Virus record (IMG/VR): IMGVR_UViG_3300032233_001678
Location: 1-41,371 of that record
Length of the DNA stretch: 41,371 nt
Direction: 5' to 3' (one strand)
From: a virus
Lineage: Duplodnaviria; Caudoviricetes
Part shown: positions 1-41,371 of the stretch, piece after piece
How positions within the stretch are numbered: position 1 is the first letter of the stretch
Layout of the letters: each line of letters starts with the position of its first letter
Position numbers and translations under genes: made by a program
Notes under the pieces: generated by a model
The model's input: only the letters and a program-made list of their open reading frames with translations
Database searches by the model: none
Told to the model about the DNA's origin: nothing

Positions 1-378
1 GAAACTAATGGTACTATAGTAATAGATGTTAAGTTATTTAATATGTTAGATCAAATCAACTGCTCACCTAAATTATCTAATTCAGGTATGACTGATAAAC
101 AACGTATTGTACCAGAGGCAATTGAGCGTATTAAACAACACAAAAACTACCAATTTAAGTTCGTTATTAGCACCGAAGACGATGTATTGGAATTATTCCG
201 TGACTTCGTAGAACCATTTAAAATACCGCTTAAAAACGTTGTTTGTATGCCTGGTTTAGATGATGCTGCTGATTTTGAAGAGCGTACTCGATTCGTAATG
301 GAAATGGCTAAGAAATATCGTTTCCGTGGTTTAACTAGATTACATATTGCTGCTTGGAATAAAACATTAAATGTATAA
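1..378 (+). CDS. queE: 7-carboxy-7-deazaguanine synthase QueE-like radical SAM protein, C-terminal part (5' truncated by window)
   Basis: Frame 1 is open from base 1: ETNGT...CSPKLSNSG...FKFVI...RLHIAAW. These are QueE/NrdG-like motifs, and folE lies nearby. Confidence 0.85.
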   Translation, partial: ETNGTIVIDVKLFNMLDQINCSPKLSNSGMTDKQRIVPEAIERIKQHKNYQFKFVISTEDDVLELFRDFVEPFKIPLKNVVCMPGLDDAADFEERTRFVMEMAKKYRFRGLTRLHIAAWNKTLNV

Positions 379-379
379 T

Positions 380-475
380 ATGGAAATGTTAATTATATTA
401 GGATATGTTTTTATAGCTTTTTTAGCTGTATTTGGAGCAATAGATGTTATTAAACAAATTAATAAAATAAAATAA
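380..475 (+). CDS. 31-aa single-TM small protein
   Basis: MEMLIILGYVFIAFLAVFGAIDVIKQINKIK* exactly fills the gap between queE and the next ORF. Confidence 0.6.
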   Translation: MEMLIILGYVFIAFLAVFGAIDVIKQINKIK

Positions 476-476
476 T

Positions 477-836
477 ATGTTACAAACATCAATGTGGACT
501 TGCCAGTTCTGTGGTAAGGACACTTCAAACGTAGATTACGATTATTTAAATGGTTATGATCATTTATCTTGTGCTTTAAATGCTGAATTCAAGGCTAGAG
601 CAGATGAATATGATCATTGTATAGTATGTGGTGTAGAAACAGCATATAAACGCTCTACTCATGTAGACATGAGACACGGTTATATTGAAGGTGCAGGCCA
701 ATTATGTCCTAATTGCTACAGTAGAGGAACAGAACACGGAGCTATAGCAGTAGACTATAACATCATTTTAGGAACTCCAAACGATCAAGAGTTGGGAGCC
801 AAAGTAAGGAAATTATATTGGGAAAATAAATTATAA
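477..836 (+). CDS. hypothetical protein with Cys/His zinc-finger-like motifs
   Basis: CQFC...HLSC and CIVC...CPNC motifs. Confidence 0.65.
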   Translation: MLQTSMWTCQFCGKDTSNVDYDYLNGYDHLSCALNAEFKARADEYDHCIVCGVETAYKRSTHVDMRHGYIEGAGQLCPNCYSRGTEHGAIAVDYNIILGTPNDQELGAKVRKLYWENKL

Positions 837-839
837 AAA

Positions 840-1472
840 ATGGAATTATTAAAAAAATCAAATGGTAGTTTAGCTCGTACACCAAAAGAGATTGAGCAAA
901 TGATTGATAAAGCAGCTAAAGCATACGGAAATTTTCTTAATGCAGTAGGATTTGACTACACAGCTGACAGACAAACAGTAGATACACCTCGTCGTGTGGC
1001 TAAAGCATGGTTAAAAGACTTAATCGTAGGATCAGTTAGTGATGAACCAAATATTACAGTATTCCCTAATGATGAAGGGTATGATGGATTAGTAATTCAA
1101 TCAGGTATTCCTATTGTTAGTATGTGTGCTCACCACAATTTAGCATTCACAGGTTATGCTACTGTAGCATATGTTCCTGCTGAGAACGTTATTGGTTTAA
1201 GTAAATTAAATCGTATTGTTGAATGGTTTGGACGTAGACCTCAAATGCAGGAATCATTAACAACACAAATCCACGATTATATTGCTGACAAAATGGTATG
1301 TGAGTCAGTAGCAGTTAGTATTGCTTGTAAACATACATGTTGTTCACATAGAGGTATTAAACACGGTTCTGTAATGACTACAAACAAATTCAGTGGTGTG
1401 TTTATGGAGAAAGAAAATTTAATTAGAGAAGAATTCTTACACGCGATTGAAGTAAACGGAACAAAATTTTAA
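840..1472 (+). CDS. folE: GTP cyclohydrolase I
   Basis: DTPRRVAKAW, SMCAHH, IGLSKLNRIV, RRPQMQE and HTCCSHRG motifs. Confidence 0.95.
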   Translation: MELLKKSNGSLARTPKEIEQMIDKAAKAYGNFLNAVGFDYTADRQTVDTPRRVAKAWLKDLIVGSVSDEPNITVFPNDEGYDGLVIQSGIPIVSMCAHHNLAFTGYATVAYVPAENVIGLSKLNRIVEWFGRRPQMQESLTTQIHDYIADKMVCESVAVSIACKHTCCSHRGIKHGSVMTTNKFSGVFMEKENLIREEFLHAIEVNGTKF

Positions 1473-1475
1473 AAT

Positions 1476-1634
1476 ATGCAATCTAGAGAATCAAAAACAA
1501 GTTGGCATTTTTCAATTAGCTTTGCTAAATCACTAATCAGAATGGGTGCATGTATTGGACTTCTATTTAGTACTGGAATATTTGTTATAGGAATGATAAT
1601 AGCTGAAATATTGGGTATCGTAGAAGAACTTTAA
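1476..1634 (+). CDS. 52-aa small membrane protein
   Basis: MQSRESKTSWHFSISFAKSLIRMGACIGLLFSTGIFVIGMIIAEILGIVEEL* fills the intergenic gap and is hydrophobic. Confidence 0.7.
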   Translation: MQSRESKTSWHFSISFAKSLIRMGACIGLLFSTGIFVIGMIIAEILGIVEEL

Positions 1635-1647
1635 TATATTTATATAC

Positions 1648-2058
1648 ATGGCATACTCAGATAAAGTGTTGGATCACTACTCAAATCCAAAAAACGTAGG
1701 TACTTTAGATAAATCTAAAGCAAATGTTGGTACAGGATTGGTCGGAGCTCCCGAATGTGGAGACGTAATGCGTTTGCAAATTGAAGTAGAAAACAATATA
1801 ATTGTTGATGCTAAATTCAAAACATTTGGATGTGGTTCGGCAATCGCGTCTTCTTCGGTAGCAACTGAATGGTTAAAAGGTAAATCATTAGATGAAGCTA
1901 TTACTATAGATAACATGGATTTAGTAGAGGAATTAAATTTACCTCCTGTTAAAATTCACTGTTCAGTATTGGCAGAAGATGCAATTAAATCAGCTATCAA
2001 TGACTATCGCGTTAAAAATGGTTTAGAGGTAATTGTATTTGAAGAATCTCATATTTAA
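1648..2058 (+). CDS. iscU: Fe-S cluster scaffold IscU
   Basis: YSDKVLDHYSNPKNVG, GAPECGDVMRLQ, FKTFGCGSAIASSS, LPPVKIHCSVLAEDA. Confidence 0.97.
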   Translation: MAYSDKVLDHYSNPKNVGTLDKSKANVGTGLVGAPECGDVMRLQIEVENNIIVDAKFKTFGCGSAIASSSVATEWLKGKSLDEAITIDNMDLVEELNLPPVKIHCSVLAEDAIKSAINDYRVKNGLEVIVFEESHI

Positions 2059-2381
2059 TGGTAACAGTATCAGAAACAGCAGCAATAAAATTAAATTCAC
2101 TAATTGAAGAAAGTGGATTCAAAACCCCATTTGTTAGAGTATCAGTTAAAGGAGGTGGGTGCAGTGGATTATCTTATGATTTATCCTTTGATACAGAACA
2201 ACTCCCATCGGATACATTAGCAGAAGATAAAGGCGTAAAAATACTTGTAGATATGAAATCTCTATTGTATCTTTACGGCACTGAATTAGAGTTTAGTGGT
2301 GGGTTAAATGGTAAAGGATTTCAATTTATTAATCCAAATGCTTCTCGCACCTGTGGTTGCGGTGAATCATTTGCAGTATAA
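2058..2381 (+). CDS. iscA: A-type Fe-S carrier IscA/HesB
   Basis: GGGCSGLSY and NPNASRTCGCGESF motifs. Confidence 0.95.
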   Translation: MVTVSETAAIKLNSLIEESGFKTPFVRVSVKGGGCSGLSYDLSFDTEQLPSDTLAEDKGVKILVDMKSLLYLYGTELEFSGGLNGKGFQFINPNASRTCGCGESFAV

Positions 2382-2391
2382 AAACAAAGTT

Positions 2392-2919
2392 ATGTTAAAT
2401 GCAAAACAAATTATAGACGAAGGTCTATTATTATTAGAACACACACAAGGCAAACCTGCTCAAGTTGGTTATGATTTATCACTTAAAGCAGTACAAAAAG
2501 TTGGTACTAGAATTGGATATAACATCTTTAATGATAATGCTGTAGGTAAAGTATTAAAAGACAAGACAATATTAACTAAATACACTCCTAAAGATACCAT
2601 TATGTTAGATGGTGTTGAAGGTTGGTTATTACACGAGGGTGTATATGATATTATGTTTCATGAAGGTTGTAAAATACCTGATAATCGTGTAGCATTCATT
2701 AAGCAACGCTCATCGTTATACCGCAACGGCGCTATAATCAATAGCCCTGTATTTGATCCAGGATTTGAAACAGAAAATATGGGCACCTTATTATATGTTC
2801 ATGAACCAATATTCATTGAAATTAATGCTCGTGTGGCTCAGATTTATTTCCATTCATGTGAAGGTGCTACTAAGTACGAAGGTCAGTGGCAGAATGACAA
2901 ACAAAGAGCATCATTATAG
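2392..2919 (+). CDS. trimeric dCTP deaminase/dUTPase family protein
   Basis: GYDLSL, QRSSLYRNG, FDPGF, RVAQIYF and YEGQWQ motifs. The start is placed at MLNAKQ (2392), after the iscA stop. Confidence 0.85.
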   Translation: MLNAKQIIDEGLLLLEHTQGKPAQVGYDLSLKAVQKVGTRIGYNIFNDNAVGKVLKDKTILTKYTPKDTIMLDGVEGWLLHEGVYDIMFHEGCKIPDNRVAFIKQRSSLYRNGAIINSPVFDPGFETENMGTLLYVHEPIFIEINARVAQIYFHSCEGATKYEGQWQNDKQRASL

Positions 2920-2949
2920 ATATTTATTGTCACAACAAAATAAAGTTAT

Positions 2950-4221
2950 ATGTCTTACACAAGAATCCCTGTCGAAAACGACAAAAACCTCGAAATATTT
3001 ACTATTGAAGATTTCTTAACAGATGAAGAATGTGATCATTTATGTAATCTAATAGAAAGAAGTAATGTAAGGTCTACAGTATCTGGAACGGGTTATACCC
3101 AAAGTGTTGTTAGTGACTTTAGAACAAGCTCAACAGCAACTTTAAATAATGGAGATCCAATAGTAGATGCTATCGATACAAGAATTGCAGATGAATTAGG
3201 AGTACCAAAAGAAAATGGGGAATCATTTCAAGGCCAATTATACGAAGTAGGACAACAATTCAAACATCACCACGATTATTTTAGTGGGGACAGTTATAAT
3301 AACCATTGCTTATTCAGCGGACAAAGAACATACACTTGTATGATCTACCTAAATGATGTTGAAGAGGGTGGTGAAACAGATTTCTTAGAAATTAATACTA
3401 CTTTCTCTCCTAAAAAAGGAATGGCTATAGTTTGGAAAAATTCAAACGGAACTGGTACAGAAAATCCTGCTTCATTACATGCTGGTATGCCTGTTATTAA
3501 AGGCAGAAAAATGATTATAACAAAGTGGTATAGAGAACATAAGTGGGATATGGCTAGAGATACTAAATTAAAGGAGCAATTTGAAAAACAAATGGCAGCT
3601 GTCCAAACCAAAGCCCAACCTGTTTTCTCTAAAACATTTAAATCAGCTGATGATCTTCCTAGATTATCTCCATTAGGATTTAAAGTGGTAAAAGTACCTA
3701 CTAATACTTGGAGATTAATTCAAGAAGCATATAAACTATTAGAAAACGTAAAGACAGAAGAAAACTGGGAAGGTATTACAAACTTTATTTATGATAAAGA
3801 CGGTAACGCTCCTGTTGAAATCTACAACATGGACTATTGCCATAGAATTAAAGAAATTATCCAGGAAGAATTACAACCAGTTCATGAAGAGTTTATTGGT
3901 AATAAAGAAAAACTTGTACCAAAATGTATTTATGGTATTAGATCTTATAAAAATGGTGCTATATTAAAAAACCATACTGATACTTTACTTACACATCATA
4001 TATCATCTATTATTATCGTTGATAAAAAAGTAGATAAAGATTGGCCATTAGATATTCAAGACCATGAAGGTAATTGGCATCAAGTTTATACTGAACCTGG
4101 TGATATGATTCTATATGAATCTGCTACTAATTTACATGGTAGAATAGAGCCATTTGAAGGTGAATATTACAGAAATTTCTTCTTACATTATACATTAGCG
4201 GATTATAAATTTATAGGTTAA
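2950..4221 (+). CDS. two-domain 2OG-Fe(II) dioxygenase; N-terminal prolyl-4-hydroxylase-like domain plus a second 2OG-Fe(II) domain
   Basis: Domain 1: DFLTDEEC, RTSS, YEVGQQFKHHHDY, QRTYTCMIYLNDVEEGGETDF, LHAGMPV..GRK..ITKW. Domain 2: YGIRSY..GA.LKNHTD, PGDMILYES, HGR. Confidence 0.9.
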   Translation: MSYTRIPVENDKNLEIFTIEDFLTDEECDHLCNLIERSNVRSTVSGTGYTQSVVSDFRTSSTATLNNGDPIVDAIDTRIADELGVPKENGESFQGQLYEVGQQFKHHHDYFSGDSYNNHCLFSGQRTYTCMIYLNDVEEGGETDFLEINTTFSPKKGMAIVWKNSNGTGTENPASLHAGMPVIKGRKMIITKWYREHKWDMARDTKLKEQFEKQMAAVQTKAQPVFSKTFKSADDLPRLSPLGFKVVKVPTNTWRLIQEAYKLLENVKTEENWEGITNFIYDKDGNAPVEIYNMDYCHRIKEIIQEELQPVHEEFIGNKEKLVPKCIYGIRSYKNGAILKNHTDTLLTHHISSIIIVDKKVDKDWPLDIQDHEGNWHQVYTEPGDMILYESATNLHGRIEPFEGEYYRNFFLHYTLADYKFIG

Positions 4222-4223
4222 CA

Positions 4224-7200
4224 ATGGACTATGTTGTTTACAGCACTAGTAATTCCGACTATCAGTCTTGGCAAGGTCGGTTATTAGAACACTCATTTAA
4301 AAAAGTTAATCAACCTGGTAAATTGATTAGATTATGTAGCTTTAATGCTCATGATCCTCATAGACCCTTTGACACTTCTGATATTGCCGAAGTTATACAA
4401 TTACCAGATTACAGAACTAGATGGAGAGAATTTACTAACGATCTAGATAAGGATTATGGTATTGCAAACAAAACAGAATCTCTTAAATACTGGCTATCTA
4501 ACTATCCCGGACTAAAAGATACAGATAATGTATTATTTATTGATCCCGATATGGTATTTGTAAAACCAGTTACTGAAACAACAACTCAAGGTACTGTTAT
4601 TGCTCAGAGGTGGATTGATGATGGTTCAGAAAATGGTAAACCTTTCCAAACATATGCAAGTCATATTAAGGATAAGTTAAAACCGGATACTGTATTTATG
4701 TATCCTTATATTGCAACTGTAGGTGATTTAAAAAAGATAGTTAATAATTATGTTGATTTAACCTACAAAATGAGATTAGATAATTATCCTCATTTGTGGG
4801 AATCTGAAATGTATGCTTTAATTACTTCTACTTTAGAACAAGATATAAAAGTAAAAACATATGACAATTTAGGTTTTTGTCTTACTTGGGCTGATAGAGA
4901 AAAATACACAAGCAAAGAGTTCTCTGATTCTGTTTCAATACTGCATTTTCCATGGAGTGTAGATGATAAAGATGGTAATAGATTATTTAATAAACAAGAC
5001 TATACCCCTCTTACTTTAAGAGACCATTGGCAAAGACCTGATGCTAATAAAGCAACTAGTTTTTTAGAAAGAAAATTCTTACAACTTTTAGATCATTACA
5101 ATTTAGAAAAACAAGTACAATTTTATTGGAACGATTATGAATTAATTGATTCTGTATTTAATTATACTCCAAAAGATAAATACATAGTATTTAGACCCTG
5201 GCCCGGTGGACCTAATAATGTTAGAATGTCTTTAGAATTAGCATCGTGTATTGCTTTTTTATTAGATTATACTTTGGTTATTCCATCTGATTTTTTTACT
5301 GATCATTCACAAAATAAAGATTTTTTTCATTTATTATTTGATACTAAAGATTTAGGAATTAAAACAATATCTTTTAATGATTTTAAAATTAAATTTAATA
5401 TTAATTCATGGGATGAAGTAAGTAAAATTTCTCATATCTTAACTGAAGATCTAGTAGGTACTCTTTTAATAACAGAAACACCACAAGAAGATATAATTAA
5501 AGGAAGAAAAATATTACATTTAGATGAACTTAAAGATAAAAATATATTATACTTTGATAGAAATCTATTAGGAAATTTTTATTTAAATATATACAGCGAT
5601 CGTCTTCCTGAATTATGTAAATTTGTAGCTCGCCATATTCACTATAAAAAAGAAATATTTCTTGAAGCACGCAAAGCAATAGACTTTTTAAACCCTAATT
5701 ATTATGCTATTCATATCCGTAGAGGTGATTTCCAGTATCATGATTTAAAATTACCAATTGAAACGATATACAATAACATAAAAAATGTTATACCTGAAGG
5801 CGCTAAATTATATATTTCAACAGACGAAAAGGATAAATTATTTTTTAGTTTACTAAAACAACATTATAATATTTTCTTTTATGATGATGTTAAACATTTA
5901 ATATTTTCCGACATTAATACGGATTTGATAGGACCTATTGAACAAATAATATGCACGGAAGCTACAACATTTATAGGTAATAAATTATCTACTTTTTCAA
6001 CTTATATATACCGTTTAAGAGGTTATATGAAACATATTACTGATAAACGATTCTTAACATATAATGTTGAATGTCACCCTAATGTAGAAGAAGATTATTG
6101 GTGGATGGCTACTTGGGCTAGAGATTATTCTGAAGTATTTGAATCTATAAATAAAATTAAATACTTCAACTCACAACTCCCACCCCCAGAACCTAAAAAA
6201 ATATTTGTATCTGTAGCATCTTACAGAGATCCTCAACTAACTTCTACTATTGATAGTTTACTTACTAACCAAAGTGGTGAGAATAAAATTATTGTGGGTG
6301 TGTGTATGCAGGATACAGAAGAAAATTATAATGAGTTTAAATATAAGGATCACTCAAACGTAATTACTCATTTTATTCCTTATCAAGAGGCAAAGGGTGT
6401 TGGGCCTGCTAGATATTTAATTCAACAAGAACTATATACTAACGAAGACTACTTCTTACAAATCGATTCACACAGTAAATCAATCAAGGATTGGGATAAA
6501 ATATTAATAAACCAAATAAATAGGTGTCCTAGCTATAAAGCTATATTATCTACTTACCCTAACGCATATGATCCAGATGATTTAGAGGAAAAATATTTTA
6601 ATCATAAAACTTGTCCTTGGTTAAAAATAGAACGCTTTACAGAAAAACAAAAACTAGTTGCTACTAGTGCTGGTACAGTAGATAAAGATTACCCTATATT
6701 AGGATTTTGGTGTGCTGCTGGTTTCTTATTTACTAGAGGAGAGTGGACTAAAGAAGTACCATACAGTACTGAATTTTATTTTTCTGGTGAAGAAGATCAT
6801 ATGTCAGTACTATCACATGCTATGGGCTGGGATGTTTATGTACCTGAATCTTCTACTATATGGCATAACTATACTGATACTAGAATGCAAAGTCCTAAAA
6901 AGTATAGACCATTGCATTGGGAAGACCACACCGATATAAACCATAATTTAGAGTCAATTTCATCTATATATAATGAAAAACCTGAGTATAAGCGTCAACC
7001 ATCTGAATTTTTAGAATTAGCTAAACGAATATCTAACTTTAATAAAACAGTTAACATTGAGATAGAATTTAATTATGATAATATTCCAATGCATGATATT
7101 TCTAAAGAAGTATTAGTAATTATATTCGCATTCTTTAATTTAGAAAATCAAGAAATATTCCGTCCTGATATAACAGATATTGATATAATTAATCGTAGTA

Positions 7201-7343
7201 AAAATAATATATTCTTTAATATACCTGAACACATCCACCACCAAATTAATTATTGTACTTGGTTTGTTAAGTATACTGATGACACTTTTAGTGAACGTCT
7301 AGTATTACCAATCCAAAGACAATTAAATAAATATTTAATTTAA
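4224..7343 (+). CDS. multidomain protein O-glycosyltransferase: HPAT/SGT1-like (approx. aa 1-295), O-fucosyltransferase-like (approx. aa 320-645) and GT60 Gnt1-like (approx. aa 660-935)
   Basis: YQSWQ..LL.HSF..V.QPG..IRL, NK, IDPDMVF, YPY, WESEMYA; then GGPNNVRMSLE, AIHIRRGDF, LYISTDE, EQIIC..A..FIG..LSTFS; then IFVSVASYRDPQL, LQIDSH, AAGFLF, FSGEE. Confidence 0.75.
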   Translation: MDYVVYSTSNSDYQSWQGRLLEHSFKKVNQPGKLIRLCSFNAHDPHRPFDTSDIAEVIQLPDYRTRWREFTNDLDKDYGIANKTESLKYWLSNYPGLKDTDNVLFIDPDMVFVKPVTETTTQGTVIAQRWIDDGSENGKPFQTYASHIKDKLKPDTVFMYPYIATVGDLKKIVNNYVDLTYKMRLDNYPHLWESEMYALITSTLEQDIKVKTYDNLGFCLTWADREKYTSKEFSDSVSILHFPWSVDDKDGNRLFNKQDYTPLTLRDHWQRPDANKATSFLERKFLQLLDHYNLEKQVQFYWNDYELIDSVFNYTPKDKYIVFRPWPGGPNNVRMSLELASCIAFLLDYTLVIPSDFFTDHSQNKDFFHLLFDTKDLGIKTISFNDFKIKFNINSWDEVSKISHILTEDLVGTLLITETPQEDIIKGRKILHLDELKDKNILYFDRNLLGNFYLNIYSDRLPELCKFVARHIHYKKEIFLEARKAIDFLNPNYYAIHIRRGDFQYHDLKLPIETIYNNIKNVIPEGAKLYISTDEKDKLFFSLLKQHYNIFFYDDVKHLIFSDINTDLIGPIEQIICTEATTFIGNKLSTFSTYIYRLRGYMKHITDKRFLTYNVECHPNVEEDYWWMATWARDYSEVFESINKIKYFNSQLPPPEPKKIFVSVASYRDPQLTSTIDSLLTNQSGENKIIVGVCMQDTEENYNEFKYKDHSNVITHFIPYQEAKGVGPARYLIQQELYTNEDYFLQIDSHSKSIKDWDKILINQINRCPSYKAILSTYPNAYDPDDLEEKYFNHKTCPWLKIERFTEKQKLVATSAGTVDKDYPILGFWCAAGFLFTRGEWTKEVPYSTEFYFSGEEDHMSVLSHAMGWDVYVPESSTIWHNYTDTRMQSPKKYRPLHWEDHTDINHNLESISSIYNEKPEYKRQPSEFLELAKRISNFNKTVNIEIEFNYDNIPMHDISKEVLVIIFAFFNLENQEIFRPDITDIDIINRSKNNIFFNIPEHIHHQINYCTWFVKYTDDTFSERLVLPIQRQLNKYLI

Positions 7344-7349
7344 TTAAAA

Positions 7350-8015
7350 ATGATAGAATTAAATAATGTCACTTTATGCGCTGCTAGTAGTGTTGAAATA
7401 ACTCAACATATAAATGCTTTAAAAATATGTTCCCAGCATATTAAATTTGCAAAAGTAAAATTTATATCAGATAAAGAAGTAAATGAACCTAATATTGAAT
7501 GGGCAAAATGTGAAGAAATGAAAAATATTCATGATTTTAATTTTTTTATGGTAAATGATTTTCCTCAATATATTGATACTGATTTTGTTTTAGTAATACA
7601 GGCTGATGGGTTTATAGCTAATCCTAATAAATGGACAGACACATTTTTAGAATATGATTATATTGGAGCTCCTTGGAGAGACGAACCTGAAAAAGGATTT
7701 ACAGGAGATCGTAGAGTAGGAAATGGTGGATTTAGTTTAAGATCTAAAAAACTTATTGATTTACCAATTAAATTAAATTTACCTAATAGAAATAGAGAAA
7801 AAGATTTATGGAATGAAGACCAATATTATAGTACTTTTCAAAGAGAAATACTACAAGAAAATGGATGTAAATTTGCTCCCTTAGAGGTTGCAAAATACTT
7901 TTCTCATGAATTAACGTGCAGCGATATAGAAGGAATAGAACCTTTTGGCTTTCATGGAAGAGATAGAAGAGATGAATGGTGTACTGAAAACAATATAAAC
8001 TTAAAACAAGAATGA
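7350..8015 (+). CDS. DUF5672-like putative glycosyltransferase
   Basis: LVIQADG, YDYIGAPW, VGNGGFSLRSKK, NED, A..FS.E, PFGFH. Confidence 0.8.
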   Translation: MIELNNVTLCAASSVEITQHINALKICSQHIKFAKVKFISDKEVNEPNIEWAKCEEMKNIHDFNFFMVNDFPQYIDTDFVLVIQADGFIANPNKWTDTFLEYDYIGAPWRDEPEKGFTGDRRVGNGGFSLRSKKLIDLPIKLNLPNRNREKDLWNEDQYYSTFQREILQENGCKFAPLEVAKYFSHELTCSDIEGIEPFGFHGRDRRDEWCTENNINLKQE

Positions 8016-8941
8016 GCAAAATATTTATAGCAATAGCTAGTTATTTAGACTATGAAATAAAACACACAATACTTGATTGTATTGATAAAGCTAAACACCC
8101 AGAAAACTTACGTTTTGGTGTCTGCTTGCAATATGATGAAAGGGAAAAAACAAATGAGCATATTTTAGATTTTTTAGAAAGTAAATTACCAGTTAAAGTC
8201 TTAAAATACCATCATACTGAATCTGGAGGTGGGTGTTGGGCTAGAAACTTAGCTCAGTCGTTATATAATAATGAAGAATATAGTCTACAAGTAGATTCAC
8301 ATACTAGATTTATTCAAAACTGGGATGAAATTGTAATTAATGATTATAATGAGTTAAAAAAAACAGTAAATAAACCATTATTATCCTTTTTACCTCCATC
8401 TTACTCTAGAATGGATGATAAAGGAATTGACTATGATTTTAGAAATATAAATGAATTAGATAAAATTACTTTATCTAAAATCCAACATATTACTAATGAA
8501 TATTGGTTTACAAATGGTGGATATGGAGATGAACAAAACATTAACTTTAAACCAGCTAGTGTAATTATATTATATGGTGGTTTTGTATTTGCTGAAGGCA
8601 ATTGGGTAGTAGAAGTAAATCAAGATCCTGAACATTATTATACAGGTGAAGAACTTGCATTAACAATTAGATCTTATACTCATGGATATGATTTGTACAC
8701 ACCAAGCCAAATAGTAGCTTGGCATAGAGCACATACCCCAATATCAGGAATTAAAAAACACTTTAATAATAGCCCAGAAGAAATAGCTACTGCTAAACAC
8801 AGACGCGCTATTGAACGATTAAAAATGTTAGTTGAAGGTAATGGAGATTTAGATAGATATGGTTCGGGTAATGTAAGAACAGTAGATCAATATGCTGAAT
8901 TTGCTGGAATTGATTTTAAAACACAAACATTAATTAGATAA
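8012..8941 (+). CDS. GT60-like (Skp1 hydroxyproline GlcNAc-transferase Gnt1-like) glycosyltransferase
   Basis: IFIAIASYLD, GGCWARNLAQ, LQVDSHTRF, YTGEE, RSYTHGYDLYTP, YG.G..RT...Y..FAGIDF. Confidence 0.8.
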   Translation: MSKIFIAIASYLDYEIKHTILDCIDKAKHPENLRFGVCLQYDEREKTNEHILDFLESKLPVKVLKYHHTESGGGCWARNLAQSLYNNEEYSLQVDSHTRFIQNWDEIVINDYNELKKTVNKPLLSFLPPSYSRMDDKGIDYDFRNINELDKITLSKIQHITNEYWFTNGGYGDEQNINFKPASVIILYGGFVFAEGNWVVEVNQDPEHYYTGEELALTIRSYTHGYDLYTPSQIVAWHRAHTPISGIKKHFNNSPEEIATAKHRRAIERLKMLVEGNGDLDRYGSGNVRTVDQYAEFAGIDFKTQTLIR

Positions 8942-8947
8942 ATTTAG

Positions 8948-9751
8948 ATGCCTAAAACTATAATTTTAAATCAATCAACACTCCACCCAAAATACTCTTT
9001 AGTAGATGCTGCTTGTAGAGTTACATGGGGGATGGAAGAACACGAACATGTTAAAACTTTTCACTATTACGGAAATGTAAGTTCTAATGGTAATATAATT
9101 GAAGATATATTTGATTGTGTGCCTTTAAAAGAAGGAATTTGTATAGACAAATTTAATAGACTGGTTCAAAATATTACAGACAGAGTAAATGTCTCCGCTA
9201 CAGATAAAAGAGAAGATAAGCGTGGGGAAAGGTTAATAGGTGCTTTAGAGTACTGTTTGAATAATTTTGAATTTGATTACATATATAGAACTTCTGTTAC
9301 TTCGTATGTTGATATAAATAAATTATATAATTATACACATATTCTTAGCAAAGAAAAAGTATATAATGGTCCTAAATATTATTTAGAAAATGAAGGATGG
9401 GCAATGGATCCTAATTGGAAATCATCATTTGTAGCTAGCTTTAACTGTATAATGTCTAGGGATGTAGTTCAAACTTTAGTAAATAATAAAGACTTATTTT
9501 TAAACATAAATGCTCCTGAAGATATAGCAACCGGTAGAGTTTTAGTAGATAATTTAAAATATGCTAATTTAAAAGAACAAGACACAAATCAAACATGGAT
9601 TGGATATGGAAGAGAGATTGAAATGTCTCAAAAAGAAATAATTGAATACAATTCAAATCCATATGTTTTTAATTATAAATTAGGAACAGATAAAATATAT
9701 ATACTTAATTATTTAAAAATTCACCAATTAATAAAACAACATTATGCCTAA
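8948..9751 (+). CDS. putative GT31/galactosyltransferase-like protein (paralog 1)
   Basis: ALEY..NNFEFDYIYRT..TSYVD, MSRDVV, PEDIATG. Confidence 0.6.
   Translation: MPKTIILNQSTLHPKYSLVDAACRVTWGMEEHEHVKTFHYYGNVSSNGNIIEDIFDCVPLKEGICIDKFNRLVQNITDRVNVSATDKREDKRGERLIGALEYCLNNFEFDYIYRTSVTSYVDINKLYNYTHILSKEKVYNGPKYYLENEGWAMDPNWKSSFVASFNCIMSRDVVQTLVNNKDLFLNINAPEDIATGRVLVDNLKYANLKEQDTNQTWIGYGREIEMSQKEIIEYNSNPYVFNYKLGTDKIYILNYLKIHQLIKQHYA
9242..9292 (+). repeat. 51-nt exact direct repeat, copy 1
   Basis: gctttagagtactgtttgaataattttgaatttgattacatatatagaact is identical to 10020-10070. Confidence 0.95.
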
Positions 9752-10487
9752 AATTATAATATTAAACCAATGTACAACTGAACCTAGATGGCAAAACATA
9801 GATCAATTAGGCCAGAATACCTGGGGAAAAATAAACCACCCAGATGTTAAGATGTTTCATTACTATGGAGCTTTCGACGGCGCTGGTAAACCATATGATA
9901 GATTTTCTAGTATTCCTAATAGAGGTGAAGTTATTACGTTACCTAATAATATTATGGTTTGTGGAGTTGAAGATGTTTTAGGAGACTATTTTGATCCTAG
10001 AGGAGAAAGATATATAATGGCTTTAGAGTACTGTTTGAATAATTTTGAATTTGATTACATATATAGAACTACTTGTACCTCTTATATTGACATATATAAA
10101 ATGTATGATTTCTTTGATAAACTAGAAATAAAAGAAAAATTTTATGATGGTTTAAGAAATATGTATGAATATCAATATCTTTTTACTAGTGGTTATCATG
10201 TGATGTTATCTAGAGATGTTGTTAATGTAATCATTGAACATAAAAACGAATATTTAAAATTAAAATTACCTGAAGACGTAGCAGTGGGTGCTTTACTTAC
10301 ACACATTTTAAAATACGCTAGTTTTGAAAATAATCCTCACCATAATACTAGTGCTACACCCTTAGGTAATAATGGTTTTGATCATAAAAATTATTTAAAT
10401 ACTCCTGTTTTTAATTATAGATTAAATACTAATTTAAGAGAACAGCTTTTAGAAATCCACAATTATTTAGAAGATAATAGAAAATAA
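9744..10487 (+). CDS. putative GT31/galactosyltransferase-like protein (paralog 2)
   Basis: Same motifs as 8948-9751: FDYIYRTTCTSYID, FTSG...LSRDVV, PEDVAVG. Confidence 0.6.
   Translation: MPKIIILNQCTTEPRWQNIDQLGQNTWGKINHPDVKMFHYYGAFDGAGKPYDRFSSIPNRGEVITLPNNIMVCGVEDVLGDYFDPRGERYIMALEYCLNNFEFDYIYRTTCTSYIDIYKMYDFFDKLEIKEKFYDGLRNMYEYQYLFTSGYHVMLSRDVVNVIIEHKNEYLKLKLPEDVAVGALLTHILKYASFENNPHHNTSATPLGNNGFDHKNYLNTPVFNYRLNTNLREQLLEIHNYLEDNRK
10020..10070 (+). repeat. 51-nt exact direct repeat, copy 2
   Basis: Identical to 9242-9292. Confidence 0.95.
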
Positions 10488-10497
10488 AAAATTGAAT

Positions 10498-11061
10498 ATG
10501 AATTTAACTGAATTATATTACTATGATGTAAACCAATACCATAGCGATAAAGGGGTAGATCACGATTATATAAATTTATACTATAACGATGAATTTAATT
10601 CTAAAAAAAATGAATTTTTAAATATTTTAGAAATAGGAATTTGGAATGGAGGAAGTATAAAGTTATGGAATGATTTTTTTTCAAATAGCAAAATTATTGG
10701 ATTAGATGCTTATTTTAAGGATAATACTAATAGTATGTTTGCGAATAATCCTCAAATAACTCTTATGCAACTTGATGCCTATACAGATAGTACTGTTTTA
10801 TTATTTGAAGATAATTATTTTGATTATATTATAGATGATGGTCCCCATACTTTAGAATCTCAAATTCTTTGCATTCAAAAATATTTACCTAAAATAAAAA
10901 GTGGTGGTAAAATAATTATTGAAGATATTCAAAAAATAGAATGGATTGAAGCTTTAGAAAATTGTATAGATAAAAATATAGCAGAAAGCTGGAGAACAAT
11001 AGATATAAGAGAATCTAAAGGAAGATATGATGATATAATATTTGAAGTAACTAAAAAGTAA
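10498..11061 (+). CDS. class I SAM-dependent (sugar O-)methyltransferase
   Basis: SDKG..H.Y, ILEIGIWNGGS, FDYIIDDGPH, GGKIIIEDI. Confidence 0.85.
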   Translation: MNLTELYYYDVNQYHSDKGVDHDYINLYYNDEFNSKKNEFLNILEIGIWNGGSIKLWNDFFSNSKIIGLDAYFKDNTNSMFANNPQITLMQLDAYTDSTVLLFEDNYFDYIIDDGPHTLESQILCIQKYLPKIKSGGKIIIEDIQKIEWIEALENCIDKNIAESWRTIDIRESKGRYDDIIFEVTKK

Positions 11062-11084
11062 GTAACTAAGTAATATTTATTCAC

Positions 11085-11975
11085 ATGCCAATAACATTTT
11101 CAAATATAAGCGGAACAGGTAATTTTACATTAGTAAACAATACTAATAGTGGAAATATCGTTATGTCTGTTTCTGGATCGTTACCTGCTCCTGTTAGTGG
11201 ATCTGTTTTTTCACAAATAGACACTATTATGCCTTATTTAAGAGCAAATAGTGGTAGTTTAAGAAATCCAAATTTCTTTGTTTACTTTTTAGATGGTAAC
11301 GTTCCAAACGGCTTTAACATCAATGATGGAGGTAATGATATGTTTGATGGAGGCAATTATACTGCACCTTGGCTACGTAATAACACTAGCTATATATCAG
11401 GCAATACAATACCAGTACCATCTCCATCTCTAAATTATACTTCTCAATCAGCAACTTTAACTGACACTAACTTCTACTATGCGGCTTCTGGATATATTCA
11501 GGCTGCAGGTTCGTTTCCTACAGGTCCTCAAAGTGCAATTTATCACCCACTAACAATGATTGGTGCTAGAAGCGGTTCAGGACCTATTGGATTCCAAAAA
11601 GCAGGTAATATTGGAGCTGATGGCGGTGGTTCATTAGTTACTGCTAGTATATATACTGGATCAGTAGTTAACGGATTTACTACTTATGCTTTCTATCGCC
11701 AATCGTTTGGTCAAGCATCTGACCCATCAATATGTGACGTTTATGTATTATTAGGTCATCCAAACTGGGGTTCTGTATTTGATACAGTAGTATCTAGTTC
11801 AGCTGTAGGTACTCAAATTCAAGGTGCTGCTTTATATGCTACTGGTTCATCTAGTGAAATATTAGCAATGACAACATTATTAAGTAGTCCTACATCATCA
11901 GCAATACCATTTAATAATGTTAAAACAGTAGTTGATAACTACATTACATTAGTAAAAACAGTACTTAACTACTAA
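11085..11975 (+). CDS. Ser/Thr/Gly-rich protein, possibly a virion structural or decoration protein
   Basis: Low-charge S/T/G/N-rich composition, DGGNDMFDGGN motif, and its own ATATTTAT upstream motif. Confidence 0.5.
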   Translation: MPITFSNISGTGNFTLVNNTNSGNIVMSVSGSLPAPVSGSVFSQIDTIMPYLRANSGSLRNPNFFVYFLDGNVPNGFNINDGGNDMFDGGNYTAPWLRNNTSYISGNTIPVPSPSLNYTSQSATLTDTNFYYAASGYIQAAGSFPTGPQSAIYHPLTMIGARSGSGPIGFQKAGNIGADGGGSLVTASIYTGSVVNGFTTYAFYRQSFGQASDPSICDVYVLLGHPNWGSVFDTVVSSSAVGTQIQGAALYATGSSSEILAMTTLLSSPTSSAIPFNNVKTVVDNYITLVKTVLNY

Positions 11976-12007
11976 TTTGATTCTGTCAAGATAATATCTT
12001 ATATTTA
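11976..12007 (+). promoter_or_regulatory. Bacteroidota-type promoter for polB
   Basis: TTTG(11976)-N20-TATATTTA(12000), resembling the TTTG-N19-21-TAnnTTTG consensus. Confidence 0.6.
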
Positions 12008-12011
12008 AGGT

Positions 12012-14588
12012 ATGTATCAATCAATATTTTACGAGGGTAAACCCAACTATAAATTCCACTTACGCGACGATAAGAAAGGCTGGACCGAATTCAGCTATAC
12101 TGTACCTCGCTTCGCAATTGATCCTAATGGTGAATACCCAACATTAGATGGTAAACGAGCTAAAGCCGTTACCAAATATGAATGGAATGATAATCATCTA
12201 TACGAGTCTGATATTGACAGACTAACCGCTGTATTAATTGATAAATACAAAGACAGCGATGATGCCCCTGAATGGCAAAATATAGTTTACTTCGATATTG
12301 AGTGTGAAATTGGAGGTGCCTTAACTACAGAATACATTAAAACAGCACCAATGAAGATTACTTCAATCTCATTATATGATGCTACTGCTAAAAAATACTA
12401 CTGTCTAATTCTAGACGAGAAAAATGAATTAACATCTATTGATGAAGAAGATAAGCAGGTAATGCCTTGCTCTAATGAAGAGCAACTATTATCTCTATTC
12501 TTAGACTTATGGGAATCAGTTGATCCAACTATCATTACAGGATGGAATAGTGGGTTCTTTGACGTTCCATACTTATACTATCGTTTATGCAATGTGTTAG
12601 GTAAGGAAGAAGCATCTCGTTTATCTCCTATCCGCAAATTCAAATTTACTGAATGGGATCAAGCTCAACCAATTGAAATTGGAGGTATTAATCATCTTGA
12701 TTACTTATTACTATATAAGAAATATAATCCTAAAAACGAACCATCTTATAAATTAGGAGATATAGGAACTAAATATGTTAATCTAGGTAAGATTGAATAT
12801 GAAGGTAACTTAGATCGTCTATTCAAAGATGATGTGAACAAATATATCGAGTACAATATTCGTGACGTTGAGATTATTATTGAACTAGAAAAGAAATTTA
12901 AATTTATTGAATTAACAGTTGCTATCTGTCATTTATGCCATGTGCCTTATGAAATGATCTACTTATCAACTGTACTAAATGATGGCGCTATATTAACTTA
13001 CTTAAAACGTAACAATATAGTATCACCAAATAAACCAACCACTACTAACCCATCACTTAAAGAAGCATATGAAGAATATGCTGGTGGGTACCTAAAAGAC
13101 CCAGTACCAGGATTATATGAATGGGTTATAGATTTGGACTTTACATCGCTGTATCCGTCCATTATACGCTCGTTAAACATTGGTATTGAGACGTTCGTTG
13201 GACGAATAGTTAATAATGATAAGTACGACAATAACTGGACTATGAATGATCTAAAACAAATGGATCCTGAAGATACAGTTGTAGTTGAACGATTAACTGA
13301 AAAACGTACTACTAATCAAGCACAAGTAAAAGTAGGTACCTTAATCGCTCTGATTGAGGAAAATAACTGGCTAATAGCAGCATCGGGAGCTATGTTTAGA
13401 ATAGATAGACCATCAGTAGTATGTGAAGTATTAACTGATTGGTTTAATAAACGTGTTGAATATAAGAACCTAATGAAGAAAGCCTATAAAGCAGGTGATG
13501 CTGTTAAAGGCGAATTCTATAATAGACGACAACACGCCTATAAAATTAAATTAAATGACGTTTATGGTTGTTATGCTATTAATGGCTGGCGCTATACTGA
13601 TGGTCATAAGATGATATCTAAAGCCATTACATTAACAGGACAGCGTGTAACACAAGAATCAATTAAATTCTGTAATGAGTGGATGAACACACAATTAGGT
13701 ACTGAAGATAAAGACTATGTTGTTACTTCAGATACCGATTCATTATTTATTCAGGTTAAGGACTTAGTATTACAACGTTATCCCGAAACTAAAACTAAGG
13801 ACGAATACATTAAAGCAACATTAGAGATTACTACCGAAATACAGAAAGCAGCAAACGACAATATTGATAAAGTAACTAGAGAATACTTCAACGTTAAGGA
13901 ACGTCCTCACTACTTCGAATTAAAACAGGAAGTAATTATTGAGAGAGGTTACTTTGCAGGTAAACGTCGTTATGCAATGTATATTGTAAATAAGGAAGGT
14001 GTTACTGTTGATGAATTAGATATGAAGGGACTAGACCTAATGAAATCAAATATGACTCCAATGTATTCTAAATTTGGGGAGAAATTGATCCAAGATATTA
14101 TGTTTGGTAAGCCTAAAGCAGAAATCGATCAACAAATAATCGATTTTAAGAAATACGTTAAGGATATTCCTATTGAATTACTAGCTAAACCAACTGGGGT
14201 TAAGAATGTAGAATCATATATTGAGCGTGCTCCTAGAACAGGTGAGATATTTAGTACATTGAAATTAAAATGTCCTATTAATGCTAAAGCAGCTATCCAC
14301 TATAATGATCTACTTAAGTTTAAGAAAGTACATAGACAATATCCATTATTCACTGCTGGTGATAAGATGAAATATATTCAACTTAAAACTAATCCATACA
14401 ATATCGATGTAATAGGATTTACAGGTAATGACCCTGAAGTGATTAATAAGATAATTGAGGAATTTGCTGATAGAGAGGAGGGATTCGAATCAACACTACT
14501 AAATAAATTGAAGAGTATCTATGAGGATCTAGGATGGACATTCCCATCACTAAACGATAAGGTAAATAAATTCTTTAAATTTGTATAG
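12012..14588 (+). CDS. family B DNA polymerase (T4 gp43-like)
   Basis: Exo motifs FDIE and GWNS..FDVPY; polymerase motifs DFTSLYPSI, KIKLNDVYG, SDTDS, KRRYA. Confidence 0.97.
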   Translation: MYQSIFYEGKPNYKFHLRDDKKGWTEFSYTVPRFAIDPNGEYPTLDGKRAKAVTKYEWNDNHLYESDIDRLTAVLIDKYKDSDDAPEWQNIVYFDIECEIGGALTTEYIKTAPMKITSISLYDATAKKYYCLILDEKNELTSIDEEDKQVMPCSNEEQLLSLFLDLWESVDPTIITGWNSGFFDVPYLYYRLCNVLGKEEASRLSPIRKFKFTEWDQAQPIEIGGINHLDYLLLYKKYNPKNEPSYKLGDIGTKYVNLGKIEYEGNLDRLFKDDVNKYIEYNIRDVEIIIELEKKFKFIELTVAICHLCHVPYEMIYLSTVLNDGAILTYLKRNNIVSPNKPTTTNPSLKEAYEEYAGGYLKDPVPGLYEWVIDLDFTSLYPSIIRSLNIGIETFVGRIVNNDKYDNNWTMNDLKQMDPEDTVVVERLTEKRTTNQAQVKVGTLIALIEENNWLIAASGAMFRIDRPSVVCEVLTDWFNKRVEYKNLMKKAYKAGDAVKGEFYNRRQHAYKIKLNDVYGCYAINGWRYTDGHKMISKAITLTGQRVTQESIKFCNEWMNTQLGTEDKDYVVTSDTDSLFIQVKDLVLQRYPETKTKDEYIKATLEITTEIQKAANDNIDKVTREYFNVKERPHYFELKQEVIIERGYFAGKRRYAMYIVNKEGVTVDELDMKGLDLMKSNMTPMYSKFGEKLIQDIMFGKPKAEIDQQIIDFKKYVKDIPIELLAKPTGVKNVESYIERAPRTGEIFSTLKLKCPINAKAAIHYNDLLKFKKVHRQYPLFTAGDKMKYIQLKTNPYNIDVIGFTGNDPEVINKIIEEFADREEGFESTLLNKLKSIYEDLGWTFPSLNDKVNKFFKFV

Positions 14589-14611
14589 GCCAAATAATAA
14601 TCATACATTCA
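14580..14611 (+). promoter_or_regulatory. Bacteroidota-type promoter
   Basis: TTTG(14580)-N20-TACATTCA(14604). Confidence 0.55.
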
Positions 14612-14615
14612 CGCT

Positions 14616-14954
14616 ATGAATATAATATACGGAATACTCTTTGGGCTATTAGGACAGATAGGCTCATATCTACAATTACAAGGCGCAATGAAACTAGGAT
14701 GGTTTCCTAAATACTTTTGGCCTGTATTACTTATGAGTGTACCTTTAAGCTGGTTCTACATTAAATCAGTAGAATACTTTGTAGCGGCATTTGATGGTCA
14801 GTTATGGCCTAGTCGCTTAATTGGATTTGGCTTAGGTATAATTGTATTTAGCATAATGAGTCATTATTTATTTAAAGAACCATTCACACCTAAAACATTA
14901 GTGTGTATAGGATTAGGATTAACAATTATAGGCATTCAAATACTTTGGAAATAA
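14616..14954 (+). CDS. small 4-TM membrane protein (DMT/SMR-like topology)
   Basis: Four hydrophobic segments and a C-terminal ..LFKEP.T.K pattern. Confidence 0.6.
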   Translation: MNIIYGILFGLLGQIGSYLQLQGAMKLGWFPKYFWPVLLMSVPLSWFYIKSVEYFVAAFDGQLWPSRLIGFGLGIIVFSIMSHYLFKEPFTPKTLVCIGLGLTIIGIQILWK

Positions 14955-14955
14955 T

Positions 14956-15687
14956 ATGGAAAAACAACTACTAACATCAGTTATCGAAAAATATTACTTA
15001 GGTGGTATTCATGATAAAGTAAAATGGACAATTAAAGATAAAAAAGTACAAGTACTATTTACATCACAAACAAAAGACTTAGCAGGTTCAATCGAAGCGC
15101 CTGAGTTTGATATTGATGATTGTACTTTAGGTATTTATGATACAAATAAATTACTTAAACTAGTAAACATCACAAACCAGTTCCTTCAATTAGAAGTTGA
15201 AACTAAAAACGGCACATCAACTAAATTATCTATTGCAGATAACGAATATGATTTAGTTTATCACTTAGCCGATTTAAGAATGATGCCTACCGAAACAATG
15301 GTATTAGATGAAACACAAATCTCATTTGATTATTCATTTGGTATTGATAATGACTTTATTGAGCGTTATAATAAAGCTAAAAAAGCATTAGGTAGCGACG
15401 AAGTAAAAGTACAAGCATTAATTAATGACAGTGGCGATAAAGGTATTTATTTTACAATTGGTGGTAAAACATCACACGACAATAAAGTAGCATTTCAAAC
15501 TAGCACATCTACATTTGAAATACCATCTCCAGAGTTCCTATACAATGCAGATTATCTATTAGAGATATTTGCTAATAATAAGGGAGCGAATGGAACAGGT
15601 TATTTTGATGAGAATGGAATATTGAAATTAGAATTTATCGACGAAAAAGAGATCAAAGCCTTATATTATCTTCCACCGAAGAACTAA
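14956..15687 (+). CDS. DNA polymerase sliding clamp (gp45-like)
   Basis: 243 aa, acidic and beta-rich, with a GIYD...LL motif, lying between polB and the clamp loader. Confidence 0.7.
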   Translation: MEKQLLTSVIEKYYLGGIHDKVKWTIKDKKVQVLFTSQTKDLAGSIEAPEFDIDDCTLGIYDTNKLLKLVNITNQFLQLEVETKNGTSTKLSIADNEYDLVYHLADLRMMPTETMVLDETQISFDYSFGIDNDFIERYNKAKKALGSDEVKVQALINDSGDKGIYFTIGGKTSHDNKVAFQTSTSTFEIPSPEFLYNADYLLEIFANNKGANGTGYFDENGILKLEFIDEKEIKALYYLPPKN

Positions 15688-15703
15688 TCCGTATATATTT
15701 ATT

Positions 15704-15762
15704 AACGAGATACGACAGGTCTCGTTACGATATATTAATAAACCGCTTACCTTAGGGAAGCA
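15704..15762 (+). promoter_or_regulatory. structured 5' leader of hsp20
   Basis: Hairpin AACGAGA/TCTCGTT (15704-15726) and hairpin GCTT-CC-TTAG-GG-AAGC; 15708-15721 is also complementary to 16236-16249. Confidence 0.55.
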
Positions 15763-15775
15763 CAAAATGTAAAAA

Positions 15776-16219
15776 ATGACACAATTACAACGTTGGGCAA
15801 TGGACCCATTTGACATCGTTTGGAAAAATTTCCTAGATGTAAACTCACAATTCGCAACATTTGAAAACAAAATCAACTATCCCGTTGATATTTACGAAAC
15901 AGAAAACGGTTTACGATTTGAATTAGCCGTAGTAGGTCTCAATCAAGAAGACTTAGACATTCAAGTAGAGGGAGATACCCTTAGAATCACACACGACAGA
16001 AAAGCAGCAGAAGCAGAACGTAACTATATCCAAAGAGGTATAGCTAGACGCTCGTTTGATTTAGCTTACAAAGTAGCAATGAAATTTGATTTAGCTCAAT
16101 TAACAGCTGCTATGGATAAAGGCTTGTTAATTATTGATATTCCTTTATCAGAAGAAAGAGCACCAAAGAAAATTTCAATTAATGCTCCGCTTGAAGTAAA
16201 ACCAAGCAAGAAGAAATAA
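15776..16219 (+). CDS. small heat shock protein Hsp20/IbpA-like
   Basis: NYPVDIYE, ELAVVG, YIQRGIARRSF, GLLIIDIP. Confidence 0.93.
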   Translation: MTQLQRWAMDPFDIVWKNFLDVNSQFATFENKINYPVDIYETENGLRFELAVVGLNQEDLDIQVEGDTLRITHDRKAAEAERNYIQRGIARRSFDLAYKVAMKFDLAQLTAAMDKGLLIIDIPLSEERAPKKISINAPLEVKPSKKK

Positions 16220-16221
16220 GT

Positions 16222-16252
16222 TTTGAAACCTTAAGGACCTGTCGTATCTTTA
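16222..16252 (+). promoter_or_regulatory. Bacteroidota-type promoter for the groES operon
   Basis: TTTG(16222)-N19-TATCTTTA(16245). Confidence 0.55.
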
Positions 16253-16267
16253 TAAAACAAATTTAAT

Positions 16268-16558
16268 ATGAATATAAAACCATTACACAACCACGTTGTG
16301 ATTAAACAGCAAGACGAAACTGAAACAATGTATGGAAACATTGTAGTACCTGACTTAGGTAAAGAAAAACCATTGATGGGGGAAATTATTGCCTCTGGAC
16401 CTGGATTAATTAATTTGAACGGAGTATTAATTCCAAACACTGTGGAAGTGGGTCAGATTGTAATATTTCCTGCATTTGGAGGACAAAAAATTACCGTTGA
16501 CGGTGAAGAGTATGTCGTTTGTAAAGAACAAGATTTAATCGCAATTTTAGAAAAATAA
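16268..16558 (+). CDS. groES: co-chaperonin GroES
   Basis: IKPLHNHVVIK, GNIVVPD..KEKP..G.IIASGPG, EQDLIAIL. Confidence 0.95.
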   Translation: MNIKPLHNHVVIKQQDETETMYGNIVVPDLGKEKPLMGEIIASGPGLINLNGVLIPNTVEVGQIVIFPAFGGQKITVDGEEYVVCKEQDLIAILEK

Positions 16559-16565
16559 AAATACA

Positions 16566-17075
16566 ATGATATTAAACGTAGAACAAAGGATAGAAGAACT
16601 ATCTAACAGTGGGTGCGATATATGCGAACATTTTCCTTTAATGTTAAAATATGGAAAACAATGTGAACACATTACTGAAATGGGAGTAAGAGATGTTGTA
16701 TCAACTTGGGGATGGATTGGATCAAACCCTAAAAAACTAATATGCTATGATATACAGCCATGCTCTGTAGACAATGCTGCTAAGGCATGTGCTGCTTTAG
16801 GAATAGATTTTAGTTTTCATGTAGCCGATACTCGTGAAATTGAAATTGAAGAAACTGACTTATTATTTATTGACACCGAGCATACTTACGATCAAATTCA
16901 AAAAGAATTAGAATTGCATGGTAATAAAGCTAGAAAATTTATCATATTTCATGATACAGCATGGGCTCACGATATGAATAGAGCTATTAAAGAATTTATG
17001 GAAGCTAATCCACATTGGGTAGATGAAGAAGAAGTTACAAATAATCATGGTTTTAAAATTATTAAAAGAAAATAA
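16566..17075 (+). CDS. class I SAM-dependent methyltransferase
   Basis: DICEH, ITEMGVR..VST, DLLFIDTEHTY, FIIFHDT. Confidence 0.8.
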   Translation: MILNVEQRIEELSNSGCDICEHFPLMLKYGKQCEHITEMGVRDVVSTWGWIGSNPKKLICYDIQPCSVDNAAKACAALGIDFSFHVADTREIEIEETDLLFIDTEHTYDQIQKELELHGNKARKFIIFHDTAWAHDMNRAIKEFMEANPHWVDEEEVTNNHGFKIIKRK

Positions 17076-17077
17076 AA

Positions 17078-18697
17078 ATGAGTAAAATAATAAGCTTCGA
17101 TCGTGAAGCAAAAGAAAAACTACAAGCAGGTATTGATAAAGTAAATAAAGCAGTAGCAGTTACAATGGGTCCTTTCGGACGCAATGTATTGATTGAAAAA
17201 GAACACGGACAAGTAGCATCAACTAAAGACGGTGTTACAGTAGCTAAAACCATTACTTTAGAAGATCCAATTGAAAACATGGCTGCTACCGTTATTAAGC
17301 AAGCTGCATCAAAAACAGTTGATCAAGCAGGTGATGGTACAACATCATCAACAGTATTAGCTAATGCTATTGCAACGCAAGCATTAAATGCTACGTCGCA
17401 TGCTTCAACTAATGCAACTCAAATTAAACGTGGTATTGAAGCCGCTGTTAAAGAAGTAGTTGCTGAATTAAAAACAATGTCTGTAGACATTACTAATGAA
17501 GAGCAAATCAAGCAAATTGCCACCTTATCAGCTAATGGTGATACTGAAATTGGAGAATTAGTAGCTACAGCAATTGATAAAGTAGGTCGTGATGGTATTG
17601 TAACTGTAGAGGAATCTCGTTCAGGTGAGACTTCACTTGAGATAGTAGAAGGTTTACAGTTTGATAGAGGTTATAAATCACCTTACATGGTAACAGATAA
17701 TAACTCAATGCAAGCAATATTAACGGATGCCTTAGTATTATTATATGATGGTAAAATCAGTGCTGTAAAGGACTTATTACCAGTATTAGAGCGTGTATCA
17801 TCTGATAATAAATCATTATTAGTTATCGCTGAAGATATTGATGGTGAAGCGTTATCTACTCTTATTGTAAATAAGATGAGAGGTATCTTAAAGGTAGTAG
17901 CTGTTAAAGCTCCTGACTTTGGAGAACGCAGAACATTAATTTTAGAAGACATCGCTGCTGTAACAGGTGGTACTTTAATTTCACCACAAAAAGGTATGAA
18001 ATTAGAACGTTTTAATATGGATTGGTTTGGTAAAGCTAGAACTATTACTGTAGGTAAAGAAACAACTACTATCGTTGATGGTAAAGGAAATACAGATTTA
18101 ATTGATACTCGTATTTCAGAATTAAAAGCTCAAATCGATAATTCAAATTCACCATATGAAGTTGAACGTTTACAAGATCGTTTAGCTAAAATGGTAGGTG
18201 GAGTTGCTATTATCAATGTAGGCGGTGGTACTGAAATTGAGATGAAAGAAAAGAAAGATCGTATTGATGATGCTTTACAAGCTACAAAAGCTGCTTTAGA
18301 AGAAGGTATCGTTCCGGGTGCGGGTATGGCTTTAGTTAATGCTAAGTTCTCTATTACTGATCGCGATAAAACCGATTTTGGTAAAGGTAAACAAATAGTA
18401 TTTCAATCATGTAATACTCCACTTAAACAAATTCTATCTAATGCGGGTGAATCATATAGTGAGTGGTATCTTAAATTATTAAAAGTTACAGATTCAAAGT
18501 CTGTTCCTAATATTAATAATGGAGAAATGGTAGATGCATTTGAAGCAGGTATCATCGATCCAACTAAAGTGGTACGTTGCGCATTAGAAAACGCAGCACA
18601 CGCAGCAATTACATTATTAATGACTGAATGTGTGATCCATGATAAACCATCTGATAAGAAGAAAGACGAAGGTGATATGGCAGGATTTGGAATGTAA
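17078..18697 (+). CDS. groEL: chaperonin GroEL
   Basis: GPFGRNV, TKDGVTVAK, AGDGTTS, GLQFDRGY, GIIDPTKV, and a C-terminal GDMAGFGM. Confidence 0.98.
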   Translation: MSKIISFDREAKEKLQAGIDKVNKAVAVTMGPFGRNVLIEKEHGQVASTKDGVTVAKTITLEDPIENMAATVIKQAASKTVDQAGDGTTSSTVLANAIATQALNATSHASTNATQIKRGIEAAVKEVVAELKTMSVDITNEEQIKQIATLSANGDTEIGELVATAIDKVGRDGIVTVEESRSGETSLEIVEGLQFDRGYKSPYMVTDNNSMQAILTDALVLLYDGKISAVKDLLPVLERVSSDNKSLLVIAEDIDGEALSTLIVNKMRGILKVVAVKAPDFGERRTLILEDIAAVTGGTLISPQKGMKLERFNMDWFGKARTITVGKETTTIVDGKGNTDLIDTRISELKAQIDNSNSPYEVERLQDRLAKMVGGVAIINVGGGTEIEMKEKKDRIDDALQATKAALEEGIVPGAGMALVNAKFSITDRDKTDFGKGKQIVFQSCNTPLKQILSNAGESYSEWYLKLLKVTDSKSVPNINNGEMVDAFEAGIIDPTKVVRCALENAAHAAITLLMTECVIHDKPSDKKKDEGDMAGFGM

Positions 18698-18717
18698 TTT
18701 GAACAAAATAATAAGTT

Positions 18718-19638
18718 ATGAAACAACACACTCTCTGGATTGAAAAATATAGATCAGAAAATTTAGAACAATACATCGGCAATGATGCAGTTAAAGCCCG
18801 CATCGCCGATTGTATTGCTTCGAACGATATACCCCATTTCATCTTCGCTGGTAGCGCAGGAACAGGTAAAACTACCCTCGCGAAGTTAATTGTTAAGAAT
18901 ATCCAATGTGATTATCTTTACATTAACGCCAGTGACGAGAATGGAATTGATATTATCAGAGATAAAGTAAAAGGATTTGCTTCTACATCTACATTCAAAC
19001 CACTTAAGGTTGTAATATTAGATGAGTCTGATTTCTTAACTCAACCTGCTCAAGCAGCACTTCGTAACTTAATTGAAGAATATTCAATGGTAACTCGATT
19101 TGTACTTACTTGTAACTACATTGAGCGTTTAATTGAACCACTACAATCACGTTGTGAAATTCATATTCTAAAACCACCAACTAAATCTGCTGTTGCAAAG
19201 CATATTTGTACTAACATTTTAGATGTTGAGGGTGTTACTTATGATATTAAAGATGTAGCTAAGATAATTAATGAACTATACCCTGACGTTAGATCGATCA
19301 TTAAAGTATTACAATCAAATGTTAAAGATAGTAAATTAACTATCACCACATTAGATGATAATTGGTGTAAACAATTAATTCAAATACTAATTAAACGCGA
19401 TAAAAATGCATGGTATCAAGTTAGGCAATTAGTAGCAGACGCGCAAGTAGATGATTTTCAAACCGCTTATCGCTATATGTTTGATCATATGCCTGAATTT
19501 AGTTACGGACACGATGCTGAATTATCAGTTATATTAGATGATTTCATCTGGAGAGCAGGTGTAGTACCTGATAAGGAAATTAACTTTGCAGCTGCAATAG
19601 CTAAAGTATTAGACACAAATAAAAAACAAGTAATATAA
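18718..19638 (+). CDS. clamp loader AAA+ subunit (RFC small subunit/gp44-like)
   Basis: LWIEKYR, GSAGTGKTT, INASDE, ILDESD, LQSRC. Confidence 0.95.
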   Translation: MKQHTLWIEKYRSENLEQYIGNDAVKARIADCIASNDIPHFIFAGSAGTGKTTLAKLIVKNIQCDYLYINASDENGIDIIRDKVKGFASTSTFKPLKVVILDESDFLTQPAQAALRNLIEEYSMVTRFVLTCNYIERLIEPLQSRCEIHILKPPTKSAVAKHICTNILDVEGVTYDIKDVAKIINELYPDVRSIIKVLQSNVKDSKLTITTLDDNWCKQLIQILIKRDKNAWYQVRQLVADAQVDDFQTAYRYMFDHMPEFSYGHDAELSVILDDFIWRAGVVPDKEINFAAAIAKVLDTNKKQVI

Positions 19639-19901
19639 TGAATTTAGAACAACAACAAGGACCACGAGTTGATATTTCAGCAACAACACCATTAGTGTGT
19701 GAGTGTGGAAACGAAACATTTAAAGAAGTAATGTACATGCGTAAGGAATCTAGATTAATGTCAGGTTTACCTACAGATAGATTAGTTCCTATTCAATTAA
19801 TTGCTTGTGCTAAATGTGGTGAATTAGTAGAAGACTTTATCCCAGCTCCACTACAACAATTATATGGTAAAAATTCATCTAGTGATGTGGAAATTCTTTA
19901 A
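19638..19901 (+). CDS. zinc-ribbon hypothetical protein
   Basis: CECG...CAKCG. Confidence 0.75.
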   Translation: MNLEQQQGPRVDISATTPLVCECGNETFKEVMYMRKESRLMSGLPTDRLVPIQLIACAKCGELVEDFIPAPLQQLYGKNSSSDVEIL

Positions 19902-19911
19902 AAAACGAAAA

Positions 19912-20130
19912 ATGGAATTAGAACAACTACAACAAGAAAATGAACAGTTAAAAGCACAGCTAACAGGTGTTGGATTTAACTTAAAAATAGCTGATGAACA
20001 ATTAGAGAAACAAAAAAGAGAAATTGAATATTTGCAATCAGAAATTAAAAATTTGAATGGGCAAGTTCAACAACTTAATATGTTAGGACAAGTGTCTCAA
20101 ACAAATAAAAACGATTCAAGAAACTACTAA
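19912..20130 (+). CDS. coiled-coil hypothetical protein
   Basis: Heptad-rich MELEQLQQENEQLK...; the start is uncertain (19885 or 19912). Confidence 0.65.
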   Translation: MELEQLQQENEQLKAQLTGVGFNLKIADEQLEKQKREIEYLQSEIKNLNGQVQQLNMLGQVSQTNKNDSRNY

Positions 20131-20504
20131 TGAATATATTTGATCATATTAAAAATATCACTACTAATAAGGGTGCTTACTTAGGTGACGAGGGTTGGAA
20201 TAATTGGATGATTAACCGTTTCTTAAGTATGGATCAAGATTACTGTGAAGTAGTTAATGTAGTTCAAAAGAATACTTGGCAAATGAAAGGTGAGTACCTA
20301 TACAATTTGTATAAGGATCTTATACCTAAACAATACAAGTATCTTAAATACATTAAGCCTAAAAATAAGAAAGAATATAAAGTCGAACAAGTAGAAGCCA
20401 TACAAGCATATTTTGAAGTATCTAAAAAAGAAGCTAAAGAATATATTGATATGCTACCTATAGAAGAAACTGAAAACATAACATTACAAATCAATGGTAA
20501 TTAA
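20130..20504 (+). CDS. clamp loader small subunit (gp62-like)
   Basis: IFDHIKNI..K, NWMINRFLSMD, YF.VSKKEAKEYI pattern, next to the gp44-like gene. Confidence 0.75.
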   Translation: MNIFDHIKNITTNKGAYLGDEGWNNWMINRFLSMDQDYCEVVNVVQKNTWQMKGEYLYNLYKDLIPKQYKYLKYIKPKNKKEYKVEQVEAIQAYFEVSKKEAKEYIDMLPIEETENITLQINGN

Positions 20505-20748
20505 AGAATATCACTACGTAGAAAACGAAAATGGAGAATTAATCCAATTAGACTCAGTTGTTAGTTCGGTTTTAAATCAATTTACAACAAGAGCTTTAAT
20601 GGGTAAGGCAAAGTACGGTGTTGACCTTGATCGCACAGATTTAACGTTGTTGGAGTGGATTGAACACGCCAAACAAGAACATATGGACGCTATTCTGTAT
20701 TTAGAAAAAATTAAACAAATAGCAAGTGGCGAAGAAAAAATCTACTGA
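20494..20748 (+). CDS. conserved phage hypothetical protein
   Basis: R...GKAKYG..LDR.DL...EWI.HA.QE.MD..LYLEK, an all-helical pattern possibly related to NTP pyrophosphatases. Confidence 0.7.
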   Translation: MVIKEYHYVENENGELIQLDSVVSSVLNQFTTRALMGKAKYGVDLDRTDLTLLEWIEHAKQEHMDAILYLEKIKQIASGEEKIY

Positions 20749-21670
20749 GATAGAACTTAAAATAAAAAATTATCAGAAACCTGAGATTAATCATGCATTT
20801 CAAAAAAGCGTGTCTTATTCTCAGTTTTCTATGTGGGCATCATGTCCTCATAAGTGGTATCTTACTTATGTAGAGAATAAACAGCCATACCAAGCTAGTA
20901 TTCATACTGTATTTGGAACTGCATTTCACGAAACAATACAAGACTATATTACAGTAATGTACAATGAAAGTGGGGCTGCTGCTGATAGAATGGACTTAAT
21001 AGCTCTATTCCAATCTAAATTCTCAGAAGTATATGCTAAGGAATATAAAGCAGCGGGTGCGCATTTCACTAATGCTGAGGAAATGGGTAATTTCTTTGAA
21101 GACGCAACAGCGATATTAAATTTCATTAAGAAAAACCGCAATAAACTATTTACTATACGCAAAATGCGCTTACTAGGTATAGAGATACCTTTATTGCTAA
21201 ATGTAGCTAATAACGTATTTTTAAAAGGTTTCATTGACTTCGTGCTATACGATGAAGAATTAGATAAAGTTTACATATATGATATCAAAACATCAACAAG
21301 AGGATGGAGCGACAGAGAAAAGAAAGATGATAGTAAAATTGCTCAAATCTTACTATACAAGGAGTACTTTTCAAAACAATTTGGGTTCGATGTTGAAAAA
21401 ATCGAAGTCGAATATTTTATCGTTAAACGAAAAATCTGGGAACAATCCGAGTACCCCACCCCTAGAACCCAGTCGTTTAAACCAGCAAGCGGAAAAAATA
21501 AGCGCAAGCAAGCAGTAGAAAATTTCCAATCATTTATTAAAGATTGTTTCGATGAAAGTGGTAAACCACAAGTAAAGTCGTACCTTAAAAATGTTGGTGA
21601 AAGCTCATGCAAATGGTGCCCTTATAAAGACTTACCAGAACTTTGCGACAAGATTGCTGTTTCTGCCTAA
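20726..21670 (+). CDS. PD-(D/E)xK Cas4/AddB-like exonuclease
   Basis: SYSQ...CP, FG.AFHE, GFID, DIKTS, Q..LY and C-terminal CKWCPY...C (Fe-S staple); GTG start. Confidence 0.85.
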   Translation: MAKKKSTEIELKIKNYQKPEINHAFQKSVSYSQFSMWASCPHKWYLTYVENKQPYQASIHTVFGTAFHETIQDYITVMYNESGAAADRMDLIALFQSKFSEVYAKEYKAAGAHFTNAEEMGNFFEDATAILNFIKKNRNKLFTIRKMRLLGIEIPLLLNVANNVFLKGFIDFVLYDEELDKVYIYDIKTSTRGWSDREKKDDSKIAQILLYKEYFSKQFGFDVEKIEVEYFIVKRKIWEQSEYPTPRTQSFKPASGKNKRKQAVENFQSFIKDCFDESGKPQVKSYLKNVGESSCKWCPYKDLPELCDKIAVSA

Positions 21671-21700
21671 TTATATATATTTATATCAAAATATATTATC

Positions 21701-21895
21701 ATGGCAAAAATGCAATTAACAAGCGTGAAAGTCCCTGAAGATTTATTTGAGCAATTTAAAATTGCATGCGTAAAGCACAAATTCAGCGTTCAAAAATTAA
21801 CAGAGCGCTGTATGTTCTTATACCTAACAAATGAAGAATTCAGAAAATCAGTTCACAATCAATTAGACACACAATTACCTCAAGAAACAGAGTAA
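21701..21895 (+). CDS. small ribbon-helix-helix-like DNA-binding protein
   Basis: LTSVKV...LFEQFK..C...SVQKL pattern. Confidence 0.6.
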   Translation: MAKMQLTSVKVPEDLFEQFKIACVKHKFSVQKLTERCMFLYLTNEEFRKSVHNQLDTQLPQETE

Positions 21896-21901
21896 AACGT
21901 T

Positions 21902-23362
21902 ATGAAAGAAGGTTATATTCCGCAAGAGCAACGCAAGAAAATTTTATTACTATGTGACGATATTCGAATGACAAGTGGTATTTCCACTATGGCAAGAGAA
22001 ATCGTCATTGGTACTTCACACCGATTCAATTGGGTGAATATTGGAGGAGCAATTACACACCCAGATAAGGGTAAAAGATTCGATCTTAATGATGACACAA
22101 ATAAAAATGCAGGTATTCCTGATGCTAGTGTTTATCTTTATCCTGTAGACGGCTATGGTAGTCCAGAATTAATCAGACAAATGATTGAAATGGAAAAACC
22201 AGATGCCCTAATGATGTTTACTGATCCAAGGTATTGGATTTGGTTATTTCAAATGGAACAAGAGATTAGGAAACAAATTCCTATTATCTATCTAAACATT
22301 TGGGATGACTTACCTTACCCAATGTATAATAAAGCTTATTATGAATCATGTGATGGATTATTAGCTATTAGCAAACAAACAGAAAACATCAATCGCTCAG
22401 TATTAGGACCAGAATTAGCAGCTGAAAAAGTTATTAAATACGTTCCTCACGGTATTAATGAAGAGTTTTTCTTCCCTATTACAACTGAAAATCCTGAATA
22501 CTTAGTATTACAAGACTTTAAAAAACGTCTATATGAAGAAAAAAATTACGATTTTACTTTACTATATAATGCGCGTAACATCCGTCGTAAATGCGTTCCT
22601 GATTTAATGTTAGCCTGGAAGATCTTTATCGACCAACTACCAAAAGAAAAACAGGATAAATGTGCTTTAGTATTACATACACAAAAACGTGATGAAAATG
22701 GTACCGATTTAGTAGCTGTAAAAGATATGTTATTCGGTAAATTACCTCAATACAATATCATATTCGATGAAAATAAGTATCCAACTAACATTATGAATTT
22801 ACTTTATAATGCTACTGATGGATGTGCTTTAATTTCATCAAACGAAGGTTGGGGATTATCATTAACAGAAGCAATGATGTGTGGTAAACCAATTATTGCT
22901 ACAGTAACAGGTGGAATGCAAGACCAAATGCGTTTTGAAGACGAAAATGGTGAGTGGATTAAATTCACTGAAGAATTCGGATCAAATCATAGAGGCAAAT
23001 ATAAAAAACATGGAGTTTGGGCTTACCCAGTATTCCCATCTAACATGTCATTAGTTGGATCTATACCTACACCTTATATCTTTGATGATAGAGCAGAACC
23101 ATTTGATATTGCTGAACAGATTAAATGTATGTATTTAGCTAAAACTGAAGTTCCTGATATGTTTAGTAGAATTGGAGAATTAGCTTATGAGTGGGTAACT
23201 TCAGACGAATCAATGATGTCAGCTAGATTAATGTCTAAAAACGTTATTGATGGTGTTGAAGAAACATTAGAGAAATTCCAACCTAGATATTCATTTGAGT
23301 TGATTAAAGTAGAACCACTTGAACAACCACTTCACTTTGTAAAAAACGTTATCGCAAAATAA
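21902..23362 (+). CDS. GT-B (GT4-like) glycosyltransferase
   Basis: VPHGI, RNIRRK, SSNEGWGLSLTEAMMCGKPII. Confidence 0.9.
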   Translation: MKEGYIPQEQRKKILLLCDDIRMTSGISTMAREIVIGTSHRFNWVNIGGAITHPDKGKRFDLNDDTNKNAGIPDASVYLYPVDGYGSPELIRQMIEMEKPDALMMFTDPRYWIWLFQMEQEIRKQIPIIYLNIWDDLPYPMYNKAYYESCDGLLAISKQTENINRSVLGPELAAEKVIKYVPHGINEEFFFPITTENPEYLVLQDFKKRLYEEKNYDFTLLYNARNIRRKCVPDLMLAWKIFIDQLPKEKQDKCALVLHTQKRDENGTDLVAVKDMLFGKLPQYNIIFDENKYPTNIMNLLYNATDGCALISSNEGWGLSLTEAMMCGKPIIATVTGGMQDQMRFEDENGEWIKFTEEFGSNHRGKYKKHGVWAYPVFPSNMSLVGSIPTPYIFDDRAEPFDIAEQIKCMYLAKTEVPDMFSRIGELAYEWVTSDESMMSARLMSKNVIDGVEETLEKFQPRYSFELIKVEPLEQPLHFVKNVIAK

Positions 23363-23363
23363 T

Positions 23364-24668
23364 ATGAAACCATTATTCGTTATAAGCTGCCCTTTAGATA
23401 CATTTTCTGGCTATGGAGCTAGAAGTAGAGATATAGTATTATCAATCATTAAATCAGATAAATACGATGTTAAAGTATTATCTCAAAGATGGGGAAATAC
23501 ACCATTCGGATTCCTACAACAAGACAATTCCGATCATAAATTAATGTTGGATGCTATCTTAAAGGATCAAAAGCTACCAAAACAACCAGACATTTGGATG
23601 CAAATTACAGTACCAAATGAGTTCCAACCAGTAGGAAAATATAATATTGGAGTTACAGCAGGTATTGAAACAACACTATGTGCTGCACCTTGGATTGAAG
23701 GTTTAAATAGAATGAATCTAAACTTAGTATCTTCAGAACACGCTAAAAAGGTATTTGAAGATTCTAAATTTGAAAGACGTAACCAACAAACACAACAAGT
23801 AGAAGGTATCGTTGAATTAAAAGCACCAGTAGAAGTATTATTTGAAGGTGCTGATTTAAGCAAGTATAAAATTATAAATTTACCTTCTGATAGTGAAATA
23901 TTAGAGGTATTAAACGGTATATCTGAAACATTCTGTTATCTATTCATTGGACATTGGATTAAGGGTGATTTTGGAGAAGACAGAAAAGATATTTCTGGAT
24001 TAATACATACATTCCTTACTACATTTAAAGGTCAAAAATTACGCCCTGCTTTAATTATTAAAACATCTAGTGCAACTTCATCTGTAATGGATAGAGAAGA
24101 AATACTAGTTAAGATTAGAGCGATTGAAGAAGCAGTAGGTGGTGATTTACCAAGTATCTACTTATTACATGGTGATTTAACTGATGAAGAAATAAATGAA
24201 CTGTATAACCACCCAAAAGTAAAGGCATTCGTGTCATTTACTAAAGGTGAAGGATTCGGTCGCCCATTACTTGAAGCATCATTAATGCAAAAACCAGTTA
24301 TTGCAAGTGGATGGAGTGGACACGTTGATTTCCTAGATAAAGATATGTCTTACCTATTACCAGGGGAATTAAAACCACTACACCATTCAGCTGTAGTACC
24401 TGAAATGTTACTTGCTGAATCTCAATGGTTTACTGTTGATTATAAGAAAGGATCTGAAGTATTAGTAGATATTTATAAGAACTATAAAAAATACATTGAT
24501 GGAGCAAAGAAACAATCGTATCGTTCACGTACTGAATTTAGCTTAGATAAAATGTCTGAAAAATTAATCAGCATGTTAGAAAGTAAAATACCAGTTCAAG
24601 TACAGCTTAAAATGCCTAGTTTGAAAAAAATTGAATTACCTAAAATGAAAAAATTAGATGACAAATAA
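23364..24668 (+). CDS. GT-B (GT4-like) glycosyltransferase
   Basis: SGYGARSRD, DRKDI, KGEGFGRPLLEA, SGWSGHVDF. Confidence 0.9.
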   Translation: MKPLFVISCPLDTFSGYGARSRDIVLSIIKSDKYDVKVLSQRWGNTPFGFLQQDNSDHKLMLDAILKDQKLPKQPDIWMQITVPNEFQPVGKYNIGVTAGIETTLCAAPWIEGLNRMNLNLVSSEHAKKVFEDSKFERRNQQTQQVEGIVELKAPVEVLFEGADLSKYKIINLPSDSEILEVLNGISETFCYLFIGHWIKGDFGEDRKDISGLIHTFLTTFKGQKLRPALIIKTSSATSSVMDREEILVKIRAIEEAVGGDLPSIYLLHGDLTDEEINELYNHPKVKAFVSFTKGEGFGRPLLEASLMQKPVIASGWSGHVDFLDKDMSYLLPGELKPLHHSAVVPEMLLAESQWFTVDYKKGSEVLVDIYKNYKKYIDGAKKQSYRSRTEFSLDKMSEKLISMLESKIPVQVQLKMPSLKKIELPKMKKLDDK

Positions 24669-24861
24669 AGAATTTATAATCTGGCTTAAAGGATTTACAG
24701 AAGGCGTTCATGATTTTAATATCACCCCAAAACAGTGGGATTTATTAAAAGAGAAACTAGCTGAAGTAAGTGATGAATCTCGTAATACAATAGCGTACTA
24801 CTCTAAAGATGGTAGGCCCCTTTGGTATACAAACACAAATCAAAATTTAGATAATGATTAA
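24658..24861 (+). CDS. hypothetical protein
   Basis: Translationally coupled ORF with EFIIWLKGF...PKQWD. Confidence 0.65.
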   Translation: MTNKEFIIWLKGFTEGVHDFNITPKQWDLLKEKLAEVSDESRNTIAYYSKDGRPLWYTNTNQNLDND

Positions 24862-25252
24862 CGAAAAATTAACGATATGCCCTAGATGCGGTAGTGACGC
24901 TTGTCATGAAGCATCAAATGAAAAGCTCACAGTATGGAGTTGTTTTGGATGTGGGTTTACAGCTAATTCCACATTAACTACAGATAAATTAGAAGAAGTA
25001 GAAGTAGTAATGCCTCAATTATATAAAGATATTAGGTTTATGGATGAACAAGGATATTATTGGTATCCTAGCACAGTAATGTTAGAAGACAAATCAATGG
25101 CATTTGTTGATGGTAAATCCATTACTGAATGGAAATGGGCTGGCGTTCAATCTAAAGACGGTAAGGCTGATATGACTACTGTAAAATACTTTGAAGAAAA
25201 AGACTTTATGGAAGCCCTAGATTATATAGGCTTCTTTGAAAAACAAAAATAA
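24854..25252 (+). CDS. zinc-ribbon hypothetical protein
   Basis: CPRCGSDAC...CFGCGF. Confidence 0.7.
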   Translation: MINEKLTICPRCGSDACHEASNEKLTVWSCFGCGFTANSTLTTDKLEEVEVVMPQLYKDIRFMDEQGYYWYPSTVMLEDKSMAFVDGKSITEWKWAGVQSKDGKADMTTVKYFEEKDFMEALDYIGFFEKQK

Positions 25253-25257
25253 AATTT

Positions 25258-25899
25258 ATGACAATCAGTTACGCTATTCTAACTCACAACGAAGGTGAGT
25301 ATATTGAAACACTACTTACATTCCTTACTAAATACAAACGTAATGAAGATGAAATTGTAGTTGTTGATGACTTTAGTGATGATGAATTAACTAAATCAGT
25401 ATTAGATAAATACAAAGACCAAATTACATTGCAGTATAGAGTATTCGATGGTGATGCTACTCAGAAAAATTACTTAAACAGTCTATGTACTAAAGATTAT
25501 ATTCTACAACTAGACGCTGATGAATTAATTGATTTACAGCTTTTAAACATGTTACCTAATTTATTAGAATTAAATGATACTGTAGATTTATTCATTATGC
25601 CTCGTATTAATACAGTTGAGGGATTAACTCAAGAATATATTAATAGATGGAGATGGAATGTAAACGAAAAAGGATGGGTTAATTTTCCTGATTGGCAGAT
25701 GAGATTGTATCGTAATTGCAGTTGGGTTAAATGGGATGGTCTATTACACAGTAAAATAGAAGGTTATAAAACATTTATTAATTTACCTCAAGATGAATTA
25801 TTCTGTATTCTTCATCCTAAACAATTAGATCGTCAGGTAGCTCAAAATAATCTATACGACAAAATAGAACAAACAGGAAGAACTAAATATAAAGTATAA
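25258..25899 (+). CDS. GT2-family glycosyltransferase
   Basis: ILTHNE, EIVVVDD.SDD, QLDADE, PDWQ.RLYRN. Confidence 0.88.
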   Translation: MTISYAILTHNEGEYIETLLTFLTKYKRNEDEIVVVDDFSDDELTKSVLDKYKDQITLQYRVFDGDATQKNYLNSLCTKDYILQLDADELIDLQLLNMLPNLLELNDTVDLFIMPRINTVEGLTQEYINRWRWNVNEKGWVNFPDWQMRLYRNCSWVKWDGLLHSKIEGYKTFINLPQDELFCILHPKQLDRQVAQNNLYDKIEQTGRTKYKV

Positions 25900-26654
25900 T
25901 GATACCTAATCAATTTCATTTTGTATTTGGCCTGAAAGAAGACTTTGGAGGTAAACCCTTCAATATACTTCATTATCTAGCAATCAAATCAGCTTATGAC
26001 TTAAATAAGCCGGATGCTATGTATTTTTACTACACATACGAACCAAGCGGAGAATATTGGGATAAATCAAAACCATACTTAACATTAGTACAAGTAGAGG
26101 CTCCAACTGAAATATTTGGTAATCCTATTACTCACGTTGCTCATAAAGCAGATATTATACGCTTACAAGCGTTATATGAGAATGGAGGTATCTATATGGA
26201 TATGGATACTATTTGTGTTAAGTCATTTGAACCACTACTAAAAGAAAAAACAGTATTAGGTATTCAAGGACATGGAAATACACCCACAATGGCTTATGGT
26301 TTATGTAATGCAATTATATTAGCAGAACCTGGAAGTGAATTTATTGAACATTGGTTATCTCAATATATTGATTTTAATAGCAGCTATTGGGACTCACATT
26401 CAGTACAATTACCATTATACTTAAGTCAAACAACAACTTTACCCCTCACAACATTACCCTATAATGCATTTCATTATCCGTTATACACACCAGAGGGGGT
26501 AGATGATTTATTTAAACATAATAAAGAATATCCTGAAGCATATGCACATCACCTTTGGGAAAGCAACTCTTGGTCGTATATTCAATTATTGACAGAAGAT
26601 TATATAAAAACAAAAGACACAACTTACAATAAAATAGCAAGACAATTTATATGA
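25899..26654 (+). CDS. GT32 (DXD, Och1/A4GalT-like) glycosyltransferase
   Basis: MIPNQFHF, ADIIRL..LY..GGIYMDMD, CNAII.A.P. Confidence 0.88.
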   Translation: MIPNQFHFVFGLKEDFGGKPFNILHYLAIKSAYDLNKPDAMYFYYTYEPSGEYWDKSKPYLTLVQVEAPTEIFGNPITHVAHKADIIRLQALYENGGIYMDMDTICVKSFEPLLKEKTVLGIQGHGNTPTMAYGLCNAIILAEPGSEFIEHWLSQYIDFNSSYWDSHSVQLPLYLSQTTTLPLTTLPYNAFHYPLYTPEGVDDLFKHNKEYPEAYAHHLWESNSWSYIQLLTEDYIKTKDTTYNKIARQFI

Positions 26655-27709
26655 AAACAGCACTAGTATTAGGAGCAGGTGGGTTCATTGGCTCCCATCT
26701 CGTTAAACGATTGAAATCAGAAGGATTTTGGGTTCGTGGAGTAGATTTAAAACGTCCTGAGTTTGAAGAAACAGCAGCAGACGATTTCTTACTTTATGAT
26801 TTACGTGATCCTAAAAATGTAGAAGCAGCAATGCGATTAGAAGGATATAATGGTCATCCATTACCTTGTAAGTATTTACCTTATCCCTTCTCTGAAAGCT
26901 TACAATTTGATGAAGTATATCAGTTAGCAGCCGATATGGGAGGTGCTGGTTATATTTTTACAGGTAACAATGATGCAAATGTAATGCATAATTCAGCTTT
27001 AGTTAACTTAAATGTTGCTCATGAAGCTGTTAAGCAAAAAGTTAAACGTGTATTCTACAGCTCATCTGCCTGTATGTACCCTGAGCATAATCAATTAGAT
27101 CCAAATAATCCAAATTGTGAGGAATCAAGTGCATATCCTGCAAACCCAGATTCAGAATACGGCTGGGAAAAGCTGTTTAGCGAGCGTTTATTCTTAGCAT
27201 TCAATAGAAATTATAAGCTAGATGTTCGTGTAGCTAGATTCCATAACATTTTCGGTCCACAAGGTACTTGGAAAGGTGGTAAGGAAAAGGCACCAGCAGC
27301 AATGTGTCGTAAGGCCGCTGAAACTGAAGATGGTGGTACTATCGAAGTATGGGGTGATGGTCAACAAACACGTTCATTCTTATTCATTGACGAGTGTGTA
27401 GATGCAGTATTACGTTTAATGAGACAAGAAGAATTTATAGGACCTGTTAATATTGGTTCTGAAGAAATGGTTACTATCAATAAATTAGCTGAATTAGCTA
27501 TTGCTGCTTCAGGCAAAAACATTACTATCAAAAATATTGATGGTGAAGAATTTGAAGCAAAATACGGTTTCAAATGCCCAACAGGAGTAAGAGGTCGAAA
27601 TTCAGATAATACCTTATATAAAGATAAAATTGGATCTGATGTATATTATCCTCTAGATAAAGGTGTACAACAAACATTTCAGTGGATTAATAAACAAGTA
27701 AGTAAATAA
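26651..27709 (+). CDS. NAD-dependent epimerase, GDP-mannose 3,5-epimerase-like
   Basis: GAGGFIGSH, LAADMGGAGYI, YSSSAC.YPE, YGWEKL, GGKEKAPAAMCRK, GVRGRNSDN. Confidence 0.88.
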   Translation: MKTALVLGAGGFIGSHLVKRLKSEGFWVRGVDLKRPEFEETAADDFLLYDLRDPKNVEAAMRLEGYNGHPLPCKYLPYPFSESLQFDEVYQLAADMGGAGYIFTGNNDANVMHNSALVNLNVAHEAVKQKVKRVFYSSSACMYPEHNQLDPNNPNCEESSAYPANPDSEYGWEKLFSERLFLAFNRNYKLDVRVARFHNIFGPQGTWKGGKEKAPAAMCRKAAETEDGGTIEVWGDGQQTRSFLFIDECVDAVLRLMRQEEFIGPVNIGSEEMVTINKLAELAIAASGKNITIKNIDGEEFEAKYGFKCPTGVRGRNSDNTLYKDKIGSDVYYPLDKGVQQTFQWINKQVSK

Positions 27710-27710
27710 T

Positions 27711-28427
27711 ATGGTTTCTGAGTGGCTACAATTAAATGATATTGTTATTGGAACTCTTGACAATATGGAATATCCTATCATCAACGTAGTTGATGTAGGG
27801 GTAAACCAAGGTCAAATGAAACAATTCTTAGATTTATATCTTAAAACACCATCATTCTTCATAGGCATAGAACCAAATACAGAATTAACTCAAACTAACA
27901 AATATGATGTAATGTTTGATTATGCTATAGATGATGTTGAATCTCCTGAAAAAAGAATATTCTATATCAATGAAGATTCAGATTGTAGCTCTTTACTAAA
28001 AATGAAAGACGATATTATTACGCACGATATAAACGAACGTAATAATGAAGATAAATGGTATATTCCTCGCAATATTAATAATATTAAAGAAAGTAAAGAG
28101 GTTACTGTTACATCGTTAAAAAATATTCTAGATACTATCCCTAAATTTCAAACTGAGTTAATTCACTTATTAAAAGTGGATGTACAAGGCGTTGATATTA
28201 GAGTAATAAAAAGTATGAAAGAATACTTAAACAATACTATATTCGTAATGGTTGAAATCGTTACGAGCAAAAATAAGGACGTAGTATTATATGAAGGACA
28301 AACAGCAATAGAGGATGATGTTAAAACAATGGATGAATTAGGATTTTCACCTTACCATATCATTGATTACGCTCCAACACCAGAAGCAGACATAATTTTT
28401 ATAAATAAAAAATACATAAATGAATAA
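27711..28427 (+). CDS. FkbM-family methyltransferase
   Basis: VDVGVNQG, IEP, SSLL, LLKVDVQG. Confidence 0.8.
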   Translation: MVSEWLQLNDIVIGTLDNMEYPIINVVDVGVNQGQMKQFLDLYLKTPSFFIGIEPNTELTQTNKYDVMFDYAIDDVESPEKRIFYINEDSDCSSLLKMKDDIITHDINERNNEDKWYIPRNINNIKESKEVTVTSLKNILDTIPKFQTELIHLLKVDVQGVDIRVIKSMKEYLNNTIFVMVEIVTSKNKDVVLYEGQTAIEDDVKTMDELGFSPYHIIDYAPTPEADIIFINKKYINE

Positions 28428-29358
28428 ATTTATAGTTACAACAACAATTAATCAACCAACAGAAGCAACTCGTAAATTTGCTAGTATAGCAATGCGTGAT
28501 GAATGGACATTTGTAATAGTAGGTGATACTAAAACACCACATGAAGACTACCAAACATTGGCTAGAGCATTTCACCCATATGTAGTCTACTTACACCCAG
28601 ATAAGCAAGCTGAAATGTATCCTGAATTAAGTGAAATTATAGGGTGGAAAACAATTCAACGTCGTAACATTGGGTTTGTTTATGCTTATAATGAAGGTGC
28701 TGAAATAGTAGCTACAGTTGATGATGATAACATTCCATATGAAAATTGGGGAACGGATTTATATGTTGGTAAGGAAGTAGAAGTAGATTATTACTCACCT
28801 GAAATGGATGTATTTGATCCATTATCAGTAACTAACTATCCTAATCTATGGCATAGAGGTTATCCAATTGACTACTTACAAAAACGAGATAGAGTTGAAT
28901 ATAAAGGTAAAAAAACTATTATACCATTAATTCAAGCTGATTTATGGGATGGCGATCCTGATATAGATGCTATGTGTAGATTAACATTCAAACCAGTTTG
29001 TAAATTTAATACTACAAGACCATTTGCATCAGATAAACCATCTCCATTTAACTCACAAAACACATTCATACACAGAGACGCTTTAAAGCACTATGCAGTA
29101 TGGCCTTATGTAGGTAGAATGGATGATATTTGGGGTGGATATCACACTCAAAAAATGATTGGTGCTGATAAATTAATCTATAATAGAGCATCAGTCTATC
29201 AAGATAGAAATGTTCAAGATTTAATTACTAATTTAGAAAAAGAAATCATTGGATATAGACACACATTAGCTGAAGTACAAGGTTATTATGTAGGTACAAA
29301 CCATCGCCCAGAAGAAACAGAAAAATTCTTAAAAATATATTTCAAATATTTCAAATAA
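28420..29358 (+). CDS. STELLO/DUF288-like (GT75/RGP-related) protein
   Basis: IVTTTINQPT, VIVGDTKTP, RRNIGFVYAY..GA, VDDDN, WHRGYP, DGDPDIDA, PFNSQNT, RMDDIW. Confidence 0.75.
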   Translation: MNKFIVTTTINQPTEATRKFASIAMRDEWTFVIVGDTKTPHEDYQTLARAFHPYVVYLHPDKQAEMYPELSEIIGWKTIQRRNIGFVYAYNEGAEIVATVDDDNIPYENWGTDLYVGKEVEVDYYSPEMDVFDPLSVTNYPNLWHRGYPIDYLQKRDRVEYKGKKTIIPLIQADLWDGDPDIDAMCRLTFKPVCKFNTTRPFASDKPSPFNSQNTFIHRDALKHYAVWPYVGRMDDIWGGYHTQKMIGADKLIYNRASVYQDRNVQDLITNLEKEIIGYRHTLAEVQGYYVGTNHRPEETEKFLKIYFKYFK

Positions 29359-30161
29359 TGGAAAAATCGTTTGAAATAGTATCTACAATGTATGGTAACT
29401 TCCTAATCAATGAATTTGATTATATAGGTGAGCATATTAAAAGAAGAGAAAATTGGGAACCCCATTTATATGAATTCTATTCTCAAATATTAACTAAAGA
29501 TGACGTTTGCGTAGATGCTGGAGCTAATTTAGGATATCATGCTATACAGTTTGGTAATTTATCTAAACGTGTATATGCGTTTGAACCTCAACCAATGGTA
29601 TTCAATCAACTATGTGCTAATATACTATTCAATGATTTAAACAATATTATTACTCCTAACAGATTAGGTTTAGGTGAGGCAGAAATCACTAAACAAATGT
29701 GGGCTATTGAAAATGAAAAATTCGAAAATGGAGTTTGGAACTGGGGTGGTAGAGGCATAGAGCATGAACAATCAGCTTACACATCAGATGAGTTTAGAGA
29801 ACATGATCAGATTAAAGTAGTACCTTTAGATTCATTTAACTTTACATCTGTCAATCTATTTAAAATGGATATTCAAGGATATGAATGGTATGCTTTACAA
29901 GGAGCCAAACAATTTCTAAACAATAACAAACCAGTAATATTATTAGAAAATAATCCTACACGAAGCGAACTAGACAAAAAAGTATTAGCTATGCTATCAA
30001 ATATAGGATATGAATGCTTTAGATACCATATGGATTCAGGTGAAGATTGTATCTTAATACATCCAGAATCAAACAAATACGAAATTAGCTTAAAAACAAT
30101 AAATACATTACAAACTAAAATGCCTATTAAAAATGAAGATATCAGCAGTTATAGTATCTAG
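29358..30161 (+). CDS. FkbM-family methyltransferase
   Basis: VDAGANLGYH, AFEPQ, KMDIQGYE, PVILLE. Confidence 0.88.
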   Translation: MEKSFEIVSTMYGNFLINEFDYIGEHIKRRENWEPHLYEFYSQILTKDDVCVDAGANLGYHAIQFGNLSKRVYAFEPQPMVFNQLCANILFNDLNNIITPNRLGLGEAEITKQMWAIENEKFENGVWNWGGRGIEHEQSAYTSDEFREHDQIKVVPLDSFNFTSVNLFKMDIQGYEWYALQGAKQFLNNNKPVILLENNPTRSELDKKVLAMLSNIGYECFRYHMDSGEDCILIHPESNKYEISLKTINTLQTKMPIKNEDISSYSI

Positions 30162-31002
30162 AAATGACAATTACGGAGGTAATTTAATAGAACGTTCATC
30201 ATATTGCTTTCAATCAGCGATTGATACATACGATGAAGTAATCTATGTAGACTGGAATAGTGAAGGACAAAGTTTACTTTACGAAGTAAAAGATAATATT
30301 AAATTTAAAGGTAACTTTAAACATATTGTTATCCCACCTGCAGCAGCTAAAGTATTAACTAATTATGATGAGCATGCTCAAGTATGCTGTGAGGTATTAG
30401 GACGTAATATTGGTATTAAAAGAGCTACTGGTGATTATATTTTATCAACTAACATTGACATTATAGCACCTCGTAGAGATACTTTAGAGACAGCTATCAA
30501 TAGTTTAGAACCAAATAGCTTCTACGTATTCAGTAGATGCGATGTTGATTTACCTGAAATATTAGATTTTCATGGTGGTGAGTGTAAGTATAGTGATTAT
30601 GATGCTTTAAGAAACCACTTAATCAGCTTAAACAAAATACCTAACGCTGCTAAGAAATTAGAAGAAGGTGATGATTATAGTTTAGTAAATTGCTGTGGTG
30701 ATTTTCAAATTGCACCTAGACACGTTTGGGATGAAATTCGTGGATTTGAAGAGGAACTAATCTATCCACTATTCGCAGATACTAACGTTCAAAAGAAAGC
30801 AGCAATGCATGGGTTTGGATTACACGCTAAATTTGATGTTCCGTTCTACCACATTAATCACGGTAGAGGTGGTGGTGGTTTATTTGATGGTAAAAACAGA
30901 AAAATGAACGACCAATACAGAGCAATAATAGCTCAGAACAAAACACAAAATAGCGAAACATGGGGATTCGCGGATACTGAAATCGAGTTTGAAGTATTCT
31001 AA
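30133..31002 (+). CDS. GT-A (GT2-like) glycosyltransferase
   Basis: SRNDNYGG, VDWNS, RNIGIKRA.GDYILSTNIDI, GDFQ, GFEE. Confidence 0.78.
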   Translation: MKISAVIVSRNDNYGGNLIERSSYCFQSAIDTYDEVIYVDWNSEGQSLLYEVKDNIKFKGNFKHIVIPPAAAKVLTNYDEHAQVCCEVLGRNIGIKRATGDYILSTNIDIIAPRRDTLETAINSLEPNSFYVFSRCDVDLPEILDFHGGECKYSDYDALRNHLISLNKIPNAAKKLEEGDDYSLVNCCGDFQIAPRHVWDEIRGFEEELIYPLFADTNVQKKAAMHGFGLHAKFDVPFYHINHGRGGGGLFDGKNRKMNDQYRAIIAQNKTQNSETWGFADTEIEFEVF

Positions 31003-31020
31003 AATGGGTCTTATATTTAT
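30988..31020 (+). promoter_or_regulatory. Bacteroidota-type promoter for clpP
   Basis: TTTG(30988)-N20-TATATTTA(31012). Confidence 0.5.
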
Positions 31021-31034
31021 CAAAAAATACGTTT

Positions 31035-31574
31035 ATGAGAGAGCGCCGTTCCAAATTAGACCCGTTAAGCCGAGTTATAACATTAGGCTACATTGATTGT
31101 ATAACAGTTAACGAAATCATACAGGATATTTACGAGATTAATGCTGAGGACGCTAAAAAAACAACAGTAGAACCAATAAAGCTCATTATTAATTCACCTG
31201 GAGGAGAGATATATAATGGAATGGCTTTAATTGATGTAATTGATTCCTCGCAGACTCCAATCCACACAATATGTCATGGTCATGCAATGTCAATGGGGTT
31301 AGTAGTATTCTCGGCGGGCCATGTTAGATATGCTAGCAAATATACTACATTTATGTACCACGAGGGTAATTATGAAGTTGAAGGTAAAGTTGCATTTCAT
31401 AAACAAGAATTAGCTGAGTGTGTGCGTATTGATAAAGTGTGTGATACTTACTTCATGTCCAAAACAAAATTTACAGATAAGATATTAAAACCACATAGAG
31501 ATAGACAAGCTGAATGGTATTTCGATGTTAAAACAGCACAGAGATATGGTTTAGTTGATGAAATCCTTGAATAA
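31035..31574 (+). CDS. clpP: ClpP-like protease subunit
   Basis: INSPGG, AMSMG (catalytic Ser), FMYH (His), YGLVDEI. Confidence 0.88.
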   Translation: MRERRSKLDPLSRVITLGYIDCITVNEIIQDIYEINAEDAKKTTVEPIKLIINSPGGEIYNGMALIDVIDSSQTPIHTICHGHAMSMGLVVFSAGHVRYASKYTTFMYHEGNYEVEGKVAFHKQELAECVRIDKVCDTYFMSKTKFTDKILKPHRDRQAEWYFDVKTAQRYGLVDEILE

Positions 31575-31603
31575 CCTCACATATTTATATATAAACGCAT
31601 ACA

Positions 31604-31924
31604 ATGGCAATCAGTCCTAAACTTAAAGTAGATGTAAACCATAATCCAACTAAAAAGGGTATTAAGGTACAATTCGTATTACCTCAAGCAATTGAAGGCG
31701 ATGCTAAAGCAACAGCTACTCAGAAATTACAATCAAAGTTAAACGCAGGTTTATCTCAATACAATTTAACAGTATCTCAAGATACAGACGTTCCTTATTC
31801 TAATGTTATTGGATTCTTAATTCCAATCACGGACATTAAATTATTCATTAAGAACGCTATTAGTGGTGGTACTGGAGAAGTTGCTCCTGAATCGCCAGCA
31901 GCAGAGGCTCCACCAGCGATATAG
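31604..31924 (+). CDS. hypothetical protein with Pro/Ala-rich C-terminal tail
   Basis: ORF with an upstream ATATTTAT motif and the tail VAPESPAAEAPPAI. Confidence 0.7.
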   Translation: MAISPKLKVDVNHNPTKKGIKVQFVLPQAIEGDAKATATQKLQSKLNAGLSQYNLTVSQDTDVPYSNVIGFLIPITDIKLFIKNAISGGTGEVAPESPAAEAPPAI

Positions 31925-31927
31925 TTT

Positions 31928-32245
31928 ATGATTAAAACTAAAAAAATGAGGAGAAAAGTACCTGTGTTCAGAGTAAACTTGCCTCCAGATATTCCGTATA
32001 GTCATCTTACGGAGGTACCTGAAATAAAGCAAGTGGTTATTGAAGAGGTAGTTTACGCTATCAAGGAAGGTATTACTAAAAATAAAAAAATTATCTCACT
32101 ATTTGAAGTGGGTAATTCGGAATATACGGTTGAATTAGAAAAAGATAAATGGCAAGTCTCTCTTGAATCGGCTATAGAATACTATGCTGAGAAAGAAGAA
32201 TACGATAAATGTATTGAATGTAGAGATTTGATCACTAAAATTTAA
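31928..32245 (+). CDS. hypothetical protein with C-terminal UVR-like motif
   Basis: LESAIEYYAEKEEYDKCIECRDLI. Confidence 0.65.
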   Translation: MIKTKKMRRKVPVFRVNLPPDIPYSHLTEVPEIKQVVIEEVVYAIKEGITKNKKIISLFEVGNSEYTVELEKDKWQVSLESAIEYYAEKEEYDKCIECRDLITKI

Positions 32246-32248
32246 GTT

Positions 32249-32668
32249 ATGGATGAACACGCTAAAGGAGTACAACAATCAATAGAATCTATTATTGGTG
32301 CAGATACCGTTTTAAAACGTAGAAAAAAGACAGAAGACGATATTAATAGAGATACATTTGAAAAAATAATAATAGCTCTAGAACAAGCAAACGTTAGATC
32401 ATCTATTATAGGTGGTGACTTTAAATTAGACTTTACTTCATATGACGAAACATTCTATGAAATAATTGACAATTTAATACTAATGCAATTTGGAAAAGAA
32501 GCATCTGAAGTTATATTTTTCTACGTTTATGAAAGAATAAACCCAGATGGTACTGTAAACGAATTAGCTGATCAAGATAATAATGTAGTTGCTCTTAATA
32601 ACCCAACTGATTTATGGATGTTAGTTAACCATATAAAAAATAAAACTAACAAAACAAAGAAAAAATAA
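32249..32668 (+). CDS. hypothetical protein
   Basis: Coupled ORF with normal codon usage. Confidence 0.7.
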   Translation: MDEHAKGVQQSIESIIGADTVLKRRKKTEDDINRDTFEKIIIALEQANVRSSIIGGDFKLDFTSYDETFYEIIDNLILMQFGKEASEVIFFYVYERINPDGTVNELADQDNNVVALNNPTDLWMLVNHIKNKTNKTKKK

Positions 32669-32671
32669 GTT

Positions 32672-33274
32672 ATGCCTGCTTCTAAACCTATATCTAGGGA
32701 AGATGTATTGCGCGCAATGCGCTTTACAAAATCCAATCGTGCCGCTGCTAAATACTTAGGCTGCTCATATCAGCATTATAAACCATTCGCTAAGAACTTT
32801 AAGGTTGATGAAACGGATCACAATTCACCTTCATTATTTGAAGCTCATCTAAATCAATGTGGTAAAGGTATTCCTAAATTCTTACCTAATAGACGTAAAG
32901 AGCCAAATGTTAAGAATATAATTGAGACAGGTACTGGATGGGAATCATTTACACCTGAAAAAATTAAAGCAAGAATCATTGCTGAAGGTTATTTAAAAGA
33001 AGAATGTTATGCTTGTGGATTCTGTGAACGTCGAGTTACAGATTATAAAACACCACTACTATTAAATTTCAAAGACGGTAATAAAAATAATTATCTGCTT
33101 GAAAATCTTGAATTATTATGCTATAACGACTATTTCCTATTAGTAGCTGATCCACTAACACCAGATCAAATACGACATATTGAGGATAATACTCAAGTAC
33201 AAGCAGTAGCACACGATTGGGACATGGATGATGCTCACATTGAAAACATGAAAGCATTAGGGTTGTTGGATTAG
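32672..33274 (+). CDS. HTH plus degenerate HNH zinc-finger protein
   Basis: SNRAAAKYLGCSY (HTH-like); CYACG...LLLNFKDGNKNNY.LENLELLCYND (HNH fold lacking the catalytic His). Confidence 0.7.
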   Translation: MPASKPISREDVLRAMRFTKSNRAAAKYLGCSYQHYKPFAKNFKVDETDHNSPSLFEAHLNQCGKGIPKFLPNRRKEPNVKNIIETGTGWESFTPEKIKARIIAEGYLKEECYACGFCERRVTDYKTPLLLNFKDGNKNNYLLENLELLCYNDYFLLVADPLTPDQIRHIEDNTQVQAVAHDWDMDDAHIENMKALGLLD

Positions 33275-33296
33275 GCAAAATTCAGTCGTACATTTA
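33265..33296 (+). promoter_or_regulatory. Bacteroidota-type promoter upstream of the tRNA island
   Basis: GTTG(33265)-N20-TACATTTA(33289). Confidence 0.5.
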
Positions 33297-33316
33297 CGGT
33301 ATAAATAAATTATAAT

Positions 33317-33610
33317 ATGAGTTACGAGTTAGCACAAAAATTCGCTGAGTTCGCTATACCAGCAGATGTTAAAAGTGCCTATAAAGCAGGCATGCAGTTG
33401 ATTGGTTCATTAGCATTCACTAAAATGATAATGTTCGCTAATGAAGTTAAATTATCTAATGATGATATTGATTTCTTCATGAGTATGAGCCCAAGCCGCA
33501 CTGGGGATGAAACACCAGAACAATTCAGACAACGTTCTAAATTCTCAAAAGCATTATATAAGTACAGAAAATACTTATACGATTATTCAGTATACGAAAA
33601 ACAAAATTAA
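33317..33610 (+). CDS. hypothetical protein
   Basis: ORF following the promoter, with an R..ET.EQFRQR motif. Confidence 0.7.
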   Translation: MSYELAQKFAEFAIPADVKSAYKAGMQLIGSLAFTKMIMFANEVKLSNDDIDFFMSMSPSRTGDETPEQFRQRSKFSKALYKYRKYLYDYSVYEKQN

Positions 33611-33616
33611 TAAAAC

Positions 33617-33835
33617 ATGGCACAGTATTTCCAAGTAAAAGTACAGTTTATCAACGAAGATAATAAAAAACAAAGTGTTGCATATTTAGTCGACGCAATG
33701 TCAGTTACAGAAGCAGAATCTAGAACAATTGAATATTTAACTAATCAAGGCGAACAAACCTTTGAAGTTAAAGCAGCAAGTGAATCTAAAATCGTTCATG
33801 TAATTGCAACTCCAGAAATAGCTCCTATCGACTAA
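33617..33835 (+). CDS. DUF4494-like small protein
   Basis: YF.VKV....YLVDAMSVTEAE....F.V....ESKI..V. The stop codon lies inside tRNA-Glu. Confidence 0.7.
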   Translation: MAQYFQVKVQFINEDNKKQSVAYLVDAMSVTEAESRTIEYLTNQGEQTFEVKAASESKIVHVIATPEIAPID

Positions 33836-33892
33836 GGGCTAGGTCATCACCCTTTCACGGTGGTAATACGGGTTCGAATCCCGTTGGGAGTA
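33821..33892 (+). tRNA. tRNA-Glu (TTC)
   Basis: Acceptor GCTCCTA/TGGGAGT; anticodon arm TCACC-CTTTCAC-GGTGG; T arm ACGGG-TTCGAAT-CCCGT; no encoded CCA. Confidence 0.92.
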
Positions 33893-33895
33893 CAA

Positions 33896-33997
33896 GGTTG
33901 ATTGGGACGTATCCTTTAACTGTAGGAAGGGCGGATACATTCGGTTAGTAATGCCAATCATAAAAGTAGATGTCCACGCACCCATCTTCTACTTTCC
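33896..33997 (+). ncRNA. unclassified structured RNA A
   Basis: TGATTGG/CCAATCA encloses GTATCC/GGATAC; a second stem AAAGTAGA/TCTACTTT follows. GC-enriched and noncoding. Confidence 0.6.
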
Positions 33998-34006
33998 TAA
34001 ATTTAA

Positions 34007-34130
34007 AAACGTTGGCTGTGAAGAACGTTTCAAATATAAGCAGGACCATTAGAAACGATATCTAATTCTAGTGGTTGGTGGTTGGATGAGTATCGATGAC
34101 TGCAGCCTCTTGAATACTCCCACCACTGTA
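34007..34130 (+). ncRNA. unclassified structured RNA B (possible kissing loop)
   Basis: Stems AAACGTT/AACGTTT, ACCATTAGAA/TTCTAGTGGT, TGGTGG/CCACCA and GAGTAT/ATACTC; loop GGCTGTG is complementary to loop TGCAGCC. Confidence 0.55.
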
Positions 34131-34132
34131 AC

Positions 34133-34205
34133 GCCTTGCTAGCTCAGTTGGTAGAGCAGCTGATTTGTAATCAGCAGGTCTGCGGTTCAAGTCCGTAGCG
34201 AGGCT
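34133..34205 (+). tRNA. tRNA-Thr (TGT)
   Basis: GCCTTGC/GCGAGGC acceptor; AGCTCAGTTGGTAGAGC D arm; GCTGA-TTTGTAA-TCAGC; GGTTCAAGTCC. Confidence 0.95.
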
Positions 34206-34209
34206 CAAA

Positions 34210-34312
34210 GCGGAGTCGTAAACCGCCGACCATAAGACTAAATCCCAACCCATGCATGGGTCGTTTAAGGTAACACCTTGGAAGGGACACGACCTAGAGA
34301 TGGTGCTAGGTT
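34210..34312 (+). ncRNA. unclassified structured RNA C (possible pseudoknot)
   Basis: GCGG/CCGC with loop AGTC pairing to downstream GACT; also CGACC/GGTCG, AAGG/CCTT and ACCTAG/CTAGGT. Confidence 0.5.
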
Positions 34313-34316
34313 AAAC

Positions 34317-34401
34317 GGAAAGATGGCAGAGTGGTTGAATGCACCGGTCTTGAAAACCGGCAACTGTAACAGGTTCTGGGGTTCGAATCCCTGTCTTTCC
34401 G
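34317..34401 (+). tRNA. tRNA-Ser (TGA)
   Basis: GGAAAGA/TCTTTCC acceptor with G73; CCGGT-CTTGAAA-ACCGG; long variable arm; GGTTCGAATCC. Confidence 0.95.
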
Positions 34402-34415
34402 CAAAATAAAAAAAT

Positions 34416-34625
34416 ATGAAAAAAGAATTGTACGACATGCTTATGTCATCAGCTGTAGCTGAAAAATCGAAAGCATTATTAAGTTTAGATTTATTATCTA
34501 ATCACGCAGTGGGAATTGGTGATCATTCAACAAAAGACTTCTATAGTAATGCTGAAGAAGCATTACAAATGTTAGTTGATGCTGATGATAAGATTGAAGC
34601 ACTTGAAAAATACTTTAAAAAATAA
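34416..34625 (+). CDS. conserved phage hypothetical protein
   Basis: AVGIGDHS...A.D..EAL.KYF motif. Confidence 0.75.
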   Translation: MKKELYDMLMSSAVAEKSKALLSLDLLSNHAVGIGDHSTKDFYSNAEEALQMLVDADDKIEALEKYFKK

Positions 34626-34629
34626 TTAT

Positions 34630-34851
34630 ATGTTTATTGCTTATTACATTATTTGTATTATTTATTGTTTCTATCAACTAAACAAAAAGTACAAAACAAG
34701 AGGATTAGATTATGCATCTCCAGAAATGGATGCAATAATGGTTTTAATTATGGCTTGGGTTTTAGCTCCAGTTGACGTATCTATAACCTGGATTAGAATG
34801 GTTAAAGAAGCTGAAGAAGCTAAGCGTAGAAGTAACAATAGATGGGTTTAA
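34630..34851 (+). CDS. small 2-TM membrane protein
   Basis: MFIAYYIICIIYCF...AIMVLIMAWVLAPVD; start placed at ATG 34630. Confidence 0.65.
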   Translation: MFIAYYIICIIYCFYQLNKKYKTRGLDYASPEMDAIMVLIMAWVLAPVDVSITWIRMVKEAEEAKRRSNNRWV

Positions 34852-34854
34852 AAT

Positions 34855-35010
34855 TGTAGGGTGGCGGAAATGACGGCAGTCAAGGTAGACGTGCCCTCTC
34901 GTCTAGGGGGTGCTGATAAGAGATAGATATAAGATATGGGTTGACCACAAAGCCGGCTTAGTTGTCTTATATTGAATCGCAGCGTGCTGGTTCGATTCCA
35001 GCCCCTACAG
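34855..35010 (+). ncRNA. 156-nt tRNA-Asp-like RNA (GTC) with D-loop hairpin insert and approx. 75-nt variable arm
   Basis: Acceptor TGTAGGG/CCCTACA with G73; T arm GCTGG-TTCGATT-CCAGC; anticodon arm CCCTC-TCGTCTA-GGGGG; variable region 34911-34985. Confidence 0.8.
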
Positions 35011-35012
35011 CA

Positions 35013-35313
35013 AGTTGCTGTTCTTTAACATATAGGAGAAATAAATTATGGAAATACTATCATTCGTTTTAGGGATAGCGTCTGTAGTAGTTATTGCTAT
35101 TGCAATAGTTGCTGTTTATGCTTTCGTTAAGGTAAGACAAGTAAAACAAGAACTACAAAATACTCAATTAACATTGAGTACCGAAATTGAAAATGTGCAT
35201 CGAGTAATACATGATGAAAAAATGAATATGTATTCATCAATCGACTCACGTTTGGACAAATTGGAATCTAAATTAACTAATAAAAAATAAAAATTAGTTA
35301 AAGAACAGCAACT
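35013..35313. repeat. 17-bp perfect inverted repeat flanking ORF 35048-35290; the left arm is boxA-like
   Basis: AGTTGCTGTTCTTTAAC (35013-35029) and GTTAAAGAACAGCAACT (35297-35313). Confidence 0.9.
35048..35290 (+). CDS. single-TM coiled-coil protein
   Basis: N-terminal hydrophobic helix and IDSRLDKLE; a rare SD-like AGGAG lies upstream. Confidence 0.75.
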   Translation: MEILSFVLGIASVVVIAIAIVAVYAFVKVRQVKQELQNTQLTLSTEIENVHRVIHDEKMNMYSSIDSRLDKLESKLTNKK

Positions 35314-35328
35314 AAAATATTTATCACT

Positions 35329-35652
35329 ATGGCATGTCATTGCATAACATTAAAAGATCAACGTGAGTTTCTTCAATTAATGAAGGATCGGGATAGTGAT
35401 TTGATTCTTAAAATGGTTAAATGTGTACTTAGCGCATATAAGCGAGATAAAAATAAAATGGATATATTTGATATCACATTCAAGGATAAGAGTGGAATGA
35501 TATTTACCATCGAAAAATCGCAGTATGCTGAATTATTATCGAATTGCTTAAACGATTTAGCTGCAATTGAAGAATATGAACTGTGTGCTGATATGAAGAA
35601 AATAATTGACAAAAAGTCAAAAAAATATGGGGATGCCTTGGAATTGATTTAA
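35329..35652 (+). CDS. hypothetical protein with C-terminal UVR-like motif (paralog of 31928-32245)
   Basis: L..IEEYELCADMKKII. The stop codon lies inside the tmRNA 5' end. Confidence 0.7.
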   Translation: MACHCITLKDQREFLQLMKDRDSDLILKMVKCVLSAYKRDKNKMDIFDITFKDKSGMIFTIEKSQYAELLSNCLNDLAAIEEYELCADMKKIIDKKSKKYGDALELI

Positions 35653-36008
35653 TTGTAGAGGTAATACCACACGTAGACAAAGCATGAATGTCTTTAAATA
35701 CTTGCGAAACAATAACCGTAGAATTATCTACTATGACCTTCGCTGACTTAATGTCATTCGTTGGTGCTGACGAGTACGCATACGCTGCTTAGTCACAATC
35801 GGGTGTAACATCCTAGGAACAGAAGTTACAAAAATGTTTTCTTAGTTATGTCAAAACTAAGTGGTGGTAACTGGTACTTAACTGTACGGCCCTTACTGAT
35901 CAGCTTAAAATGTAGATCAAATTACTGATCAGCTTGCAGATCTAAACGTGTGACACGCTGGTATAGCTGTCTCTATTAAAGACACGAGTTCGAATCTCGT
36001 CATCTCCA
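35629..36008 (+). ncRNA. ssrA: tmRNA
   Basis: GGGGATG...GACACGAG-TTCGAAT-CTCGT-CATCTCC-A with G3:U70; internal tag ORF 35718-35792 ends ...EYAYAA*. Confidence 0.92.
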
Positions 36009-36014
36009 CAAGAT

Positions 36015-36065
36015 GTCTACTCCCCTTCCCGCGATCAGGGCGCTTAGAGTAGGCCTTTTACCTGA
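36015..36065 (+). ncRNA. small pseudoknot-like structure 3' of the tmRNA
   Basis: GTCTACTC/GAGTAGGC stem; loop TCAGG pairs with CCTGA (36061-36065). Confidence 0.4.
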
Positions 36066-36092
36066 GGGTAACCAGAAATGGTTACCCTTTTT
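36065..36092 (+). terminator. rho-independent terminator
   Basis: AGGGTAACCA-GAAA-TGGTTACCCT followed by a T run. Confidence 0.88.
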
Positions 36093-36120
36093 ATATTTAT
36101 GGGCGTTAAAAGTTAAAAGT

Positions 36121-36759
36121 ATGAAACAGTTTATTGTAAGTTTTAAAGAGAAAGCGGCATGGGTATTTTTAAGCCTTGCTGGTGCATGGATCGTATTTGC
36201 TTTATTATTCCAGTTAACGTTTATTTTCTTAGAATTTAGCGGGTACAGCGAAGTAGCAACTAGAATCGGCAACGAACTTATGTGGAAATTTGATGGTACT
36301 TTTAAAAATAGTCCCGGTAATATCATGTATAATGCAGCTGATCATATATACGTTGAAAAAGTTACTAATAAGGTTGTTATTGGTAAATTAGCTGGTAATC
36401 GTAATTTAGAATTTGGTGTTAAGAACATATTAGAAGAATATTTACAAGATAAAGGATATGACTTATCCTCAGACGCTGAACAAAAATTAAAAGTTGAAAT
36501 TATATATTTAGATGTATTAACAACTAAATCAAATTTGTCTGTATTTCATAAAGGCGAACAAGAAGTTGTTATTCGTTTAAAAGGTATATTATATAAAGAA
36601 GGAATCAAGGTAAAAGAGGTTATAGTTGAAGAAAGCTCATCTGAAATCTCCATATCAACTTTGATAATAGATGAAGGTGGTAAGTTCAATCAAACAAGTC
36701 TTAGCAATGCGCTTAAGAAAGGTTGTGATAAACTAATCACTAAACTATTTGAAAAGTAA
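36121..36759 (+). CDS. membrane-anchored protein with CsgG/TolB_N-like alpha-beta domain
   Basis: N-terminal TM; G..NILEEYL...LSNALKKGC...I pattern shared with 40459-41178. True start ATG 36121, after the terminator. Confidence 0.55.
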   Translation: MKQFIVSFKEKAAWVFLSLAGAWIVFALLFQLTFIFLEFSGYSEVATRIGNELMWKFDGTFKNSPGNIMYNAADHIYVEKVTNKVVIGKLAGNRNLEFGVKNILEEYLQDKGYDLSSDAEQKLKVEIIYLDVLTTKSNLSVFHKGEQEVVIRLKGILYKEGIKVKEVIVEESSSEISISTLIIDEGGKFNQTSLSNALKKGCDKLITKLFEK

Positions 36760-36760
36760 A

Positions 36761-38893
36761 ATGAAAAAATTCCTAGTATTATTGCTTACCTTAGTAAGCC
36801 TGGCATCGTACAGTCAAAACCCAATTAAATTTAGAGCGCTATCCTCAGTAGGTGGAGCTACACTTGACAGAGGAGGTACATTTGAGTACATCGTTCAAGC
36901 AAATGGTAACAGTAATGCTACCACACGTCAGGTATTGGTTGATATGCAGTATGACAAAGACAACTTTGAATTAGTATCTGTTAATCATACAGGTACTGGT
37001 GGTAATGGAGGTATATTACCTGGAGGATCAACAATCAGTTTATCCTATTACAATTATCCAGGATATACATTTACAACAGTATCATCAGGTAATAGTGCTA
37101 ACAATACAACAAATGGTACTACTAACTACCAATATGCTCAATATGGTTTTAGTAATACAAGTGCAAATGCTATTTTAAGAACTACACTAACATGGTCTAC
37201 TACAGCAGCAATGCCTTATACTAGCTATGATAGATTAATTGTGTATGTATTTAGATTAAAAGCAGCATCAACTGCTTATACATTTAATCCTATTAAATTA
37301 AACTTCGTTTCCGCTTGGAATGCATCAGGAGCTCAAGAGGCTACTTTAATGGAATCTCCATTATCAACAGCAGTAGTAATGAACCAAAACTTTGGTAAAT
37401 TTGTAAGTGCTAAAGTTGATTTAAACTCAAACTTATATAATTTATCTAACTTAAAAGTATCATTTAGAGATACAGCAACAAATCAAGGACAATTATTCTC
37501 AGTATTAGCAGATGGTACAGTTGATGTTAATCAAGGATTATTAGCTGCTAATAAGGTTTATGATGTTAGTTTAATGCATGAAATGGATAAAATATACACT
37601 ATATATAATAGTGCTATTACAATATCTGATTTCTCAACAGCACAAGCTGAATTTACATCTATGGGCTTAACAGCAACTAAAGGTGTTAACTTAAACACAG
37701 GTCAAGCATTATACGCTGCTGATATTAATAGAAATAAAGCAATTGATGGTGGTGATTTACCTAGATTATTAGGTCAAGTAGCAGGTAAAGATACATTAAT
37801 GACATTACCAGCAAGCTATACAGTAGGTAGTGGTGGGTGGATGAGCTTACCAACTTGGAGAGCAGCAGACGCTACTACAACATGGGGTGAAGTAGAATGG
37901 GCTTATATTTCTCCAAACAGCTATTCAACTGGAGTTAGTGCTTTAAGAATTGATATGAGAGAATTTCCAGCAGGAACAACTCCAAACCAAGTAAAAAGTA
38001 TTCAATTATTTGATGTTTATACAGGACCTGTTGAATATATGAGTGAAGATGCTACTTGGGCATTATATAAAGTACCATCAACGTTCGCTAAAGCAGCAGA
38101 CGGAACTTCAACATATGCTGCTTATATAAGACAAATGCAAACAGATTACAGTTTCAGAGCTGAATTTGAATTTAATACTTCAGTTAATAACTCTTGGGGT
38201 GCTATTACAACTTCAAACTGGAATAATATCACATACCCTAAAACATACTTTAAAACAGGTACTTTAGGTGCAAACGCTGTATTAGATTTAAAATATCTTT
38301 TATGGGGTGATGTAAATAGATCTCATTCATCTCAAGTAGTAACTACAGCAGGTGGTTCAAGTACGATTCAAACAAACGCGGTTCCAAGTTTAGTATCTAA
38401 CGCTACATTTACAAGTGAACTTAGAATTAAATCTATGGCAAGTACAGGACCATATATCAATACTAATTTCGCTTACACTTCAATTGATGTTAATTTAGCT
38501 AACCAAACAGTAACTGGAAATATAGTTGAAATACCAGTTAATATTGATACTAAAGGTAATAGCATGGGAGGTTTACAACTTGAATTCGCATATGACCCTA
38601 CTAAGATTAAATTTGAAGAAATGATTTCAAATGTACCTAATAGCTGGTTTGTATTTGCAAACGCTAAAGAGGGTGTAGTTAAATTTGGAGCATTAGATCA
38701 AAATAATAGTAATCCAATTAAAGGAATAAATATGCCTTTTAAATTGAAATTCTCAACTATTGGTAATGGTGTTGATGTATTAACATCATTAAAAGTATCT
38801 CAAACAATGGATGCTGCTGATAACAAGGGTAATCAATTAGGTGTAGTTTTGAATATGACAAACATTAAATTAACAGGATATAACAATTTCTAA
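36761..38893 (+). CDS. secreted protein with cohesin-like domains and a dockerin/EF-hand-like motif
   Basis: Signal peptide MKKFLVLLLTLVSLASYSQ; DMQYDKDNFELVSV; ADINRNKAIDGGD; GDVNRS; C-terminal VEIPVNIDT....GLQLEFAYDPTKIKF. Confidence 0.7.
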   Translation: MKKFLVLLLTLVSLASYSQNPIKFRALSSVGGATLDRGGTFEYIVQANGNSNATTRQVLVDMQYDKDNFELVSVNHTGTGGNGGILPGGSTISLSYYNYPGYTFTTVSSGNSANNTTNGTTNYQYAQYGFSNTSANAILRTTLTWSTTAAMPYTSYDRLIVYVFRLKAASTAYTFNPIKLNFVSAWNASGAQEATLMESPLSTAVVMNQNFGKFVSAKVDLNSNLYNLSNLKVSFRDTATNQGQLFSVLADGTVDVNQGLLAANKVYDVSLMHEMDKIYTIYNSAITISDFSTAQAEFTSMGLTATKGVNLNTGQALYAADINRNKAIDGGDLPRLLGQVAGKDTLMTLPASYTVGSGGWMSLPTWRAADATTTWGEVEWAYISPNSYSTGVSALRIDMREFPAGTTPNQVKSIQLFDVYTGPVEYMSEDATWALYKVPSTFAKAADGTSTYAAYIRQMQTDYSFRAEFEFNTSVNNSWGAITTSNWNNITYPKTYFKTGTLGANAVLDLKYLLWGDVNRSHSSQVVTTAGGSSTIQTNAVPSLVSNATFTSELRIKSMASTGPYINTNFAYTSIDVNLANQTVTGNIVEIPVNIDTKGNSMGGLQLEFAYDPTKIKFEEMISNVPNSWFVFANAKEGVVKFGALDQNNSNPIKGINMPFKLKFSTIGNGVDVLTSLKVSQTMDAADNKGNQLGVVLNMTNIKLTGYNNF

Positions 38894-38895
38894 TT

Positions 38896-39249
38896 ATGAA
38901 AAAAGCAACATTAATAATGGTTATGTTCTTAGCAGCTTGTACAAAGATTGCTCCAACACCACAACAAACAATTGATTTGGGTGTTCAAGCACAAGCAACA
39001 GGTATTAAGTCAATAGTTCAAACAAACAATACAGTAACAGCTGTATTTGAAACAACACCAGGTTCTAAATACTCAGTGCAAGTAATCCCGTTCGGTAGTG
39101 ATAAACCATCATTTAAAGAAGGATTCACGGCAAGCGACGCAACGACACAGAAAATATATAACTTAACAACTTTAACAAAGAGCGATTACGACTTAATATT
39201 TATCGATATAAGCGGTAAGGAAGCAAAATACCCAATCGTAATTAAATAA
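38896..39249 (+). CDS. lipoprotein with Ig-like beta domain
   Basis: Lipobox MKK...FLAAC; Y.LIFIDISGK.....IVIK C-terminus. Confidence 0.7.
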   Translation: MKKATLIMVMFLAACTKIAPTPQQTIDLGVQAQATGIKSIVQTNNTVTAVFETTPGSKYSVQVIPFGSDKPSFKEGFTASDATTQKIYNLTTLTKSDYDLIFIDISGKEAKYPIVIK

Positions 39250-39261
39250 AACATTAATAAA

Positions 39262-39567
39262 ATGGCAGACGAAGAAAAATCAGAAAGTACCGGTAGTTCA
39301 ATTAAGAACATTATTATCGGTTTAGTAAGTACAATTACATTAGGTGTAGGTGGTTGGTTTACAACTAAATTAACAGGTGGTGATGAAAAAGAAGCTACTC
39401 CAGCAGCAGCTGCTCCAGTAATTAATATTACTAATAGCAACCAACAGTCTCAAGCAGCAGGTGGTAAAACTGTAATTATTAAAGAAAAAGAAACAGTTAA
39501 GGAACCAGCTAAACCTGTTAAAAAGAAAGATGGTGATGAATTTAAAGAAGAAGCACCTAAGTGGTAA
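39262..39567 (+). CDS. single-TM protein with low-complexity tail
   Basis: IIIGLVSTITLGVGGW TM and PAAAAPVINITN. Confidence 0.7.
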   Translation: MADEEKSESTGSSIKNIIIGLVSTITLGVGGWFTTKLTGGDEKEATPAAAAPVINITNSNQQSQAAGGKTVIIKEKETVKEPAKPVKKKDGDEFKEEAPKW

Positions 39568-39585
39568 TCTATAAAATAAAGTAAA

Positions 39586-40191
39586 ATGGCAGAACAACCA
39601 AGTGGTTTTAAAGACCTATTAAATTCAATGATGAAACGCAGATGGTATATATCTGCAATGGTATTAGGTGGATTTATGATAATCATAGCAGGTATGTTTA
39701 CCGCAATAGCGGCTAAAACTGAAATAGCAGGTGAATGGAAAGAATTATTATTGTTATTATTAGGAGCCTTTATTGGTAGCTATGGTAAAATTATAGATTA
39801 CTGGTTTAGTGATACTGATAAGGATAAGATGTTAGTTCAGAAAATGGATGAAGAAGATGGTGTAGCATTAGGTAGTGTTAATGATATTAAAGAAAGTAAC
39901 AAACCATTTACTCCACTAATCCCAGATGCATTCGTTCAAGGTGCTCAAGCAGCTAGAGAATTAGCAGCTGTTGAAAACAAACAAAAGTTTGAGTTGAAAA
40001 AAGATCAACAAGAACATGACCAAGCTTTAGAAGCAGACGCTCAAGAGCATGATCAAGAAATGGAAAAATTAGAATTCGAACATCACGAACATAGACAATG
40101 TAAGCATGTTTGGGGTGATTCTGATAACGATGGTGAATTAGAGTGTCAAAATTGTGGTCTATTAAAAGACTTCTACGACGACTCTCATTAA
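39586..40191 (+). CDS. 2-TM membrane protein with QEHDQ repeats and C-terminal zinc ribbon
   Basis: WKELLLLLLGAFIGSYGKIIDYWF; CKHVW...CQNCG. Confidence 0.75.
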   Translation: MAEQPSGFKDLLNSMMKRRWYISAMVLGGFMIIIAGMFTAIAAKTEIAGEWKELLLLLLGAFIGSYGKIIDYWFSDTDKDKMLVQKMDEEDGVALGSVNDIKESNKPFTPLIPDAFVQGAQAARELAAVENKQKFELKKDQQEHDQALEADAQEHDQEMEKLEFEHHEHRQCKHVWGDSDNDGELECQNCGLLKDFYDDSH

Positions 40192-40212
40192 TAAAAATTA
40201 AAAATTAAAAGT

Positions 40213-40455
40213 ATGACTTTCAAACAATGGGTGATCGATCTATTCAAAGATGAAAGAGGAGCAATCTCAGTTAAACCTGTAATCGCATTCGTAGGTGCAA
40301 TGTTCTTATGTATAACAATGATGTTAAATTCATTTTCACACGCCGATTTCGCTCCATCAGCTGAATTAGTAAATGCAGTAATGATTATTACTGGTATTGG
40401 AATGGGTGCTGATACATTTGATAAATTCTCTCACAAGAAGAAAGACGAGGCATAA
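40213..40455 (+). CDS. small 2-TM membrane protein (holin-like topology)
   Basis: Two hydrophobic helices and a basic C-terminus. Confidence 0.65.
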   Translation: MTFKQWVIDLFKDERGAISVKPVIAFVGAMFLCITMMLNSFSHADFAPSAELVNAVMIITGIGMGADTFDKFSHKKKDEA

Positions 40456-40458
40456 TGT

Positions 40459-41178
40459 ATGAAAAATTTATTTATATTATTAGGTTGCTTTTTAATAAGC
40501 AGCACTGCGGTTGCCCAAACTGTAGGGTCAACAAAGACCGAGCAGTACAAAGCGTCATTCGAAACCAAAATAGATATTAGTCAATACTTAGATTATGATG
40601 GACCAACGATACCAATACAAATTCTCAAATGTGGTATCGGAGATGATCTTTATGAGCAATATCCTGAACTCAAAGAAAAGAAAGTGGGCCTTGGCGTTGC
40701 TAATATCACGCTTGAATATCTTGAAAATCTTAATCGATTTACGTTTACGGAAGATAAAACAGAAATTAAAAATAGAATGGTAAAACAATTCCAAGCATCA
40801 GCTGCTGGAATTAGTCAAGATAAATTAGATGGTAGAGGTAAGATTAGATTAGCTCATTACTTTGTTGAAATAGAAGTTTACGATTGGTCAGTTTCAGACG
40901 ACGAAGAAGTAAATTTAAAAGACGGAGTTAAAAATACAATGGTCACAAGACTAGGTTTACAAGTGCGTTTTACAGACGCAGAAACAGGAGAGATTATAGC
41001 TGCCTCTGGTTTAGGAGAAGCAAAAACAACTCGCGAATTAACATTATTATCGGACGCAACTGTTGATCCTGTTAAATTTAATCAATCAACTGTATCTATA
41101 GCAACTAAAAAAGCATTAGATATTGCCTGCGCTCGTATATTACAGCGTATGGTTAAGAAAAACGTATTCACTAAATAA
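40459..41178 (+). CDS. CsgG/HfaB-like (curli assembly channel family) exported protein
   Basis: Signal peptide; GLGVANI..EYL...NRF.F.E; A.YFV..EV.D; LGLQVRF.DAETGEII...GLGEA; ATKKAL..A. Confidence 0.7.
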   Translation: MKNLFILLGCFLISSTAVAQTVGSTKTEQYKASFETKIDISQYLDYDGPTIPIQILKCGIGDDLYEQYPELKEKKVGLGVANITLEYLENLNRFTFTEDKTEIKNRMVKQFQASAAGISQDKLDGRGKIRLAHYFVEIEVYDWSVSDDEEVNLKDGVKNTMVTRLGLQVRFTDAETGEIIAASGLGEAKTTRELTLLSDATVDPVKFNQSTVSIATKKALDIACARILQRMVKKNVFTK

Positions 41179-41191
41179 AATAAAGACTTAA

Positions 41192-41371
41192 TTGAAAAAA
41201 TGGGTAATAAGTCTATTAATATTAGTTTCGTTTGTCTTCGTCAATAAGGCGAATGGCCAATTTATTACTCAAACGTACATTGATCCCTGTGATAACAAAG
41301 TTTACACAGTATTATTTCCAATAGCATCAAATCAACCTGGTGTTGTAGTAATTATTAGAAATAAATCTAGA
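41192..41371 (+). CDS. secreted protein, N-terminus only (3' truncated)
   Basis: TTG start; signal peptide MKKWVISLLILVSFVFVNKANG-Q followed by FITQTYIDPC; open to the window end. Confidence 0.7.
   Translation, partial: MKKWVISLLILVSFVFVNKANGQFITQTYIDPCDNKVYTVLFPIASNQPGVVVIIRNKSR

Follow-up and report, generated by a model that had tools for sequence, protein, structure and literature searches.

A phage cassette predicted to couple a prolyl 4-hydroxylase-like enzyme to a three-domain glycosyltransferase

Introduction

In the HRGP pathway of plants and green algae, a prolyl 4-hydroxylase (P4H) acts first, followed by HPAT1-3 (GT95) on hydroxyproline (Hyp) and SGT1/SERGT1 (GT96) on Ser (PMC8012813, PMC7773692). 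The plant HPAT and SGT1 enzymes are described as Golgi type II membrane-anchored proteins (PMC8012813). The Skp1 pathway of Dictyostelium and Toxoplasma comprises PhyA, Gnt1 (GT60), and PgtA (PMC6939170). Among viruses, the chlorovirus PBCV-1 encodes a P4H (vCPH, PDB 5c5t) that works in vitro, yet no Hyp was detected among the virion proteins (PMC7019647). Mycobacteriophage glycosyltransferases are reported to modify proteins of their own particles (Freeman et al. 2023, cited in PMC12619734). In cyanophage S-SCSM1, an O-FucT gene and its neighbours were read by the authors as serving host cell-wall modification (PMC9602691).

The cassette described here, from an uncultured aquatic phage, resembles the plant and algal pathway in its algal-type P4H fold and catalytic residues, in an HPAT-family domain scoring above the Pfam cut-off, and in candidate substrates that fit the [A/S/T/V]-Pro glycomodule. 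It differs in that the phage enzyme has no membrane anchor or signal and is fused to POFUT2-like and GT60 domains, while the oxygenase is doubled and carries Phe at the Tyr140 position. As in the Skp1 pathway, a putatively cytoplasmic hydroxylase precedes a GT60, and genes for a fucosyltransferase-like domain and a possible galactosyltransferase are present, whereas the phage hydroxylase is of the collagen/algal type, the candidate substrates are repeats rather than one Skp1 proline, and the FucT-like domain looks like POFUT2 rather than GT74. PBCV-1 vCPH, likewise encoded by a virus, shares the structural type of our P4H-like enzyme, but PBCV-1 infects an alga, and the available part of PMC7019647 describes no linked HPAT/GT60 fusion. 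The mycobacteriophages encode glycosyltransferases that place glycans on their own particle proteins, as we propose for our phage; unlike in that proposal, the accessible text of PMC12619734 reports no hydroxylation and locates the glycans at the C-termini of capsid and tail tube proteins, not on Pro-rich stalks. In S-SCSM1 (MK867354.2), the O-FucT gene is directly followed by a homologue of our second oxygenase domain (ORF113-114), with carbamoyltransferase and GDP-fucose genes nearby, but unlike the phage fusion, ORF113-114 showed no HPAT or GT60 domain match. No description of a hydroxylase-fusion cassette was found in the literature searched, in agreement with an earlier sequence-only reading of this DNA, which knew of no described phage system with this architecture.

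Results

The window (the whole stretch of DNA analysed, 41,371 nt) carries PolB, sliding clamp, clamp loader, GroEL/ES, and ClpP genes around the cassette (Pfam/PHROG), which fit a large T4-like phage. Near-complete relatives are 161–183 kb long, compared with 41 kb for this record, which leaves roughly three quarters of the genome outside it. The cassette sits between a dCTP-deaminase-like gene (2308–2919, + strand; Pfam) and a family B DNA polymerase gene (PolB; 12012–14588, + strand; Pfam and PHROG), both of which lie outside it. An ORF check of the window recovered all cassette ORFs on the + strand where the sequence-only reading had placed them; that gene list had missed a second 2OG-Fe domain (residues ~232–423) in the first gene. 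The oxygenase (423 aa) and fusion (1039 aa) genes are separated by 2 nt, and the later cassette genes are spaced by −8 to +23 nt. The scan for known families took in 46 ORFs of the window, and the Pfam matches of the oxygenase, the three fusion domains, the DUF5672 protein, and the second GT60 all exceeded the curated cut-offs. Export and membrane genes were absent from the cassette in the ORF and Pfam scan.

The double 2OG-Fe(II) dioxygenase gene (2950–4221, + strand) encodes an N-terminal domain of the collagen/algal P4H type (about residues 10–200) and an intact C-terminal oxygenase domain of an unnamed family (about residues 232–423). It matched 2OG-FeII_Oxy_3 (Pfam, E 1.5e-17), and the E-values against BaP4H, CrP4H, and PBCV-1 vCPH were 3.5e-31, 2.7e-25, and 7.7e-19, respectively. 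The best Foldseek match of its structure model (pLDDT 93) was 3gze (E 6.7e-19, TM 0.84 of target, rmsd 2.0), an algal P4H with (Ser-Pro)5 bound and the closest structure to the first domain; among the matches listed, ranks 1–29 were all P4Hs. When aligned to BaP4H and CrP4H, the N-domain shows the H-X-D...H triad and Lys in a DSBH fold that mark collagen/algal-type P4Hs, namely H107-D109-H177 and the 2OG-binding K187; these residues and R126 are kept in at least 119 of 121 rows, as is the second-domain triad H342-D344-H396. Arg126 aligns with CrP4H Arg161, a peptide-binding residue (PMC11252719). The conserved Tyr corresponding to CrP4H Tyr140, which contacts the target Pro (PMC9676403), is absent, its place being taken by Phe104 in 119 of 121 rows (Tyr occurs there in 2 of 39 of the wider alignment), and we therefore class the enzyme as P4H-like rather than as a strict P4H member. 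Sequence and model assign the N-domain to the collagen/algal prolyl 4-hydroxylase type, with the corresponding predicted activity.

The three-domain glycosyltransferase gene (the fusion; 4224–7343, + strand) matched the Pfam families HPAT (PF23452; residues 4–257, E 1e-10, 41.9 bits against a cut-off of 23.9), O-FucT (PF10250; residues 320–602, E 5.9e-18, 66 bits), and GlcNAc/GT60 (PF11397; residues 710–900, E 3.8e-48). The PF11397 scores of this domain and of the second GT60 gene were 165 and 170 bits, respectively, above the cut-off. In the structure model (pLDDT 89.8), an HPAT/SGT1-like GT-A fold (residues 1–295), a POFUT2-like GT-B fold (about 317–645), and a GT60 GT-A fold (about 655–940) are followed by a C-terminal beta domain that matches no known family. 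The GT60 domain matched ppGalNAc-T1 (Z 21.7, rmsd 3.3, 264 aligned; SpsA, 16.7), and the O-FucT domain matched POFUT2 (5foe; Z 19.8, rmsd 4.2, 281 aligned; FUT1, 15.9; NodZ, 14.6); for both, the top structural matches were protein-directed enzymes, above polysaccharide enzymes. The structure search found no solved GT95 or GT96 structure, and the closest solved folds to domain 1 were GT8-like (glycogenin, Z 16.9).

We found 97 homologues of the fusion. The DxD residues of domain 1 (D107, D109), the HxRR/STxS residues of the O-FucT domain (H497, R499, R500, S589, T590, S592), and the DxH residues of the GT60 domain (D748, H750) were each kept in 52 of 52 rows. We take DxH to be the motif of the GT60 ppGalNAc-T-like fold, and the POFUT2-like domain combines GDP-sugar motifs with the GT-B fold. 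A search with the domain-1 profile recovered eukaryotic HPAT-family proteins, with 54–78 bits per domain for two-domain plant proteins, presumably SGT1-like, and 88–96 bits for unnamed single-domain proteins. A Golgi type II anchor is absent in sequence and model, as the catalytic domain starts at residue 1 with no hydrophobic N-terminal segment. The full fusion was found in none of 50,697 cultured phage records. Overall, ORFs, Pfam, and folds agree with the sequence-only reading of a P4H-type dioxygenase immediately upstream of a fusion of three glycosyltransferases, and its HPAT, O-FucT, and GT60 identities hold by profile and fold.

The genes that follow, all on the + strand, include a DUF5672 protein (7350–8015; Pfam E 4e-23) and a second, stand-alone GT60 glycosyltransferase (8012–8941; Pfam E 9.6e-50), both as previously proposed. 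The DUF5672 gene is a variable member, directly downstream of the fusion in a subset of relatives, and a second GT60 gene comes after the fusion in many. The next two genes (8948–9751 and 9744–10487) encode probable glycosyltransferases that are paralogues (37–39% identical). Support for their description as GT31-like was weak: Fringe was matched by the 9744 gene at E 0.049, below the cut-off, the 8948 gene had no Pfam match, and Galactosyl_T/Fringe stayed below the cut-off in all 13 aligned family members (Galactosyl_T being reached by 1 of 13); the family profile had no match among solved structures (PDB). The predicted SAM-dependent methyltransferase (10492–11061) has a Methyltransf_24 match just below the Pfam cut-off (E 2e-5), and matched PHROG 21658 (E 1.2e-15). 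In one relative (L080), it is fused to an 8948/9744-type protein, and it would likely act on the glycan. A carbamoyltransferase is also part of the cassette in relatives.

Of the 47 clusters (90% identity) that extended far enough upstream, which are related genomes and not independent events, 38 had the oxygenase gene directly before the fusion, as did 18 of 25 clusters at 70% identity; this is what the sequence-only reading would have it. The pairing was seen in at least five gene contexts and occurs in numerous phages, in certain marine bacteria, and on giant-virus contigs; elsewhere, the cassette lies among tail or RNR genes in phages and in bacterial chromosomes. In one bacterium (G160), and likewise in P0265, HPAT, GT60, and the double oxygenase form a single chain. 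One phage clade (G001, 89% complete; G002; G003), whose records are fragments, has the fusion and repeats, but a P4H N-domain was found neither close by nor elsewhere in the records searched; of the two oxygenases it retains only a remote, free-standing relative of the second. No PF13640 match was found in G536 (99% complete), which has two GT60 genes beside Thr/Ser-Pro repeats, or in G532, which has a GT60 with such repeats; four near-complete relatives have PF13640 oxygenases and no GT60.

Most close relatives are without the cassette. The dCTP-deaminase-like gene is directly followed by PolB in many relatives, and in a PolB comparison of 44 related loci the content of this dcd-PolB site changed often; the cassette is likely accessory, inserted at a swap site. 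The variable 'slot' gene before PolB (11085–11975, + strand) is Ser/Gly/Thr-rich, with 6% Pro and a short Pro linker only, and matched no family and nothing among cultured phages. Versions in relatives have poly-Thr, short Pro, or no linker, and this position is occupied by an unrelated 516-aa Pro/Thr-repeat gene in the closest relative. We read 11085–11975 as a variable gene rather than an enzyme of known family.

Of 21 clusters in which at least 6 kb flanked the cassette on either side, 14 had Pro/Thr/Ser/Ala-repeat ORFs nearby, and we regard repeat proteins as candidate substrates. In 48 repeat ORFs, 81% of prolines come after Ala, Thr, Ser, or Val, and [A/S/T/V]-Pro is the plant glycomodule (PMC11252719). 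The (X-Pro)4 pattern was present in 9 of 13 fusion-bearing records versus 0 of 20 PolB relatives without the fusion, sets that are not matched by lineage, and 7 of 8 near-complete relatives had neither a GT60 nor more than one repeat match. Starting from the other side, 3 of 76 viral loci picked by Thr-Pro repeat had a P4H-type gene within 10 kb. In L008, a repeat gene is flanked by tail-fibre genes on one side and the hydroxylase on the other, and sheath and tube genes come after the cassette; in three bacterial loci a repeat ORF adjoins the cassette, and one of these has an oxygenase fused to a PqqD peptide-recognition domain. Since the repeat proteins match no structural-protein families, their proposed virion location is read from neighbourhood. 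L358 and L081 have the enzymes and no repeat gene in the DNA examined, and no repeat ORF was seen in our 41-kb window. The substrate gene of this phage would lie elsewhere in the genome, for which the complete genome G005, with repeat ORFs >40 kb from the cassette, provides a precedent.

Discussion

We favour, with a probability of roughly 0.6, the reading that this accessory cassette serves to hydroxylate prolines and attach O-glycans in Thr/Ser/Ala-Pro repeat stalks on proteins of the phage itself. In the host cytoplasm, the N-terminal oxygenase would use O2, 2-oxoglutarate, and Fe(II) to turn X-Pro into X-Hyp, and the second domain would likely hydroxylate another residue or context. Glycan synthesis on the peptide would begin with the two GT-A domains: the HPAT/SGT1-like one would modify Hyp or a Ser/Thr next to it, and the GT60 would add HexNAc to Hyp (as Gnt1) or Thr, acceptors between which the genomic context points both ways. 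The POFUT2-like domain, second GT60, 8948/9744 proteins, and methyltransferase may extend and cap the glycans; for the POFUT2-like domain, chain extension is as possible as fucose transfer onto folded TSR/EGF modules, and Cys-rich modules occur in several repeat proteins. The glycosylated stalks, probably virion-associated, would form rigid spacers for terminal domains, resistant to proteases, and might also mask the particle. The PBCV-1 virion proteins, in which Hyp was not detected, are a point against hydroxylated virion stalks.

The sequence-only reading is thus partly supported. Its hydroxylate-then-glycosylate line is backed by the conserved pairing and nearby candidate repeat substrates, but a complete and obligatory line is not, as one clade has no P4H domain nearby and GT60 occurs with Thr/Ser-Pro repeats without P4H. 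We found no evidence for its host-protein targets. Better alignment to polysaccharide- or DNA-modifying transferases, a non-peptide dioxygenase, and lack of co-occurrence, which it had named as counting against itself, did not arise.

The transferases might instead follow a mucin-type route, acting on Thr/Ser of the same repeats without Hyp, with the hydroxylase optional and parallel. The GT60 folds like ppGalNAc-T, and its family includes a Trypanosoma polypeptide GlcNAc-transferase (PMC6939170); G536 and G532 fit this route, as does the full-fusion clade without a nearby P4H N-domain, whose repeats show a preference for Thr-Pro-Ser (25% of X-Pro-X vs 10%). We nevertheless consider it unlikely, though deserving real weight, given the hydroxylase's position directly upstream in most clusters and the existence of a single polypeptide that joins it to HPAT and GT60. 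The target of HPAT is Hyp and that of SERGT1 is Ser within Ser-Hyp motifs (PMC7773692), and the P4H-lacking fragments keep a second-type oxygenase.

That the cluster alters host surface polysaccharide or LPS (for superinfection exclusion or grazer evasion), the oxygenases being unrelated metabolic genes, seems improbable. The published interpretation of the S-SCSM1 genes (PMC9602691), the GT8-like folds closest to domain 1, and GT1/GT2/epimerase genes elsewhere in the window (21902–30161) lean that way, but the best matches of domains 2 and 3 are protein-directed enzymes, the cassette is without export or membrane genes, and the fixed adjacency to a peptide-type P4H and repeat proteins is left unexplained.

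An O2-dependent switch had also been suggested; in a Skp1-like form, where hydroxylation and glycosylation would affect a single proline of one protein, from host or phage, it is very improbable. The PhyA-Gnt1-Gal-Fuc order (PMC6939170) parallels the oxygenase, GT60, possible GalT, and FucT-like genes, and EF-Tu is a substrate of bacterial P4Hs according to the titles of PDB entries 5v7y and 4iw3, but the best fold and sequence matches are repeat-peptide P4Hs, no Skp1-family match was found among the 46 window ORFs (most of the genome being unseen), and the cassette, missing from most close relatives, goes with long repeats rather than one target. There is only a slight chance that the cassette has lost its substrate in this phage and is a passenger at the swap site, whose content often changes: the slot holds a repeat gene in L007 (PolB 97% identical) and a repeat-less one here, but reading frames and catalytic motifs are all intact, and a distant substrate gene, as in G005, would fall in the unseen part of the genome. 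DNA hypermodification, with a base hydroxylated and then glycosylated, is barely credible, since its support from the location beside dCTP-deaminase-like and PolB genes and a weak TET-associated GT match in domain 3 (E 0.018, below the cut-off) is opposed by the P4H matches of the oxygenase in sequence and fold and by cassettes that sit elsewhere, among the tail or RNR genes of other phages or on bacterial chromosomes.

Beyond the hydroxylation and glycosylation of this phage's own repeat stalks, a wider interpretation is one that we hold tentatively and stop short of favouring. Hyp O-glycosylation, regarded as plant, algal, and protist chemistry, would be a mobile prokaryotic module, with which large aquatic phages may build extensin/AGP-like glycosylated stalks on their particles, while marine bacteria may apply the same enzymes, with PqqD-type leader recognition, to small exported Pro-repeat peptides, and giant viruses would carry the module as well. 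The 1039-aa protein would then be a one-chain, soluble glycosylation line for Hyp, Ser, and Thr.

Cassette genes and their genomic setting

The eight ORFs that the sequence-only reading had joined into a hydroxylate-then-glycosylate pathway (2950–11975) were confirmed in position; they share the + strand and follow one another closely. The 2OG-Fe oxygenase (2950–4221), the HPAT + O-FucT + GT60 fusion (4224–7343), DUF5672 and the second GT60 all scored above the Pfam cut-off; the methyltransferase scored slightly below it, and the 'GT31-like' label of the genes at 8948 and 9744 found no confirmation. No cassette gene or bacterial precursor was named by NCBIfam. The flanking replication and chaperone genes are those of a large T4-like phage, and the record is 41 kb in full, against 161–183 kb for near-complete relatives found via PolB. 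A promoter/terminator scan was uninformative, giving 58 sites where 67.5 were expected and not a single terminator, and no RNA sequencing runs were listed as carrying the sequence.

A second glycosyltransferase cluster occupies 21902–31002 and comprises two GT1-family genes, a GT2, a DXD-type GT, an NAD-dependent epimerase and two FkbM methyltransferases. The genome G001 encodes homologues of four of them, namely both GT1s, the GT2 and the epimerase, and this epimerase type is a frequent neighbour of the cassette in relatives. FolE, IscU-like and IscA-like genes lie at 43–2381 and are preceded in relatives by ORFs that look QueE/QueC/QueD-like in sequence, so labelled by inspection; this region likely represents a 7-deazaguanine pathway adjoining Fe-S assembly genes. 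The phage also encodes Hsp20, GroES, GroEL and a ClpP-like protease (15776–18697 and 31035–31574). Two ORFs at 36013–38893 have weak lipoprotein and cohesin-like matches, and similar-looking genes come after the repeat genes at locus L110.

Hydroxylase and triple transferase

Residues 16–196 of the oxygenase matched prolyl 4-hydroxylases (P4Hs) of Bacillus, Chlamydomonas, human and chlorovirus origin (E 3.5e-31 to 7.7e-19). The best structural match of its predicted model (pLDDT 93) was an algal P4H with bound (Ser-Pro)5 (rmsd 2.0 Å). At least 119 of 121 alignment rows keep the iron triad, the 2OG lysine and the Arg161-equivalent arginine. The enzyme deviates from its algal counterpart at Tyr140, which is highly conserved and touches the target proline according to PMC9676403, and which is replaced by Phe in 119 of the 121 rows. 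A second oxygenase makes up the C-terminal half; it has an invariant His-X-Asp...His of its own and belongs to a family that is widespread in phages but has no name, and the Atlas matches were limited to unnamed clusters (0.97) and 2OG families (0.91). In the giant-virus-labelled bin G004, outside the cassette locus, one gene carries the double oxygenase as a tandem repeat, and four tandem PF13640 oxygenase genes lie at 99501–101569 of G509, a complete relative without a GT60 or HPAT match.

The 1039-aa fusion had 97 homologues of 571–1819 aa, and many of them share its set of three Pfam domains. Its predicted model (pLDDT 89.8) resolved into three domains, whose best structural matches were a glycogenin-type GT-A (Z 16.9), POFUT2 (Z 19.8) and ppGalNAc-T (Z 21.7), respectively; for domains 2 and 3, protein-directed enzymes scored 3–5 Z units over polysaccharide enzymes. 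The motif residues of all three domains were invariant (52/52 rows). A profile search with domain 1 retrieved 1,121 clusters with E values no higher than 0.001, including one Coleochaete protein and one diatom protein named HPAT-like. Per-domain scores did not separate HPAT from SGT1 for this domain, and the notion that SGT1 is the nearer of the two was dropped because two domains had inflated the whole-protein scores. The searches made found no solved structure for the HPAT/SGT1 and GT60 families. A NodU/Nol-like carbamoyltransferase, missing from the window's cassette, is a frequent member in relatives (L007:6581–8149; L008:14987–16552); in the protein P0062 it forms one chain with the triple transferase.

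Pairing of hydroxylase and fusion across genomes

Viral, metagenome and genome collections were scanned for ORFs combining HPAT and O-FucT, yielding 137 loci in 57 clusters at 90% identity. Among the 47 clusters whose upstream sequence reached 1.4 kb or more, the oxygenase gene was directly adjacent to the fusion in 38, a P4H domain was present within the locus in 40, and either oxygenase domain was present in 42. The pair recurs in different surroundings: between dcd and PolB in the window, between genes for tail fibre and sheath in L008, after ribonucleotide-reductase-like genes in L030, and also in giant-virus-labelled contigs and bacterial chromosomes. HPAT, GT60 and both oxygenase domains form one 1169-aa chain in the genome G160, adjoined by a separate O-FucT gene, and the protein P0265 has the same domain order. 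The G160 locus (L311:400–18929) also carries PqqD, kinase-like, NTP_transf_5 and GT60 genes, together with an ORF of 168 aa in which a twin-arginine-like leader is combined with three short Pro-Pro repeats. Giant-virus-labelled contigs L033/L056/L107, L018, L075 and L288–L289 encode the fusion or split parts of it.

The cassette was rare in three sampled bacterial groups (2/151, 3/301 and 1/40 genomes). In a quick, midpoint-rooted tree of 32 of the 137 loci, phage, bacterial and giant-virus fusions interleave in several clades, and we read no direction of transfer from it. No PolB was found in five long cassette records, which are thus not placeable by PolB.

Repeat proteins as candidate substrates

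Many loci contain ORFs of 14–36% proline, built from Thr-Pro, Ala-Pro and Ser-Pro repeats that often space small Cys-rich modules; such ORFs were present in 14 of the 21 clusters with 6 kb on both sides. Across 48 repeat ORFs, 81% of prolines were preceded by Ala, Thr, Ser or Val, and [Ala/Thr/Ser/Val]-Pro is described as the plant glycomodule in PMC11252719. Of 44 PolB-related loci, two had a cassette transferase together with a repeat ORF, four had a transferase alone, and 38 had neither of them in the sequence available, several of these loci being truncated upstream. An (X-Pro)4 pattern occurred in 9 of 13 fusion records and in none of 20 PolB relatives that lack the fusion (Fisher p 1.9e-5, for related genomes in sets that were not lineage-matched and with a pattern that misses AGY serine codons). 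PHROG scans of the repeat proteins and their non-repeat parts, one L063 segment excepted, returned no structural family.

At three bacterial loci the cassette adjoins a repeat ORF that carries a twin-arginine-like leader, and Paraglaciecola additionally has proteins with a PqqD domain, one of them in fusion with a 2OG oxygenase; no comparably long repeat was present in G160 or at two further Bacteroidota loci. The Paraglaciecola locus (L281:5929–19738, genome G010) is RiPP-like, with two small Thr-Pro-Ala-Pro repeat ORFs bearing that type of leader, a PqqD-HprK-like gene, the triple transferase, GT60, an NTP_transf_5 gene and an oxygenase-PqqD-HprK-like fusion.

No repeat ORF was found within the window. 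In its closest relative, L007 (PolB 97%, hydroxylase 96% and fusion 81% identical), the position before PolB, held by 11085–11975 in the window, is taken by a 516-aa Pro/Thr-repeat gene, and linkers in the family of 11085–11975 are poly-Thr, short Pro or absent, varying by relative. The complete genome G005 carries the cassette with its repeat genes >40 kb distant; an unseen repeat substrate elsewhere in the genome of this phage is therefore plausible. Visual inspection suggested an N-terminal anchor common to 11085–11975 and the repeat protein of L008, which comparison did not support. Poly-Thr relatives of 11085–11975 follow a different two-gene set instead of the cassette in L345–L348 and L366 (572 and 183 aa in L345), and L343 has a poly-Thr tract in the corresponding gene without that set.

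Proposed function and alternatives

As the leading reading, with a probability of roughly 0.6, we propose that repeat stalks of proteins encoded by the phage itself are first hydroxylated and then O-glycosylated. Several results run against it, among them the missing structural-family match of the repeat proteins. Among viral loci chosen by Thr-Pro repeat (80 with flanks from an estimated ~660, or 76 after dropping 4 duplicates), only three had a P4H-type gene within 10 kb. In one clade with fusion and repeats, three records (up to 89% complete) lacked a P4H N-domain; a relative of the second oxygenase persists there as a stand-alone protein. In G536 (99% complete), Thr/Ser-Pro repeats lie next to a pair of GT60 genes, and PF13640 found no match; according to PMC7019647, Hyp was not detected in PBCV-1 virion proteins. 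The role of the repeats as substrates is weakened less by these results than is an obligatory sequence of hydroxylation before glycosylation. Glycosylation of Thr/Ser in the same repeat proteins, for which Hyp would not be needed, is the strongest alternative, albeit an unlikely one beside the frequent adjacency of oxygenase and fusion. Host-surface, single-target, passenger and DNA readings are less probable still.

Under the hydroxylation-first reading, the cassette would work like the plant P4H–HPAT/SGT1 route (PMC8012813 and PMC7773692) and has GT60 in common with the Skp1 route (PMC6939170). It is a member of neither: it has no membrane anchor, its domain set differs and its sugars are putative.

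Searches of the open-access literature brought up no account of the fusion or of phage Hyp glycosylation; passages of PMC12619734, PMC12801897, PMC11706807 and PMC9602691 mention phage transferases or oxygenases with no link to Hyp glycosylation. The full fusion was absent from cultured phages (50,697 records), among which an O-FucT gene adjoins a second-type oxygenase in S-SCSM1 and four Xanthomonas/Stenotrophomonas phages carry GT60. In Xanthomonas phage XacN1 the GT60 is accompanied by a carbamoyltransferase.

For structural work and for glyco-engineering in E. coli, the cassette supplies relatives of HPAT/SGT1 and GT60 that are soluble and carry no anchor. If the proposed function is true, a concrete job would fall to 2OG-Fe oxygenases and to eukaryote-type glycosyltransferases, both of them large classes of orphan phage genes hitherto read as host-metabolism or cell-wall genes. 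Hyp-linked glycans would then exist outside eukaryotes, which would bear on the origin of HPAT/SGT1 and GT60 and on the protease resistance and host binding of aquatic phage particles.

Follow-up and report, generated by a model that had tools for sequence, protein, structure and literature searches.

What does a phage modify with a single protein that carries three glycosyltransferase domains, and do these domains act in series or side by side? The window considered here, the whole stretch of DNA that was analysed (41 kb), comes from the record of an uncultured bacterial virus that is 24% complete. In a locus flanked by a dCTP deaminase-like gene on one side and DNA polymerase B on the other, its plus strand contains one ORF (4224-7343) of 1039 amino acids, with three glycosyltransferase domains and a tail domain. 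Pfam matches above the curated cut-offs identified HPAT (PF23452) at aa 4-257 (E 1e-10), O-FucT (PF10250) over aa 320-602 (E 6e-18) and GlcNAc (PF11397), the best stretch of which lies at aa 710-900 (E 4e-48). An AlphaFold2 model of the fusion protein had a mean pLDDT of 90 and a pTM of 0.63, with pLDDT <50 only at aa 650-654. The parts of the ORF are as follows.

4224..5114, + strand, aa 1-297: D1, HPAT/SGT1 (GT95/GT96)-like GT-A domain (PF23452, GT8-like fold) with a DPD motif
5172..6149, + strand, aa 317-642: D2, POFUT2-like GT-B domain (PF10250) with HIRRGDF, STD and STFS motifs
5205..5558, + strand, aa ~328-445: recombined allele of the D2 N-terminal (predicted acceptor) lobe, GGPNN in place of GGFNN
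6177..6200, + strand, aa 652-659: flexible, non-conserved linker LPPPEPKK, overlapping the residues with pLDDT <50
6189..7043, + strand, aa ~656-940: D3, GT60-type polypeptide HexNAc-transferase domain (PF11397) with SYRD, DSH, GEE and H881
7029..7340, + strand, aa 936-1039: D4, optional FnIII/Ig-like beta-sandwich

A sequence-only reading of this DNA had proposed a GT-A + GT-B + GT-A architecture in one ORF, and on this the Pfam matches and the structural matches of the model agree; given the matches of the three segments, the modelled fold order is GT-A + GT-B + GT-A. The catalytic motifs are not degenerate, as core residues of all three domains are invariant in 50 of 50 aligned homologues: D107-P-D109 in D1; G328, G329, N331, N332, H497, R499, R500, T533, D534, S589 and T590 in D2; and D748, H750, G855, E856, E857 and H881 in D3. 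An assembly chimera was ruled out by two contigs, one from the possible source run that covers 4018-8950 without differences and one from another study that bridges 4342-5485 with 52 differences. An intron or insertion in the homologues was also considered and rejected, the long matches being the downstream second GT60. Scanning the locus for promoters and terminators gave matches at chance level.

D1 scored 41.9 bits against PF23452 (cut-off 23.9) and combines this match with a GT-A fold and the invariant DxD. Its structural matches are GT8-like GT-A folds, including glycogenin (Z 16.7, rmsd 3.4, 229 aligned) and Skp1 galactosyltransferase 6mw8 (Z 15.3, rmsd 3.5, 219 aligned); no sequence relative was found in the PDB, and ten matches that we looked up included no characterised member, the sole informative name being a diatom HPAT-like protein. 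The type II membrane anchor of HPAT/SGT1 is absent from the phage gene, in which the catalytic fold begins at residue 1-3 of the ORF. Elsewhere, D1 is fused to PqqD, P4H, GT60 or O-FucT.

D2 matched POFUT2 both in structure (Z 19.6, rmsd 3.9, 281 aligned) and by profile (E 8e-10), with further structural matches to AtFUT1 (Z 15.2), FUT8 (Z 14.4) and NodZ (Z 14.2). The GT-B fold and the POFUT2 donor-lobe motifs (H-x-R-R, TD and STFS) are present and aligned, and the position of POFUT2 Glu54, which we take to be the catalytic base, is Gly in D2 (PEGFN versus PGGFN/PGGPN). D2 would function as a member of the O-FucT family other than POFUT2. The N-terminal part of D2 also has a separate history. 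Over aa 317-470, identity to the sister proteins P0002 and P0003 is 49-51%, compared with 80-91% elsewhere, and the corresponding DNA identities are 59-67% versus 77-98%. Trees of the lobe are incongruent with those of the rest (AU p 1e-7 and 3e-37). These comparisons indicate that the predicted acceptor lobe in this lineage is a recombined allele. Of 14 departures of the protein from the family consensus, 11 fall within D2. The new lobe is kept within its cluster (89.9% versus 92-94% for the neighbouring domains) and, according to the trees, is common to two distant lineages as well.

D3 scored 165 bits against PF11397 (cut-off 21), which places it in GT60, and its structure matched ppGalNAc-T1 (8v9q; Z 21.7, rmsd 3.2, 262 aligned). 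It has the ppGalNAc-T-like GT-A fold without a ricin domain, followed instead by the beta-sandwich tail. Its motif is DxH rather than DxD, and D748 and H750, with the distal H881, presumably correspond to the metal ligands of GT60. No characterised eukaryotic GT60 was among the 120 D3 matches listed. The Pro-rich linker that had been noted before D3 exists, but its sequence differs even among members of the 90% cluster and distant homologues lack it, so that a role for it is not supported. Likewise, the extra C-terminal domain of about 100 aa is real (pLDDT 95), but its suggested function as a substrate binder is not supported, the domain being present in 15 of 57 groups, in one to three copies. 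D4 gave a generic beta-sandwich match at best (Z 5.9), with no clear fold match in the PDB and BFVD and no usable match in the Atlas; neither novelty nor function follows from this.

The fusion occurs in 57 sequence groups from aquatic phages, giant viruses and bacteria. The architecture had been called novel; it is not rare, but in the open-access literature searched neither the fusion nor Hyp glycosylation by phages was described. In 50,697 records there is no cultured phage with the fusion, and six records match single domains. The one full-length match from a genome index lies on a short contig, possibly a phage contaminant, in an assembly labelled as protist; an identical fusion protein (P0121) sits on a 110-kb contig. 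The domains are also found split, in other orders and stand-alone. Single proteins combine D1, GT60, OG1 and OG2 (P0169), D1, PqqD and P4H (P0179), or OG2 and D2 (L162), where OG1 and OG2 are the halves of the oxygenase encoded directly 5' of the fusion.

Two pointers to the substrate that the sequence-only reading had not mentioned are this upstream tandem hydroxylase and Pro/Thr-repeat proteins. The genes of the cluster, with one more distant gene, are as follows.

2950..4221, + strand: tandem 2OG-Fe(II) oxygenase, OG1 at aa ~14-200 and OG2 at aa ~236-421
7350..8015, + strand: DUF5672 protein, variable accessory gene (cluster c20, 15 loci)
8012..8941, + strand: second, stand-alone GT60, joined to the triple protein in other groups
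8948..10487, + strand: two paralogous genes of ~250 aa (cluster c11, 23 loci)
10492..11061, + strand: SAM methyltransferase (PF13578, by Pfam)
11085..11975, + strand: stalk-less protein of 296 aa, similar over its N-terminal ~30 aa to the Pro/Thr-stalk proteins of relatives
26651..27709, + strand: GDP-mannose 3',5'-epimerase homologue (PDB E 2e-82)

OG1 is a homologue of collagen/plant-type prolyl 4-hydroxylases (PDB prolyl 4-hydroxylases, E 3.5e-31 to 7.7e-19) and has their HxD...H, Lys and RTS motifs; we take HxD...H to be the iron ligands and Lys to bind 2-oxoglutarate. Residues R58, H107, D109, H177 and K187, and in the OG2 half H342, D344 and H396, are kept in at least 95% of 75 homologues. 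OG2 had no informative sequence match in the PDB. This oxygenase is uncharacterised and accompanies D2: it lies immediately 5' of a stand-alone D2 in nine loci, beside repeat-bearing proteins, one of which matches a virion structural family (E 8e-226). In 44 of 50 groups, the fusion gene directly follows the tandem prolyl-4-hydroxylase (P4H) gene. Four groups (L011, L021, L049 and L096) have the fusion and repeats with no tandem P4H nearby, and it is also missing from relative G002 (89% complete). Hyp is therefore not a requirement.

Among groups with at least 10 kb of flank, the second GT60 was found in 28 of 34 and a carbamoyltransferase in 14 of 34. The ~250-aa paralogues had no Pfam, PHROG or NCBIfam match and are accessory and probably glycan-related; the methyltransferase is a candidate glycan decorator. 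NCBIfam gave no match on eight cluster genes. In the slot of the stalk-less 296-aa protein, locus L001 has a 516-aa Pro/Thr-stalk ORF. The epimerase homologue, present in 8 of 12 fusion records versus 4 of 38 others, is a candidate for supplying D2 with a GDP-L-sugar donor. No member of the Skp1 family was seen among the 45 ORFs scanned in the window, which belongs to a record of which 76% is unseen.

We tested co-occurrence with repeats in 50 whole virus records, using two repeat patterns and a threshold of at least three matches. The second pattern was designed after seeing G006, a complete relative with no match to pattern 1 yet another repeat type, and was then applied to all 50 records. 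The threshold was reached in 10 of 12 fusion records, in 3 of 10 records with a stand-alone GT60 (including G042, so classed rather than as 'no GT60' after a family search; the seven without repeats are mostly incomplete) and in none of 28 records without GT60, of which 15 are at least 70% complete. Fisher's test gave p 8e-8, or 3e-6 with near-identical fusion records collapsed to 7 of 9, values that overstate independence because the records are related. Of the 34 groups whose flank is at least 10 kb long, 20 have a Pro/Thr stretch of 60 aa or more within 10 kb of the fusion. The pairing is seen again in T4-like and crAss-like phages, in a giant-virus bin with 145 matches and in bacteria, whose copies also adjoin Pro/Thr-repeat ORFs (L154, L155 and L157). 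Conversely, of 76 repeat-anchored loci (at least 5 kb), five had any D1, D2, D3 or OG1 match and none had D1 with D2, and stalks occurred in 3 of 31 sheath-anchored loci without the fusion (at least 10 kb). Our 41-kb window has no Pro/Thr-repeat ORF; in relatives G002 and G006 the repeat genes are far from the fusion. For the repeat proteins that phages encode next to the fusion itself, there was no structural-protein family match, and their neighbourhoods of tail genes suggest a location in the virion. The cultured phage XacN1 encodes a D3 homologue, ORF334, and has 27 (PT)n matches versus one in the control; Pro/Thr peptides belong to its ORF232-236. At least two Schiff-stained virion glycoproteins are reported for XacN1, the available text not linking the bands to named proteins (PMC5852040).

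Because fusion-bearing relatives nearly always encode Pro/Thr-repeat proteins, the likely substrate is the virus's own mucin-like proteins. The reading we favour, at a probability of roughly one half (0.52), is that the fusion O-glycosylates the phage's own long Pro/Thr/Ser/Ala-repeat virion proteins, which resemble mucins or arabinogalactan proteins, in the host cytoplasm, and that its domains are mostly parallel initiators. Observed directly in this analysis are the families of the domains, the intactness of their motifs, the linkage of the genes and the joint occurrence with repeats. OG1 would hydroxylate prolines in the repeats and OG2 would generate a second kind of hydroxyl; D3 would place an alpha-HexNAc on Thr or Hyp, D1 a sugar on Hyp or Ser, and D2, paired with OG2, would add a sugar from a GDP-L-sugar (L-fucose or L-galactose type). 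Rather than form one conveyor, the domains would mostly start glycans on different hydroxyls. Nearby carbamoyl-, methyl- and further glycosyltransferases may decorate the glycans, making the stalks stiff, hydrated and protease-resistant, and swaps of the D2 acceptor lobe may vary the coat. In known systems the residue on which GT60 starts a glycan is Thr in mucins and Hyp in Skp1 (PMC8724618); the acceptor of GT95 is Hyp, and that of its relative GT96 is Ser (PMC8012813). Counting against this explanation, the chlorovirus PBCV-1 has a P4H, yet the available account reports no Hyp detected in its virions (PMC7019647).

The sequence-only reading had proposed instead a processive enzyme that builds one oligosaccharide on a single acceptor. 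Speaking against this are the closest characterised relatives of the three domains, all of which transfer the first sugar to a peptide, the split and reordered domains and the phage records in which D2 occurs without GT60 or D1 (one complete, one 84% complete and the cultured S-SCSM1); obligate co-occurrence and fixed domain order, as in processive polymerases of the LARGE1 or chondroitin-synthase type, are not seen. A sequential line of this kind on the same stalks, in which GlcNAc from D3 primes Thr or Hyp, D2 adds L-Fuc or L-Gal and D1 caps as on Skp1, is possible although unlikely. The nearest solved D1 folds are elongating GT8 enzymes, the Skp1 galactosyltransferase among them; NodZ, FUT8 and AtFUT1 also match D2, which is without the POFUT2 Glu54; Skp1 enzymes are often fused pairwise (PMC8724618); and the carbamoyltransferase seen in 14 of 34 groups would fit. 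However, by sequence D1 groups with the peptide-initiating HPAT/SGT1, complete genomes have D2 with OG2 but neither GT60 nor D1, and the domains also occur split or in another order.

The substrate itself may be another. The target could be host material (LPS or capsule in superinfection exclusion, some host protein or a small metabolite), with the repeats merely sharing a variable island; this seems improbable to us. Phage clusters of glycosyltransferase, carbamoyltransferase and 2OG genes have been assigned to surface polysaccharide or metabolite synthesis (PMC7824862), the single repeat match in the complete S-SCSM1, which has D2 and OG2, equals the count of its control, viral contigs that lack the enzymes often have Pro/Thr repeats, and the window has no stalk; but the enzyme families are peptide-directed, none of the 28 GT60-free relatives has repeats anywhere in its record, and the pairing recurs in several kinds of virus and in bacteria. 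The missing stalk and the concentration of consensus departures in D2 could also mean that in this phage the neighbouring gene lost its stalk, D2 had its lobe replaced and the module is retargeted or partly orphaned, now acting on another protein or on short Ser/Thr linkers; with most of the genome unseen, repeat genes distant in relatives and the new lobe conserved, we consider this quite improbable. Hydroxylation and glycosylation of bases in phage DNA against restriction is the least probable of all: oxygenase-plus-glycosyltransferase pairs do hypermodify phage DNA (cited in PMC12619734) and the flanking genes concern DNA, but OG1 matches prolyl hydroxylases, no DNA-modifying glycosyltransferase is among the structural matches listed for the three domains, and the locus moves among replication, RNR and tail regions while tracking repeats.

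Returning to the glycosylation of virion stalks, the link to hydroxyproline glycosylation made by the sequence-only reading holds up. The analogy to PgtA is misplaced, as the Skp1 counterpart is the GT60 initiator (and PhyA that of the upstream gene), whereas PgtA is GT2 plus GT74 (PMC8724618), domains absent from this ORF of PF23452, PF10250 and PF11397. With the polypeptide alpha-GlcNAc-transferases of CAZy GT60, the initiators of Skp1-Hyp in Dictyostelium and Toxoplasma, which act with PhyA, and of Golgi mucins in Dictyostelium and Trypanosoma cruzi, the phage protein shares PF11397, the ppGalNAc-T fold and DxH and, with the Skp1 pathway, a P4H partner and a soluble, presumably cytoplasmic protein (PMC8724618). 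It differs in being phage-encoded and fused with two other glycosyltransferase families, in a hydroxylase resembling the collagen, plant and Bacillus-type P4H, and in a candidate substrate that is a repeat stalk, not Skp1. The hydroxyproline-rich glycoprotein pathway of plants and algae (P4H, HPAT1-3 of GT95 and SGT1 of GT96) likewise has P4H with PF23452 and candidate substrates of TP/AP/SP repeats, but its enzymes are separate, membrane-anchored and in the Golgi, unlike a fusion that starts at the catalytic fold (PMC8012813). POFUT2 (4ap5/4ap6/5foe) shares PF10250, fold and aligned donor-lobe motifs with D2, which differs at Glu54, has no folded TSR/EGF substrate in sight and exchanges its N-lobe between lineages. 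PBCV-1 A111/114R, with three predicted glycosyltransferase domains, and A064R, compared by description only, are also virus-encoded multi-domain enzymes that glycosylate a virion protein, but they belong to a eukaryotic virus and assemble the N-linked glycan of its capsid sequentially (PMC7019647). Mycobacteriophages encode glycosyltransferases and have glycosylated virion proteins (Freeman et al. 2023, via PMC12619734), with glycans at capsid and tail tube C-termini; the available text mentions no hydroxylase, Hyp or repeat stalks. XacN1, with its virion glycoproteins and D3 homologue, offers a candidate enzyme-substrate link (PMC5852040).

More tentatively, aquatic phages, giant viruses and some bacteria might share a mobile cytoplasmic toolkit for Hyp- and mucin-type O-glycosylation, made of two hydroxylase-transferase pairs and a GT60 primer. 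Phages would use it for a glycocalyx on mucin-like stalks, diversified by acceptor-lobe recombination, and bacteria on leader-bearing Pro/Thr peptides beside PqqD-domain enzymes. To our knowledge, Hyp-linked and mucin-type O-glycosylation is regarded as eukaryotic secretory or Skp1 chemistry, and documented glycosylated phage virions are rare. If this holds, the abundant phage 'prolyl hydroxylase' and GT60 genes would have found their substrate, long Pro/Thr stalks would be glycosylation scaffolds, and the bacterial peptides would form a new class of glycosylated RiPP-like peptides. The toolkit would also be a source of soluble HPAT/SGT1-like, O-FucT-like and GT60 enzymes from the bacterial cytoplasm and may preserve relatives, prokaryotic or viral, of the HPAT/SGT1 pathway of plants and the GT60 pathway of protists, while the swapped D2 lobe suggests that the coat is under diversifying pressure.

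A Pfam profile search placed PF23452, PF10250 and PF11397, all over their curated cut-offs, in the 1039-aa product of the forward-strand ORF at 4224-7343, and structural matching of its model (pLDDT 90, pTM 0.63) identified a GT8-like GT-A fold at aa 1-297 (D1), a POFUT2-like GT-B fold at aa 317-642 (D2) and a ppGalNAc-T-like GT-A fold at aa 656-940 (D3). The C-terminal 104 aa form a beta-sandwich (D4) whose top structural match was generic (Z 5.9, rmsd 3.0, 89 aligned). The GT-A + GT-B + GT-A architecture proposed in the sequence-only reading was thus borne out by three families and three folds, and the catalytic motifs are intact, the core motifs being kept without exception in an alignment of 50 proteins. 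The proposed Pro-rich linker is present but not conserved, as it differs inside the 90% cluster and is lost in distant homologues. D1 resembles GT95/96 but lacks the membrane anchor; D2 is O-FucT-like yet not a POFUT2, and has Gly at the position of Glu54, the catalytic base of POFUT2. Judged by sequence and fold, D3 is a putative GT60. The earlier comparison with PgtA held in that the protein is distinct from it, but the closer likeness is to protist GT60 mucin/Skp1 initiation and the plant HRGP pathway, of which the fusion would be a working blend. PBCV-1 A111/114R is a precedent for viral glycosyltransferases with three domains.

A protein search returned 97 relatives, and locus scans found D1 followed by D2 in 130 loci, window included, which form 57 groups at 90% identity. 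D3 lies in the same ORF in 53 of the 57 groups and D4 in 15, some ORFs being cut by contig ends. Phages of several lineages carry the fusion, as do contigs from giant viruses (L017, L055, L091, L123) and from bacteria (L154, L155, L157); some forms are extended by a PLOD-type GT domain or by a second GT60. Other proteins have different domain orders, or join D1 to PqqD, P4H or GT60 (36 scanned among the 150 matches listed). The triple glycosyltransferase is real and well-folded and, given these numbers and varied forms, widespread in metagenomes; it was not found among 50,697 annotated phage records, and we found no description of it in the open-access literature. The giant-virus bin behind L055 (G007) has a fusion with three D4 copies, 145 Pro/Thr pattern matches and, on another contig, a 978-aa frame with the tandem hydroxylase in two copies. 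At L004:10001-13128 a frameshift in D3 splits the fusion, which is intact in the near-identical L085; this is either an assembly error or a pseudogene.

The record spanned by the window is 24% complete, with a GC content of ~32% and nearly every ORF on the + strand, and encodes a T4-like DNA polymerase B, clamp, clamp loader and GroEL. Since tail-sheath genes adjoin the same locus in close relatives, we regard it as a myovirus-type phage. Further features of the window are as follows.

43-2919: GTP cyclohydrolase I, IscU/NifU, IscA and dCTP deaminase-like genes, of queuosine/folate and Fe-S type, with a QueE-like fragment
21902-31002: second glycosylation cluster, with two GT1-type, GT2 and DXD-type glycosyltransferases, GDP-mannose epimerase, two FkbM methyltransferases and two ORFs without family assignment
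33821-34402: three tRNAs
35629-36009: tmRNA call with tag peptide
36013-41178: series of lipoprotein-like, cohesin-like and membrane genes

Part of D2 has a separate history in this lineage. Identity to sister proteins is 49-51% over aa 317-470 versus 80-91% over the rest of the protein; within the ORF, the drop covers ~nt 990-1350. A tree of aa 328-445 groups the window with the homologues P0023 and L090 (support 100/99), whereas a quick tree of the flanking domains groups it with P0002-P0006. AU tests, run on 17 of 30 tree rows with groups named after identities and trees were known, rejected either grouping on the opposite partition (p 1e-7 and 3e-37). The recombined allele occurs in all nine cluster members, and a contig from a different study joins it to D1. 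In GT-B enzymes the N-terminal lobe holds the acceptor; by this anatomy, aa 328-445 would bind it, and we infer that the recombined lobe changed acceptor specificity.

A tandem 2OG-Fe(II) oxygenase gene ends two bases before the fusion, and its first half, OG1, matches prolyl 4-hydroxylases of solved structure with ligands conserved. Of the 50 groups for which 1 kb or more of upstream sequence is available, 44 have this gene immediately 5' of the fusion, and a single chain, P0169, combines D1, GT60 and both oxygenase domains. Four groups keep the fusion and repeats without the tandem hydroxylase, so some of the chemistry can probably do with Thr or Ser acceptors. These four groups, along with L010 and L062, have a small oxygenase-like gene that precedes DUF6065 (L015:17600-19839; also L010, L021, L049, L096, L062) and is a possible substitute. 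Against a hydroxyproline reading, PMC7019647 reports no Hyp detected in PBCV-1 virions although a P4H is encoded.

The candidate substrates are stalks, mucin-like proteins with long TP/AP/SP/PTT repeats, which are frequent at fusion loci: of the 34 groups whose flank measures 10 kb or more, 20 have at least 60 repeat residues. We searched 50 long whole records, picked by length out of 69 candidates, with two repeat patterns, control relatives being retrieved via DNA polymerase, tail sheath and ribonucleotide reductase. At least three matches were found in 10/12 fusion records, 3/10 with stand-alone GT60 and 0/28 without GT60; p-values for this comparison are only indicative, because the records are related. 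Of the two misses, G009 has a PTPPP-type repeat hardly caught by the patterns and G008 is a 31% complete record. With the comparison restricted to records of 70% completeness or more, repeats occur in 5/6 GT60-positive records versus 0/15, and three of five additional short fusion records were positive. The reverse association fails: among 76 viral loci that were anchored on repeats and measure 5 kb or more (~740 loci estimated), 5 have a related enzyme nearby. The window (41,371 nt, from a 24% complete record) contains no repeat ORF; its gene at 11085-11975 has the N-terminal signature of stalk proteins, with the stalk itself missing. This ~30-aa N-terminus recurs in the slot before DNA polymerase B in L287, L327, L328, L336 and L399, with a stalk that is absent, poly-Thr or Pro/Thr and with swapped C-terminal domains; the family looks like modular virion decoration. 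Both ends of contig C1 in record G006 (L500:15042-19916, L492:1-4416) carry PSPG and Pro/Thr repeats in ORF stretches that run to at least 1625 aa and at least 1471 aa and may belong to a single giant protein.

Scanned against PHROG, the repeat proteins linked to the fusion matched no structural family convincingly. From tail-gene context and a crAss-like case we infer that repeat proteins are in the virion. The crAss-like minimal cassette (L069:3481-14931; related L067-L075, L163) comprises repeat-bearing virion proteins, OG2 (the second oxygenase half), stand-alone D2, a carbamoyltransferase and a 180-aa gene, c7. In the cultured phage XacN1, ORF334 is a D3 homologue adjoining a carbamoyltransferase gene, and (PT)n stretches occur in ORF232-234 and 236; PMC5852040 describes Schiff staining that revealed two or more glycoproteins in the virion.

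Bacterial fusion loci (L157:5929-8271 and 14692-19738; L154:6377-7552; L155:1917-2396) also carry an NTP_transf_5 gene, PqqD-domain proteins, one of them fused with an HprK-like kinase and a 2OG oxygenase, and short ORFs in which an RR-type, Tat-like leader and a YxxP/WxxP motif accompany a core of Pro/Thr repeats. This gene content suggests that the loci may produce a glycosylated peptide that is RiPP-like or exported.

The three domains could build one chain sequentially or act in parallel on different hydroxyls. OG2 alone immediately precedes stand-alone D2 in nine loci; those inspected have repeat-bearing proteins before, one matching a virion structural family, and a carbamoyltransferase after. 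OG2 is fused to D2 in the Novosphingobium contig L162 and adjoins it in cultured S-SCSM1, where repeats were not found. Neither GT60 nor D1 was matched in complete G057 and 84% complete G058, the D1 search there having no positive control. D2 therefore requires neither a D3-made primer nor D1, and this independence, with the initiating chemistry of POFUT2 relatives and that described for relatives of GT60 (PMC8724618) and GT95/96 (PMC8012813), favours parallel action, which we consider just probable in the mechanism as stated; a sequential route is less likely. A gene for GDP-mannose 3',5'-epimerase, an enzyme that makes GDP-L-galactose, occurs in 8/12 fusion records versus 4/38 others, a hint to the D2 donor. 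Phage virion glycosylation is already known, as cited in PMC12619734. We consider it likely (about 0.75) that the fusion is part of a phage self-glycosylation system targeting Pro/Thr stalks.

Follow-up and report, generated by a model that had tools for sequence, protein, structure and literature searches.

A 156-nt element on the plus strand of a 41,371-nt stretch of viral DNA (the window), located at 34855..35010, belongs to a conserved family of tRNA-shaped RNAs that has both phage-type and bacterial copies. We lean narrowly toward this RNA being a non-decoding carrier for the conversion of Asp to Asn.

The window represents a 41-kb piece of a T4-like phage genome and encodes a DNA polymerase (35% identical to its best cultured match), a clamp loader, GroEL, and glycosyltransferases. 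The element lies in a plus-strand cluster (33821..36011) with tRNA-Glu(UUC), tRNA-Thr(UGU), tRNA-Ser(UGA), and a tmRNA, and was neither called by ARAGORN nor matched by any Rfam family, RF00005 included, in searches up to an E-value of 10. Positions 34780-35080 were present letter for letter in the DNA run with the best match, from which the window may originate. The runs with related sequences were labeled as lake, freshwater, or river metagenomes, and those with small shares were not counted as habitat evidence.

The tRNA-shaped gene comprises 156 nt to the discriminator base, G73, and is followed by CAA, as are the ordinary tRNAs of the window. Specifically, the acceptor stem has 7 bp (34855..34861 pairing with 35003-09), in which U1-A72 and G2-C71 are invariant, and its 3′ strand with G73 spans 35003..35010. 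The D arm (34864..34892) is of the tRNA-Leu type, with a 3-bp stem, A15, G18G19, and an extra base at 20a (in our numbering), and in comparison resembled that of a GAG-anticodon tRNA. It holds an optional hairpin of 4 bp with a GGCA loop (34871..34882), variable in length and sequence. The anticodon arm (34894..34910) presents the loop UCGUCUA (34899-34905), with C33, GUC (34901-03), U37, and A38, and the T arm (34986..35002) has 5 bp and a canonical loop. Between them, the 75-nt extra arm (34911..34985) is built of a 4-bp stem (34912-15/34980-83), a conserved purine-rich internal loop (34916-25/34974-79), and an 11-bp stem that includes two G-U pairs (34926-36/34963-73). Its tip contains a near-invariant core motif (34938..34948), with GACCAC in 51/51 phage-type and 12/17 bacterial copies, and a perfect 10-nt palindrome (34950..34959) with a predicted self-duplex of -18.7 kcal/mol; no hairpin was predicted for the isolated tip.

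The original prediction, made from the letters alone, had correctly placed the acceptor and T arms, GUC, G73, the D-loop hairpin, C33, U37, and a ~75-nt arm with 4-bp and 11-bp stems. It had missed the first pair, U1-A72 (G1-C72 in bacterial tRNA-Asp), and the tRNA-Leu type of the D arm. Its label 'tRNA-Asp-like' is apt for the anticodon and G73, but not for the Asn-type first pair or the Leu-type body. The D-loop insertion, while present in the window copy, is not part of the core, being missing in locus L126 and most bacterial copies and ranging across the phage-type copies from none to ~30 nt; C33 is likewise real and proved to be a phage trait (51/51 phage-type vs 2/17 bacterial copies). 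The window sequence alone folded modestly (z -1.94 vs shuffles, 7/200 of which folded equally well) into a minimum-energy structure other than the cloverleaf, so that the evidence for structure is comparative.

To define the family, a neighboring protein was used as query, returning 80 loci; the RNA was found in nine of these and in one pattern match. A search pattern with no constraint on the anticodon arm or the center of the extra arm then recovered 27 viral loci and at least 119 metagenome loci, the latter from 50/64 parts of the metagenome collection. From 147 pattern matches, 76 without a paired anticodon stem or without a T loop were discarded, and of the 71 that had both, one with a cut 5′ end was dropped, giving 51 distinct copies. 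We use 'phage-type' as a label for these 51, the metagenome contigs among them not being individually shown to be phage. Neither an exact 27-nt pattern in viral contigs (0 matches) nor blastn against 50,697 phage records (short fragments only, covering at most 18% of the query) revealed relatives.

Across the 51 phage-type copies, 98.9% of cells paired, and 20/35 pairs changed on both sides, with all seven helices represented. None of 500 shuffles matched this, controls slid along the alignment paired at 38-53%, and RNAalifold recovered the same helices from the alignment. All 51 copies had the loop Y-C-GUC-U-M, U1-A72, G2-C71, G73-C74, and an arm of 75-85 nt; A38, which the window copy has rather than C38, was present in 16/51. 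A loop-to-arm pseudoknot (GUCU with GAGAY) was considered and ruled out, since many copies have GAAAU with the loop unchanged. A perfect palindrome of at least 8 nt occurred at the arm tip in 50/51 phage-type vs 1/12 bacterial copies. These palindromes came in several different sequences and were present in 25/26 distinct tips (shuffled mean 0.9, maximum 7), which fits intermolecular pairing and a possible dimer contact. Palindromes also arise by fold-back mutation; they were seen as well in several of the D-loop inserts and in one element nearby.

Other non-coding segments of the phage genomes also appeared structured. A conserved element 3′ of tRNA-Glu (33894-34005), composed of a stem with a variable insert and then a near-invariant hairpin, had eight distinct relatives among the fetched loci and no Rfam match. 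A two-hairpin segment lay 5′ of tRNA-Thr (34040-34128; two distinct relatives, nothing convincing in Rfam), and a structured segment with a 14-nt perfect palindrome at 34248 lay between tRNA-Thr and tRNA-Ser (34210-34312; three distinct relatives). In one subgroup, a further structured-looking stretch was located immediately 3′ of the RNA (L010:3388-3480). The tag peptide that ARAGORN assigned to the phage tmRNA (35629-36011) ends in ADEYAYAA vs ANEYALAA in a relative, G155. Additionally, QueE-like and GTP cyclohydrolase I genes, together with a PTPS/QueD-like gene in the relative (window 43-1472 and L492:5833-6300), likely belong to a 7-deazaguanine DNA-modification pathway, for which no connection to the RNA was seen.

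The relative G155, a complete phage genome of 179 kb, encoded five tRNAs, a tmRNA, and the giant RNA, without tRNA-Asp or tRNA-Asn. Pth, ligase, aminoacyl-transferase, and splicing-nuclease Pfam matches were absent from 146 of its 155 ORFs, a scan that left out eight ORFs of >700 aa and one overlapping a tRNA/tmRNA, with ORFs of <110 aa not called. As G155 has no recognizable partner enzyme, the phage RNA would rely on host enzymes. GatB or a class II synthetase was found in 0/5 related phage records, and an Asn-rich phage proteome was not seen: at 6.1% of the residues encoded by 52 ORFs of the window, Asn was unremarkable.

The family extends to bacteria. A covariance model applied to 151 genomes from the phylum of a Chitinophagaceae genome gave long matches (111-214 nt) in at least 14, a lower bound given that 19 candidates were scored per genome; G001 itself had no long copy, and the next-best matches were class II tRNAs of 84-92 nt. 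The pattern search, run on 80 of the 151, was positive in nine, one of them new, for a total of 15 RNA-positive genomes, in which 17 distinct copies keep the cloverleaf (18/35 pairs compensatory once the copies were aligned to the model). Arm lengths run from 40 to 141 nt, and the anticodon is GUC in 15/17 and UUC in 2/17, both UUC copies being in G135; U33 occurs in 14/17, C33 in 2/17, C38 in 17/17, and a purine at 37 in 0/17. ARAGORN and Rfam called 0/15 bacterial loci. A GTDB scan using the pattern with the phage loop returned 120 loci from 8/64 parts, none with a cloverleaf; it missed the bacterial copies because most have U33. Three genomes had two copies: G039 (L384:1200-1697) and G143 (L385 and L395), with very different arm lengths (123 and 141 nt; 90 and 71 nt), and G135, in which tandem short copies with arms of 40-41 nt and a UUC (Glu) anticodon adjoin an AsnC-like gene (L386:1279-1390 and L386:1501-1611). 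These tandem copies may represent a relaxed variant or a form for Glu-to-Gln conversion.

Beside the RNA, 120-240 nt away, 8/14 genomes had a divergent Lrp-family gene detected by HMM. The best model was PRK11179 AsnC (E 1e-44 to 3e-50), at 152-170 bits compared with at most 88 for other models, although these scores fall below the model cut-off of 227. A motif check added G043 and a second contig of G059, bringing the AsnC-like neighbor to 10/15 RNA-positive genomes; it was missing in 5/15. In E. coli, asnC and asnA are laid out divergently, and the bacterial loci share with that unit an AsnC-like gene that points away from its neighbor, the neighbor in E. coli being the asparagine synthetase A gene and here the RNA gene. 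PMC8707732 describes AsnC as an activator of asnA whose action Asn dampens.

We compared the gene content of the 15 RNA-positive genomes with that of the first 65 pattern-negative genomes in handle order, AsnA and GlnRS being searched in the first 40 of the latter. The RNA-positive genomes encoded GatB (15/15), AsnRS (15/15), GlnRS (13/15), and GatA (5/5 tested), with AsnA in 0/15 and AsnB over the cut-off in 0/15 (weaker AsnB-like matches in 13/15). RNA-negative genomes had GatB in 55/65 and AsnB in 8/65, and over all 80 genomes neither the link between the RNA and GatB (15/15 vs 55/65, p 0.19) nor that with AsnB (p 0.34) was significant. AsnRS scores separated 23 genomes, which we infer to be Bacteroidia, that formed one branch in a quick AsnRS tree (support 100); the 18 of them that were tested also fell on one side of a branch in a quick AspRS tree (support 97). 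Within this clade, 14 genomes had the RNA and GatB without AsnB, and nine had neither the RNA nor GatB, an agreement of 23/23 with a nominal p of 1e-6, for a clade picked post hoc and with no tree correction. AsnB was present in seven of these nine (one interrupted by stops), and the nine were distributed over four positions of the quick tree. Among the genomes beyond this clade, one was RNA-positive (G124), and 55/56 RNA-negatives encoded GatB.

At the AspRS position that is His in 5/5 genomes without AsnRS, which we take to mark non-discriminating enzymes, RNA-positive genomes had Phe (11), Leu (2), or Lys (2), and His in 0/15. The same His was also missing in 11/15 RNA-negative genomes bearing GatB and AsnRS, and our literature search found no confirmation of the signature. 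Eleven genomes (G004, G008, G009, G013, G014, G018, G019, G023, G024, G025, and G028) combined AsnRS and GatB with an AspRS without this His; AsnA, over-cut-off AsnB, and a copy of the RNA were not found in them, and in 10 of the 11 the covariance model returned normal-length tRNAs only. The first pair of tRNA-Asn was uninformative as a discriminator, U1-A72 being present in 5/5 RNA-positive and 5/5 RNA-negative genomes.

Considering both groups of copies, U1-A72, G2-C71, and G73-C74 were present in 51/51 phage-type and 17/17 bacterial copies, GUC in 66/68, and a purine at 37 was absent from 68/68. PMC9976931 lists G73, G34, U35, C36, and C38 as AspRS determinants and U1-A72 as the amidation determinant, and reports that G1-C72 matters to E. 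coli AspRS. PMC1635274 shows that amidation hardly depends on the anticodon, an Asp anticodon on tRNA-Asn lowering it just twofold, whereas U20A, an extra base at 20a, costs about tenfold. The RNA has the U1-A72 of a GatCAB substrate, but its Leu-type loop has A at 20a (in our numbering), where such substrates have no extra base. It shares G34, U35, C36, G73, G2-C71, and, in most copies, C38 with bacterial tRNA-Asp(GUC), and differs in U1-A72 in place of G1-C72, a class II body, a pyrimidine at 37, and C33 in phage copies; the short variable loop, U33, and purine 37 of tRNA-Asp are replaced in the window RNA by a 75-nt arm, C33, and U37. With class II tRNA-Leu (Rfam RF00005) it has in common the D arm, A15-U48, and a long extra arm, yet it has G73 rather than A73, a GUC loop, an arm 3-10 times longer, and no RF00005 match. 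The allo-tRNAs and selC* tRNAs (PMC5389517) are also irregular, long-armed, and missed by annotation, some with GUC and some in phages; they are 8/4 or 9/3, in contrast to the 7/5 fold of the giant RNA (51/51) and its far larger arm, and the RNA thus has none of the 8/4, 9/3, or 8/5 folds of the tRNA-Sec/allo-tRNA/selC* branch.

The closest functional parallel is the indirect Asn pathway, in which a non-discriminating AspRS and GatCAB act on tRNA-Asn (PMC1635274, PMC4206432). The RNA shares U1-A72 and G73 with this pathway, and the host set of AsnRS, GlnRS, and GatCAB without AsnA/AsnB matches Bdellovibrio, Thermus, and Deinococcus. It differs in its Asp anticodon, Leu-type body, non-decoding loop, giant arm, and AsnC-like neighbor, and its product, unlike that of the pathway, could not pass directly to the ribosome. 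PMC4206432 also reports that in Bdellovibrio a single AspRS and GatCAB produce Asn on ordinary tRNA-Asn, and notes the GatCAB plus AsnRS/GlnRS gene set in Bacteroidetes, ascribing it to ordinary tRNA-Asn.

In the carrier mechanism that we propose, the RNA would be processed and given CCA like a tRNA, and host AspRS would charge it via G34-U35-C36, (C38), G73, and G2-C71; as these determinants are present on the RNA, even a discriminating AspRS could use it. Host GatCAB would then amidate Asp-RNA via U1-A72. Ribosome exclusion would come from C33, the giant arm, and the pyrimidine at 37, and is required here: once charged with Asn, an RNA that carries GUC would misread Asp codons. Asn would be released by an unspecified route and loaded onto tRNA-Asn by AsnRS. 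In bacteria, the AsnC-like regulator would turn the RNA on at low Asn, taking the role of asnA in E. coli. The phage, in a host whose identity we infer, would use the RNA to raise Asn supply where the host has no other route, and the palindromic tip may pair two molecules. Charging, amidation, ribosome exclusion, Asn release, and regulation are all proposed steps, and the reason for the phage to carry the RNA is less certain than the role of the bacterial copies.

The expectation that the RNA is not an ordinary decoder is borne out by the missing purine at 37, C33 in phage copies, and the giant covarying arm. Among the three roles offered with it, the best fit is the aminoacyl carrier for non-ribosomal chemistry, specifically one for Asp-to-Asn conversion. 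Y RNA (YrlA) and the tRNA-like domain of tmRNA are permuted or anticodon-less tRNA modules; a Y-RNA-like scaffold found no support, as there is no Rfam match and the cloverleaf is full and unpermuted. A pure phage decoy fits poorly because bacterial assemblies carry the family beside an AsnC-like gene. Against the carrier itself stand the extra base 20a, A38 in the window copy, the missing G1-C72, the two UUC copies in G135, and the fact that GatB without the RNA is the rule outside the 23-genome clade. Because tRNA-Asn keeps U1-A72 and Bdellovibrio uses ordinary tRNA-Asn, the RNA is not strictly needed, and it is mainly this sufficiency of ordinary tRNA-Asn in Bdellovibrio (PMC4206432) that keeps our confidence from being higher.

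An intron-containing tRNA or a decaying pseudogene is extremely improbable. ARAGORN in relaxed intron mode does call an intron at the element, but the resulting anticodons are inconsistent across homologs (Ile, Asn, Ala), and removal of the arm would leave the anticodon loop abnormal. In RNA libraries X15 and X17, gapless contigs run from one end of the element to the other. In X20, 34874-35001 is covered by pieces that extend over the two insert boundaries and terminate in adapter, and the sequence just outside has no cover; X19 did not cover the element. The eight runs examined (six of them RNA runs; contigs only) showed no joint within the element. Such contigs cannot show strand, ends, or level, and DNA may be present in these libraries, so this evidence is weak. 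The arm covaries and spans 40-141 nt around fixed motifs, and neither a ligase nor a splicing nuclease was matched among the 146 scanned G155 ORFs. Neither the spliced insert nor the random decay that had been named as refuting cases was seen. An odd but working decoder of GAC/GAU codons, for Asp or for Asn as regulated misreading, would account for the intact 7/5 acceptor-T helix, for U33 in 14/17 bacterial copies, and for a complete relative, G155, that has no ordinary tRNA-Asp. We consider it very improbable, given a purine at 37 in 0/68 copies, C33 in all phage-type copies, an arm of up to 141 nt, and D-loop inserts of up to ~30 nt.

SerRS does not read the anticodon, and the conservation of GUC and C38 speaks against an RNA charged by SerRS through its long arm and G73 on a Leu body, which would serve, like GUC allo-tRNAs, as a missense tRNA or serine donor. 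This reading, which also leaves the AsnC and GatB links unexplained and meets a 7/5 rather than an 8/4 or 9/3 fold, appears quite improbable, even though A73-to-G73 can switch Leu to Ser identity (PMC9976931) and GUC is common among allo-tRNA anticodons (PMC5389517). It is also unlikely that the phage has repurposed the RNA to inhibit, or act as a decoy for, anticodon nucleases, AspRS, GatCAB, or TGT, with C33 and the self-pairing tip as adaptations; both are strongly skewed to the phage-type copies (51/51 vs 2/17, and 50/51 vs 1/12 for a palindrome of at least 8 nt), and the RNA is located among phage tRNAs and a tmRNA. Yet the phage copies retain every pathway mark of the bacterial ones, no link to defense was found, and the bacterial family would still need a separate explanation. 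A regulatory or scaffold RNA of the Asn pathway, which would bind AspRS and/or GatCAB, or sense Asp/Asn by its charging state, and so tune the ordinary tRNA-Asn route, is a minority possibility. It has the same AsnC-like neighbor and GatB link in its favor, agrees with the U1-A72 kept by tRNA-Asn, and would make sense of invariant arm motifs that resemble a protein-binding surface; a pure binder, though, needs neither the processed-type 3′ end nor the determinants of both enzymes, which are kept in 68/68 copies.

Returning to the carrier, we offer tentatively, as an account somewhat less likely than not, that a widespread Bacteroidota lineage makes free Asn on a dedicated RNA cofactor that replaces asnA under AsnC control. 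This chimeric tRNA would look like Asp to the synthetase and like Asn to GatCAB, and be ignored by the ribosome, its giant arm having a release or assembly function; lake phages would have captured the RNA and made of it a palindrome-paired dimer that drives host Asn supply.

We found no description of such an RNA in the literature surveyed, a set with few subscription papers and no supplements; the supplementary files for PMC5389517 and Table S1 in PMC4206432 could be relevant to this claim of novelty. Seen as a modified form of tRNA-dependent Asn synthesis and a non-decoding tRNA, the RNA would become categorically new, a novel route to an amino acid, were it to release free Asn. Even should the proposed mechanism fail, the family stands as a set of strongly conserved, tRNA-shaped RNAs in which a large insert is folded, and such a design could be tested for tRNA scaffolds that carry cargo or dimerize. 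If the mechanism is true, it would explain why many Bacteroidota keep GatCAB despite having AsnRS and GlnRS and no asparagine synthetase; a step of amino-acid biosynthesis would then take place on an RNA wholly overlooked by annotation tools, and the phage copy would be an auxiliary metabolic gene made of RNA.
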